Positions 1 through 64,000 of a stretch of DNA of 64,000 bases are shown here, in pieces (positions within the stretch are counted from its first letter, which is position 1; the number at the start of each line of letters is the position of its first letter). The stretch covers positions 410,246-474,245 of the forward strand of contig NIVC01000455.1 of the NCBI GenBank assembly GCA_002269645.1, given 5' to 3'. Made by a program: the position numbers and the translations under genes. The stretch is from Macrostomum lignano (lineage: Eukaryota). The notes beneath the pieces are model-generated. The model saw nothing but the letters and a program-made list of their open reading frames with translations, ran no database searches and was not told where the DNA came from.

Positions 1-159
1 CCCATTGGTCCTTCTATTTGCCTCACATCGTGTCGCCAATTCCTGTCTCTGTCTGTTAATCGGTTAATCCCAATGCCCAATGGCAAATTTCGGTAACAAC
101 AATGTGAAAAAATGTGCAATGTGAAAAAAGCAGAAAATTTTGTTAATAACATGGGTAAC

Positions 160-301
160 GGAAGTGAGTAACGGACAGTAACTTAAAAGTTACCAGGTTT
201 TTGTCTAAAGTTACTAGGCTAACGTAAGTTACTTTTTAAAAATTGGTAACTTAAGTTACAGTAACGCAAGTTACTTTTTTTAAGTAACTTGCCCAACACT
301 G
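160..301. mobile_element. Right end of a non-autonomous DNA transposon (MITE); left end outside the window
   Basis: Dense GTAAC/GTTAC subterminal motifs end in AGTAACTTGCCCAACACTG (283-301; reverse complement CAGTGTTGGGCAAGTTACT), a terminus type common in animal MITEs. The (GCTT)n microsatellite of a Helitron head follows directly. The partner TIR and TSD are not visible. Confidence 0.5.
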
Positions 302-1205
302 CTTGCTTGCTTGCTTGTCCATAACGCTCTAGAGATTGCAATTCTTCACCGATTTTGATCGCGTTTTCGCCAAAAGATTCAAAATTGTCTGGAAAGAAGA
401 CAGTTAAAATTTCTTGTATCTGCTTCAATGCTAAAGGGATTAAATATTCGAAAAACATGCTTTTTTGCAAAGGTCAAGCAGCTCTTTCGACTTGAAATGC
501 GCTGTAAGAATGCTAGAGAAAAACCGACTGACTGAATTCTGATTTTGATAAAGATTGCATCACAACAAGTTGAAAACACTGTGCCAAGTTGAAAGACAGA
601 AATTGCGTAACCATATTGCTAACTTTAATTGAGACTGATGCTGACTGCCTGAGTATTTGATTATGTCATAGCTGCTTCGTGTGACTTTCACTCGAAGAGA
701 ATTTGTGTTAGTATTTGCATAACGTTCTAGAGATAGAACCAATTGACCAATTTTAATCGCGTTTTTACGAAAAGATTTGTAATTAACTGGAAAGAAGACA
801 GTTAAAATTTCTTTAATTGGCTTTAATGCTAAAGGTATCAAATATTCGAAAAACGAGTTTTCCCAATGCTTTTAATGGAAGGCCAAGCAAGGTTGAATTC
901 TTGACTGGACTGGCTGAATTCCAATTCCAATTATGATTGCGCCATAACTTTTCTCTCTCCACTGTGTAAGCTTCAATACTGGTTGCAGTGTGCAAGGAGA
1001 AAAAATGCTCAGTGGCTGCGTGTGTACATTCTGACCCTGGCTCTGACTGGCGGACTCCATAGAAAATTGCTATTTATAGATTTCACTCAATCAACTGTGC
1101 ATTGGCTCCGCCTGCACGCCTACACACTGAGCAGCCTATCACTGCTATGTATTTAAATGCAGTTCTGAAGCATATATGGCTGATTTTGTTGTCCTCCCAT
1201 CAATA

Positions 1206-1283
1206 GGCGGAGTAGCCGCAGTGTAGGCACTTAGGACTAGGTTTAGGCTAGACGTAAGGTCCAAGGTTCGAGTCTGCCTCCCC
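1206..1283 (+). other. tRNA-like / Pol III promoter-like segment inside the Helitron (copies at 24895-24970 and 27596-28050)
   Basis: TAGCCGCAGTG (A-box-like) and GGTTCGAGTCY (B box) about 45 nt apart; the cloverleaf stems do not close properly, so this is not a functional tRNA. Confidence 0.55.
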
Positions 1284-2616
1284 GGCGGATAATAAAAATT
1301 CAAATAATTCAATAATTTATAGATTGTGCCTGGACTAATTGAAACATTTTTATTTAATTTCAATTGAAACATTTTTTTATTAATTAGCAATTCATTTTTT
1401 GCTACTCGGCACAAGCCACTAATCAAATTTGATTTGTAAAAACTGCTTCGAGTATAACTGATCCCATCAATGGGTATTGTCTAGCTCCATAAAAGTACGA
1501 AACTACTAAACTGCAGAAAATGCTGCTAAATGCTGAGCTTTTCAAGACTGCCGATATGTATCGAAAATTGATTAGTGAGCCGTACAATTCTGAGCAAATT
1601 GCAGTTTGCAGAGGAGACTGAGGAGCCGGCCGAGAGGAGAACTGCAGGCTGCTGAGAGAATGAATGAAAATTGTTAATGGTACAGTTGTAGACTGAAAAT
1701 GAAATGACTGCAGACTGCTGAGGGGAACTGCAGACTGTCGAAGGGATCATTGCAGATTGCAAAGGGGAAACAACTGCAAACTGCTGAGGTAGTTCCTCCA
1801 GACGTATGAGCGTATAGCTGCAGACTGCTGAGAGGGAAAACTGCGGACTAATTAGAGGATAATGGCAGACTTCTGAGGCTTATAACTAACTATTGAGTTT
1901 TGAGTGGATATTTACTGTGGAAGACTAAGTACAAGTTGTTTAGGGGATTTCTGCGGCTGCTAAGTGAAATATTTTTGGCTAAGGGGACAATTCTATGCCG
2001 CTGAGGGTATGCATTCTTAATTTTAATAAAAGTTTTAAAATGCAAAGTGGATGATAAATGCCGGCTGCTAAGAAATAACTGCAGTCTTTTTGCGGGATTA
2101 GATGAAGGGATAATTTCAGGTTGTTGTGGGGATAAATGCCGATTTCCGGGGGTTAACTTCAAACGGCTGAAGTTGCTAAACTAGATTATTTCGACCACAT
2201 GTCAATAGGCACAATAGCCGCAGTAGGCAGGCAGTATCAAGCAGAAGCAAACAGAATGCTTTGATGTCAGCAGTTCGAGCCTGCATTGAAGCAGCGAATT
2301 TATCTTTATGACCTGTGACAATAATGATTGCATACTATGCAGATTCATGGAGATGGTAAACACTTAAATTTAAAGATACTTTTGCTGGGGCTGCGTTAGT
2401 CTTCTAGAGCAGTGCTAATCTGCTGTAAGTGCTAATTTGCAAAGGGTCTAATCTGGGTGAGCAGTGCTAATCTGACGTACAATGAATTAATAAATATGCA
2501 AGAGAATTGCAAATCAATTTTAAACTGCAAGTTGCAAACATTTCAAATGGTTTCGATTATTGAGAAGCATATGGAGATCAGTAGCCATCTGCTCCCAGAT
2601 TTTGCGGAACAGTGCC

Positions 2617-2826
2617 GGTGAACCATTGCTAAACTGCTGGTGAATCATTGCTAAACTGCTGGTGAACCATTGCTAAACTGCTGGTGAACCATTGCTAAAC
2701 TGCTGGTGAACCATCGCTAAAGTGATGGTAAACCATTGCTAAACTGCTGGTGAACCATTGCTAAACTGCTGGTGAACCATCGCTAAAGTGATGGTAAACC
2801 ATTGCTAAAGTGATGGTAAACCACTG
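2617..2826 (+). repeat. 22-bp minisatellite GGTGAACCATTGCTAAACTGCT (~9 copies)
   Basis: Period 22 read directly (2617, 2639, ...). Confidence 0.95.
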
Positions 2827-4499
2827 TAAGTTTTTAATAAATGCTACTTTAAACAGAAGAAAACTCAACACAAGAAAAAGCGACAAAAGAATCATCATGT
2901 CAACCATAAAAGAAGCGGTCTGTCGAGAATAAAATACTCAATGTGAATTGCTAAGATGTCAAGGCTGGTATGGAAAATTTCTGTGATATCAAGACTCATG
3001 GGAGAATTTCTAAGATCTCAAGGCTCAGCGGTAATTGCTATAATGATGTGATTCTGGGGAGAATTGCTTTGATTTCAAAGCTTGAGTTCAATTGCTGCGA
3101 TGTCGATCTTAATGAGGGAATTTCTGAGATGTCAAGGCTTACTGGGGAATTATTGAGATTTCAAGGCTTACTGGGCCATGGGCCAGATCAAGGCCCATGA
3201 GAGAAATTCTGAGATGTCTTGTCAAGTCTCAGAGGGAAATTCCTATACTGATGTGATTCTAGGCAGAATTGCTTTGATTACAAATTTCATTTGAGAATTT
3301 TCTGAGGTATCAAGGCTCATTAAAATTATTTGCTGTCAAGGCTCATGGAAATAATTTCTGGAATGCTGTGGCTCTTGAGGGAATTGCCGACAATGTTAGG
3401 GTAAGAGTAAGACGTAAACCATATAAATAAATAGGCCTGTCTAACATTAAATACTCATTGGGGAATTGCTAAGTTGTAAAGGCTCTTGGGGGGGATATCC
3501 GAATTATAATGTGGCTCAATGCTCAGGGGGATTGTTGTGATTGCAGTACCTGCTCATATTGCCGAAATTTTGTGGCTCAAATAGGAGTTGCTGAGATATC
3601 AAGGCTCATTGGGGAATAGCTGAGATTTCAAAGCTCACGGGGGATCCCTGTAATGCTGTAGGCTGTGACTCTTGGGTATTGCTGAGATGCTAAGATTCAC
3701 GGGGGAATGACTGAGATTTCAAAGGCTCCTAAAGCGAATAGCTGAAATTCAGGAAATGTCAAGGTTCATTGGGTATTTGTTGAAATGCTGTGACTTGGCA
3801 GGGTTAGTTTTCAGCCATAAGACTCATGTGAAAGTGCCAAGATATCAAAAGGTTAGTCGCTAAAGTTTCATGCTCATGGGAAAATTGCTAAGATTTCAAA
3901 AGCTCATTGGGGAATTGCTGAAATTCTCGGGCTGAGAGAGGGAGTTGCTGAAATGCTGTGACTCGGCTGCAGGTTAAGGGTTAGGGTTTGAGTTTAATTA
4001 GAGCGATCGTCGTGTCAATCATAAATGATTCATTAAGGAATTTCTAAGATTAAAGGCTCTTGGGGCGAATTAGTTATATGCTTTGGCTCTTCGGGAATTG
4101 CTGACAGTTCAAGGCTTTCGGTGAAATTTATATTTCAAAGCTTATGAGGAAGTTACTTAAATGCTCAGGCTCAAGGCTCACGGGGGAGATTGCTAACATG
4201 CCAAGACTCACTTATGGGTTAGGGTTAGGGGCTTAGGGTCAGTTTTGGTTCAATCATAGAATAACCACTCTGTTAACCATCAACTAAAGACTTGCTAAGA
4301 TGGGAGTTGCTAAGATATCAAAGCTCATGAATGGAATCGCTGAGTTGACAAGGCTTATGAAGAAATTGCTGAGGTATCAAGGCTCATAAGGGGATTGCTG
4401 AATTCTTGGGGGAGGGGAGTTGGGTTGTTGGGATGTCAAGGCTTACTCAGCTGAGAGAACTGCGTAGATGTCAAGGCTCGAGTTTAATTGCTGCGATTT

Positions 4500-5070
4500 C
4501 GATGCTTAATGGGGGAACTGCTGAGATGTCAAGTCTTACTGGGAATTGCTAAGATGTCAAGTTTTACTGGGAATTGCTAAAATGTGAAGGCTTTCTGGGG
4601 GAATGCTGAGATTTCAAGGCTTACTGGGGAAATGCTTAGATTTCAAGGCTTACTGGGGGGATTCCTCAGATGTCAAGGCTTATTGGGGGAATTGCTGAGA
4701 TGTTAAGGCTTACTGGGGGAATTGCAGAGATTTCAAGGCTTACTGCGGCAATTGCTAAGATGTGAAGTCTTTGTGGGGGAATCGCTAATATTTCAAGGCT
4801 TACTGGGAGAATCACTGAGATGTCAATGCTTACTGGGGGAATTGCTGAGATCTCAAGGCTTCTCAGCAATTCTTAGCAAGTATTAGCAATTGTTAGCTAA
4901 GTTGCATATTCTTAGCAATTCTTAGCAATTTTTGTCAAGGCTTACGGGGGTAATTGCTGAGATTTCAAGGCTTACTGGGGGAATTGCTGAGATGTCAAGA
5001 CTTACTGGGGGAATTGCTGATATGTCAAGGCTTACTGGGGGAATTGCTAAGATGACAAGGCTCATGGACG
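4500..5070 (+). repeat. 30-bp minisatellite GGCTTACTGGGGGAATTGCTGAGATGTCAA, first block
   Basis: Period 29-31; degenerate precursors from ~2940. Further blocks at 7650-8400, 9575-11090, 12830-13430, 14575-16020, 17470-22085 and 29170-29820. Confidence 0.95.
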
Positions 5071-5574
5071 ATGGCTGAATTGTTGGGGGTGTTAGGTTGT
5101 TGGGCGATTGTCAGATAGTCAGGTAGTACGGCTGAAGTAGCTCATGTAATTCAGATAGTGAAATAGTACACACAAGTGATGCTGATTTCTGCTAATAGGA
5201 AATACCAGCGCATTTATTTAAGGTTTCATTCTTTGATTTAGGCTAATTAAGAGAGAGGGTCTAAGGCCGTCAATCATTTGCATATTTGCTGCGGATAAGA
5301 ATATGCCCCGGCCAGCGACGATATGCACTAAGAGTTTGTGCTTGAAAGGATCAGCACTATTTGCTGATTGAGAAAGGGTTTTGGGCTGATGAAGGAAACT
5401 ATGGCTGATGAAAGTTCTGATTCATGGCGATTTATTTTTGCTAAAATGAGAAAAGGTAATTTTTGAATAATGGAAATCAACATTTTGGATAATTATAGTA
5501 AGGTTACTCTTGGGTCAAAATAAAAACCAATTGGTTTCATTTTATGGCTCCCCAGCGGGGGGCTAAATGGCTAG

Positions 5575-8500
5575 TCTATCTAATCTTCTAAATATACTAA
5601 ATCTCTAATATTTGTATGCTTGCTTGCTTGCTTGCTTGCTTGTCCATAATCTAAATATACTAAATCTCTAATATTTGTTTGTTTGTTTGTATGCTTGAAT
5701 GTCCATAACGCTCTAGAGACTGCAATTCTTCACCGATTTTGATCGCGTTTTCGCCAAAAAGTTGCAACTCAACCAAGGATTGTATGGTTAACATTTCTTT
5801 TATCTGCTTCAATTCTAAAGGTCTTAAATATTCAAAAAACTGTATTTTCCCTATCTAATTAGTGTATTTTTCTCGCAGTGAGAGCTCGAAAAATAATAAT
5901 ACGTCTATGGCCATAGACTAAACTTTAATTTCTTGACCTGATGCTACGCTCGTACAATCGAGCTATAAATAGTTAAATATTCGAAAAAATGCTTTTTGCA
6001 TGATTGAGAGAAATCAGCCAGTGCATTTTAAAAGTATTGAAGTATTGCGCAACTAGGTGTATATTTGCACAACGGAGAGAAAAATACTCAGTGGCTGTGT
6101 TATTTTTGCTATTCGGCTAAACTCCTGAAGGTATTGCTAAATTCTGAGTTGCGCAAACAACTGCCGATTGATTAGTGTGCCGTACTATAAATGCTGAGCA
6201 ATTTTTTAGACTAATAAAAGGATCATTGCAGTTTGCTAAGGAGACTAAAAAGCCGGCCGAGAGTAGAACTGCAGACTGCTAAATTGGGGAGAGCAGTGCT
6301 AATCTGGAATTATTGAGCCATATGCACACTCATTGAGTGAAAAAGTACTGGTGAAGCATTGCTAAACTGCTGGTGAAGCATTGCTAAACTGCTGGTGAAC
6401 CATTGCTAAACTGCTGGTGAACCATTGCTAAACTGCTGGTGAAGCATTGCTAAACTTCTGGTGAAGCATTGCTAAACTGCTGGTGAAGCATTGCTAAACT
6501 GCTGGTGAACCATTGCTAAACTGCTGGTGAACCATTGCTAAACTGCTGGTGAACCATTGCTAAACTGCTGGTGAAGCATTGCTAAACTGCTGGTGAAGCA
6601 TTGCTAAACTGCTGGTGAAGCATTGCTAAACTTCTGGTGAAGCATTGCTAAACTGCATTGCTAAACTATATTGCTAAACTGCAGAAAGCTATAGTGAAAT
6701 ATTGTTTTTTTATTAAAAACTTCTTTTAAAGAGAAGAAAACGCAAAGGCAAGAAAAAACGAACAAGAATCATCATGTCAATTATAAAAGATGCGCCCTGT
6801 CGAAAGTAAAAGTCTCATTGGGAATTGCTAAGATTGTTAAGACTGCTAAGACTATTGCTACGAGCATAATGCTGGTATGGAAAATTGCTGTGATATATAA
6901 ATTTGATATATCATGATGATATATCAATAAATACTCATGGGAGGATTTATAAGATCTCAAGGCACAAGGGGAATTGCTATAATTGTCATTCTGTTGAGAA
7001 TTGCTTTGATTTCAAGGTTCATTTGTGAAATTGCAGAAATAAATTGTTGAAATGCAAGTGCCAAGATATCAAAAGGTATCAAAAGTCACTCAATTTTCAG
7101 GCTCATGGGGAAATTACTAAAATTTCCAAAGCTCATTGGGGAATTGCTGAAATTCTGCTGCAGGTTAAGGGTAGGCTTAGGGTTCAATTATAGCGCGATC
7201 GTCGTGTCAATCATTAATGATCCATCGAGGAATTGCTAAGATTAAATGCTCTTTGGGCGAATTACTTAAATGCTTTGGCTCTACGGGGAATTGCTGACAG
7301 GTCAAGGCTTCCGGTGAAATTTAGATTCAAAAGCTTATGAGGAAGTTACTTTAATGCTGAGGCTCAAGGCTCATTGTCGAAATTGCTAACATGCCAAGAC
7401 TCACTTATGGGTAGGTTTGGGGGCTTAGGGTCAGTTTTGGTTCAATCATAGATTAACCGCTGTCAACCATCAATTAAAGACTTGCTAAGATATCTAAGCT
7501 CATCGGGGAATAGCTGAGTTGTCAAGGCTTATAAGGGGATTGCTGAGTTATCAAGGCTTATAAGGGGATTGCTGAATTCTTGGGAGAGGGGAGTTGGGTT
7601 GTTGGGATGTCAAGGCTAAATACTGCGCTGGGAGAATTGCATAGATGTCGAGGCTGGAGTTTAATTGCTGCGATGTCGAGGCTTAATGGGGTTATTCCTG
7701 AGATATCAAGGCTTACTGGGGGAATTGCTGAGACTTCAAGGCTTACTGGGGGAATTTCTGAGATTTCAAGGCTTACTCAGGAAATTGCTGAGATTTCAAG
7801 GCTTTCTTGGATGAATTGCTGAGATGTCAAGGCTTACTGGGGGAATTGCTTAGACTTCAAGACTTACTGGAAGAATTACTGAGATTCGAGACTTACTGGG
7901 GAATTACTGAGATTTCAAGGCTCACTGGGGGGAATCGCTGAATTGTCAAGGTTCACTGGGGGAATTGCTGAGATGTCAAGGCTTACTGGGGAAATTATTG
8001 AGATGTCATCAAAGCTTATGGCATATTGAGCTCCTGCTGCGGACCAGAATATGCCCAGGCCAATGACGATATGCCCTAAGAGTTTGTGCTTGAAAGGATA
8101 AGTACTATTTGCTGAATGAGAAAGGGTTTTGGGCTGATGAAGGAAACTTTGGCTGGTGAAGGTTTTGATTCATGGCAACTGGGGGAATTGCTGAGATGTC
8201 AAGGCTTACTGGGAGGAATTACTGAGTTGTCAAGGCTTACTGGGGGAAATGCTGAGACTTCAAGGCTTACTGGAGAATTTCTGAGATTTCAAGGCTTACT
8301 GGGGGAATTGCTGAGATTTCAAGGCTTACTGCATGGGGGTATTGCTGAGATGTCAAGGCTAACTGGGGGAATTGCTGAGATGTCATCAAGGCTTATGGCA
8401 TATTGAGCTCCTGCTGCGGACCAGAATATGCTCAGGCCAATGACGATATGCACTAAGAGTTTGTGCTTGAAAGGATAAGTACTATTTGCTGAATGAGAAA

Positions 8501-8694
8501 GGCTTTTGGGCTGATGAAGGAAACTTTGGCTGGTTAAGGTTTTGATTCATAGCAATTTATTTTTGCCAAAAATGAGAAAAAGTAAGTTTTGACTAATGGA
8601 TTTTGAATAATAAGTAAGGTTTTTACTCATAGGCCAAAATAAAAACCATTTGGCGTCATTCTTGCGTCCCCCAACGGGGGGCTTAAATTGCTAG
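5575..8694 (+). mobile_element. Helitron unit 2 (3120 bp)
   Basis: TC head with stubs at 5575; hairpin 8668-8681; CTAG 8691-8694. Confidence 0.85.
6349..6680 (+). repeat. 22-bp minisatellite, same unit (~14 copies)
   Basis: GGTGAA(G/C)CATTGCTAAACTGCT tandem copies; ~4 more copies at 12299-12390. Confidence 0.95.
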
Positions 8695-11172
8695 TCTTCT
8701 TCTTCTAAATATACTAAATCTCTAATATTTGTATGCTTGCTTGCTTGTCTTTCTTATATACTAAATCTCTAATCTATGTCTGTCTGTCTGTCCGTGTAAA
8801 ACGCTCTACAGACTGCAATTCTTGACCAATTTCGATCGCGTTTTCACCAAAAAGTTGCAACTCAACCAAGGATTGTATGGTTAACATTTCTTTTATCTGC
8901 TTCACTTCTAAAGGTCTTAAATATTCAAAAAACTGTATTTTCCCTATCTAATTAGTGTATTTTTGTCGCAGTGAGAGCTCGAAAAATAATAATACGTCTA
9001 TGGCCATAGACTAAACTTTAACTTCTTGAGCTGATGCTGTGAGCTATAAATAATTAAATATTCGCAAGCTTCAGTTTATGCACGTAGGAGATAAGATAAA
9101 ATGAAATAAAATTTTCATTTATTTGTAGCTTGTACCTGCCTGGACTAATCGCTAAATTGCAGACGATGCAAAATCTTCGTTGCATTGATGTGCAAAAGAC
9201 TGCCAATATCTATCGAAATCTATCGAGAAGCCGTACAATTATTGAAAGGATCATTGCAGCTTCCTGAGGATACTGAGGGGCCAGCAAAGAGGAAAACTGC
9301 AGACTGCTGAGAATGAGAATTGTTGTAGACTGCAAATGGAATGACCGCAGGTTGCTGAGGAGAACTGCAGATTGTCAAAGGGATCATTCATTTAGACTGC
9401 AAAGTTGAAAAACGAAAAACTGCTGAGGTAGTTCCTCCAGACTTATGAGTGTATAGCTGCAAACTTCCGGGATAACTATCTACAGAGTTTAAGTGGATAA
9501 TAACTGTGAATGATTAAGTGCAAGTTGTTGAGGGGATAACTGCAGACTGCTGAGTGAAGGTTTTGATTCATGGTAACTGGGGGAATTGCTGAGATTTCAA
9601 GGCTTACTGGGGGAATTCTGAGATGTCAAGGCTAACTGGGGGAATTACTGAGATGTCAAGGCTAACTGGGGGAATTGCTGAAATGTCAACGCTTACTGGG
9701 GGAATTTCTGAAATGTCAACGCTTACTGGGGGGATTGCTGAGATGTCAAGGCTTACTGGGGGAATTGCTGGGATGTCAAGGCTTGGGGAGAATTGCTGAG
9801 TTGTTAAGGCTTATTTGGGGGAATTGCTGAGATTTCAAGGCTTGCTGCGGGGAATTGCTGAGATGTCAAGGCTTACTCGGGGAATTGCTGAGATTTCAAG
9901 GCTTGCTGGGGGAATTGCTGAGATGTCAAGGCTTACTAGGAGGAATTGCTGAGATGTCAAGGCTTACTTGGGGGAATTGCTGCGACTTCAAGGCTTGCTG
10001 CGGGGAATTGCTGAGATGTCAAGGCTTACTCGGGGAATTGCTGAGATTTCAAGGCTTGCTGGGGGGAATTGCTGAGATGTCAAGGCTTACTAGGAGGAAT
10101 TGCTGAGATGTCAAGGCTTACTGGGGAATTGCTGCGACTTCAAGGCTTACTGGGGGAATTTCTGAGATTTCAAGGCTTACTGGGGGGATTGCTGAGATGT
10201 CAAGGCTTACTGGGGGAATTGCTGGGATGTCAAGGCTTGGGGAGAATTGCTGAGTTGTTAAGGCTTATTTGGGGGAATTGCTGAGATTTCAAGGCTTGCT
10301 GCGGGGAATTGCTGAGATGTCAAGGCTTACTCGGGGAATTGCTGAGATTTCAAGGCTTGCTGGGGGAATTGCTGAGATGTCAAGGCTTACTAGGAGGAAT
10401 TGCTGAGATGTCAAGGCTTACTTGGGGGAATTGCTGCGACTTCAAGGCTTGCTGCGGGGAATTGCTGAGATGTCAAGGCTTACTCGGGGAATTGCTGAGA
10501 TTTCAAGGCTTGCTGGGGGAATTGCTGAGATGTCAAGGCTTACTAGGAGGAATTGCTGAGATGTCAAGGCTTACTTGGGGGAATTGCTGCGACTTCAAGG
10601 CTAATTGGGGGAATTTCCGAGATTTCAAGGCTTACTGGGGGAATTCTGAGATGTCAAAACTAACTGGGGGAATTACTGAGATGTCAAGGCTAACTGGGGA
10701 ATTACTGAGATGTCAAGGCTAACTGGGGGAATAGCTGAGATGTCAAGGCTAACTGGGGGAATTACTGAGATGTCAAGGCTTACTGGGGAATTGCTGAGAT
10801 GTCAAGGCTAACTGGGGGAATTGCCGAAATGTCAACGCTTACTGGGGGGAAGTGCTGAGTTGTCAAGGCTTACTGGGGGAATTGCTGAGATTTCAAGGCT
10901 TAATCGGGGAATTGCTGAGATTTCAAGGCTTGCTGGGGGGAATTGCTGAGATGTCAAGGCTTACTAGGAGGAATTGCTGAGATGTCAAGGCTTACTGGGG
11001 GGAATTACTGAGATGTCAAGGCTTACTGAGGGTATTGCTGAGATTTCAAGGCTTACTGGGGGAATCACTGAGATGTCAAGGCTTACTGGGGGTAAGGTTA
11101 TTACTCATAGGCCAAAATAAAAACCATTTAGCGTCATTCTTGCGTCCCCCAACGGGGGGCTTAAATGGCTAG
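8695..11172 (+). mobile_element. Helitron unit 3 (2478 bp)
   Basis: TC head at 8695; internal deletion junction at ~9555; CTAG 11169-11172. Confidence 0.85.
9575..11090 (+). repeat. 30-bp minisatellite block (~50 copies)
   Basis: Continuous tandem copies of the 30-mer with 29/31-nt variants. Confidence 0.95.
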
Positions 11173-13732
11173 TCTTATATACTAAATCTCTAATCTATGT
11201 CTGTCTGTCTGTCCGTGTAAAACGCTCTACAGACTGCAATTCATGACCAATTTCGATCGCGTTTTCACCAAAAAGTTGCAACTCATTCAAGCATTGTATG
11301 GTTAACATTTCTTTTATCTGCTTCAATGCTAAAGGTCTTAAATATTCAAAAAACTGTATTTTCCCTATCTAATTAGTGTATTTTTCTCGCAGTGAGAGCT
11401 CGAAAAATAATAATACGTCTATGGCCATAGACTAAACTTTAACTTCTTGAGCTGATGCTACAAGCTATAAATAATTAAATATTCGCAAGCTTCAGAGTAT
11501 GCACGTGGGAGATAAGATAAAATGAAATAAAATTTTCATTTATTTGTAGCTTGTGCCTACCTGGACTAATCGCTAAATTGCAGACGATGCAAAATCTTCG
11601 TTGCATTGATGTGCAAAAGACTGCCCATTGTCTTCTCAGCAAACTTAGCAGTCCGCAGGAATCAACTCAACAATTAAGGAAACTTTTGCTGACTGCAAAT
11701 GGATTGACTGTAGACTTCTGAGGGGAACTGCAGATTGTCAAAGAGATCGTTCATGAATCATATAGATATTCCAGACTTAAGAGCGTATAGCTGCAAACTA
11801 TTGAGTGGATAATTATCTTCAGAGTTTTGAGTGGATTGTTGAGTTGATTCCTGCGGACTGCTAAGTTTGTTGAGAAGACAATTCTAGGCCACTGAGTGGA
11901 TAATTGTTTAATCTGCAGGCTGCTAAGAGTTTGACTGCAGTTTGTTTGCGGGATTAAAAGGGATAGCTTTTCAGATTGTTGTGGCGATAACTACCAATTT
12001 CTGGGGGAAGGGTTTACTTCAAACTGCTGAAGTTACTAAACTTCTTGAATAGTATAAGGCTTTTAGTAGAAGGTCGGCAGTTCGAGCGGCATTGCTAATC
12101 TGCTGTAAGATTTCATTTGCAGAGGGTACATGTATTAGTAATCTGAGAGAGCAGTGCTAATCTGACGCATACAATAAAGTATTAAAAATTTAGGAGATTG
12201 CAAATCAAATTTAAAATGCAAGTTGTATGCATTTCAAATGGTTTCAATTATTGCGATGCATATGGCGATTAGTGGCCCTGATTGTGCAAAACAGTGCTGG
12301 TGAGCCATTGCTAAACTGGTGGTGAACCATTGCTAACTGCTGGTGAACAAATTGCTAAACTGCTGGTGACGATGCATTGCTAAACTGCTGCAGGTTAAGG
12401 GTTAGGCTTAGGGTTCAATTATAGCGCGATCGTCGTGTCAATCATTAATGATCCATCGAGGAATTGCTAAGATTAAATGCTCTTGGGGCGAATTACTTAA
12501 ATGCTTTGGCTCTACGGGGAATTGCTGACAGGTCAAGGCTTCCGGTGAAATTTAGATTTAAAAGCTTATGAGGAAGTTACTTTAATGCTGAGGCTCAAGG
12601 CTCATTGTCGAAATTGCTAACATGCCAAGACTCACTTATGGGCTAGGGTTAGAGGCTTAGGGTCAGTTTTGGTTCAATCATAGATTAACCGCTGTCAACC
12701 ATCAATTAAAGACTTGCTAAGATATCTAAGCTCATCGGGGAATAGCTGAGTTTTCAAGGCTTATAAGGGGATTGCTGAGTTATCAAGGCTTATAAGGGGA
12801 TTGCTGAATTCTTGGGAGAGGGGAGTTGGGTTGTTGGGATGTCAAGGCTAATTACTGCGCTGGGAGAATTGCATAGATGTCGAGGCTGGAGTTTAATTGC
12901 TGCGATGTCAAGGCTTACTGGGGGAATTGCTGCGATCTCGAGGCTTACTGGACTGGGAGAATTGCGTAGATGCCAAGGCTCGAGTTTAATTGCTGCGATG
13001 TCAAGGCTTACTGGGGGAATTTCTGAGATGTCAAGGCTTAATGGGGTAATTGCTGCGATGTCGAGGCTTACTGGGGGAATTGCTGAAATGTCAAGGCTTA
13101 CTGGGGGAATTTCTGAGATTTCAAGGCTTACTCGGGAATTGCTGAGATTTCAAGGCTTACTGGGGGAATTGCTGAGATGTCAAGGCTTACTGGGGTATTG
13201 CTGAGATTTCAAGGCTAACTGGGGGAATTGCTGAGATTTCAAGGCCTACTGGGGGAATTGCTGAGATGTCAAGGCTTACTGGGGGTATTGCTGAGATTTC
13301 AAGGCTAACTGGGGGAATTGCTGAGATTTCAAGGCTTACTGGGGGGGAATTGCTGAATTGTCAGGGCTTACTGGGGGAATTGCTGAGATGTCAAGGCTTA
13401 CTGGGGAAATTATTGAGATGTCATCAAGGCTTATGGCATATTGAGCTCCTGCTGCGGACCAGAATATGCCCAGGCCAATGACGATATGCCCTAAGAGTTT
13501 GTGCTTGAAAGGATAAGTACTATTTGCTGAATGAGAAAGGCTTTTGGGCTGATGAAGGAAACTTTGGCTGGTTAAGGTTTTGATTCATGGCAATTTATTT
13601 TTGCCAAAAATGAGAAAAAGTAAGTTTTGATTAATGGATTTTGAATAATAAGTAAGTTTATTACTCATTGGCCAAAATAAAAACCACTTGGCGTCATTCT
13701 TGCGTCCCCCAACGGGGGGCTTAAATTGCTAG
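11173..13732 (+). mobile_element. Helitron unit 4 (2560 bp)
   Basis: TCTTATATACTAAA head at 11173; CTAG 13729-13732. Confidence 0.85.
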
Positions 13733-16337
13733 TCTTATATACTAAATCTCTAATCTATGTCTGTCTGTCTGTCCGTGTAAAACGCTCTACAGACTGTAAT
13801 TCTTGACCAATTTCGATCGCGTTTTCACCAAAAAATTGCAACTCAGCCAAGGATTGTATGGTTAACATTTCTTTTATCTGCTTCAATTCTAAAGGTCTTA
13901 AATATTAAAAAAACTGTATTTTCCCTATCTAATTAGTGTATTTTTCTCGCAGTGAGAGCTCGAAAAAAAGAATAAGTCTATGGCCATAGACTAAACTTTA
14001 ATTTCTTGAGCTGATGCTACGAGCTATAAATAATTAAATATTCGCAAGCTTCAGTTTATGCACGTGGGAGATGAAAATATATTAAATTAATTTTCATTTA
14101 TTTGTAGCTTGTGCCTGCCTGGACTAATCGCTAAAATGCAGACGATGCAAAATCTTCGTTGCATTGATGTGCAAAAGACTGCCAATATCTATCGAAAATT
14201 GATTATATAATGAGCCGTACAATGCTGAGTAAATTTCTACATTATTGAAAGCATCACTGTAGCTTCCTGAGAATACTGAGGGGCCAGCAAAGAGGAAAAC
14301 TGCAGACTGCTGAGAATGAGAATTGTTGTAGACTGCAAATGGAATGACCGCAGGTTGCTGAGGAGAACTGCAGATTGTCAAAGGGATCATTCATTTAGAC
14401 TGCAAAGTTGAAAAACGAAAAACTGCTGAGGTAGTTCCTCCAGACTTATGAGTGTATAGCTGCAAACTTCCGGGATAACTATCTATAGAGTTTAAGTGGA
14501 TAATAACTGTGAATGATTGAGTGCAACTTGTTGAGGGGATAACTGCAGACTGCTTAGTGAAGGTTTTGATTCATGGTAAGTGGGGGAATTGCTGAGATGA
14601 CAAGGCTTACTGGGGCAATCGCTGAGATGTCAAGGCTTACTTTGGGGAATTGCTGAGATGTCAAGGCTTACTGGGGAGAATTGCTGCGACTTCAAGGCTA
14701 ATTGGGGGAATTGCTGAGTTGTCAAGGCTTACTGGGGGAATTCTGAGATGTCAAGGCTAACTGGGGGAATTACTGAGATGTCAAGGCTAACTGGGGGAAT
14801 TGCTGAGATGTCAAGGCTTACTGGGGGAATCGCTGAGATGTCAAGGCTTACTTTGGGGAATTGCTGAGATGTCAAGGCTTACTGGGGGAATTGCTGCGAC
14901 TTCAAGGCTAATTGGGGGAATTGCTGAGTTGTCAAGGCTTACTGGGGGAATTCTGAGATGTCAAGGCTAACTGGGGGAATTACTGAGATGTCAAGGCTAA
15001 CTGGGGGAATTGCTGAGATGTCAAGGCTTACTGGGGAATCGCTGAGATGTCAAGGCTTACTTTGGGGAATTGCTGAGATGTCAAGGCTTACTGGGGGAAT
15101 TGCTGCGACTTCAAGGCTAATTGGGGGAATTGCTGAGTTGTCAAGGCTTACTGGGGGAATTCTGAGATGTCAAGGCTAACTGGGGGAATTACTGAGATGT
15201 CAAGGCTAACTGGGGGAATTGCTGAGATGTCAAGGCTTACTGGGGGAATCGCTGAGATGTCAAGGCTTACTTTGGGGAACTGCTGAGATGTCAAGGCTTA
15301 CTGGGGGAATTGCAGCGACTTCAAGGCTAATTGGGGGAATTGCTGAGTTGTCAAGGCTTACTGGGGGAATCGCTGAGATTTCAAGGCTTACTTTGGGGAA
15401 TTGCTGAGATGTCAAGGCTTACTGGGGGAATTGCTGCGACTTCAAGGCTAATTGGGGGAATTGCTGAGTTGTCAAGGCTTACTGGGGGGATTCTGAGATG
15501 TCAAGGCTAACTGGGGGAATTACTGAGATGTCAAGGCTAACTGGGGGAATTGCTGAGATGTCAGGGCTTACTGGGGAATTGCTGAGATGTCAAGGCTTAC
15601 TGGGGGAATTGCTGAAATGTCAACGCTTACTGGGGGGAAGTGCTGAGTTGTCAAGGCTTACTGGGGGAATTGCTGAGATTTCAAGGCTTACTCGGGGAAT
15701 TGCTGAGATTTCAAGGCTTGCTGGGGGAATTGCTGAAATGTCAAGGCTTACTGGGAGGAATTGCTGAGATGTCAAGGCTTAATGGGGTAATTGCTGCTAT
15801 GTCAAGGCTTACTGGGCTAGGAGAATTGTGTAGATGCCAAGGCTCGACTTCGCGTTGCTGCGATGTCAAGGCTTATTGGGGGAATTGCTGCGATATCAAG
15901 GCTTACTGGGGGAATTGCTGCGATGTCAAGGCTTACTGGGGGAATTGGTGAGATGTCAAGGCCTACTAAGGGAATTTCTGAGATGTCAAGGCTTACTGGG
16001 GGAATTGCTGAGATGTCATCAAGGCTTATGGCATATTGAGCTCCTGCTGCGGACCAGAATATGCCCAGCCCAATGACGATTTGCACTAAGAGTTTGTGCT
16101 TGAAAGGATAAGTACTATTTGCTGAATGAGAAAGGCTTTTGGGCTGATGAAGGAAACTTTGGCTGGTGAAGGTTTTGATTCGAATGGCAATTTATTTTTG
16201 CCAAAAATGAGAAAAAGTATTTTTAGATTAATGGAAATCAACATTTTGAATAATTAGTAAGGTAGTTACTCATAGGCCAAAATAAAAACCACTTGGCGTC
16301 ATTCTTGCGCCCCCCAACGGGGGGCTTGAATTGCTAG
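13733..16337 (+). mobile_element. Helitron unit 5 (2605 bp)
   Basis: TCTTATATACTAAA head at 13733; CTAG 16334-16337. Confidence 0.85.
14575..16020 (+). repeat. 30-bp minisatellite block (~48 copies)
   Basis: Continuous tandem copies with recurring variant order. Confidence 0.95.
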
Positions 16338-19300
16338 TCTTCTAATATACTAAAAGTCCTTCTAAATATACTAAACTCTAATATTATATACTAAATCTCT
16401 AATCTATGTCTGTCTGTCTGTCCGTGTAAAACGCTCTACAGACTGCAATTCTTGACCAATTTTGATCGCGTTTTCACCAAAAAGTTGCAACTCAACCAAG
16501 GATTGTATGGTTAAAATTTCTTTAATATGCTGCAATTCTATATTTCTTATATACTAAATCTCTAATCTATGTCTGTCTGTCTGTCCGTGTAAAACGCTCT
16601 ACAGACTGCAATTCTTGACCAATTTTGATCGCGTTTTCACCAAAAAGTTGCAACTCAACCAAGGATTGTATGGTTAAAATTTCTTTAATATGCTGCAATT
16701 CTAAAGGTCCTAAATATTCAAAAAACTGTATTTTACCTATCTAATTAGTGTATTTTTCTCGCAGTGAGAGCTCGAAAAATAATAATACGTCTATGGCCAT
16801 AGACTTAAATTTCATTTCTTGAGCTGATGCTACGAGCTATAAATAATTAAATTATTCGCAAGCTTCAGCGTATGCACGTGGGAGATAAAAATATATTAAA
16901 TTAATTTTCATTTATTTGTAGCTTGTGCCTGGACTAATCGAACATTTTTTGATTAAAAGCAACAATTTTTTATGAGTAATAATTAGCTAATTAGTAATAA
17001 TTAGCTTCGACTATCAGTTATCCCATCAATTGTTATTGCCTAAGGTCTAAGAAATCGCTAAAATGCAGACAATGTTGCTAAACTGCTGAAAGTATTGCTA
17101 AAAGCTGTGTTGTGCAAAAGATTGCAAAGTTGAAAAACGAAAAACTGCTGAGGTAGTTCCTCCAGACTTATAAGTGTATAGCTGCAAACTGCCGATGGGA
17201 TAACTATCTACAGAGTTTTAGTGGATAATAACTGTGAATGATTAATTGCAAGTTTATTGAGGGGATAACTGTATTCTGCTTGTAGTTTGCTGATGTTAAT
17301 GAAAGTTGTAGACGGCAAAGTGGATATCTGCAGGCTGTTAATAGTATGACTGCATTCTGTTTTGCGGGATTAGAAGAGAAGCTACAAGCTACAAGAATTA
17401 CTGAATTACTGTAGACAAGCAATAACAGGCATAGGCTAAGCAGATGGTCGGCAGTTGGAGTCTACATTGAAGCAGCAAATTTATCTGGCTTACTGGGGGA
17501 ATTGTTGAGATGTCAAGGCTTACTGGGGAAATTAATGAGATGTCATCAAGGCTTATGGCATATTGAGCTCCTGCTGCAGACCAGAATACGCCCAGGCCAA
17601 TGACGATATGCCCTAAGAGTTTGTGCTTGAAAGGATAAGTACTATTTGCTGAATGAGAAAGGGTTTTGGGCTGATGAATGAAACTTTGGCTGGTGAAGGT
17701 TTTGATTCATGGCAACTGGGGGAATTGTTGAGTTGTCAAGGCTTACTGGGGGAATTGCTGAATTGTCAAGGTTTACTGGGGGAATTGCTGAGATGTCAAG
17801 GCTTACTTGGGGAAATCGCTGAGACTTCAAGGCTTACTGGGGGAATTTCTGAGATTTCAAGGCTTACTCGGGGAATTGCTGAGATTTCAAGGCTTGCTGG
17901 GGGGAATTGCTGAGATGTCAAGGCTTGCTGGGGGGAATTGCTGAGATGTCAAGGCTTACTAGGAGGAATTGCTGAGATGTCAAGGCTTACTGGGGGAATT
18001 GCTTAGACTTCAAGACTTACTGGAGGAATTACTGAGATTCGAGACTTACTGGGGAATTACTGAGATTCGAGACTTACTGGAAGAATTACTGAGATTCGAG
18101 ACTTACTGGGGAATTGCTGAATTGTCAAGGTTTACTGGGGGAATTGCTGAGATGTCAAGGCTTACTGGGGAAATTTATGAGATGTCATCAAGGCTTATGG
18201 CATATTGAGCTCCTGCTGCGGACCAGAATATGCCCAGGCCAATGACGATATGCCCAAAGAGTTTGTGCTTGAAAGGATAAGTACTATTTGCTGATTGAGA
18301 AAGGGTTTTGGAAGGGTTTTGAAGGAAACTTTGGCTGGTGAAGGTTTTGATTTATGGCAACTGGGGGAATTGCTGAGACTTCAAGGCTTACTGGGGGAAT
18401 TGCTAATATTTCAAGGCTTACTAATGGGATTTCTGAGATTTCAAGGCTTACTCGGGGAATTGCTGAGATGTCAAGGCTTACTGGGGGAATTGCTGAGATG
18501 TCAAGGCTTACTGGGGGAATTGCTGAGATGTCATCAAGGCTTATGGCATATTGAGCTCCTGCTGCAGACCAGAATACGCCCAGGCCAATGACGATATGCA
18601 CTAAGAGTTTGTGCTTGAAAGGATAAGTACTATTTGCTGAATGAGAAAGGGTTTTGGGCTGATGAATGAAACTTTGGCTGGTGAAGGTTTTGATTCATGG
18701 CAACTGGGGGAATTGTTGAGTTGTCAAGGCTTACTGGGGGAATTGCTGAATTGTCAAGGTTTACTGGGGGAATTGCTGAGATGTCAAGGCTTACTTGGGG
18801 AAATCGCTGAGACTTCAAGGCTTACTGGGGGAATTTCTGAGATTTCAAGGCTTACTCGGGGAATTGCTGAGATTTCAAGGCTTGCTGGGGGGAATTGCTG
18901 AGATGTCAAGGCTTGCTGGGGGAATTGCTGAGATGTCAAGGCTTACTAGGAGGAATTGCTGAGATGTCAAGGCTTACTGGGGGAATTGCTTAGACTTCAA
19001 GACTTACTGGAGGAATTACTGAGATTCGAGACTTACTGGGGAATTACTGAGATTCGAGACTTACTGGAAGAATTACTGAGATTCGAGACTTACTGGGGAA
19101 TTGCTGAATTGTCAAGGTTTACTGGGGGAATTGCTGAGATGTCAAGGCTTACTGGGGAAATTAATGAGATGTCATCAAGGCTTATGGCATATTGAGCTCC
19201 TGCTGCGGACCAGAATATGCCCAGGCCAATGACGATATGCCCAAAGAGTTTGTGCTTGAAAGGATAAGTACTATTTGCTGATTGAGAAAGGGTTTTGGAA

Positions 19301-22165
19301 GGGTTTTGAAGGAAACTTTGGCTGGTGAAGGTTTTGATTTATGGCAACTGGGGGAATTGCTGAGTTGTCAAGGATTACTGGGGGAATCGCTGAGATTCCA
19401 AGGCTTACTGGGGGAATTGCTGAGACTTCAAGGCTTACTGGGGGAATTGCTAATATTTCAAGGCTTACTAATGGGATTTCTGAGATTTCAAGGCTTACTC
19501 GGGGAATTGCTGAGATGTCAAGGCTTACTGGGGGAATTGCTGAGATGTCAAGGCTTACTAGGGGAATTGCTGAGATGTCATCAAGGCTTATGGCATATTG
19601 AGCTCCTGCTGCAGACCAGAATACGCCCAGGCCAATGACGATATGCACTAAGAGTTTGTGCTTGAAAGGATAAGTACTATTTGCTGAATGAGAAAGGGTT
19701 TTGGGCTGATGAAGGAAACTTTGGCTGATGAAGGTTTTGATTCATGGCAACTGGGGGAATTGTTGAGTTGTCAAGGCTTACTGGGGGAATTGCTGAATTG
19801 TCAAGGTTTACTGGGGGAATTGCTGAGATGTCAAGGCTTACTTGGGGAAATCGCTGAGACTTCAAGGCTTACTGGGGGAATTTCTGAGATTTCAAGGCTT
19901 ACTCGGGGAATTGCTGAGATTTCAAGGCTTGCTGGGGGAATTGCTGAGATGTCAAGGCTTGCTGGGGGAATTGCTGAGATGTCAAGGCTTACTGGGGAAT
20001 TGCTGAGATGTCAAGGCTTACTGGGGGAATTGCTTAGACTTCAAGACTTACTGGAGGAATTACTGAGATTCGAGACTTACTGGGGAATTACTGAGATTCG
20101 AGACTTACTGGAAGAATTACTGAGATTCGAGACTTACTGGGGAATTGCTGAATTGTCAAGGTTTACTGGGGGAATTGCTGAGATGTCAAGGCTTACTGGG
20201 GAAATTAATGAGATGTCATCAAGGCTTATGGCATATTGAGCTCCTGCTGCGGACCAGAATATGCCCAGGCCAATGACGATATGCCCAAAGAGTTTGTGCT
20301 TGAAAGGATAAGTACTATTTGCTGATTGAGAAAGGGTTTTGGAAGGGTTTTGAAGGAAACTTTGGCTGGTGAAGGTTTTGATTTATGGCAACTGGGGGAA
20401 TTGCTGAGTTGTCAAGGATTACTGGGGGAATCGCTGAGATTCCAAGGCTTACTGGGGGAATTGCTGAGACTTCAAGGCTTACTGGGGGAATTGCTAATAT
20501 TTCAAGGCTTACTAATGGGATTTCTGAGATTTCAAGGCTTACTCGGGGAATTGCTGAGATGTCAAGGCTTACTGGGGGAATTGCTGAGATGTCAAGGCTT
20601 ACTGGGGGAATTGCTGAGATGTCATCAAGGCTTATGGCATATTGAGCTCCTGCTGCAGACCAGAATACGCCCAGGCCAATGACGATATGCACTAAGAGTT
20701 TGTGCTTGAAAGGATAAGTACTATTTGCTGAATGAGAAAGGGTTTTGGGCTGATGAAGGAAACTTTGGCTGATGAAGGTTTTGATTCATGGCAACTGGGG
20801 GAATTGTTGAGTTGTCAAGGCTTACTGGGGGAATTGCTGAATTGTCAAGGTTTACTGGGGGAATTGCTGAGATGTCAAGGCTTACTTGGGGAAATCGCTG
20901 AGACTTCAAGGCTTACTGGGGGAATTTCTGAGATTTCAAGGCTTACTCGGGGAATTGCTGAGATTTCAAGGCTTGCTGGGGGGAATTGCTGAGATGTCAA
21001 GGCTTGCTGGGGGAATTGCTGAGATGTCAAGGCTTACTGGGGGAATTGCTGAGATGTCAAGGCTTACTGGGGGAATTGCTTAGACTTCAAGACTTACTGG
21101 AGGAATTACTGAGATTCGAGACTTACTGGGGAATTACTGAGATTCGAGACTTACTGGAAGAATTACTGAGATTCGAGACTTACTGGGGAATTGCTGAATT
21201 GTCAAGGTTTACTGGGGAATTGCTGAGATGTCAAGGCTTACTGGGGAAATTAATGAGATGTCATCAAGGCTTATGGCATATTGAGCTCCTGCTGCGGACC
21301 AGAATATGCCCAGGCCAATGACGATATGCCCAAAGAGTTTGTGCTTGAAAGGATAAGTACTATTTGCTGATTGAGAAAGGGTTTTGGAAGGGTTTTGAAG
21401 GAAACTTTGGCTGGTGAAGGTTTTGATTTATGGCAACTGGGGAATTGCTGAGTTGTCAAGGATTACTGGGGGAATCGCTGAGATTCCAAGGCTTACTGGG
21501 GGAATTGCTGAGACTTCAAGGCTTACTGGGGGAATTGCTAATATTTCAAGGCTTACTAATGGGATTTCTGAGATTTCAAGGCTTACTCGGGGAATTGCTG
21601 AGATGTCAAGGCTTACTGGGGGAATTGCTGAGATGTCAAGGCTTACTTGGGGGAATTGCTGAGTTGTCAAGGCCTACTAAGGGAATTTCTGAGATGTCAT
21701 GGCTTACTGGGGAAATTAATGAGATGTCATCAAGGCTTATGGCATATTGAGCTCCTGGTGTGGACCAGAATACGCCCAGGCCAATGACGATATGCACTAA
21801 GAGTTTGTGCTTGAAAGGATAAGTACTATTTGCTGAATGAGAAAGGCTTTTGGGCTGATGAAGGAAACTTTGGCTGGTGAAGGTTTTGATTCATGGCAAC
21901 TGGAAGAATTGTTGAGTTGTCAAGGCCTACTGGGGGAATTGTTGAATTGTCAAGGCTTATTTGGGGGAATTGCTGGGATGTCAAGGCTTGGGGAGAATTG
22001 CTGAGTTGTTAAGGCTTATTTGGGGGAATTGCTGAGATGTCAAGGCTTACTGGGGGAATCACTGAGATGTCAAGGCTTACTGGGGGTAAGGTTATTACTC
22101 ATAGGCCAAAATAAAAACCATTTGGCGTCATTCTTGCGTCCCCAACGGGGGGCTTAAATTGCTAG
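16338..22165 (+). mobile_element. Helitron unit 6 (5828 bp, head restarts at 16545, contains a higher-order repeat)
   Basis: TC head at 16338 and a second head at 16545; CTAG 22162-22165. Confidence 0.85.
17470..22085 (+). repeat. Higher-order repeat: 30-mer blocks separated by a ~170-bp spacer, long/short monomers forming a ~1.0-1.1 kb dimer
   Basis: Spacer start TCATCAAGGCTTATGGCATATTGAGC at 17543, 18185, 18531, 19172, 19578, 20216, 20622, 21261 and 21727; intervals alternate ~640 and ~346-466. Confidence 0.9.
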
Positions 22166-23767
22166 TCTAAATATACTAAATCTTATTCTATCTTCTAAAT
22201 ATACTAATTCTCTAAGGTTTGTATGCTTGTCCATAACGCTCTACAGATTGCAATTCTTCACCGATTTTCATCGCGTTTTCGCCAAAAGATTCAAAATTGT
22301 CTGGAAAGAAGACAGTTAAAATTTCTTGTATCTGCTTCAATGCTAAAGGGATTAAATATTCGAAAAACTGTTTTAAATGGCCTTTTTCAATGCAAATTTT
22401 ATCAGCGAGAAACTTCACAGTCAATTTTAATTGATTGCGCCAGAGCCAACTGATAAGAAAACTCACTGGGCCCCACTTAAAGGGGGGGGGGCAATAAAAA
22501 TTATTCTGGCTGCTGGCAGCCAGCTCTAATTAGCTAGTCTAAATATACTAAATCTCTAAGGTTTGTATGTTTGTCCATAACGCTCTAGAGAGAGCAATTC
22601 TTCACCGATTTTGATCGCGTTTTCGCCAAAAGATTTGTAATCAGCCTGGGATTGTATGGTTAAAATTCCTTGTATCTGCTTCAATGCTTAAGGGATTAAA
22701 TATTCGAAAAACTGTTTTAAATGACCTTTTTCAATGCAAATTTTATCAGCGAGAAACTTCACAGTCAATTTTAATTGATTGCGCCAGAGCCAACTGATAA
22801 GAAAACTCACTGGGCCCCACTTAAAGGGGGGGGGCAATAAAAATTATTCTGGATGCTGGCAGCCAGCTCTAATTAGCTAGTAAATCTAAATATACTAAAT
22901 CTCTAAGGTTTGTTTGTTTGTATGTTTGTCCATAACGCTCTAGTCTAAATATACTAAATCTCTAAGGTTTGTATGTTTGAATGAATGTCCATAACGCTCT
23001 AGAGACTGCAATTCTTCACCGATTTTGATCGCGTTTTCGCCAAAAGATTCAAAATTGTCTGGAAAGAAGACGGTTAAAATAAATATACTAAATCTCTAAG
23101 GTTTGTATGTCCATAACGCTCTAGAGATTGCAATTCTTCACCGATTTTGATCGCGTTTTCGCCAAAAGATTCAAAATTGTCTGGAAAGAAGACAGTTAAA
23201 ATTTCTTTAATCTGCTCCAATGCTAAAGGGATTAAATATTCGAAAAACTGTTTTAAATGGCCTTTTTCAATGCAAATTTTATCAGCCAGAAACTTCACTG
23301 CCAATTTTAATTGATTGCGCCAGAGCCAACTGATAAGAAAACTCACTCCGCTCCACTTAAAGGGGGGCAATAAAAATTATTCTGGATGCTGGCAGCCAGC
23401 TCTAATTAGCTAGTCTATCTTCTAAATATACTAAATCTCTAAGGTTTGTATGCTTGAATGTCCATAACGCTCTAGAGATTGCAATTCTTCACCGATTTTC
23501 ATCGCGTTTTCGCCAAAATATTCAAAATTGTCTGGAAAGAAGACAGTTAAAATTTCTTGTATCTGCTTTAATGCTAAAGGGATTAAATATTCGAAAAACT
23601 GTTTTAAATGGCCTTTTTCAATGCAAATTTTATCAGCGAGAAACTTCACTGCCAATTTTAATTGATTGCGCCAGAGCCAACTGATAAGAAAACTCACTGG
23701 ACCCCACTTAAAGGGGGGGGGCAATAAAAATTATTCTGGATGCTGGCAGCCAGCTCTAATTAGCTAG
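22166..23767 (+). mobile_element. Cluster of short (~59-370 bp) Helitron units, most with the alternative 3' end GCTGGCAGCCAGC..CTAG
   Basis: Units 22166-22537, 22538-22880, 22885-22943 (ends at an internal CTAG), 22944-23080 (truncated), 23081-23413 and 23414-23767 share the head TCTAAATATACTAAATCTCTAAGG. Confidence 0.85.
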
Positions 23768-24219
23768 TCTATCTAATCCTATATACTAAAAATGTGATGT
23801 CTATATTCTTTTAGGGGGGGGGGGCGCCAAGGCCAGAGTTGGTGATTATGGGGGGGGCCACGGCCCCCCTTGCCCCCCCTCTGGCTACGCCCCTGTAATG
23901 CTGTAGTAGTGCTATAATGACTCTTAGAGAGAATTACTGAAATTTCAATGCTTTAGGGTTAGGGTTAGGGTTAGGGTTAGGCTAGGGTTAGGGTTAGAAG
24001 GTTGACAAATATTTTTAGATTTCCAAGGCTTATTGGGGGCATTGCTGAGATGTCAAGGGGGGGAGTTGATATGTTAAAGCTTGTGGGGGGGATAACTGAC
24101 ATGTCAAGGCTTACAAGGTTTGACAGGAGATTTTTTAAGATTTCAAGGATACATGTAGCTTATTAAAAAAACGTGTATTGCATTTCTTTGGCTCCCCAAC
24201 GGGGGGCGTAGATTGCTAG
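23768..24219 (+). mobile_element. Short Helitron unit (452 bp) carrying a TIR fragment and telomeric repeats
   Basis: Head TCCTATATACTAAAAATG after two stubs; CCCCAACGGGG hairpin; CTAG 24216-24219. Confidence 0.75.
23953..23997 (+). repeat. Interstitial telomeric repeat (TTAGGG)n, ~7.5 units
   Basis: TTAGGG x4, TTAGG, CTAGGG, TTAGGG, TTAG. Confidence 0.9.
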
Positions 24220-24375
24220 TCTAAATCTATCTTCTATCTAATCTAATCTTCTAATCTTCTTCTATCTTCTAAATCTTCTATCTAAATATACTAAATCTCT
24301 AAGGTTTGTATGCTTGAATGAATGAATGTCCATAACGCTCTAGAGACTGCAATCACAATATACTAAATCTCTAAG

Positions 24376-24407
<32 letters not shown>

Positions 24408-26727
24408 GACCGGTATTCCAGTCCACAGCCCGAATGCCTGAACCGATTTTTTTCAAACTTGCTTCATTCAATTGCAAATTCTTGTGAGATTGTGTGGGTG
24501 TAATTGCATTTAAAAAATTCGAATGGGAAGATGGTTAAATATTCGAAAAACGAGTTTTCCCTATGCTTTCAATGGGAGGCTAGAAAAGGTCAAAATCTCA
24601 CTAACTGAATTTCAATTCCAATTAAGATTGCGCCACAACTTTTCTCTGTTCACTGTGTACGCCTCAATACTGGCTGCAATAAGGGAGAGGAAAATAATGC
24701 TCAGTGGCTGCGTGTGTACATTCTGACCCTGGCTGACTGGCGGACTGCATAGACAATTGCTATTAATAGATTTCACTCAACTCTGCATTGGCTCTGCCTG
24801 CACAACTTGTGCACACTGAGCAGCCTATCACTGCTATGTATTTGACTGCTGTGCCGAAGCATATATGGCTGATTTTTGCGCCCTCCGATCAGTAGGCGGA
24901 ATAGCCGCAGTGTAGGCACTAGGACTAGGTTTAGGCTAGGCATAAGGTCCAAGGTTCGAGTCCGCCTCCCCAGCGGATACTTAAAATTAAATAAATTCAT
25001 TCATTAGTAGCTTCTGCCTCGACTATTTTGAACATTTTTTAATTAATTGTAATTAAATTTTTTTTATTAATTACAATAATTTATTTTTGCTACTCGCACA
25101 AGCCACTAAGCAAATTTGATTTGATTTGTAAAATCCTAAGATCCCATTAATTGTTATTATCTAGGTCTATAGAAGTAGATATTACTAAACTGCAGGGGAT
25201 TAAATTACTAAGCTGCAGACGATGCTGCTAAACTGCTGAGGTATTGCTAAATGCTGAGTGGTGCAAGAGATTGCCGATATGTATCGAAAATCGATTAGTG
25301 AGCCATAAAATGCTGAGCTAATTTCTACATTGTTGAAAGGATCATTGCAGTAGACGATGCTGCTAAACTGCTGAGGTATTGCTAAATGCTGAGTTGCGCA
25401 AGACTGCCTATATGTATCGAAAATTGATTAGTGCGCCGTCGTAAATGCTGAGCAAATTTTTAAATAATTGAAAAGATCATTGCAGTTTGCTGAAAATACT
25501 GAGGGGCCAGCTGAGAGAACTGCAGACTGCTGAGGGGATAAATGAGAATTATTAAGGAAACACTTGCTGACTGCAAATGAATTGACTGCAGACTACTGAG
25601 GGGAACTGCAGATTGTTGAAAGGATCATTGCAGACTGCAAAGGGGACAAACTGCAAACTGCCGAGTGGATAGCTGCAGACTGCTAGGATAATAATGGCAG
25701 ACTAGGATAATAATGGCAGACTTCTGAGGCGGATATCTAACTGTGAATAATTGTAGCTTGCAGAAGGGACAATTCTGGGTCCCTGAGGGATAAATGAATA
25801 ATAATAATAAAAGTTGTAGAGTGCAAATGAGCTGTATGACTGCAGTCTGTTTTGCGGAATTAGAAGGGATAATTTCAGGTTGTTGTGGGGATAACTCCCA
25901 ATTTCTGGGGAGGGTTTAACTTTAAACTTCTGAGGCGATAAGTAGTCACCTTTTAGCAGTTTGGGAGTGGTGCTAATCTGGGGAGCGGTGCTATCTAAGG
26001 GAGTGGGGCTAATATAAAGGAGTGGGGGGCTAATCTGGGGGATTGGGGCTAATCTGGAGGAAGTAGCGGTGCAAATTTTTGCGGAGTAGTGCAAATCTGG
26101 AGAAGTAGTGCTAATCTGGGAAGGTGAAACTATCTGGGAAGCGGCGGTAATCTGTGGAGCGGTGCTAATCTAGGCTGAGTGCTAATCTGGGCTGAGTGCT
26201 AATCTAGGCTGAGTGCTAATCTGGGCTGAGTGCTAATCTAGGCTGAGTGCTAATCTGGGCTGAGTGCTAATCTGGGCTGAGTGCTAATCTGGGCTGAGTG
26301 CTAATCTGGGCTGAGTGCTAATCTGGGCGCAGTGCTAATCTGGGTGTAGTGCTAATCTGGGGGAAGTGGGGCTAATCTGGGGGTGTGCGGCTAATATGGG
26401 GGGAGTAGTGCTAATCTGGGGGAAGTGGGGCTAATCTGGAGGTGTAGGGCTAATATGGGAGTATAGCGCTAATCTGGTGAGGATTTGAATATAACGAATA
26501 ATCATAAAAGAACTATAAATGAATTGACGTTGCAAAGTTTCAAACATTAAGAAATGTAACTTTTTAGAACTTTTTAGTCTCAGTAAAATTGGTGTACAAC
26601 TGCTTAGAGATTTGCTACTGCAGAACTTCTCGGAGATTAGTGAGATTTGCTCAGCGACTGTGCAAAACTGCTTATGGACAAGCGCTAAACTGCTAAGAAG
26701 CCACCCGGAGGGGGGCTAAATGGCTAG
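24220..26727 (+). mobile_element. Helitron unit (2508 bp) preceded by a 15-stub stack
   Basis: Full head at 24281; second head variant with (TCTG)n at ~24357; imperfect hairpin; CTAG 26724-26727. Confidence 0.8.
25965..26480 (+). repeat. 17-bp minisatellite GTGCTAATCTGGGCTGA (homogeneous core 26160-26330, degenerate flanks)
   Basis: About 10 near-perfect copies flanked by divergent G-rich GCTAATCTG copies. Confidence 0.9.
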
Positions 26728-29700
26728 TCTAAATATACTAAATCTCTAAGGTTTGTATGTCCATAACGCTCTACAGATTGCAATTCTTCACCGATTTTGA
26801 TCGCGTTTTCGCCAAAAGATTCAAAATTGTCTGGAAAGAAGACAGTTAAAATTTCTTGTATCTGCTTCAATGCTAAAGGGATTAAATATTCGAAAAACTG
26901 TTTTAAATGGGCTTTTTCAATGCAAAATTTTATCAGCGAAAAACTTCACAGCCAATTTTAATGATTGCGCCAGAGCCAACTGATAAGAAAACTCATGGGC
27001 CCCACTGCCCAGATAATTACTCTATTTAAATTGCGCAACCATACCAGGGGTCAAAAATAAAATTATTCTGGAGGCTAGCAGCGAGCTCTTTAAGCGTCAA
27101 AGATCTGTTTTTCGTAACGCTCTACAGACTGCAATTCTTGACCAATTTTGATCGCGTTTTCGCCAAAAGTTTTGTAATTATCTGGAAAGAGGACAGCTAA
27201 AATTTCTTTAATCTGCTTCAATGCTAAAGGTATTAAATATTCGAAAAACAAGTTTATCTAAATGCTTTTAATGGAAGGCCAAGCAGCGTTGAATTCTTGA
27301 CTGGCTGAATTCCAATTCTAAATGATTGCGCCACAACTGCGTACTGCATATTCTCGCTATAAACTGACTCTGAGCTTTTCAGCAGGAGGCAGTGTGCCAA
27401 GCATTGCGCAGGCACTCTGGAGGGAGAGAGAAATCAGCCAGTGCATTTTAAAAGTATTGAAATTGACAGATTTACTTAACTGTGCAATGGCTCTGCCAGC
27501 ACCAAAACTGTGCACACTGAGCAGGCTATCACTGCTATGTATTTGACTGCAGTGCCGAAGCATATATGTCTGATTTTTGCGCCCTTCCATTAGTAGGCGG
27601 AATAGCCGCAGTGTAGGCACTAGGACTAGGTTTAGGCTAGGCGTAAGGTACAAGGTTCGGGGGGCCGTAGCCCAGCGGTAGCGCAGCTGCTCTGGTGTGC
27701 CGCGACCCAGGCTCGATTCCAAGTGCAGTCACATTAATTTGGGGCTGAATTGGAATTTCGGCTTGGCTCGCTTGTGCAATTAACGGCCTTGAGAGCCAAC
27801 CCCCCAAGGCGCAGTGAAGTGTACATGCCTAACAATTGATAAAGTTAGGGCCGCTGTACACTCCTGTGTGAGTGTGTGCCTGCGTAACGTATCCGCGCGC
27901 TTGTATGCCTGCTCAGGGGAGTCGGCGGAATGGGCAGCAATGCCTCTCGCCGGTTGTGTGCCTATGTCGCCTAAAGTGCGCCAGGGTGCACACAACCCCC
28001 CTGCCTCTAATAATAAAAAAAGGTACAAGGTTCGAGTCCGCCTCCCCGGTGGATAATTAAAATAAGTAAATTCATTCATTTGTAGCTTGTGACTCGACTA
28101 AATATAACATATTTTTTATTAATTTTAATTGCAACACTTTTTATTAATTAGCAAATAATTTTTGCTACTTGGCACAAGCCACTTATTAAATTTGATTTTT
28201 AAAAACTGCTTCGTGTATTACTGATCCCATCAACGAGTACTGCCTCGCACCATGAAAGTATGAAATTGCTATTTAACTGCACACCATGCTGTTAAAATTG
28301 CTTAAAGGTATTGCTAAATTTTGAGTTTTTTAAAGAATGCCGATATGTACTGAACATTGTTTAGTGAGCCGTAAAATGCTGAGCACATTTTTAGATTATT
28401 GGAAGATTGGAAGATTATTGGCAAGGAGAACAGAAGATGCTGAGGGGAACTGCAGATTGTCAAAGGGATCATTCATGCAGACTGCAAAGGGAAAAATGGA
28501 ACAAACTGCTGAGGTAGTTCCTCCACACTTATGAGTGCATAGCAGCAAACTGTTGAGGGGATAACTATCTACAGAGTTTAAAGTGGATAATAGCTGTGAA
28601 GAATTAAGTGCAAGTTGTTGAGTGGATAACTGCGGACTGCTGAGTGAAGTATTGTAGTTTGCTGATGTTAATGAAAGTTTTAGACGGCACAGTGGATATC
28701 TGCAGGCTGCTAAGAGTATGACTGCAGTCTGTTTGTGGGATTAGAAGTGATAGCTAATTTCAGGATGTTGTGGAGATAACTGCCGATTTCAGGGGGGGGG
28801 GTTAACTTCAAACTGCCGAAGTTACTAAACTTCTTGAATAGTATAAGGCTTTTAGCAGAAGGTCGGCAGTTCGAGTCTGTATTGAAGCAGCGAATTTATC
28901 TTTGTGACAATAATCATTGTTTCCTATAAGGATTCATGCAATTTTTTGCCAAGACTCACTTATGGGTAGGTTTGGGGGCTTAGGGTCAGTTTTGGTTCAA
29001 TCATAGACTAACCACTGTCAACAATCAATTAAAGACTTGCTAAGATATCTAAGCTCATGGGGGGAATAGCTGAGTTGTCAAGGCTTATAAGGGGATTGCT
29101 GAATTCTTGGGAGAGGGGAGTTGGGCTGTTGGGATGTCAAGGCTAAATACTGCGCTGGGAGAATTGCTGCAATGTCGAGGCTTAATGGGGGAATTGCTGA
29201 GATGTCAAGTCCTACTAAGAATTGCTGAGATGTCAAGGCTTTCTGGGAATTGCTAAAATGTCAAGTCCTACTGGGAATTGCTAAGATTTCTATGCTTACT
29301 GAGATGTCAAGGCTTGCTGGGGGAATTGCTGAGATGTCAAGGCTTGCTGGGGGAATTGCTGAGATCTCAGAGCTTACTGGGGGAATGCTGAGATTTCAAG
29401 GCTTACTCGGGGAATTCCTCAGACGTCAAGGCTTACTGGGGGTATTGCTGAGATGTCAAGGCTTACTGGGGGAATTGCTGAGATCTCAAGGCTTACTTGG
29501 GGAATTTCTGAGATGTCAAGGCTTACTGGGGGAATTGCTGAGATGTCAAGGCTTACTGGGGGAATTGCTGAGATGTCAAGGCTTACTGGGGGAATTGCTG
29601 AGATGTCAAGGCATACTGGGATAATTTCTGAGATCTCAAGGCTTACTGGTGGAATGCTGTGATTTCAAGGCTTACTCGGGGAATTCCTCAGACGTCAAGG

Positions 29701-30353
29701 CTTACTGGGGGTATTGCTGAGATGTCAAGGCTTACTGGGGGAATTGCTGAGATCTCAAGGCTTACTGGGATAATTTCTGAGATCTCAAGGCTTACTGTGG
29801 AAATTGCTGAGACGTCAAGGCTCATGGACGATGCCTAAATTTTTTTGGGGGGTGTTAGGTTGTTGGGCGATTGTCAGATAGTCAGGTAGTACGGCTCAAG
29901 TAGCTCATGTAATTCAGATAATGAAAAATTACACACAAGTGATGCTGATTTCTGCTAATAGGAAATACCAGCGCATTTAATCCTTTGCGCTGGTTTGATC
30001 CTTTGATTTAGGCTAATCTAGAGAGAGGGTCTAAGGGCGTCAGGGATTTGCATATTGAGCTCCTGCTGCGGATCAGAATATGCCCCGGCCAGTGACGATA
30101 TGCATCAAGAGTTTGTGCTTGAAAGGATAAGCACTATTTGCCGATTTAGAAAGGGTTTTGAGCTGATGAACGAAACTTTTTTGGCTAATAAAATTCGGAT
30201 TGACGACAATTTATTTCTGCCAAAATGAGAAAAGGTAATTTTTGATTATTGGAAATCAAAATTTTGGATGATTATAGTGAGGTTACTCTTGTGCCAAAAT
30301 AAAAACCAATTGGTGTCATTTTCAAGGCTCCCCAGCGGGGGCTAAATGGCTAG
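26728..30353 (+). mobile_element. Short unit (26728-~27090, decayed 3' end) plus a long unit (~27091-30353) carrying a SINE
   Basis: Head at 26728; decayed GGCTAGCAGCGAGC end at ~27073-27090; CCCCAGCGGGG hairpin and CTAG 30350-30353. Confidence 0.75.
27660..28019 (+). mobile_element. tRNA-derived SINE (~360 bp) with a 15-bp TSD
   Basis: Starts GGGGCCGTAGCCCAGCGG (A box), has GGCTCGATTCC (B box) and ends TAATAATAAAAA. Flanked by exact direct repeats AAGGTACAAGGTTCG (27645-27659 and 28020-28034). Empty sites at ~1255-1275 and ~24943-24965. Confidence 0.9.
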
Positions 30354-30825
30354 TCCTATATACTAAAAATGAGTTGTCTGTATCTAGCTATGCGATAGAT
30401 TTCAGAAAAATTGTCTCAACCGATTTTCTTCAAACTTGTACCATTCAATCAGAAATTTTCCTGGGACGGTACATGCATCTTGGCTAAGAAATTGCTCAAT
30501 GTTAAAGGGATTAAATATTCGAAAAACATGCTTTTTTGCAAAGGTCAAGCAAAATTTTCGACTTGAAATGCATTGTAAGAATGCTAGAGAAAAAACTGAC
30601 TGGCTGAATTTCAATTCTGATAAAGATTGCATCACAACAAATTGAAAACAGTGTCGAAGAAATGCACACACAACTTGGTTAAAATTGCGTAACCATATTG
30701 CTAACTTGAATTGAGACTGATACTGGCTGACTGAGAAATTGATTATGTCATAACTTTTTACTCCAATTGACTTGCTGTAAGAATTGAATTATAAGGGCCA
30801 CAATTCATGTTCTCCAATTAAAAAG

Positions 30826-30904
30826 AGATAGCCTAGATGCGAACAGACTGGACTGCTAATGTAGCGACCTGGGTTCGAATCTTAGTAGCGCAAAATGATT
30901 TTTT
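30826..30904 (+). other. Degenerate tRNA-like segment (Ser-GCT-like anticodon arm)
   Basis: TAGCCTAGATG, TGGACTGCTAAT and GGGTTCGAATC, followed by a T run at ~30899. Confidence 0.45.
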
Positions 30905-30939
30905 ATTAAAACACTTTGAAAAGAAAAAATTGCTAATCA

Positions 30940-32410
30940 TAAAAGAAGCGCAATGTCAAATATAGAAGAGCCACCATGTCGAACATAAAAGAGCCACCAT
31001 GTCAAACATTAAAGAGCCACCATGTCAAATATTAAAGAGCCACCTTGTCAAACATTAAAGAGCCACCATGTCAAATATTAAAGAGCCACCATTTCAAACC
31101 TAAAAGAGCCACCAAGTCGAACATTAACAAGCCACAATGTCAAACATTATAAGGCCACCCATTTCAAACCTAAAAGAGCCACCATGTCGAACATTAAAAA
31201 GCCACCATTTTGAACATTAAAGAGCCACCATGTCAAACATTAAAGAGCCCCCATTTTGAACATTAAAGAGTCACCATGTCAAACATTAAAGAGCCACCAT
31301 GTAGAACATAAAAGAGCCACCATGTCTAATATAAAAGAGCCACCATGTCAAACATTAAAGTGCCATCGTGTCGAACATTAAAGAGCCACCATGTCAAACA
31401 TAAAGAAGCCACCATGTCAAACATAAAAGAGCCACTATGTTGAACATTAAAGAGCCACCATGTCAAACATTAAAGAGCCACCATTTTGAACATTAGAGAG
31501 TCAACATGTCAAACATTAAAAAGCCACTTTGTTGAGTATTAAAGAGCCATACTCAATCCCTGGCCAGCTACCATGCCCCCCATGTCAAACATTAAAGAGC
31601 CACTTTGTTGAATATTAAAGAGCCACTATGTCAAACATTAAAGAGCCACCATGTCAAACATTAAAGAGCCACCATGTCTAATATAAAAGAGCCACCATGT
31701 CGAACATAAAGGAGCCACTATGTCGAACATAAAAGAGCCACCATGTTGAAAATTAAAGAGCCACCCTGTAAAACATTTAAAAGATTCACCATGTCAAACA
31801 AATAAGTGACTTCATTTCAAACATAAAAGAACCATCATGTCAAACAGAAAAGAGCCACCATGTCAAACATTAAAGAGCTACCATGTCAAACATTAAAGAG
31901 CCACCATGTAAAACATTAAAGAGCCACCATGTCAAACATTAAAGAGCCATCGTGTCGAACATTAAGGAGCCACCATGTCGAACATTAAAGAGCCACCACA
32001 TCGAACATTAAAGAGCCACCATTTCAAACATAAAAGAGCCACTATGTAAAACATATATGTGACTCTATATCAAACATATACATGACTTCATGTCGAACAT
32101 TAAAGAGCCACCATGTAGAACATTAAAGAGCCACCATGTAGAACATTAAAGAGCCACCATGTCAAACATATAAGAGACTTTATTTCAAACATAAAAGAGC
32201 CACCATGTTGAGCATTAAAGAGCCACAATGTAAAACATAAAAACGACCATTTCGAACATTAAAGAGCCACCATGTTGAACATTAAAGGGCTACCATGTCA
32301 ATCATTAAAGAGCCACCATGTCAAACATTAAAGTGCCATCGTGTCGAACATTAAAGAGCTACCACGTTGAACATAAAGGAGCCACCATGTCGAACATAAA
32401 AGATACACAA
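30940..32410 (+). repeat. 23-bp minisatellite AAAGAGCCACCATGTCAAACATT (~63 copies)
   Basis: Period 23 read directly (30968, 30991, 31014, ...). Confidence 0.95.
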
Positions 32411-32499
32411 TTTCAAACGTAAAAGTGAGCGAATTTTGAAGGAGCCACTATAATGCTAAGGAAATTGTCGCACTAGCTACTTATTGTCTGGTGGATGTT

Positions 32500-32600
32500 T
32501 GCTATTTGGGGATGCTATCTATCTGGGGGATGCTTGCTATTTTGGGGATGCTTGCAATCTGGGGGATGCTTGCTATCTGGGGGATGCTTGCTGTCTTGGG
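32500..32600 (+). repeat. 18-bp minisatellite GGGGGATGCTTGCTATCT (~5 copies)
   Basis: Tandem copies near the 3' end of the unit. Confidence 0.85.
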
Positions 32601-32740
32601 ATGATTTCTTTTTGCATTGCACTTCATTTGAGTAGTTTGTCTGTTTTCTTTGTGAAAGCTTTATTTGGCTATCTTCTTATTCCTTGTAGAGAACAGAGAT
32701 TCTATACAGATGTCCCCCAACGGGGGGCGAAAATTGCTAG

Positions 32741-33250
32741 TCTTATATACTAAAGTTGAGTTTGTTTGTTTGTTTGTTTGCTTGTAACAGAAAATCTTGC
32801 GAACGGAATGACCGATTTTCTCCGTTTTTGCACCATTAGATGGCAAATTGTCCGGAATCGGTACACGTATTTTTAATAAGCTATCCAAATTAAAGAGGCC
32901 TCTCAATTGTCAGAAAACAGGTTTTTGCCCATCTCGCTAATGTATTTTTTCGGCAGTGAGAGCTTGCAAACGGTTTTGGCCATAGATTATAATGCTAATA
33001 GCTGTAGGCTGCTTGGTTTTTATGTAGCCCACTGCTGCCCACTGCTGAAAGTGTCAAATTGAAAACGGGAGGGTAACAAACGACAAAAGTGGTTTTTGCC
33101 GTAACTGTTGATTTTAAGCTTTATTTATTTGCTATTAATTAAGCGAGCAACTCTACTAAAGAATAGGAAGAGCTACGAGCGTATTAGAGAGATGCGTTTT
33201 CAAAAGAGAAATTTTGTTGAGTGCTTAGGATTTATACAACAGTAGACAGA
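32741..33250 (+). mobile_element. Last, 3'-truncated Helitron unit
   Basis: Head TCTTATATACTAAAGTTGAG(TTTG)n at 32741, similar in layout to insect Lep1-type heads. No 3' CTAG end; it runs into the RTE relic. Right boundary approximate. Confidence 0.65.
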
Positions 33251-33990
33251 CGACAGAACCAGCTCGAACAACAACAAAGTTGTCAGCGAGTCAAGCAAGT
33301 CAACAGTGGCAAAGTCTTTATAAAGACCACTGTGTCACACTGCGCCCTCTCCTCCACCTGCGTCGAGAGCTGTTTGAAAAAGACTTGAGCCTCGTCAGGT
33401 CGGATAGCAGGAGGCGCTTAGGCGCAGAACAGATGAGCGTTCCGACCACGAAGCCGGACGTTGACCCGAAGCAGCCAGTCAGACAGGGAGATGCTAGCGA
33501 CAACTCTGCTGCAGCCTTTCTCCGATCAGGTTCCCAACTCTCCCACGGCTTTATTGGTCCGCCGACATGTGTACCAGAGGGTTCGACTGGCGCCCAGTTC
33601 CTCACAATGAGTTCCTCAGTGGGCCCTGATGGAACCTCTTGCAGCGCGATGACGTCACAGCTTAAGTCGAGCGGTGGATGCGCCAACAGTCCTCTCCGCC
33701 AGGCGGCGTTGAGAGGGCGGAAGTTCAACGTCCTGACCTGAAGCGTCCCTGTGATACCGCTGGGGCTCGATGACAGTGAGCCTCACGGTCCCCGGCGCCA
33801 CCCAGAAGATCCGATTGGCCAAGGATGGCAGCAGCTCGAGGGGCGGAACCGCATTGCTGACCTCGCCGGTTTCGCTCACGCCGACGTTCAACTCGCGAGC
33901 GCTCGCTTCGCTGCCCTCGCTTGGTCTTGCCGCTGTTGGCGCAGCAGTTAAGCGCGGCTCTTCGAGTTCCCCACGGGCAGTTCGCGGCAT
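33250..33990 (-). mobile_element. Degenerate 5' part (APE endonuclease) of an RTE-type non-LTR retrotransposon
   Basis: Minus strand reads LQVRTLNFRPLN...LSCDVIALQEVP (APE start and LQE motif), then frameshifted LYKDFATVD..DSL. No RT domain is attached. Confidence 0.7.
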
Positions 33991-34187
33991 CTACTTGCAC
34001 CGATTTGCAAATAGAATAAGTTTGCAAATAGAATTAGTCGGAAACTATCTAGAATAAGACCGCTTAGTCCCAAGTAATATCGTGGAATTCTAGCCCCATA
34101 GCTAAAACCATTACGAAACAGGCGATGATCTTATCAGCGAATATTTAATGGCTACAAACAGGCATTTTAAAATATCTTACACTTCAG

Positions 34188-34430
34188 CAATTGCTTGTGC
34201 GCTGCGGACACTGTCCAGAGTGGTATATCAGGGATCCGAGCGTGTTCGATTGTCGCGAATGCACCACAAATTTGTGCAACGACAAATTCGCCAAGGAACT
34301 GGTACCGGAACTTCCGAATTTAATCACTTGCTACGCAACACAGAACTTTGAAGATGGAGAGGTTATTCATCCGGTTGCGATGCAGTGTCCCAGAAAACAT
34401 GGCTGTTCCACTGGTCTTGTCTACGACACT
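34188..34430 (+). CDS. Internal exon of a tandem Ly6/uPAR (three-finger)-like Cys-rich protein
   Basis: Acceptor ACTTCAG and donor GTAAGT; 243 nt, phase 0. QLLVRCGHC...DCRECTTNLCN ends one domain with the CxxxxCN hallmark, then a linker and LITCY...QCPRKHGC start the next domain. Confidence 0.75.
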
Positions 34431-34550
34431 GTAAGTTGTCGAGTTTACTCAAACTCTTTGCGTCTGTTCTGAGCTGAGCTGTCAGAATCGCAGCTTTCGC
34501 ATTGATCCCAACAAAGCTATTCGATCTTCCACACCCTGCTCCAGTTTCAG

Positions 34551-34829
34551 GCAATACTGGTTGGCTGCGGGGAGGACTGCGAGCAATTTGGCTGGGAAAG
34601 TTGCCGCCGCTGCCACACCGACCTGTGCAACAACAGGGGCGACTATTGGGAATACGGAGATCCAGATGCGAGACCGTATACTTTTATAAAAGGGTCAAAG
34701 CTTCTCAGCGATGAGGCAGTTTCTGTGAGCAGCTCGGTGACCCGACCGACCGCCCTGGTGTCCGTTCTCTCATTGGCGACAGCGCCGGCTCTGAGGCTGG
34801 TCTGGCATCAGCAACTGCTCATGCCTTAG
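34551..34829 (+). CDS. Last exon of the Ly6/uPAR-like gene (missed by the ORF track)
   Basis: Acceptor TTTCAG (or CTCCAG 6 nt upstream, same frame). AILVGCGEDCEQFGWESCRRCHTDLCNN completes an 8-Cys domain, followed by a Ser/Thr spacer and a moderately hydrophobic tail ALVSVLSLATAPALRLVW...MP*; stop TAG 34827-34829. Confidence 0.75.
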   Translation, partial: AILVGCGEDCEQFGWESCRRCHTDLCNNRGDYWEYGDPDARPYTFIKGSKLLSDEAVSVSSSVTRPTALVSVLSLATAPALRLVWHQQLLMP

Positions 34830-35562
34830 CTTGTATAGCTGCACTGTGTGCTCAGGACCCAAGTACTCAGCGAATTTACCTGCACTTCAGTTTTCTGTAG
34901 GAGAACCTCTGTCAGCAGATGGACTGGAATACTCCATGTGCAATTAGAACTGCTGCAGACTTACTCGTATTCCGTTTTATCCAGCTCGACAAAGGTCAAA
35001 TGAGGAAGATCGAGTGTTTTTCTTTGCGTATAAAATGGTGCTCTTCAGTGAGCAGCAGGGTTGCATTTGCATGTACATTTGTGTGTGCCCGAGTAAGTTA
35101 TTGAGCCAATATAACCTTTTCCGCTTGCAAATATAATTAGAGATGGCATAAATGCTCCCAACTCATACATTTGCTGGCTTATCAGCTGTTCCGCTCTTTT
35201 TACATATATTATCCGTCCTTCTCATCCCGCACTGCTGAAAAGGATTCGGGAACTTCGGGGACTGGGAGGTGTGCTGCGGGGGACCTGCATGTTAGGCATT
35301 GGTGCCGCCACAGGCCTCTGGTGACAGATCAGCCGCCCTGATTGAAGACATTGAAGTGGCGTTGGGTTCTGAAGGCAAGGGCAAAGCTCTGTCTGTATCG
35401 ACTTCCCCTGCTACTTGAGTTTCTTTGCTCGCATCCGGGCCGTTGTGAACAATGGAGCAGGCCTGATGCCATTTGCCACTCTAGAGAGGCACTCTAGTGA
35501 CCAGTTAACTGGGGGAGATCAGACATGACGGCAGATGGAGTCGCCGGTTGCGGAAGCCGCAT

Positions 35563-35731
35563 GCAGTTGCGGCACCGGAAGCAGCCGCAAGGATAGCCTT
35601 CGGTCTGCGCCGATGGTAGACATTGCGGCACTCCTGACAGACCAGCGCTGACCCGGCCGGTTCGGCCGCCTTCTGACGGCATTTCTGACAGGCGCCGGAT
35701 GGCGCGGACCGGCACGGCCAGGTGTCCCGAG
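35563..35731 (-). pseudogene. Dead duplicate of the Polycomb-like PHD1 exon segment
   Basis: Closely similar to 46823-47010 ([37 protein letters not shown]) but with a 22-nt deletion between GCC microhomologies and a 6-nt insertion; it diverges after CRNC. Confidence 0.85.
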
Positions 35732-36707
35732 CTTCTTCTTCTTCTTCGGGCGTGCTCGGGCCAGGGCCCATGGCACCGGGCGTCAGACGGCGCCCGCCTT
35801 CCCGAGGAAGTTCAACACCGCGACGCAGTTCTCGAAAACTGCCGCGAGCTCCGGGCTTGGCCCCCAGAGGCGGCAGCGGTGTGGAGTCAGGGCGGGGCAG
35901 GAGATTAGCAGATGGGCCGCCGTCTCCTCTCCATCGCCACAGAAGCGGCAGGTGGGGGCCACATCAACACCGATGGCGGCCTGGAAGCCTCGCAAGGCCG
36001 GGCAGCGGTCGGCGCGCAGCTGGCAGATCAGCCGCTCCTGCCGCCGCGTGAGGTCACTCGTCGGCTGAGGCGGCAGGCGGCCCGCCGTGCAGGCAAGGTG
36101 CCAGGCAAGCGAGCTCGTGCTCGCCGCCTCGGTGGCCGCCGCGTTGTAGATCTGGTGCCAGCGGGCGAGGCAGTGGCGGCGGACGGCAGCCTGCGCGGCA
36201 GCCAACGGCACGGGCGCGGTGCCTTGCGCCAGCGAGGAGCCTCGCTTGGCGATCTCGTCCACGGCCTCGTTGCCGGGGATTCCCGCGTGGCCAGGCACCC
36301 AGCTGGCCTCCCGGGGGACCTGCCGGAGGCCCGGAGAGCCGCGGCGGAGCAGACGCTTGCCGCCCTGCCGCCCGCTGGCACCGTGGTCTGGACCGACGGA
36401 GCGGCGAAGGATGGCATCCTGGACGGCGGCAGCGGCATCCTGGTCGAGCCCAACACCACGCTGTGCGTCGCTGCTGGCCACGTGACGTCCAGCTTCCGCG
36501 CCGAGTTAGTGGCCATCGCTGAGGCCCTTCGGTGGGTGCTCGCGGCCCCGGACCCGGGAGAGCTGTCGGTCCGCATCTGCTCTGACTCCCTGAGCCCGCT
36601 AAGCGCGCTCGCGTCCGGCCCCGGGTCGACGGGCGCCACGATGATCGACGCCGTCTGGGCCAGCCTCGTCGACCTCGAGGCCCGAGGAACCTCGGTCCAC
36701 CCCCAGT
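35732..36707 (-). mobile_element. 5'-truncated, 5'-inverted RNase H-bearing LINE (I/Loa/R1-like) with a (GAA)n tail
   Basis: Minus strand 36301-35783: WVPGHAGIPGNEAVDEIAK (RNase H C-half), then CRFCGDGEETAAHLLISC (CCHC finger), stop, short UTR and (GAA)5 tail. Plus strand ~36302-36707: VVWTDGAAK..SSFRAELVAI..ICSDSLS..SVHPQ (RNase H N-half). Confidence 0.9.
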
Positions 36708-36728
36708 CTGGCAGTCTGTCTGTCTGTA

Positions 36729-36783
<55 letters not shown>

Positions 36784-36828
36784 ATGTCTGTCTGTCTGTC
36801 TGTCTGTCTGTATGTCTGTCTGTCTGTA

Positions 36829-36859
<31 letters not shown>

Positions 36860-37010
36860 TTTAGTGTCTGTCTTTCTGTCTGTCTTAGTGTCTGTCTGTC
36901 TGTCTGTCTGTCTGTGTGTCTGTCTGTGTGTCTGTCTGTGTGTCTGTCTGTGTGTCTGTCTGTGTCTGTCTGTGTGTCTGTCTGAGTCTGTCTGTCTTTG
37001 TTTCTGTCTA
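36708..37010. repeat. (TCTG)n microsatellite with TGTG/TATG variants
   Basis: Direct reading. Confidence 0.97.
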
Positions 37011-37330
37011 TCAGGGATGCAGCCATTCAGTGCATTTGAAGGATCAGGGATGCAGCCATTAAGTGCAACTGAAGGATCAGGGATGCAGCCATTCAGTGCA
37101 ACTGAAGGATCAGGGATGCAGCCATTCAGTGCAACTGAAGGATCACGGATGCAGCTATTCAGTGCAACTGAAGGATCAGGGATGCAGCTATTCAGTGCAA
37201 CTGAAGGATCAGGGATGCAGCCATTCAGTGCAACTGAAGGATCAGGGATGCAGCCATTCAGTGCAACTGAAGGATCAGGGATGCAGCCATTCAGTGCAAC
37301 TGAAGGATCAGGGATGCAGTAATTCAGTGC
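37011..37330. repeat. 33-bp minisatellite CAGGGATGCAGCCATTCAGTGCAACTGAAGGAT (~9-10 copies)
   Basis: Period 33; a decayed copy recurs at ~37610-37690 in reverse orientation. Confidence 0.95.
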
Positions 37331-37369
37331 AAATATCAGAGAGCTCGATCGGTGACCCACTAGCCACTA

Positions 37370-37580
37370 GGTCGCTAGCCCACACGAGGCGGATAATGGC
37401 AGTGTAGATCCACCACAGCTTCCTGGGGGTGAGTCCCCAGGTGGTGTTCACCGCGCCTGATATGATCTGAGCCAGGACAGGCAGGGCTTTTTTAGCTTTA
37501 GCTTGGATGTATAGGAAATCCAGTTCGGCCTGCGTCAGAGTGAGGCCCAGGCAGTGGACCTGCTTCTCCATAGAAATGTC
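37370..37580 (-). mobile_element. LINE RT thumb-region fragment (I/R1-like)
   Basis: KQVHCLGLTL...KAKKAL...TWGLTPRKLWWIYTAIIR resembles the YLG...WGL..IY motifs that follow non-LTR RT domain 7. Confidence 0.6.
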
Positions 37581-38625
37581 CTTTCCATAGAGGTTGAGGC
37601 TGCATCTCTAGCCTGATCCTTCAGTTCGTCTGAGTGGCTGCATCCCTGATTCTTAGTAGTACTGAATGGTTGCATCGTTGATCCTAATTGCATGGGGTGG
37701 CATGGGCCTTGTGGATGGATCTTTAGATGCGCTATCGCCCTCTTTGCATTTCGCTCTGTTTACTTAGTTTATTTTTTCAAGAAGCTACCCTCGTACATGT
37801 ATAGGTTTAGACCGTGTACAGTCGCTATTGTTTGCATCCTGAGGAAAATGATTTTTTACACAAGAAGCATCAGCCCCGAAAGCCAGCTATGTAGTCTCAC
37901 TGTGAGCCTTCCTTTTGCGTCATGGCTTAGCCGCTTAATCCTCATCATCACTTTGATGCAATTTAGGTTTGGCTTGACGAAACAACCAATTTAAATTGAT
38001 CGCGCATAGGCATCTCAGCAACACCTCGTGAGCCACAGCATGTATACTTTCGACGCTGCCGGTGTTACACTTTAGACTATCCGGGGTTTTTTGTCTGGCC
38101 CGGATATCAGAAAGCACTTACGATATCCGCCCGGATACTGCCAAGCAAAAAACCTGCTTTATTTTCTCCTACCCAGATATCTTGAGCTGATTTGCAATAT
38201 CCGGGCACTTTGAGGTGCCTCTCCCGGACATCCTACGGCACTAACTCTGCTATCCGGCCCGGAGATCACAAGAAGTGGAAGTTGTCTTGGGACCCCGGTG
38301 ATATTAAGACCCCGGTGAACAGAAAGCCTAACACCGGTATTCTTTCAAACAATTTTAATCCATTGATTTTTACTGTGCCAGCACGTTCTACAGTAAACTA
38401 GATCAATTATCATATGCGTGTGTGTGCTGTCTAAGTCACCTTAATTTGCGTGTGTACTAGGAAGAGGAGACCGCTCCCCAGGGTGTCTGGCCGGCGATCA
38501 GCGCGAACCTGCAATATAGCCAGGAGAGTTGAGAAGCAGGTCATGAGGCTGAAGCTTTGTTTCATCGATAGCCGCCACGTCATTATGTTGTTACAGGCGG
38601 AGAAGCTCAGTAAATTTGTTTACAG

Positions 38626-38957
38626 CTCCATTACGAAAGCGAAGGCCAGCCGAGGAAGAGGCCTTTGCGGATACAGGCTTTGCAGTTTCAGGCCAAGCGG
38701 ACGCGGAGCCACGAGGCCGGAGGGTGTCCAGCGACAGAGATGGGCCCCGCGGCGGGCCGGGTGGTCGGGGTACAGAGCCCAGCACGGCCCTGGAGTCGCT
38801 GTGCTGGCAACGAAGGAGCCTAGTCCTATGTACGCGCTGGACAGGACTAGCAGTGTTCGGCTGGGACAGGCTGACTCGACATGGCGAACTTGACGGCTTG
38901 GGGGCGGGGCATGTCCTGAGCGTGAATGAATCCAGAGCAGGCCGCACTGTGACTTAG
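38626..38957 (+). CDS. Possible exon of an unknown gene
   Basis: GC-rich island after TTTACAG with open frame APLRKRRPAEEEAF...ALESLCWQRRSLVLCTRWTGLAVFGWDRL; no family recognised. Confidence 0.25.
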
Positions 38958-39351
38958 TGATCAAGGACTACTTAAGTTATTCATTTTTCGCGCTATAGTA
39001 ATTATTTTTACAATTATACCAACAGCTACATCCATGTAAAGCAGTCGGCCTTTTCTAGAACTTCTACTATTCGAGAGTGTAACGTCCTGAGTTGTTAATT
39101 AGTCTTTGTTAGTGACACGATGAACTTTACAACAGTTTGCATGAACTGAATTTTAGACCAGCCAGTGGCGCGTCTGATCGCTATTTTTTCGACAGGCTTA
39201 GTGACTTGAATGAACTTGTATTCACCCTCAAGCTATGCGCGCCTGGTCTGCTCCCACCATCACTTTGCAAACTAATAAATAGCCAGCCAAGCTCTCACGT
39301 GAGCACTTTCTCACTCCAACATTACTGCCTCAGTTATTGAAGTTATCACAG

Positions 39352-39479
39352 GCCACTCGCCCTGGCCCGTTGTGGAACTGCTCGAAGACGAACACCAATC
39401 GGTGCATGCAGCCTTCGAAGAGGTGCCGCTACTTTGGCAGCCCTGGACCGACCTGAAGAATGCCCGGGAAATCCAGTAA
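39352..39479 (+). CDS. Possible small exon of an unknown gene
   Basis: After ATCACAG, reads HSPWPVVELLEDEHQSVHAAFEEVPLLWQPWTDLKNAREIQ* with C/G-ending codon bias like the real exons here; possible donor GTAAC at 39476. Confidence 0.3.
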
Positions 39480-39555
39480 CATGTACATAATATCGGTTAG
39501 CCACGGTACGCATCTTGTAATTAGTTTCTGCAGTGCCTAGAGTTCAGCGCTCGGC

Positions 39556-40482
39556 ATCACACTCAGCATCCCTCAGATCCCAAGCATCACCCCCAGATCC
39601 CTCAGCATCCCTATATCCCTCAGCATCCCCCATATCCCTAGCATCCCCCCAGATCCCTAGCATCCCCCATATCCCTCAGCATCCCCCCAGATCCCTAGCA
39701 TCCCCCATATCCCTCAGCATCCCCCATATCCCTCAGGATCCCCCATATCCCTCAGCATCCCCCAGATCCCTCAGGATCCCCCATATCCCTCAGCATCCCC
39801 CATATCCCTCAGCATCCCCCAGATCCCTCAGCATCCCCCAGATCCCTCAGCATCCCCATATCCCTCAGCATCCCCCAGATCCCTCAGCATCCCCAGATCC
39901 CTCAGGATCCCCCAGATCCCTCAGCATCCCCCAGATCCCTCAGCATCCCCCAGATCCCTCAGCATCCCCCATATCCCTCAGCATCCCCCAGATCCCTCAG
40001 CATCCCCCAGATCCCTCAGCATCCCCCAGATCCCTCAGCATCCCCCAGATCCCTCAGCATCCCCCAGATCCCTCAGCATCCCCCAGATCCCTCAGCATCC
40101 CCCAGATCCCTCAACACCCCCAGATCCCTCAGCATCCCCCAGATCCCTCAGCATCCCCCAGATCCCTCAGCATCCCCCATATCCCTCAGCATCCCCCAGA
40201 TCCCTCAGCATCCCCCAGATCCCTCAGCATCCCCCATATCCCTCAGCATCCCCCAGATCCCTCAGCATCCCCCAGATCCCTCAGCATCCCCCATATCCCT
40301 CAGCATCCCCCAGATCCCTCAGCATCCCCCAGATCCCTCAGCATCCCCCATATCCCTCAGCATCCCCCAGATCCCTCAGCATCCCCCATATCCCTCAGCA
40401 TCCCCCATATCCCTCAGCATCCCCCAGATCCCTCAGCATCCCCCATATCCCTCAGCATCCCCCAGATCCCTCAACACCCCCA
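39556..40482. repeat. 19-bp minisatellite CCCTCAGCATCCCCCA(G/T)AT (~48 copies)
   Basis: Period 19; the 330-aa ORF here simply cycles through three frames every 57 nt. Confidence 0.97.
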
Positions 40483-40904
40483 GATCACTCTGCATCTCCA
40501 AATCCTTCACAGCCTCCCATACTGACACGGCAAAATAAACTCGAATTTGGAACTCAACTTCAGTATATTTTTCAGAGTTTCTTGGCTCTTCTCACAATTA
40601 GCCCGAAGCGGGGCTAACAAATGGCCGAAGACCTTATGAAAATATAACAGTAACAATAAATGGCAGAGCTTAATGATAAGCGTGCATTCGAATAAGCAGG
40701 CTATGATGGGAAAGGTGCAATTCCAAATAGCATCCAGGATCAGTACACAGAGCATACAGCTAAAGTGAGACGCAGTCTGAGGCCCATCGGACAATAACAA
40801 AGGAGAGCGCCTGGAGCCAACTCCGGGACAGGACAGGTGTTTGGCTTTTAACAAAAGAGACTACAAGAGCTAATTTTTGTAAATCATAAACTAGGCTGTC
40901 AAGC

Positions 40905-41450
40905 AGCGCACAATGTACATTCCATCACTATACAGTCCGTCTATTTGATTGGCTGCACAATGTACATTCCATCGCTAATCAGTCTACTTGATTGGCTGCA
41001 TAATGTACATTCCATCGCTAATCAGTCTACTTGATTGGCTGCATAATGTACATTCCATCGCTAATCAGTCTATTTGATTGGCTGCACAATGTACATTCCA
41101 TCGCTAATCAGTCTACTTGATTGGCTGCATAATGTACATTCCATCGCTAATCAGTCTACTTGATTGGCTGCATAATGTACATTCCATCGCTAATCAGTCT
41201 ATTTGATTGGCTGCACAATGTACATTCCATCGCTAATCAGTCTACTTGATTGGCTGCATAATGTACATTCCATCGCTAATCAGTCTACTTGATTGGCTGC
41301 AAAATGTACATTCCATCGCTAATAAGTCTATTTGATTGGCTGCACAATGTACATTCCATCGCTAATCAGTCTATTTGATTGGCTGCGCAATGTACATTCC
41401 ATCGCTAATCAGTCTACTTGATTGGCTGCACAATGTACATTCCATCGCTA
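40905..41450. repeat. 43-bp minisatellite TTGATTGGCTGCATAATGTACATTCCATCGCTAATCAGTCTAC (~12-13 copies)
   Basis: Period 43 (40988, 41031, ...). Confidence 0.97.
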
Positions 41451-42271
41451 AAGACTATTTCAAAACGGGTTAAGAGTGCCGCGTATTGCTAACACCGAAT
41501 GTAAAGCAGGGCCCGGCACCGCAATAACAAAAGCAGCACTGACTACTCAGATGAACTCTACAGACCAGTAGTATACAGTGAAGCGCACAAAACACGCAGT
41601 GAAAACTTCAGAAAACGCAATTCTCCTTGGCAACAGAAGACAAAGGACAATTGCTTGTTATAAAAAATCAGCTAGGAAATTGTAGGCTGAAGAGTCAACT
41701 GTGTGGGGGCAGCCAGTCGTTATCAGGGATAACGTTTAGATAATCAAATCAAGGGCAAAAGCAGTCCGCATAAACACGATTTAATTTATTAGAGCATCGA
41801 GAGCTGATCAAAAAACTTTACTAAAGGACACAAAACCAAAAAATGCAAGTAAGGCTTACAGTGCATTTAAATTAAAGAGAGAAAAGTTCATTGAATGGCT
41901 AAGCACAAGATGCAGTTCATTGTACACTAGCAGCAGGCCTATCTGCTGCAGAATGTTATTCGTGTGGCACAGGCAGTCATCAGTTGTACTATTATTAAAA
42001 AGACAGACGGGACAGTGACAGACTGGGGCTGAATGGATTATCCAAGTCACAGCGCTCGTAATAGGCGGATTAAAGGGTTTAGGAGTATCGGAATAGAAAG
42101 GCAAACAAGCTTAATGTTTAGCATGGCTAGATTTCTCTTAGCTCTAAAAAATATACAAGTTAAATATGATTCTTTCACCAAACTAACGTGCCGCAAATAT
42201 GTATCATCAAGTACAAGGCACTTATAAAACAAGAACGTGCATGCCCGGATGCTAATCTGACCTGTTAGACT

Positions 42272-42519
42272 CCTAGCCAATTAGACACAGCACAGTCATT
42301 ATTGCTCCTTCTGACCAATCAGAGAGTAGCACAGACCCTATTGCTCCTCCTGACCAATCAGAGGGTAGCACAGACCCTATTGCTCCTCCTGACCAATCAG
42401 AGGGTAGCACAGTCCTAATTGCTCCTCCTGACCAATCAGAGGGTAGCACAGTCCTAATTGCTCCTCCTGACCAATCAGAGGGTAGCACAGTCCTAATTGC
42501 TCCTCCTGACCAATCAGAG
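42272..42519. repeat. 39-bp minisatellite containing TGACCAATCAGAG (6 good copies and 1 decayed)
   Basis: Period 39; lies ~70 nt downstream of the Pcl stop codon. Confidence 0.95.
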
Positions 42520-42590
42520 TCACTAATCCTCAATCAAGTAAAGGTACTGATTATTACATCGAAAAAAAACAACCAAAAATATGCTAAAAA

Positions 42591-44820
42591 TCACCACCAG
42601 CGGAACAGCGAGTCAACGGTTGTCTTCCCGTCGGGCAGACGCCTTTCCCTGGTGCCCATCAGCTGGCCTATCAGTAGTTTCCTTGGCGAGCCCTGTCTGG
42701 ACCGGCAGGCCACGTCTAGCCGAGCCTCCAGTTCAGACAGCTTTGCTGGCAGCTCCGGTGGCGGTGGCGGCGGCATGAGGGCGTGCACCTGCAGCCAGAG
42801 AGACCGCCTGACGCGGACGTCGGTGTGCACCGGCAGCTCCCAGGGCAGGCGGAACGGGTGTCGCTGGGCGGGCGGAATGAAGGACAGCACGGAGGCGGCG
42901 CTGTCGGCCACCGAACGGATCGGCGGCGAAGGCAGTGTCGGTGAACAAGTCGACGACGACGGCTGGGCGGACGGCGCCGATGCGCGGGACGCCGTTGAAG
43001 AGCCGCGAGGCCGGCCGGGCCCAGAGGCACTTCGGCGAGACTTTGGCGGCCGACGTCGGGACGGTGGTGGCGGCGGCGGCTTCGGCTGCGTAGACGGCCG
43101 GTCAACAACATCGCCGCCAACATCGTCTCGGCCGGAATCGTCCGGGACGCCAGCAGCGGCTGCCGATGCGTCGGGAGCGGCAGCGCCGGCTGTAGAAGCG
43201 GCGGATTTGGCGTCCTCGTCGTCATCGATATCATCTCGGCCGTCGCCGTCTTCGATATACCCGACGGAGTCCAGGTCGCTAGAATTCAGCCGCAGCCGTT
43301 GCTGCTGACGTCGCCGCTGCTGTTGCTGCTGAAGTCGGACGGTGCTGGCACTGGGCGGACGGCCTCGACCACGACGCTGACGGCCTTCGACGACCGGCCG
43401 AGGCCGACGGGAGCCGCCAACACCGCGGACAACAAAATCCTCGTCGCCGCTGTCGTCCTCGGAGGTGTTGAAGTCAGCACTGTGGTAGGACTGCTCATCG
43501 CTGTCGCTGTCCAGAATGCCAGACCGGCGAACCTTCGCCAGCTCTCCGTCGCTGTCCTCGACCAGCTGCTGGCGTCTCGGCGCTGCCTGGCGCTGCCGTT
43601 GAGGCTTCCTGCCGCGCCGCCGCTTGCTGGCGGGCTGTTGCTCGGCGTCCTCGTCAGCGGCGACTCGTTTGGCGCCTCGAGCTGCCGCTGCTGCCGATGT
43701 CGACGCGGGCTGGTCAGGGCGCCGGCGTGGCAGGTTCAGCAGCGGGCGGCCGCGGCGGCGCTGCTGCTGCTGCAAATTGCGGCGCTGCTGCCTGCCGAAC
43801 TGAGCTCGCCTGGAGGGTCGGCGGTTCGAGTCGTTATATGGGGTCTGAATGGATTGGAATCCGCACCATCGCTAATCCCCAGCATCACTAATCCCCAGCA
43901 TCACTAATCCCCAGCATCGCTAATCCGCACTATCACTAATCCCCAGCATCGCTAATCCGCACTATAACTAATCCCCAGCATCACTAATCCGCACCACCAC
44001 TAATCGCTAGCATCACTAATCCCCAGCATCACTAATCCGCACCATCACTAATCCCCAGCATCACTAATCCGCACCATCACTAATCCCAAGCATCGCTAAT
44101 CCCTAGCATCACTAATCCCCAGCATCACTAATCCCAAGCATCGCTTATCCCTAGCATCACTAATCCGCACCATCACTAATCCCCAGCATCCGCTCACCCA
44201 GCCGTCAGCGCCTGGGACGCGGCGGACGAGGACTGCGGCGAGCCGGCGGATTTCAAAGAAGCCATGTCGGCGCCGCTGCTGCCAGGCTTAAAATCGGCGT
44301 CCTGCAGCTGGTCGTCTCCGACATCCAAGCAGCTGTCTTCACTGTTGGAGCCGCTGTCAGCTTCTGGTTTGGCGAAGGCTTTGCGAGCTTTCGAGTTCAA
44401 ATTATTGTTATTAGCAACGGAGTTCGGCTTCAAGGAGACGGCAGCCGCGGTGGCGGCGGCGATGGCGTCGGCCTCCTCGGGGCCGGGCGCGGCCGGGTCC
44501 CGCAGCAAGGCCGGCGGAAGGTCGCCGCGCGGCGGCGCATAGGAGATGCGGGCGGCCCAGTTGACGCGGGCCAGGTGGCTGCCCGGCTGCGGCGGCGTCA
44601 CCACGGGGGGCCGCAGCGGGCAGATCGGCCGGTACAGCGTGTCGCCCGTTGTCATGACAACCGGCTGGAAACGCTTGGTGTGGCTGGACAAGGACTGGAC
44701 CACCTGGACATGAAAAAGGAAATTGCGGACCAAACTGGAGTTAAATGGGATTAGGATTTGACTTGGAGAGATCTGGTACACAGGACAGACGAACGGACAC
44801 AGACGGACAGACAGAGAGAA

Positions 44821-44885
<65 letters not shown>

Positions 44886-44920
44886 GGCAGACAGACAGAC
44901 AGACAGACAGACAGAGATAA

Positions 44921-44992
<72 letters not shown>

Positions 44993-45340
44993 CAGTCGCA
45001 ATGCAGCCAGAAGCCGTACCTGAGTCTCCAGATCGGCCATCCGCAGGTTGGAGACGTACAGCCGGTGCCACACGGAGCGCAGCCAGGGCGTGACGTGCCG
45101 GGCCCAGTGAAATCCGGAGCCCTCGCTGGTGGCAGCCAGGTTCAGCAGGCCCATGTGCACCAGCTCCGGCCAGCGCAGCGGCAGGCGGTGCACGAACTCC
45201 GTGCCGGGCTGCGGCTCGAACTCGTTGCAGCAGGCGCACAGAAATGCGTAGAAACTGGCGGAGGGGGGAGGTAGAAAGCGGCTGCTTGGAGACTGGTGGA
45301 TAGCGGGATGGGTGGCTGCCTGCCCATCTGCCTGTCTGCC

Positions 45341-45373
<33 letters not shown>

Positions 45374-45436
45374 TTATCTCTGTCTGTCTGTCTGTTTGCC
45401 TGCCTGTCTGTCTGTCTGCCTGTCTGTTTGCCTGCC

Positions 45437-45477
<41 letters not shown>

Positions 45478-45520
45478 GCCTGCCTTCCTGTCTGTTTGCC
45501 TGCCTGCCTGCCTGCCTGCC

Positions 45521-45573
<53 letters not shown>

Positions 45574-47170
45574 GACTATCTGTCTGTCTGTCTGTCTGTC
45601 TATCTGTCTGTCTGCCTGTCTGTCTGTCTGTCTGTCTGGCTGGCTGTCTGCCCCCAAGCAGCCTCAATATTCAGCAGCCCTGTCAGCTTTAATTAATATT
45701 TTTTCAATAGTCTGCAGTTTGGCATGCACCAAAATAAGCGACATGAGCAACATTGCCAGATAAAAATAGCCGAGTTGGAGGCGCAGGTGGATTTGTCGCT
45801 AAGAACACAGCGATTTGTCACTGCACTTGCCGTCTTAGAGACGACAACAAGGCGTGCTTTGAAGCAGAGGACTGAGGAGCTAAATATAGCCCAGTCTGAC
45901 TGGTGTGAAGCTACCCGCGCAGCAACCAGCCAACTGGGAGCCGAAAGGGAATTTGCGGTTGCGGAATTGTTTTCGATCTATAATAGTGCACTCCTAACCT
46001 TAGCTCTCCGAATTGAGGACTGAGGATTAGCTCTTCAAATTGGGGATCTGAGAGGATCAGCTACTCAAATTGGCGATCTGAAGGTTTAGCTACTCAAACT
46101 GGGGATCTGAGAGGATCAGCTACTCAAACTGGGGATCTGAGAGGATTAGCTACTCAAATTGGGGATCTGAGAGGATTAGCTGCTCAAATTGGGGATCTGA
46201 GAGGATTAGCTACTCAAATTGGGGATCTGAGAGGATCAGCTACTCAATCTGGGGATCTGAGAGGATCAGCTACTCAAATTGGGGATCTGAGAGGATTAGC
46301 TGCTCAAATTGGGGATCTGAGAGGATTAGCTACTCAAACTGGGGATCTGAGAGGATTAGCTGCTCAAATTGGGGATCTGAGAGGATTAGCTACTCAAATT
46401 GGGGATCTGAGAGGATCAGCTACTCAAATTGGGGATCTGAGAGGATCAGCTACTCAAATTGGGGATTTGAGAGGATCAGCTACTCAAATTGGGGATCTGA
46501 GAGGATTAGCCCCCTAAATTGAGCATCTGCAATCAGACACAGCTCACCGATCCCAGGGCACCAGCCCATGCCGCATCCAGTCGGGCAGGTCCTGCAAGCA
46601 GGCCAAGTGGAAATGCTGTTTGCAGGCGATGCACCGCAGCATGCCGTAGGCGGTGTTGCCGGGCCCGCCGCAGTAGCAGTAGACATTGTCCGAGTTCTCC
46701 AGATCGCTGGGCCAGCTCAGCTGAGCCACGCTGTACTCCAGCTGCCGCTTCACCGCCCGCAGCATTCGGCCGTCGCGACCGTCGGATGCAGCGCCCAGCG
46801 GCCCGACAGCCAACCGGAAGCAGCAGTTGCGGCACCGGAAGAAGCCGCTGGGATAGCCTTCGGTCTGCGCCGGGTCCAGCAGGCCGCAGTGCCGATGGTA
46901 GACATTGCGGCACTCCTGACAGACCAGCGCTGCTGGTTCTGCCGCCTTCTGCCGGCATTTCTGACAGGCGCCGGAGGGCGCGGACCGGCACGGCCAGGTG
47001 TCCCGAGCTCGCGCTAGGCGGCGCTGGCCGGTGTCGGACAGCCGGAGCAGCAGCAGCTTCTGGCGGCCGGGCCCGGGCTGGCTGCCCAGAATCTCGGCCG
47101 GCAGCACCGTCCCGGAGTGGCTGCGCCAGAAGCAGCGCTGGAGGCCGCCAGCCTCGCCGCTGGAGTTCAT
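42591..47170 (-). CDS. Pcl: Polycomb-like protein (PHF1/MTF2/PHF19 family), ~860 aa; exons 47170-46548, 45254-45020, 44703-44198, 43809-42591
   Basis: All three introns are GT-AG with compatible phases (2,0,2); CDS 2583 nt. Domains in order: Tudor-like; PHD1 ([23 protein letters not shown]); PHD2 ([37 protein letters not shown]); extended-homology/winged helix ([21 protein letters not shown]); low-complexity region with GRP AT-hook-like motifs; C-terminal chromo-like segment ([23 protein letters not shown]). Confidence 0.92.
43866..44190. repeat. 16-bp minisatellite CCCCAGCATCACTAAT in Pcl intron 3
   Basis: About 20 copies, beginning within ~10 nt of the donor. Confidence 0.95.
44780..44995. 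repeat. (GACA)n microsatellite in Pcl intron 2
   Basis: Direct reading. Confidence 0.97.
45320..45650. repeat. (TCTG/CCTG)n microsatellite in Pcl intron 1
   Basis: Direct reading. Confidence 0.97.
46040..46515. repeat. 30-bp minisatellite GGGGATCTGAGAGGATTAGCTACTCAAATT in Pcl intron 1 (~16 copies)
   Basis: Period 30. Confidence 0.97.
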
Positions 47171-47309
47171 GCTGGCCGCCGCCGCCGTTAAGCTGCTAGG
47201 CGAGCGACTTTGGCGAGTGGCGGAGCTGCCTTCGGTCTCCGAGGTATTCGATGGGAGCTGCCTGCAACTGCAGCGGCTGCGCTGTTAGTGGGCTGGTTGG
47301 CCGGCTGTT

Positions 47310-47680
47310 GCCTTGTCTGTCTGTCTGCCTGTCTGTCTGTCTGTCTGCCTGCCTGTCTGCCTGTCTGTCTGACTGTCTGCCTGTGTGTCTGACTGTCTGT
47401 CTGTCTGCCTGTGTGTCTGTCTGTCTGTCTGCCTGTCTGTCTGTCTGTCTGCCTGTCTGTCTGTCTGTCTGCCTGCCTGTCTGTCTGTCTGACTGTCTGC
47501 CTGTGTGTCTGACTGTCTGTCTGTCTGCCTGTGTGTCTGTCTGTCTGCCTGTGTGTCTGTCTGTCTGCCTGTGTGTCTGTCTGTCTGCCTGTCTGTCTGC
47601 TTGTGTGTCTGACTATCTGCCTGCCTGCCTGTCTGTCTGTCTGTCTGTCTGCTTGTCTGTCTGTCTGTCTGTCTCTGTAT
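47310..47680. repeat. (TCTG)n-type microsatellite upstream of the first Pcl coding exon
   Basis: Direct reading. Confidence 0.97.
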
Positions 47681-48030
47681 CAGGTTCAACTTTCTCTATA
47701 CTAGATTTTTAAAGATTCCACTAAGTCACGTATTGTACTCTCGAACTGTAGAAAGCAAAAAGTCATTCAGCCGTCAAAGACATTGAGAGACCTAAACAAC
47801 AAACCAAGTATTGCACAGAAAGCTTGTGACACTATTATTCGCATGGATAATTTACAATAATCAAAACTAATTCTCCTCCTCACACAGCAATAAATCAACT
47901 TGACATAAGCATGAATACATAATATGAAATGCCATCCATTCATTTAACAAAGTATTGCAGTCCGAGCTGGAGCTAAAACAGCATGGATTACAAATAGATA
48001 CCAGCGCATTCAGCGCAAAAAGTTCTGTCG

Positions 48031-51000
48031 CTAGCGGGCAGCGGCAGCGGCAGCCAGCATGACCTTCTGCAGCTCGGCAATTTCCGCCCGCAGGCGCTCG
48101 GACAGGACGCAGCCGCTCGGACAGTTTCGGTCAACCTGAGCCCGGATCTCCTTGGCCAGCTTGATGCAGTACAGCAGGCTGTCGCAGCCGCTCCGCTGAG
48201 TCAGCGGCGGCACAGCGAGGACGCGAGTTCGAGTCGACGAACTGGAACCGAGGCCGAAGAAGGTCGCCCGCATGTGCAGCAGCGCCGAGTGGCTGCCGGC
48301 GCTTCGCTCGGCGTGCAAAGCAACGATGTGCTTGCGAGCTGCGAACATGGCGCCTGCGGCTGCAGTGAGTGGCGGGAACGGGGGCTGGGGTCGTGACCTA
48401 AACTACTAGATCATATTTTGGGTCGTGACCTAAACTACTTTAATCACACTGAGGCCGTGACCTAAACTACTACAATCACACTGAGGCCGTGACCTAAACT
48501 ACTACAATCACACTGAGGCTGTGACCTAAACTGCTACAATCACACTGAGGCCGTGACCTAAACTACTACAATCACACTGAGGTCGTGACCTAAACTGCTA
48601 CAATCACACTGAGGCCGTGACCTAAACTACTAGATCATATTGAGGTCATGACCTAAACTACTACATCACACTGAGGTCCTGAACTAAACTACTGATATCC
48701 GTAATCATAATTACAGCTAAAAGATGTTAAAGTCATGAACCAAAAAAATCATCAATAACACTACACTGAAGTCGCTACTCCAAAGCCACTGCAGAGAACC
48801 CAGCCAGGACAAAAAGGGACAGCTTTAAGGCAAAGACTAAAGTACACAGCATGCCTCAGGGAAGAATTCAAAAAGGCGTCCCAACTCCCCAGATGCAACA
48901 AAAAAGAGGAAGAGCCTGAGTGGCAGCTCAGCTCACCTTCCCTAGCAGCGGACTTATCGGCAGACTTGGCAGGCGGCAGCAGAGACGCAAACTGCAGCCT
49001 GCAGTGCGGACAGGCCACCCGCACCAGCACAGGCCGCTGATGGGCAACTGGGCTGGCGAAGGGGCAGCAGGCGGAGCCGCCGGCCCAATGGCGGTGCAGC
49101 TCGTCGGCCAGACGGAACTCGCGGCCGCAGGGTTTGCACAGGTGGGCGGGGTGAATGACACCTGCCGGCTGGCCAGCACCGGCAGCACAGTGTAGCAGGC
49201 CAGCTGGCCGCCATGGTGCAGCAGGTGGTGCAGGCCGCAGGCGAACTTGCTGTCAAACTGCAGCAGGCAGGACGGGCAGACGATGGCCAGGCGGTTGGAC
49301 TCGGCGGCCCGCCGGCTTCGGCTCGGCGCCACCAGCTGGCCGGGGTTCGCCACCGCCACCCGGCCGTCCTCGGTGCGGCCGTACCTGGGAGATGGGAGAC
49401 AGGCGTTGAGGAGTGCCGGGACTCATGACAGGCGAGTGTGCTGGCAACTGCGATAGTAAACTGGCATGTGACTATTGAAAGTGTGAAAATTAAGTGACAG
49501 GTGTGAAAAAGAGTGACAAGAGTGATGTGACAAACAGGGAGTGACAGGGAATTGAATATTTCAGAGTGAGTTTGTGAAAATTGACTGGAAATTGTGACAG
49601 AGTGACAGATGTGACGAGTGTGACAACTGAGTGACGGAAGTCAAGGTGTCAAGAGTGACAAGTGTGACAAAGAGTGATAGTGTGACATTAGTGACGTGTG
49701 ACAATGGGGAGTGACAAGGAAGGAGGGTGTCAAGAAGGGTGAAATTTTGACAATTGAGTTACAGGTGTGACAAAAGGAACGTGTGACAATGAGTGACAAG
49801 GTGCGGCAAGAGTGACGTGACGTGACAATGAGGAGTGAAAGGCAGTTAAAAGTTTGAATTTGTGAAAACTGATTGAAAATTGTGACGGATGTGACAATGG
49901 AGTGATAGAAAAAAAAGTGTGCGAGAAGAGTGACTGTGTGACATATAATTCGCACTGATAAACACAGCAGGCCCAATCCAAGCTGCACCCAATTAAGAAT
50001 CCGCATTCACACTGATAAACACAGCAGGCCCAATCCAAGCTGCACCCAATTAAGAATCCGCATTCGCACTGATAAACACAGCAGGCCCAATCCAAGCTGC
50101 ACCCAATTAAGAATCCGCATTCACACCGATAAATACAGCAGGCCCAATCCAAGCTGCACCCAATTAAGAATCCGCATTCGCACTGATAAACACAGCAGGC
50201 CCAATCCAAGCTGCACCCAATTAAGAATCCGCATTCGCACTGATAAACACAGCAGGCCCAATCCAAGCTGCACCCAATTAAGAATTCGCACCTGCTGGCG
50301 CTGTCATGGCCGGCAGCAGACAGGTGCTCATGAGTCAGCTTGACCGCGGCCTGACCATCATACTCGGTGCAGAAGGAGCAGTAGTCGCAGGAGTAAAAGT
50401 GCACAACTGGCGGCTCCTGCTGAGTGATGAAGCCGGCCAGCTGGCCCAGCAGCCCCGCGTCCGGCTCGGCAGTCACCGCGGCGGCACCGCGAATCCGAGC
50501 CGCGCCGGGCTCGACCGACGCGAGCTGGAGGACGCGGCAATATCGGCTTGACAGCAGAGTCTCCGCCTGGCCCGCCCACGCATCCGGGTGCGGCTCTTCG
50601 TCCTTCCCCTGCCCCCCAGGCTCTTCTTCATCATGGAGCTCGTCTTGGCCAACAAGATCATCGAAACTCACGCCTGGAGTCGAACCATCTTCGACATCAT
50701 CGTCATTGCGCTGTCGGGCGACCTTCGATGGCGGCACGGAATCGGCGAGATCTGAGGAGCTCCGCCGTTGCCGCAGCGCGGGCGTCTGGTCAGGAGGCGG
50801 CGGCATGCGGAACTGAAATGCGCCAATACCGTCGGCTCTGCCAACGCCAGGTTGCGTCAAGGATGCTGAAAATGGCGGCTGCGGCGTCGGGGCAGTCCGG
50901 CCGTTTTGATAAACCCCAATAGCTTTGGCAGCATCCTCATCTGCATCGGGCAGCCTGCCAACTGGCCAAGGTGGCCGGTGATGAAGTCTGGGATGCTGCT

Positions 51001-51145
51001 GACGAGGCTGGAAGCGCGGGTTGTTGCTGACAAAATTCTGATGAAATCGCGGAGGCCGAGCTGCAGCAAATCCGATGGGGCGAACAAACGGAGGATGAAG
51101 AGCAGAGGGAGGCGGCGGTGGGGGAGGGCCGCGCCCGTGGCGATC
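48031..51145 (-). CDS. Multi-C2H2 zinc-finger protein, 5'-partial; exons 51145-50292, 49384-48937 (1-nt frameshift at 49148-49151), 48359-48031
   Basis: GT-AG introns. Pro-rich and acidic N-terminal region, then YSCDYC..HEHLSAAGH, VCPSC..HHLLHH, LCKPCGREF..LHRHW and ACPHC...RKHIVALH. Splice phases fit only if one C is added in a CCCC run. Start codon not found. Confidence 0.75.
48389..48690. repeat. 32-bp minisatellite GAGGCCGTGACCTAAACTACTACAATCACACT in a ZnF intron (~9 copies)
   Basis: Period 32 (48451, 48483, ...). Confidence 0.95.
49480..49945. repeat. Degenerate GTGACA-rich low-complexity tract
   Basis: Many irregularly spaced GTGACA/GTGAC motifs. Confidence 0.75.
49950..50290. repeat. 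57-bp minisatellite in a ZnF intron (6 copies)
   Basis: Period 57; begins right at the donor CAG|GTGCGA (50291). Confidence 0.95.
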
Positions 51146-51307
51146 CTGAAGAGAAAGAGCCAATGCTGAGCCATGAACAGGCAGCTGAGCCTTAAAAATC
51201 CTACTGGATCGAGATTGTTAATATTCGACTTCTTTTGATTAGTAAGACATTTGCCAAATCCAAAATTCTATATACCAAAAATTTTGACAAAAAGCCCTTA
51301 GTTTAGA

Positions 51308-51400
51308 CTAGCAATCAGCGTCCCCTCCCATTCAGGAGCCAACAAAGAATGGAACAACTTTCTTAAATAAGCGACATGTAGCTTCTGGCCTCTCAGCCCT
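51308..51400 (-). mobile_element. Old reverse-orientation Helitron 3' end of the same family
   Basis: Reverse complement ACATGTCGCTTATTT...TTGGCTCC..GGAGGGGACGCTGATTGCTAGTCTAAA aligns by eye with 24148-24225. Confidence 0.6.
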
Positions 51401-53897
51401 GCTATCTTAGCGATTTCACCCATAAGCTATGACTGTGAAGAAAAAAAGTCCCTATTCAAATAAATTATAACAGTCTGTGGACACAGACAAGCATCATAGT
51501 CTTTGTGCACCAAGTACACCAAGTACAAATAGCAAGAAAATGAATTTACAAAGAAAAAAGGTCTTTACTAATGGCTCCACAGCATTCCAAGAAACTGATT
51601 AAAGAACATACCACCCTGGGGCCAGACTCTGAGCAAAGACACTTTGCATGCCAATCATTTCCAATCTAGGGGGCAAGCAAGTAGACAGTGGGAATAACCA
51701 TGACCAAGTTGCCTTGTCAGCTAATAAGTAGTTTAAGCTGCACTGTTTGTCTAGTTTTATTTAATAAATTACAAGTTTAACTATCACCAACTTGCCTAAG
51801 CTACCTATCTCAGTGTCTTATAAAATTTATTAATTTAGCTAATAATTGGTTTACTATATTTCACTTAGCAGAAATTCACTAAACTGTAGAACTTTGCATG
51901 TTTCCTTATCTTGGCCTGTAAACTAGCCATTATTCAAATGTTTCTCAAACTAAAAACTGCTATAAAAAATTGGTGGCTTCTCAATGCTATGTAGATAATA
52001 AAAGCCTTTTGCAATTTGGTGCAGCCAAAGGGATAGCATAAGCTTACTAGTAGTACTCATCATTGTAAGTTCTTTTCTAGGCAAAAGAACTCAGAGTAAT
52101 ATCATTTTGCCTAGAAATTCTAGTGCATAGAAGCATTTGTAGTTTGATATATTAGCATATATAACAGGTGACACAGTTGTAGCACAATATAGAGTAGGCT
52201 GCAAAGTGGTTAAAATACAGTTTGTCCAATATAAAGAAGATAAAAAACATATATTGCCACACTATATATCTATTCAAATTGAAACTGATGTGACATGAAA
52301 GTTAGGAACCAAATGTTGCTTAAACAAGTATAAATTCTTGCGAAATATTTGCAATAGAATAGTACAAGTTATTTTATGAGACACAGATCAAGAGCAATAG
52401 GTTTAATATTGTGAATAGGCCTATTTAATTGCACTGATGGATTGCATGGCTGAGTAACTGGAATGACTTTAAGAGCCAGGCAAAGCTAGTGCAATAATGA
52501 ACATTGAATTGCATAGAATGTGCATTGGTTTACAGAGTATATAGAACATGTTGATTACAAAGGCAAGATGCAAACTGAATAAAGTTAAATAACTAAGTTG
52601 ACTGAATTTAAAGTTTAATTGAATAGAGTTAGGCCCCAAGCAACAAACCCCACATAGTTAACAAGCTAACAAACCACAAACTTTCACTTTAGAAACCTTT
52701 TAAGAAAATAATTAAATATACCGGAATCAAGCTGTATTTGGAAGTCATTGAGCCAAAGACTACACTAAAAGCAGACTATCTTAAGGCAATAGAGAAGGAC
52801 ATTTCAAAGATAAAAGATTACTAACTATTAAAATGCCAAGTATTTGTTCATTTTGTTTTTTTAATATGATAGATCCTAAGTGATTATCTTATATTTTGGA
52901 AAAATTGTTCTGTCCCTCTTGCTTGCAATTTCTAGGTCTTTTTTAACAAAGGGCATTTTTTAATTTTTTCTAGGCCTAGACCTATTATTGGCAATGGTAT
53001 TGCCATATATAGTCATTGATATTAAGTTAATAACTGGTTTATTAATAATAAGCAGCTTATATGCAAAAACTGAATTAGAGTTTAGACTCCTTAAAATTTC
53101 GAAAAACACTGCCATTTAAATAGAGCTTTAACTAGGAATTAGGCTTAGGCCTACAAAAAAACTAAAATTTTCATTCCTGCATATGCCTACAATGATCTGG
53201 CTAGATAATATTATCAAGATTTTTGAGAATATAGACCATATTAACATTCATTATTATCACCTTAGCAAAAGAATGTACACTTGAATTGTATGCAATTCCA
53301 TTTTATTTTGTGATGCATTGATGCAAGTATGCAGGTTTTCTTAGTAAACAAATGTTTTCTTCAAATTTTGAGCAAGAATTTTAACATGGGAATGCCTATC
53401 TGATCGGATGGGGTTTTGGGATCTACCTTAGGTCTAAGGCTAAGCTCAATTTGAATGCCTACTCGTATAGTCGTATTCGACTATTCGTTGATATTCATTA
53501 TTTATTACTTTTAGAAATAAATCGACTAGGCTTATTTCATAAAAATACAAGCAGAATGTAGTAATGTAAAGTTCACCTGCATCAGCATCACTGTTATCCA
53601 AGTATGGCATCATATTATTCACATTTCACTAGCGAATCATTATCACTTCATTATTTTTTAAAAACAATTCGCCACCACATAATCTGAGCAAGACAAAATA
53701 AGAAATTTGCTATTTAAAATGAAAACGTTTTGTAAATTGCAATTTTCATACTGTTTCTTCCACTTGCTTATTCTTAAGTTGAGTAAATGTTTTAAGAAAA
53801 GTTGATTTTTATTTTTTTACTTGAATTTCGCTAAAAGAGGCAGACATTTTGTTTATATTTTAACGCCTACAGGCTTTTCACATTACAATACCAGAAC

Positions 53898-54595
53898 CAA
53901 GGACGACTTAAGTAGAAGGACGGGAAACCTCGTTTCTTAGAAAAGTTTTGAAGGCACTTTTTCCCGAAAAAATACACTACGGAGATAGAAAGTTTTCATT
54001 TTTTCAGCACAAAAATTGTTATTGCGTTTGATAGGAGGCAGATCCAGTGTTCATCTTTTGATATGTTGTGCCTTTTTTATTGCTCTATCGATATTTTTAA
54101 AGCTTTTCGTTCAGAAAATTAGGATTCTATGTTAATTTTTTATTCTACGTATATTTCCTGTATCTAAAAATCACAAAAATGCATGACACAGCTCCAATAT
54201 TTGGTTTTATGAACCTATTTTATCATCTCTGTTACAAATATTTGCTACACAGTCGGGTAAGAATTATAAAAAAGACTCATGAAGCTAAAGAGCCGAGCCG
54301 TGGCATTCTAATGTATTTCAAGCACAAAACACGCGAAAATATACGTAGAATAAAAAATTAACATAGAATCCTCATTTTCTGAACGAAAAGCTTTATTAAT
54401 ATCGATAGAGCAATAAAAAAGGTACAACATATCAAAAGATGAACACTGGATCTGCCTCCTATCAAACGCAATAACAATTTTTGTGCTGAAAAAATGAAAA
54501 CTTCCTATCTCCGTAGTGTATTTTTTCGGGAAAAAGTGCCTTCAAAACTTTTCTAAGAAACGAGGTTTCTCGTCCTTCTACTTAAGTCGTCCTTG
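53898..54595. mobile_element. Foldback MITE, 698 bp, ~259-bp TIRs, 8-bp TSD (P-element- or hAT-type)
   Basis: Ends CAAGGACGAC.../...GTCGTCCTTG; arms 53898-54156 and 54337-54595; TSD ACCAGAAC at 53890-53897 and 54596-54603. An 8-bp TSD fits hAT or P, and a CAAGG end fits P. Confidence 0.9.
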
Positions 54596-54609
54596 ACCAG
54601 AACTATATA

Positions 54610-57600
54610 GGGTGATTCTCATCGAGAGGTTTCGGAGGTTTTGAGGTTTTCAGAGGTTTCATTTCGAACAAATATTTTTGCACAAAAACTTTAATACTGT
54701 ACAAAAATTGAAATCTTACTGAAATTTACTAATGAATACAAATTTTCTTCAGAAAATAGCTTGGAGGTTTTGGATTCTTTTTACTTTTGCTTTTGATAGG
54801 CACGCGCGGAAATTATTTAACTTAGGCAACTATTTTCATGCTTAGAAAGTGGTTTTTTAAAAACTACGCAACACAACACACTGGTAATATCATCGTTGCC
54901 ATTGGCATTTACATTCAAGGTGCGTAAATAAAAAAAATATTAGACTTGAAGGCGCTGCTTGAAATATACTGAAAACATATAGACAGCTGTTTCATCCGTT
55001 TCCCGTTTTTAGTTTTGAGTGCTGCTGCTGCTGCATACCATTTTGCATTCGAATTATGTTATAACATTGATGTGATGTTATGTTATGTTATGACATACTG
55101 CCTCACAGAAGTAAATAGCAGAATTATTGTTGTCTCAATGTTTTTTTTATAAATAACTGAGGGCCTGGAATTACAAGTATGGATTTTACTTTTAATTACT
55201 TAAAGCAGAGCATTTTACTTTTAATCATAAAATTAATTTCAATTACTAAAAGCTATTAGCTTTTCTTTCATAAATAACACTAGTTGCACAACTGTTACTG
55301 CTGACAAAAGCTCTAACACGTTAGAGTTAGTTCTTATACAAACAAAATGCTTGCAGTGCAGTAAGACTTTGTACATGTAATGCACCACCTTTGTTTGATG
55401 CTAAAAATCTATGTTGAGCAATAAACTTGATAGCTGATACCAATACATTTACTAGAGTTAAAACTAAAAAGTCATTGGACACATTTTTGGCATTGTTTAT
55501 TTTAAAATAATATAATTTCTTCAATATAAATGTATTGGCATCTTTAAAGATTGCAAGAATAAATGTTTAGGAAAATCATTATGTCAAATAATATTGACTT
55601 TTGAAATTGATTGTTTATGAAAAGTTATAGATGAAAGTAATCAATACCCTTTATTTCAACATGCTTTGTTTCAGCTGCCAATACCATGCCTGAACTACCG
55701 CTTGCCTGGTCTCCTGCCTGCATTCTGAGCCTGTACAGGCCAACAATGCTTCATGTTTGTCTAATCTAATAACAGGCATTATGGCATTCCATGTCCTATA
55801 CCCACTTATGTTGCGACTCAGTGCAACCTAGCTCGCCACCCTTAGAGCTTTGGCAGGCTGGTTGCTTTTGTGGTGGCAATTGGTTTGGTTGTCAGCATAC
55901 AGAATATGGCTGTGCTCTAGCTACTAACCAGATGACATAACCGATAGCCTAGGGGCTAATCTACTGCGCACTACCTTCGAGATGAGTGACTGAAGTTCTT
56001 CAACTGCTTGCTGGCTGCATGACGCGCTACAGCCTTCGTTTTTGCAGGCATCGTCTTTCATATGCGCATTAACTCCCAAAGTTAAGAACTTCACTTTCAT
56101 CTGAGTAAATAAAGACAAGACTTATATTCTCTCATGTACAGATCTGAAATGTGAACTTTTAAACAATTTTGATTTGACTCTCAAAGAATATTTATAATAT
56201 AGTGTATTTAGGCAATGTAACAGCAATGTATGGATAAATATACATTACTGATAGAGAAAATACAAAACGTTCCTTCTTTGTTTTTTGAAATGCATTCTTG
56301 CAATGTTCGATGTTTTACAAATGTAAGGCTTAAAAAATAAGGCAAGACCGATTGGCAACTACGTGAAGCTCATTTGCTTGGATCAAGCTTGCGCAGTTGA
56401 CGCATGCTGGCTGACATTGGATTATCTATCAGACTTGGAGTCTCGCCGCACTAAACCCTTGAAAAAACGTTAGCCAGCCTTTTGAGATGCAGCATAGCAT
56501 TCCAGGTTCAATGGCATGTCTATGAAGATTGCATCCTATATTGTCAAGACCACCGACGTGATCGAGACCTCAATATTGTAGGGTGAGGAACATGGGCGAT
56601 GCTTCTCAGTGCGCGGTTTCCGCTACTGCCAGCAAAGTACTATTGGGCAGTTGCATTATGTCAGTTGTAGTGAGTTCCATTTGGATCAGTAACACTCGGC
56701 TGCTGCTGCTGGACAAAAATGATTCGTGTGAGTTCCCTTGGCAAAATTCCCACAGGGCAATCAGGTGGGCTGCAAATTCCTCTCCAAGATTGGCACCAGC
56801 ATGTCTGACATTGCTTTTCATGGCCTCCAATTGAGACTATCGAACCAGTTGATTTTTTATGCTGGAAGCCCAAAAATGTGACAATGGGACTTGAGTGATG
56901 CAATGATGAGCAAAAACGCTGAAGTCGAGCCGCGCCAAAAGCATATCGCGCCAACCGCGACTTCTAGAAGCATATCATCATGAGCAATGGTATTTTAGTA
57001 GGCCATTGCTTTGCACAAATTTCCATAGTTTGATGGGTTCTGGAAAGATGGCATGATTGAGAAATACAATGTTAGTCTTACATTTTAGTATATGGGTCTA
57101 GTGTAAGTACTTAACATCACAAGAAAATCTAAAGATTTAGAGCCTTCTCCCCAACATGGTTGGCACCATGCATTTCATTGGCATGATAACTACTGTGGAT
57201 GATAAGAGAGTATATTTGTTTAATATTAAAACAAATATTTTTATTAAAAATTGAATAAAAATGTGATAACTAGACATACATAAGTACAAGCTACTATTTA
57301 CTTTGAATATTTGCATAAAAAGACAAAAACTAAAGCAAGTTACTAATGTATAAGAGTAATAGAAATTGTACTCGACTATATCAACTTAAATTATAACTGA
57401 ATATAAAGCTATTAATGAATTATATTTAAAATAAAAGCATAAACATTTCAGATCATTAGAGCTTTCAATTTTATAGGTAGAGGTAAAGCAATAAAATAAA
57501 AAATTGCCATTTTTAAAGCTTTGTGTAGAGAATACTAGTATTAGAGGCTTAGGTAATAAATTTTTATCTTATGTGCATCATGTGTTAGAATTTAGGATGA

Positions 57601-58297
57601 TGATGTAAAAATAATAAATACTATAAAATAGAAAAATAAAATTTTTAGTATATTGGATGTAAAATAAAAAAGAATATCAAATAAGTGAAATAAAATAAAT
57701 ATATTTTACAATATAGATGCCTAGTAAAATACTTAGGGCCTTTAGTTAGTTAGACTAACAATCTATATTAAATAGCGACTGATACTGACTTGATGAAAAA
57801 ATACTGACTTGGTCTTGTTAGTCTTAATTTAGTTAGTCTGGCTTAAAAATTGATAGCTTTCTTAAGACCAAGTCAAAAACAATATGAAATTCGTATTGGT
57901 AAATAGTGTCTGTTTTTAATTACATGGACAGGTCTAGTACAAATTAGGATAGTTGCGAATATGCATTCAAAGGGAACAACACACACTTGAGACTATTCGC
58001 AACTTTGCACTTATAAAATGAAAAGGAAACAATGAAAATGGCATGGCATAAAATGTGTCGTTGACTACCACTTCGCATAAAAACAGTTAAATAATTTCGC
58101 GCGTGCCTATCAGAAGCAAAATTAAAAAGAATCCGAAACCTCCGAGCTATTTTCTAAAGAAAATTTGTATTCATTAGTAAATTTCAGTAAGATTTCAATT
58201 TTTTTACAGTATTAAAAGTTTTGTGCAAAAATATTTGTTCGAAATGAAACCTCTGAAAAACCTCAAAACCTCCGAAACCTCTCGATGAGAATCACCC
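54610..58297. mobile_element. Complete 3688-bp long-TIR DNA transposon with a 9-bp TSD (Mutator/MULE-like), internally decayed
   Basis: TIRs GGGTGATTCTCATCGAGAGG... of ~212 bp (54610-54821, 58086-58297); TSD AACTATATA at 54601-54609 and 58298-58306. Long TIRs with a 9-bp TSD are typical of MULEs. No intact ORF. Confidence 0.88.
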
Positions 58298-59794
58298 AAC
58301 TATATAGAATTGGTTCGGATCTGCCAAGAAAAAAGCAGTATAACTATTTACCTTGGTTGAATGTTTGACAGTCTTAACAGCCTCACTTTGGACGATTTTT
58401 CACTCTCTTCTTGACTATTGCCATTCAATAATTAGAACTTAACTTAAAATTACAATTAAAAGCACTAGGACCCGTAGTGGTGGTGGTAACGTAGTACGAG
58501 CGTAATTTAGTAGTCGATAATTTAAGTGCTACATGTTGTACTAGCACTTTTGCTTTCCTCTTACAATTTGATACCCCAGCGGTCGTTGAATCAGTACTTG
58601 AATAGGAATGTGGCAAAAGCTCAGGGAATAAACCCGCCGGTCTCCTCGGGGTGCAGGTGCAGTTGAGTATAAACAGCGATCTACACGCACTCGTATCTAT
58701 AAAACAAAGCAGCATTTGTCCCGATGCTCGCTTCAAATTCAACTTTCTGCGTAGGTTTCAGCATAAGCAACGATACAGGTGTTTATTTGCACAGGCGCTT
58801 CTGGTTCCTGTCGATTTTCTAAATGTTGAGTTACAATCCATGCATTACAGCCAGTGGGATTCATGCGCACGTTGCAAGCAAGCCGCTTGAAATGACGATT
58901 CAAAATTTAACAGCAAAGCTTGTAACGGTGATTAAACTGACTGAAATATCTGCGTGCACACTTTTTATAATGTTATATAAAAAATCAGCTCAGCATTCCT
59001 TGTATTACAATACATATACGTATAGCTTGATAAGAACAAGAAATTGCACTTGCATTTTTCTGGTTGAGTGTCTCAGAAAATGAATTATACTTAGTTAGAC
59101 AGAGACGCAATTATAATCGCTGAAATGCATTTCGAATGGCTCGAATGCATATTAAACAAAATCTACTACAGAATCTTGGCATGTTTTTTTCAATCTATTG
59201 CATCCCCATAGGACTTGATCATGAATAAGGGACGTGATCGAAAGAGTTTGTACTGCATGTACGTAATTAAATAGACAAATTCGGTTAAGAAAAATCTGCA
59301 CTAGAAAAGCGTAGAAACCTGGATCTCTGAAAATAAAGCTTTTTTGGGGATTGCTACCATATTTTATATCTTGTTGTTGCAAAACCGCGCCAAATTGAAC
59401 TCGAAAAGTCTACGATGTACTTTTGTATGTGTATAAAGTGACTTAATCAGAGATGACAAACTTCACGAATTTATACATGTACTCGTATTGAAAACATTAT
59501 TATGCACCCTAACCATGAAAAACGAATAACTATAAGATTCATAATTTATCAATTTCAGCTTGCAAAAATTAGAATAAGGAAAAGGAGAAAAGGTGATGAA
59601 TATACAATGAATATAAAATATACAATTCAGGCAACTGAATCATGAAGGTTCGGCTCGTGCATTACACTAGAATGGATTTTGTCAGAATTGATTATAGTAT
59701 CGTTTTCCCTGCGAAGTTCGAAATTGAAGGCTCATTTGTTCGAATTCGAAAGCAAAACGGTGAACGATCTTTTTAAGCCACATCGTCACAATTC

Positions 59795-61060
59795 CTAAGA
59801 AGCCGGGCACCACAAGGCTTGAGGAGCATTGAGGTATCTGCCTTCAGTCCTGCGCTGCGATGCTGCTATCGCGGTTGCAGCCCGTGCTCGATCCGTACTG
59901 CGTCCTGAGCAGAACGACTTCGGCCCCATCGCGGCACATTGACGCAGATCCTGGCTCTTTGCCGAGTCATCTAGGAGGCGCGGACACGCCAGTCGATCCT
60001 GATTGTAATCTTCATAGATTTCAAGAAGGCATTCGACTCGGTCATCAGCTCTGTGCTCCAAAGGTGCTCCGTGCGTACAACGCGTGCCAGAGCATCTGAT
60101 TTCCGCAATCATGGTGATGTACCGCCTATCGGACTTCTTTGAGACATCCTCCGGGGTGCTTCAAGGAGATACGCTTGCGCCGTTTCTGTTCGTTCTGGTG
60201 CTTGACTGGGTGCTGAAGACCGCTATTCCTACCTACGACCACGGCTTTCTGTTGCGGCAGCGCGTGGGTCGACGTAAACCGGAGAGACGGCTCAGCGTGC
60301 TTGGCTACGCCAACGATCTCGCACTGTCGTCTTCAACTGTCGAGGCTGCCCAGCGACAGCTGGAAAAGCTAGTTGCTGTTGCGGCGAGTGTCGGGCTAGT
60401 TGCCAACACGCAGAAAATCGTCGTGCTCTGCGTGCCGGACGACATCGAGGCTGCGATTTTGTGCCGAGGCGCTGATAGAGAGACAGCAGAGCTTCCGCGT
60501 TGTCAGCAGTTCGTCTACCTCGGCGGTCTGGTTCCCGGTGTCCGCGAGGATTTGCGGTGTCGCCGCGGCTTGCCTGTGGCTCCTTTCGTTCTGTGAGGGC
60601 AGTCCTGCAGTCTGAGGCCTTACATGACCGCCAGAGGGCGGCGTTGTTCCAGGCAGTGATCGAGACCGTCCTGCTGTACGACGCCGAGACCTGGACGCTG
60701 ACGGAGCCACTCTAGCAACAAGTTGACGCGGCGCATGCTGGCCTGCTGCGCGCCGCCTTCAAGATCGGCTACGAGCAAGTGACCAACGCGGCTTTGTATC
60801 GCCGCGCCGGCCTCGTCCGTCCAAGCGATGTGTTCCGCCGTCGGCGACTCCAGCTGGCAGGCCACATCATCCGCGCCGAGTAGTACTGCCCACAACCGGT
60901 GCAGAAGGTGCTGCTGCTAACGCTGCAGACACCCTACTGGAAGGGGCAGGCCCGCACTCGCCGTTTCGTCGACTGCCTGCTGGCTGCAGACGCCGGCGCC
61001 CCGGATATGGCCGGCGGCGTGGCGTTCATTCGCGACCTGACCTTGAGGCGCGCCTTGTGA
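59795..61060 (+). mobile_element. 5'-truncated, decayed RTE-clade LINE (reverse transcriptase and C-terminus)
   Basis: Across frameshifts and stops: KKPGTTRLEEH, FIDFKKAFDSV, GVLQGDTLAPFLFVLVLD, LGYANDLAL (YADD changed to YAND), FVYLG, VLLYDAETWTLT and RLQLAGHIIR; stop 61058-61060. Confidence 0.92.
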
Positions 61061-61997
61061 CGCTGAAAACCTCGCCAACATGCACTCAGCAACTTGTAAA
61101 GTTTCCACCCCGAAACCAGCAGTCAACAAGTGCCAGCTCGAAGCAAAATGAGCCATAACTCTCCACTTTTTCCTCACCAGCCTAAGCTGGGGGCCTCGGA
61201 ACTTGCATCACCCATAGTTGAGCCAGAACTGCAGGCGTAATGTTGTGAATTGCATCCCTTGTGGTCTGAGATCAGAAAACAGTTGAAACGTGTTGCTGAG
61301 TTTGAGAAGAAACTGAGCCATATGATCTCGGCATGATTTGAGTCAGGAGTCGGAAGTCAATACTTATTCCGCCAGGTCACTGCCTGGCTCAGCAGTATGC
61401 AGTGCAGAGCCTAGATCTGCTTATACTGCAGACAACTCATTCCCAAGCTCGCCCATCTCAATTAATCGTTACGATATGAAAATTATCGGAAAATTTTATC
61501 TGCAAGCATACAATTATCCTGTGCTGTCTGTGCAATCATTGGCGAAATAAATACATGTAGGATTGTCTGTAGTTCAATAGTAATGCAGTTGTACTTTATA
61601 TCGGAGTGAGCTACACTTGGCGGACCCGCCCATCTCTCTGGCTAAAAAACTTTGCTTTGATGCGTGGAAGCTGACGTAATTATATTGATACAGCCGTGGG
61701 ATTGCACCGGCTTGCGCCTGGGGAATAAAAAACTCCGCGTTCTCAGCTATTATTTTTCAGTGAATGCAAGCCTCCTCTTCCCACCCAGCAACCTGCAGTA
61801 GCCGCCGCCCCTATGAGATGCTGCTGGCAATTCAATTCAATTTTTACGACCTACGCCCATCCTTTGGGTCCGCGGTGCAGCTGATGCGGAGGCAAGGCAG
61901 GGAGTTGTTAATAAACCCGGCAGGCTCTTTGCCTCACCGCTGATATGACAGTGATTATTGTTGTGCATGGAGCTCTAAAAATATTATCTGGATTAGT

Positions 61998-62510
61998 ATT
62001 ATTAGTGTCTGACTTACAGTGTAGTGTCTCTTATTAGTGTCTGACTTACAGTGTAGTGTCTCTTATTAGTGTCTGACTTACAGTGTAGTGTCTCTTATTC
62101 TGACTTAGAGTGTCGTGTCTCTTACTAGTGTCTGACTTACAGTGTAGGTCTCTTATTAGTGTCTGACTTACAGTGTAGTGTCTCTTATTAGTGTCTGACT
62201 TACAGTGTAGTGTCTCTTATTAGTGTCTGACTTACAGTGTAGTGTCTCTTATTAGTGTCTGACTTACAGTGTAGTGTCTCTTATTAGTGTCTGACTTACA
62301 GTGTAGTGTCTCTTATTAGTGTCTGACTTACAGTGTAGTGTCTCTTATTAGTGTCTGACTTACAGTGTAGTGTCTCTTATTAGTGTCTGACTTACAGTGT
62401 AGTGTCTCTTATTAGTGTCTGACTTACAGTGTAGTGTCTCTTATTAGTGTCTGACTTACAGTGTAGTGTCTCTTATTAGTGTCTGACTTACAGTGTAGTG
62501 TCTCTGATTA
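61998..62510. repeat. 32-bp minisatellite TTATTAGTGTCTGACTTACAGTGTAGTGTCTC (~16 copies, very homogeneous)
   Basis: Period 32. Confidence 0.97.
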
Positions 62511-63301
62511 GTTTGGATTTCCTATTCGATTTTTTTATACGAGCTAAATGATAGTGTATATGGGTAATGAAATTATGCAAATGTCGTTCGAGTGCCATGC
62601 AGTGCCGTACTCAGCGCTGACTGATTAATACCCCACGAAAAAGCGCAGCCAGCAGATCAATAACAGCACTCGTTGACCTCATCATGTTTTAGTGCTTTAG
62701 CCTGGCTTGTAAAATCTGTTTACTTGCTCACAAGTAGCAACAGCTGGACTTCTTGAGCACCTGTTCACTTCCTTATTTCTACAGTAGACACACAATGACA
62801 ATAGGCTTTAAGGCTGGACGTTTAATAACAGCGCTGAAGAAAACTTGCCTAGTTAACAAATATTAATTAGGGGTTTTGTTTGTTCATATTTTACTATTGA
62901 AACTGGTCATACGATCGTACTTGGTGTACTTGATAAAATCTCAAACAGGAAGCATCTCTTACGGAATCGCTGGCACCGAATAGTTTTGTCCTATAATAAA
63001 TTCGGATTTCACCAATTCGCGGAATCAACGAGCCGTGATGGATCGTTTGTACCAATAAATCCGGCAATTTCCAGTGAGTTGCCGGATCAGCAGTCATCGT
63101 ATCGGGATCAGTTGCTGAGGAGCGGGCCTCCTGTACCCTCTACTCAGATCTTATCCTATCGCATTGCATTTCTCGCAACTTAATTTTCACTATTCCTATG
63201 GAGCCCGCCCTGATCCGCAAACCGGTTCCCAATGTCTATCCGCAAATCTCTGTTTAGCATTTGGTCACTTGCGCCAACAAGTCCAACTGTTACTCAGTGG
63301 C

Positions 63302-63635
63302 TCATTGCCCAGCGTCGAAGCAGTTATTCACCAGATACGTCATCACCGCGTCCGAGAAGAGCCGCGACTGTCGCAGCCGGTTGAGCATCTTCTCCTGCTC
63401 GGAGCCGTCGGTCAGGAACACGATCTTGTCCTGCAGGCCGGTGAGGTACAGCAGCGGCACCAGAAGCCGGCGCAGCAGGTAGGGCAGCCGGTAGAGCACG
63501 GCGTACGCAATCTGGCAGGGCAGCAGTTTGAGCACCTCGGCAACCGAGCTCACGGTGTCCACCGTGCAGTGACTTGGGTTCAGGTGGGCGCAGTCGAAGA
63601 ACAGACAGACGCCGTGCTGAGTTTTCGGCAAATAT
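63302..63635 (-). CDS. Exon of a CRAL-TRIO/Sec14-like lipid-binding domain protein
   Basis: Acceptor TTCTCCAG at 63636-63638, phase 2. YLPKTQHGVCLFFDCAHL...LLPCQIAYAVLYRLPYLL...LQDKIVFL resembles the GxxxxFD...P...xxxxPW...KIxF core. Ends at stop 63302 or splices at GTGAAT (63331). Confidence 0.65.
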
Positions 63636-63759
63636 CTGGAGAAGATTGGGTGCCGAAAATTTCGGCGTGCAACTAATTGGCTTTAAACCTGATTTGAAAG
63701 TACATAATTCGCTCGCGGTAAAATCACTAAAATCGGATTTCTAATTTAGCAGTTCATAC

Positions 63760-64000
63760 TCGATACAAACGATGATGAAGTGGAACAGGTGCGCCAGGTA
63801 GGCGGGCAGATCGGCCACGGCGAGTCCCATGGAGCTGCGCAGGCTGAAGGACGAGAAAATAACCGGCCGGCCCAGAGTGTCCAACCCGGCCATCTCGATG
63901 AGGTGGAAGCCCGGCTTGTGCAAGCAGACGGTGCAGACCTCGATGTTGCCCAGCCCGAGCCGTCGGTAGGTCGGCGGATGGCCTCGAGCCGCTCCAGCGC
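63760..64000 (-). CDS. Upstream exon of the same CRAL-TRIO-like gene (runs off the window)
   Basis: EMAGLDTLGRPVIF matches the GxDxxGRPV motif; donor GA|GTATGA at 63759 is phase-compatible with the next exon. Confidence 0.65.

What the first reader, a model, noticed from the sequence alone, without database searches (positions are those of the whole stretch)
24220..24290. A stack of 15 perfect prefixes of the Helitron 5' end: a possible tally of rolling-circle rounds
Seen: after CTAG, the 61 nt parse completely as TCTAAA-TCTA-TCT-TCTA-TCTAA-TCTAA-TCT-TCTAA-TCT-TCT-TCTA-TCT-TCTAAA-TCT-TCTA, then the full head TCTAAATATACTAAA. Every piece is an exact 3-6 nt prefix of the head, in irregular order, so this is not a fixed-period microsatellite. 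Shorter stacks occur at 5575 (3 stubs), 8695 (3), 16338, 22166, 23414 (2) and 23768 (2); there are none at 11173, 13733, 22538, 26728, 30354 or 32741. The matching headless remainders are largely missing, which argues against simple nested insertion a few nt into a head. Established: RepHel nicks at the 5' TC and terminates at hairpin-CTAG, giving circles with a CTAG|TC junction. Inference: in tandem arrays termination overshoots 3-6 nt into the next head before ligation to a new TC, or initiation aborts and restarts. Each cycle then adds one stub, so stub number would record lineage depth.
Basis: partly seen in the sequence, partly recalled or inferred. Interest (0 to 1): 0.8.

Follow-up and report, generated by a model that had tools for sequence, protein, structure and literature searches.

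The report
Stuttered 5' ends of tandem Helitrons
At the joints of a 33-kb head-to-tail array of rolling-circle transposons (Helitrons), the first 3-6 letters of the transposon are repeated up to 15-17 times in irregular order; these look like scars of repeated cutting and failed restarts at the transposon's start site, not a clean count of copying rounds.

Summary
Window 24220-24280 parses without remainder as 15 units of TCT+A(0-3), flush between a hairpin-CTAG 3' end and a full TCTAAATATACTAAA head. It lies in a one-orientation array (about 298-33250) of about 15 non-autonomous canonical Helitrons, every junction CTAG|TC. Smaller stacks sit at five other heads. On both strands of the 64 kb, five of the six runs of three or more such units end in a Helitron head.

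The unit order is random-like. The NNTG microsatellite 25 nt further into the same heads shows ordinary slippage runs, so the stack is not an ordinary microsatellite. Stub lengths fall off as 13:9:5:2 for 3, 4, 5 and 6 nt. Longer 5' prefixes (18-157 nt) are stacked the same way, and two of them end at CTAG or CTTG.

The "tally of rolling-circle rounds" reading is not supported. Y-type units whose last 120 nt are 95-98% identical carry 0 and 17 stubs. Stubs also occur away from CTAG, and the strings do not nest as predicted.

My best reading, inferred at about 0.4, is that these are aborted RepHel cleavage-rejoining cycles at the 5' end. The stack then offers A|TC landing sites, and one unit sits in such a site.

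No related loci could be retrieved, so the mechanism remains untested.

The parts
298..33250 (+). Head-to-tail array of about 15 non-autonomous Helitron units from several subfamilies, all on the + strand. Every internal junction is CTAG|TC with no host DNA. The leftmost unit is 5'-truncated at about 298. The right end after the head at 32741 is not defined (about 33250).
24216..24219 (+). CTAG 3' terminus of the TCCT-type unit, 9 nt after a GC hairpin (CTCCCCAACGGGGGG)
24220..24280 (+). The finding: 15 stubs of TCT+A(0-3), unit lengths 6 4 3 4 5 5 3 5 3 3 4 3 6 3 4. No G, no substitutions, no predicted secondary structure.
24281..24352 (+). 72-nt 5' prefix of an A'-type unit (full head through ...GAGACTGCAA), not followed by the rest of that unit
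24353..26727 (+). 2.4-kb unit. Its head reads either as the variant TCACAATATACTAAATC (2 mismatches) or as a head lacking its first 4 nt; the parse is ambiguous. It is followed by (GTCT)8.
23768..23776 (+). Two stubs, TCTA TCTAA, after the CTAG of unit U5. They are probably the left part of the same stack, split by the next part (2+15 = 17 stubs).
23777..24219 (+). 443-bp TCCT-type Helitron unit flanked by A (end of stub TCTAA) and T (start of stub TCTAAA). This is a canonical A|T insertion into the stack. It carries (TTAGGG)~7 at 23953-23997.
5575..5586 (+). Stack TCTA TCTAA TCT, followed by a 63-nt head prefix (5587-5649) and then a full head at 5650
8695..8751 (+). TCT x3 (8695-8703), a 44-nt A-type prefix ending CTTG (8704-8747), and a TCTT stub (8748-8751) in front of the TCTT-type head at 8752
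16338..16546 (+). TCT stub, 20-nt and 24-nt head fragments (16341-16384), a 157-nt B-type 5' region (16384-16540), the 6-nt filler TATTTC, then a perfect second copy from 16547
22166..22193 (+). 18-nt head prefix, filler TAT, and stubs TCTA TCT in front of the head at 22194 (unit U1)
22881..22943 (+). Non-prefix TAAA, then a 59-nt mini-unit running from the head to a cryptic internal CTAG, directly followed by a full head at 22944
23414..23420 (+). Stubs TCTA TCT in front of the head at 23421 (unit U5, 96% identical to U1, which has the same two stubs)

Best explanation
The tract is a pile of exact 3-6 nt copies of the first bases of a canonical non-autonomous Helitron. It lies exactly at the site where the RepHel transposase cuts, between the CTAG 3' end of one unit and the TC 5' end of the next. 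I propose that each stub records an aborted cycle at the left terminal sequence. RepHel nicks N|TC. A few bases of the head are copied from the free 3'-OH, or peeled off, before the enzyme escapes the terminus. The reversible cleavage-joining reaction then reseals the strand with the short copy retained, so a prefix is added next to an intact head. Less often the aborted product is longer (18-157 nt), sometimes ending at a terminator-like CTAG or CTTG, and it is laid down at a head in the same way. Stubs are then inherited with the unit. Because every stub ending in A recreates the preferred A|TC site, the stack acts as a landing pad that helps the array grow. Stub number therefore reflects how often this terminus was cut unproductively, and perhaps later gain or loss; it does not reflect the number of successful transposition rounds in a lineage. 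Shown: the anatomy, the specificity for heads, the non-microsatellite order, the length spectrum and one insertion into a stack. Inferred: that RepHel makes the nick, the order of steps, and one stub per event.
For: (1) Position. All five non-trivial runs of TCT+A(0-3) in 128 kb of both strands end flush in a Helitron head, and nulls never exceed 4 units. (2) Canonical Helitron ends at every junction: TC heads, 5-7 bp GC hairpins 8-13 nt before CTAG. The 14 hairpin-CTAG junctions and one cryptic one are exactly the RTS-LTS cleavage substrate of Helraiser (PMC5876387, PMC4778049). (3) Not slippage. The unit order shows no excess of adjacent equal units or tandem blocks (2 observed against 3.3 in shuffles). 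A duplication-driven model needs at least 2-4 A-run changes per duplication to match. The NNTG microsatellite in the same heads shows plain same-unit runs. The first stub cannot arise by slippage because CTAG gives no homology (sequence). (4) Lengths of all 29 short stubs fall monotonically, 13:9:5:2 for 3-6 nt, with none of 1-2 or 7-17 nt, and the spectrum is similar inside and outside the big stack, as expected of a short-range stochastic process starting at one fixed point. (5) A TCTT stub precedes a TCTT-type head. (6) The same architecture holds for longer prefixes. The 59-nt one ends at a cryptic CTAG and the 44-nt one at CTTG; CTTG is a documented alternative or truncated Helraiser 3' end (PMC4778049). 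(7) No substitution in 61-70 nt, although sister units differ by 4-8%, suggests recent or ongoing generation. (8) The 443-bp unit 23777-24219 has A...T flanks inside the stack.
Against: Everything rests on one window. No relative of the family could be retrieved. There are no solitary A|TC insertions, no alleles and no raw reads to test. No RepHel gene lies in the window, so current activity is unknown. Slippage with frequent A-run indels is disfavoured but not excluded. Some fillers are not prefixes (TAT at 22184, TAAA at 22881, TATTTC at 16541). Stubs at 23768 are not prefixes of the adjacent TCCT head, which needs the insertion-into-stack reading. Three long-prefix junctions restart 2-4 nt inside the head rather than at TC (16384, 23081, and 24357 under one parse), which looks more like host end-joining than precise Rep chemistry. 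The minimum of 3 nt is unexplained.
Confidence: 0.4

Rival explanations
1. In tandem arrays, rolling-circle termination overshoots CTAG by 3-6 nt into the next head before ligation to a TC. Each successful transposition cycle then adds one stub, and stub number records lineage depth.
For: Six of the 14 hairpin-CTAG junctions are directly followed by stubs. Read-through and de novo 3' ends are established for Helraiser (PMC4778049). By my own knowledge, rolling-circle plasmid initiators synthesise about 10 nt past the nick before terminating (pT181 RepC/RepC*). Stub type need not match the present downstream head (23768), which this model allows.
Against: Y-type units whose last 120 nt are 95-98% identical are followed by 0 stubs, 'TAAA' and 17 stubs; a 90-92% identical tail is followed by 2. 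Stubs also follow non-RTS sequence at 8748 and 22187. The predicted suffix nesting is not seen. Units U1 and U5 (96% identical) share TCTA TCT on their 5' side although their upstream neighbours differ (coincidence probability about 0.14). The model does not account for 18-157 nt prefixes that do not follow CTAG.
Confidence: 0.12
2. Host break repair. The CTAG|TC junction is a fragile or nicked site, possibly but not necessarily nicked by RepHel. It is repaired by end-joining with templated fill-in (staggered-break fill-in, or polymerase-theta-type iterative copy-dissociate-reanneal synthesis). One or a few repair events then lay down several short copies of the adjacent head.
For: Non-prefix fillers (TAT, TAAA, TATTTC) and junctions that restart 2-4 nt inside a head resemble end-joining products. 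Imperfect Helitron circle junctions with microhomology are reported in maize (PMC10095026), and some imprecise junctions are reported for Helraiser (PMC5876387). By my own knowledge, templated filler DNA is typical at T-DNA and polymerase-theta junctions. The random unit order also fits.
Against: Every stub starts exactly at head position 1, although there is no homology upstream (CTAG) to re-anneal on. There are no stubs copied from the left flank and no G-containing filler in 61 nt. The spectrum is identical at six independent junctions.
Confidence: 0.2
3. An ordinary compound microsatellite. A short TCTA/TCTAA repeat seeded by the head expanded by replication slippage, with later A-run length changes, unrelated to transposase action.
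For: The tract is low-complexity. TRF reports it at period 16, score 61. The same heads carry a second, clearly slippage-type microsatellite. The genome is rich in tetranucleotide arrays. Once stubs exist, slippage at TCT anchors would preserve the parse.
Against: There is no excess of adjacent identical units. Simulations need at least 2-4 A-run changes per duplication to reach 2 or fewer adjacent equal units with all four unit types present. There are no substitutions in the tract. No such tract occurs away from heads apart from (TCT)4. Seeding the first copy next to CTAG lacks homology. A TCTT stub sits before a TCTT head.
Confidence: 0.15
4. Nested insertions of family members a few nt into existing heads, each followed by recombination that removed the insert and the headless remainder, leaving only the stub.
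For: One genuine insertion into the stack exists (23777-24219). Helitrons are known to insert next to or into one another (PMC2267711, PMC4778049).
Against: The remainder after CTAG is missing at 13 of the 14 hairpin-CTAG junctions and at the cryptic one. The A|T target rule would allow only TCTAAA or TCTAAATA stubs, whereas TCT is the commonest. The model needs 15-17 insertion-plus-deletion cycles at one site.
Confidence: 0.05
5. An assembly or base-calling artefact in a low-complexity stretch.
For: A-run length errors are typical of long-read data (my own knowledge). Raw reads are not available here.
Against: The same grammar with different strings recurs at six independent junctions, and two 96%-identical units carry the same two stubs. 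Errors would not be confined to A-runs of 0-3 while sparing every TCT.
Confidence: 0.03

Closest known systems
Head-to-tail Helitron arrays with G|T (CTAG|TC) junctions: Myotis Helibat, maize, rice CentHel
   Same: Precise abutment of a CTAG 3' end to a TC 5' end, all units in one orientation, and unrelated Helitrons side by side. These are explained either by rolling-circle concatemers or by insertion at the A|T formed with the first T of a resident element (PMC2267711, PMC5876387; Xiong et al. 2016 as cited in PMC12001565 and PMC10095026).
   Different: Those reports describe precise junctions. I found no report of piles of 3-6 nt head prefixes between CTAG and the head in the papers searched.
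Premature truncation and de novo 3' ends in Helraiser transposition
   Same: The transposon strand is ended early at CTTG or other tetranucleotides when the hairpin is not used. Here a 44-nt prefix ends CTTG and a 59-nt prefix ends at a cryptic CTAG (PMC4778049).
   Different: The known truncations are hundreds of bases long and are found as dispersed insertions. Here the products are 3-157 nt and are stacked directly in front of a resident head.
Variable (TA)n footprints at maize Helitron excision sites (Li and Dooner 2009, as described in PMC10095026)
   Same: A variable number of very short repeats is left exactly at a Helitron boundary.
   Different: Those repeats derive from the host A|T target and mark an empty site. 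Here the repeats are copies of the element's own 5' end and sit next to an intact element.
Rolling-circle initiator by-products (pT181 RepC/RepC*) and irregular terminal reiterations (yeast TG1-3 telomeres; sliding-back in protein-primed replication). From my own knowledge, not tested here.
   Same: A short oligonucleotide that starts at the nick site is produced when synthesis runs a few bases past it. Repeated partial copying of one template start gives units of irregular length.
   Different: Different enzymes and replicons. No evidence here that the Rep-oligonucleotide adduct is re-integrated.
Microsatellite module of HINE/DINE-1 non-autonomous Helentrons
   Same: A hypervariable short-repeat module lies near the 5' end of a rolling-circle element that carries central tandem repeats (PMC7492417). 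The NNTG/(GTCT)n module here matches that description.
   Different: That module is internal and slippage-like, and Helentrons have subterminal inverted repeats and T|T targets. The stub stack is at the very terminus, has variable unit length, and belongs to a TC...hairpin-CTAG Helitron.

Membership tests
Canonical Helitron (HLE1), non-autonomous | 5' terminus TC | tested here: met
   All 23 ATATACTAAA cores lie on the + strand. Every unit that follows a hairpin-CTAG junction starts with TC except the one at 22877. The starts are TC[T/C][A/T]A(0-2)ATATACTAAA.
Canonical Helitron (HLE1), non-autonomous | 3' terminus CTRR (CTAG) | tested here: met
   14 units end in CTAG immediately before the next TC.
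Canonical Helitron (HLE1), non-autonomous | Short GC-rich hairpin about 10 nt upstream of the 3' end | tested here: met
   CCCC(C)AACGGGG(GG) or GCTGGCAGCCAGC stems of 5-7 bp lie 8-13 nt before CTAG. The folding z-scores of these short stems are weak on their own (-0.07 to -1.75).
Canonical Helitron (HLE1), non-autonomous | Insertion between A and T without target-site duplication | tested here: inconclusive
   Only unit 23777-24219 has A...T flanks, and it has no duplication. All other junctions are G|T inside the array. No empty sites are available.
Canonical Helitron (HLE1), non-autonomous | Mobilised by a RepHel (HUH nuclease plus PIF1-like helicase) encoded by an autonomous partner | not testable with these tools
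   No Rep or helicase domain was found in the 18 longest ORFs scanned.
Helentron / HINE (Helitron2-type) | Subterminal inverted repeats, a terminal palindrome and T|T insertion | tested here: not met
   The reverse complement of the head is absent near the 3' ends read, and no head motif was found on the minus strand within the array. The ends are TC...hairpin-N9-CTAG.
Ordinary slippage microsatellite | A fixed unit length with runs of identical units | tested here: not met
   Unit lengths of 3-6 nt in random-like order. TRF finds only period 16 at 68% match. This contrasts with the NNTG module.
   Counts of 0, 'TAAA' and 17 follow tails that are 95-98% identical, and 2 follows a 90-92% identical tail. 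No suffix nesting is seen. The sample is only 6-7 stacks, so the test is weak.
   There are no solitary copies in the window and no related loci.

The most novel reading that the evidence does not exclude
Stub stacks are written by the transposase itself. Each stub would be one unproductive RepHel cleavage-rejoining cycle (abortive initiation or overshoot) at that terminus. A Helitron 5' end would then carry a countable, heritable record of how often it has been cut. The resulting A|TC-rich stack would also nucleate further insertions and so drive growth of head-to-tail arrays.
Probability: 0.3. Interest if true: 0.75.

Novelty: new variant of a known kind. Interest (0 to 1): 0.55.

Why it matters
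How Helitrons start, stop and build tandem arrays in real genomes is known mainly from one reconstructed bat element studied in human cells. If the stubs are products of failed or overshooting cleavage-joining at the 5' end, they are a natural in-genome readout of that step. Their length spectrum would report how far the strand moves before the second cut. Their number would report how often a terminus is attacked. The A|TC sites they create would explain why Helitrons pile up head to tail. All of this can be tested directly with genome-wide junction catalogues, long reads and a tandem-donor transposition assay. If the stubs are instead host repair scars or an unusual microsatellite, the finding is a local curiosity. 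It would still matter for annotation, because stacks blur the true 5' boundary of Helitrons.

Tried and rejected
(1) Retrieving more copies. An exact-pattern scan of metagenome contigs with the 17-nt head core gave 120 loci, and the viral scan gave 19. All were chance hits in AT-rich DNA. Longer patterns in genome contigs and viral contigs found nothing.

(2) Retrieving copies through spurious ORFs. A 97-aa ORF spanning a short unit and a 183-aa minisatellite ORF found no homologues.

(3) Identifying the organism. The RT fragment at 60084-60596 has 80%-identity hits only on short, anonymous, 64%-GC metagenome contigs. Rfam found nothing. The organism remains unknown. A cnidarian-like subtelomeric setting is only a lead (PMC11934779).

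(4) Helentron/HINE membership was rejected on the termini.

(5) I checked whether the long (GTCT)n arrays at 36-48 kb are further Helitron heads. They are not.

(6) Simple nested insertion was rejected because the remainders are missing.

(7) I looked at whether the stack is split-head evidence for nick translation, reading TCTA at 24277 plus AATATAC at 24357, and TCT at 16338 plus TATATAC at 16385. This is suggestive, but the parses are ambiguous, so I do not rely on it.

(8) Literature searches for prior descriptions of 5' prefix stacks, and for the head sequence itself, found none.

Full report
WHAT IS THERE. The window's left half (about 298-33250) is a single-orientation, head-to-tail array of about 15 non-autonomous Helitron units. 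Each unit starts with TC, as TC[T/C][A/T]A(0-2)ATATACTAAA. Each ends with a 5-7 bp GC hairpin, an 8-13 nt spacer and CTAG. The head motif occurs 14 times at up to 2 mismatches against 0.18 expected. There are 23 ATATACTAAA cores, all on the + strand. Fourteen hairpin-CTAG ends abut the next unit directly, with no host DNA between them.

The units belong to several subfamilies. There are at least three head types, TCTAA-, TCTT- and TCCT-, and two unrelated hairpin types. Pairwise identities of the 3' tails range from about 0.5 to 0.98. The array is therefore not a simple amplification of one unit. No RepHel gene lies in the window.

THE OBSERVATION. It is confirmed. The tract is flanked by CTAG (24216-24219) and a full head (24281). 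The other stacks exist, with small corrections:
- The stack credited to 22166 actually starts at 22187, after an 18-nt head prefix and the filler TAT.
- The two stubs at 23768 precede a TCCT head, of which they are not prefixes beyond TC.
- A TCTT stub at 8748 in front of a TCTT-type head was missed, as was a non-prefix TAAA at 22881.

On both strands of the whole window there are six runs of three or more TCT+A(0-3) units. Five end flush in a Helitron head, and the sixth is (TCT)4 at 35734. Markov nulls give 0.8-2 such runs and never more than four units.

"Every piece is a prefix of the head" is logically the same as "only TCT and A, with A-runs of at most 3". The real content is the position, the absence of substitutions and the cap at AAA.

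IS IT A MICROSATELLITE? Probably not an ordinary one.
- TRF finds only period 16 at 68% match.
- The order of unit lengths (6 4 3 4 5 5 3 5 3 3 4 3 6 3 4) shows no excess of adjacent equal units or tandem blocks over shuffles: 2 observed against 3.3 expected, P(>=observed) = 0.9.
- A duplication-driven simulation needs at least 2-4 A-run length changes per duplication to give so few adjacent equal units with all four unit types present.
- The NNTG module about 25 nt further into the same heads (TTTG-TATG-CTTG-AATG, or (GTCT)n) shows textbook same-unit runs.
- The first stub next to CTAG has no upstream homology to slip on.
- There is no substitution in 61-70 nt, although sister units differ by 4-8%.

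WIDER ANATOMY. Across the window the 29 short stubs have lengths of 3, 4, 5 and 6 nt in the ratio 13:9:5:2. None is 1-2 or 7-17 nt long. The spectrum is alike inside and outside the big stack.

Longer 5' prefixes are stacked in front of heads in the same manner. Their lengths are 18, 20, 24, 44, 59, 63, 72, about 137 and 157 nt. The 59-nt one ends at a cryptic internal CTAG. The 44-nt one ends at CTTG, which is a documented alternative 3' end of truncated Helraiser copies (PMC4778049). Three long-prefix junctions restart 2-4 nt inside the next head, and short fillers occur (TAT, TATTTC).

The 443-bp TCCT-type unit 23777-24219 is flanked by the A of stub TCTAA and the T of stub TCTAAA. This is a canonical A|T insertion. 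The original stack was therefore probably 17 stubs (70 nt) long, and it offered eleven A|TC sites.

Units U1 (22187-22537) and U5 (23414-23767) are 96% identical and share the stubs TCTA TCT although their upstream neighbours differ. This suggests that stubs travel with the downstream unit, though coincidence has a probability of about 0.14.

The background is sound. RepHel cuts at the 5' TC and at hairpin-CTAG, and makes circles with a CTAG-TC junction (PMC4778049, PMC5876387). G|T head-to-tail junctions are known from bat and maize (PMC2267711). The specific "tally" claim fares poorly here:
- Y-type units whose last 120 nt are 95-98% identical are followed by 0 stubs, "TAAA" and 17 stubs, and a 90-92% identical tail is followed by 2.
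- Stubs also occur after sequence that is not a hairpin-CTAG end (8748, 22187).
- The predicted suffix nesting is not seen.
- A 3-6 nt overshoot does not cover the 18-157 nt prefixes.

The sample of 6-7 stacks is too small to refute the model, and its decisive tests need data I could not obtain.

BEST EXPLANATION (inferred, about 0.4). The stubs come from aborted cycles at the left terminal sequence. The sequence of events would be a nick at N|TC, copying or peeling of a few bases, then resealing that keeps the short copy. This adds one exact prefix beside an intact head. Longer aborted products, some ended at terminator-like tetranucleotides, would be deposited likewise. The model explains five things: why every stub starts at head position 1, the decaying length spectrum, the random order, the match of a TCTT stub to a TCTT head, and the restriction to Helitron 5' ends. 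The stack then acts as an A|TC landing pad.

COMPARISON AND NOVELTY. The elements pass the structural tests for canonical Helitrons and fail those for Helentrons/HINEs. The arrays, G|T junctions and truncated copies are known. The closest precedents for a "stutter" at a Helitron boundary are the variable (TA)n excision footprints in maize (described in PMC10095026) and the imprecise circle junctions (PMC5876387, PMC10095026). A random-order mosaic of repeat segments has been noted inside Paramecium Helitrons (PMC13085455). I found no description of stacks of 5'-end prefixes. I therefore rate the finding as a new variant of a known kind, of moderate interest, and limited by resting on a single window.

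LIMITS. No related loci could be retrieved. The other scans and all three protein searches gave nothing usable. The organism is unidentified.

Noticed in passing
window 23953-23997: A telomere-like block, (TTAGGG)~7 with one TTAGGC/TAGGG variant, lies inside the 443-bp TCCT-type Helitron unit, 220 nt upstream of the big stack. Together with the Helitron array this recalls the subtelomeric Helitron-like repeats of cnidarians (PMC11934779) and the telomere-targeting Helitrons of Paramecium (PMC13085455).
   Followed up: partly
window, about 25-60 nt into each A/A'/B head (e.g. 5609-5642, 22905-22929, 24304-24328, 24376-24408): A hypervariable tetranucleotide module is built from NNTG units in a conserved order (TTTG, TATG, CTTG, AATG) or from (GTCT)n. 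It varies in copy number between sister units. It is classic slippage, and it resembles the microsatellite module of HINE/DINE-1 elements.
   Followed up: partly
window 16384-16703: A perfect (100%) duplication of the first 157 nt of a TCTT-type unit, with the two copies separated by the 6-nt filler TATTTC. The first copy lacks its TC. This looks like a very recent event at a head.
   Followed up: partly
window 22885-22943 and 8704-8747: Mini-units consisting only of a head and its first bases. The 59-nt one ends at a cryptic internal CTAG and the 44-nt one ends at CTTG. Each is directly followed by a full head.
   Followed up: partly
window 17715-21739: A 4-kb array of the 30-bp minisatellite ACTGGGGGAATTGCTGAGATGTCAAGGCTT lies inside one Helitron unit, with a higher-order repeat of about 1047 bp at 99.4% identity (18360-20624 against 19407-21669). 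The same 30-mer fills most other long units. Three of its six reading frames are open, giving long spurious ORFs.
   Followed up: no
window 30953-32425: A 1.5-kb array of a 23-bp minisatellite (ATGTCAAACATTAAAGAGCCACC) inside the TCCT-type unit 30354-32740. It has strongly positive AT skew.
   Followed up: no
window 33250-51000: A GC-rich (50-60%) region with long (GTCT)n/(ACAG)n arrays (36706-37009, 44799-44992, 45327-45650, 47314-47674) and many 16-57 bp minisatellites. None is attached to a Helitron head. A PHD-finger ORF lies at 46544-47170 (-), and an RNase H/zf-RVT remnant at 35783-36481 (-).
   Followed up: partly
window 60084-60596: A non-LTR reverse-transcriptase fragment (RVT_1). Its closest relatives (up to 80% amino-acid identity) are unnamed ORFs on short, 64%-GC contigs from JGI and ENA metagenomes. 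The source organism or its relatives are therefore present in environmental data, but unnamed.
   Followed up: partly
window 1-300: The leftmost Helitron unit is 5'-truncated inside its (GCTT)n microsatellite at about 298. Upstream lie GTAAC/GTTAC-rich short inverted and direct repeats, possibly another small element.
   Followed up: no
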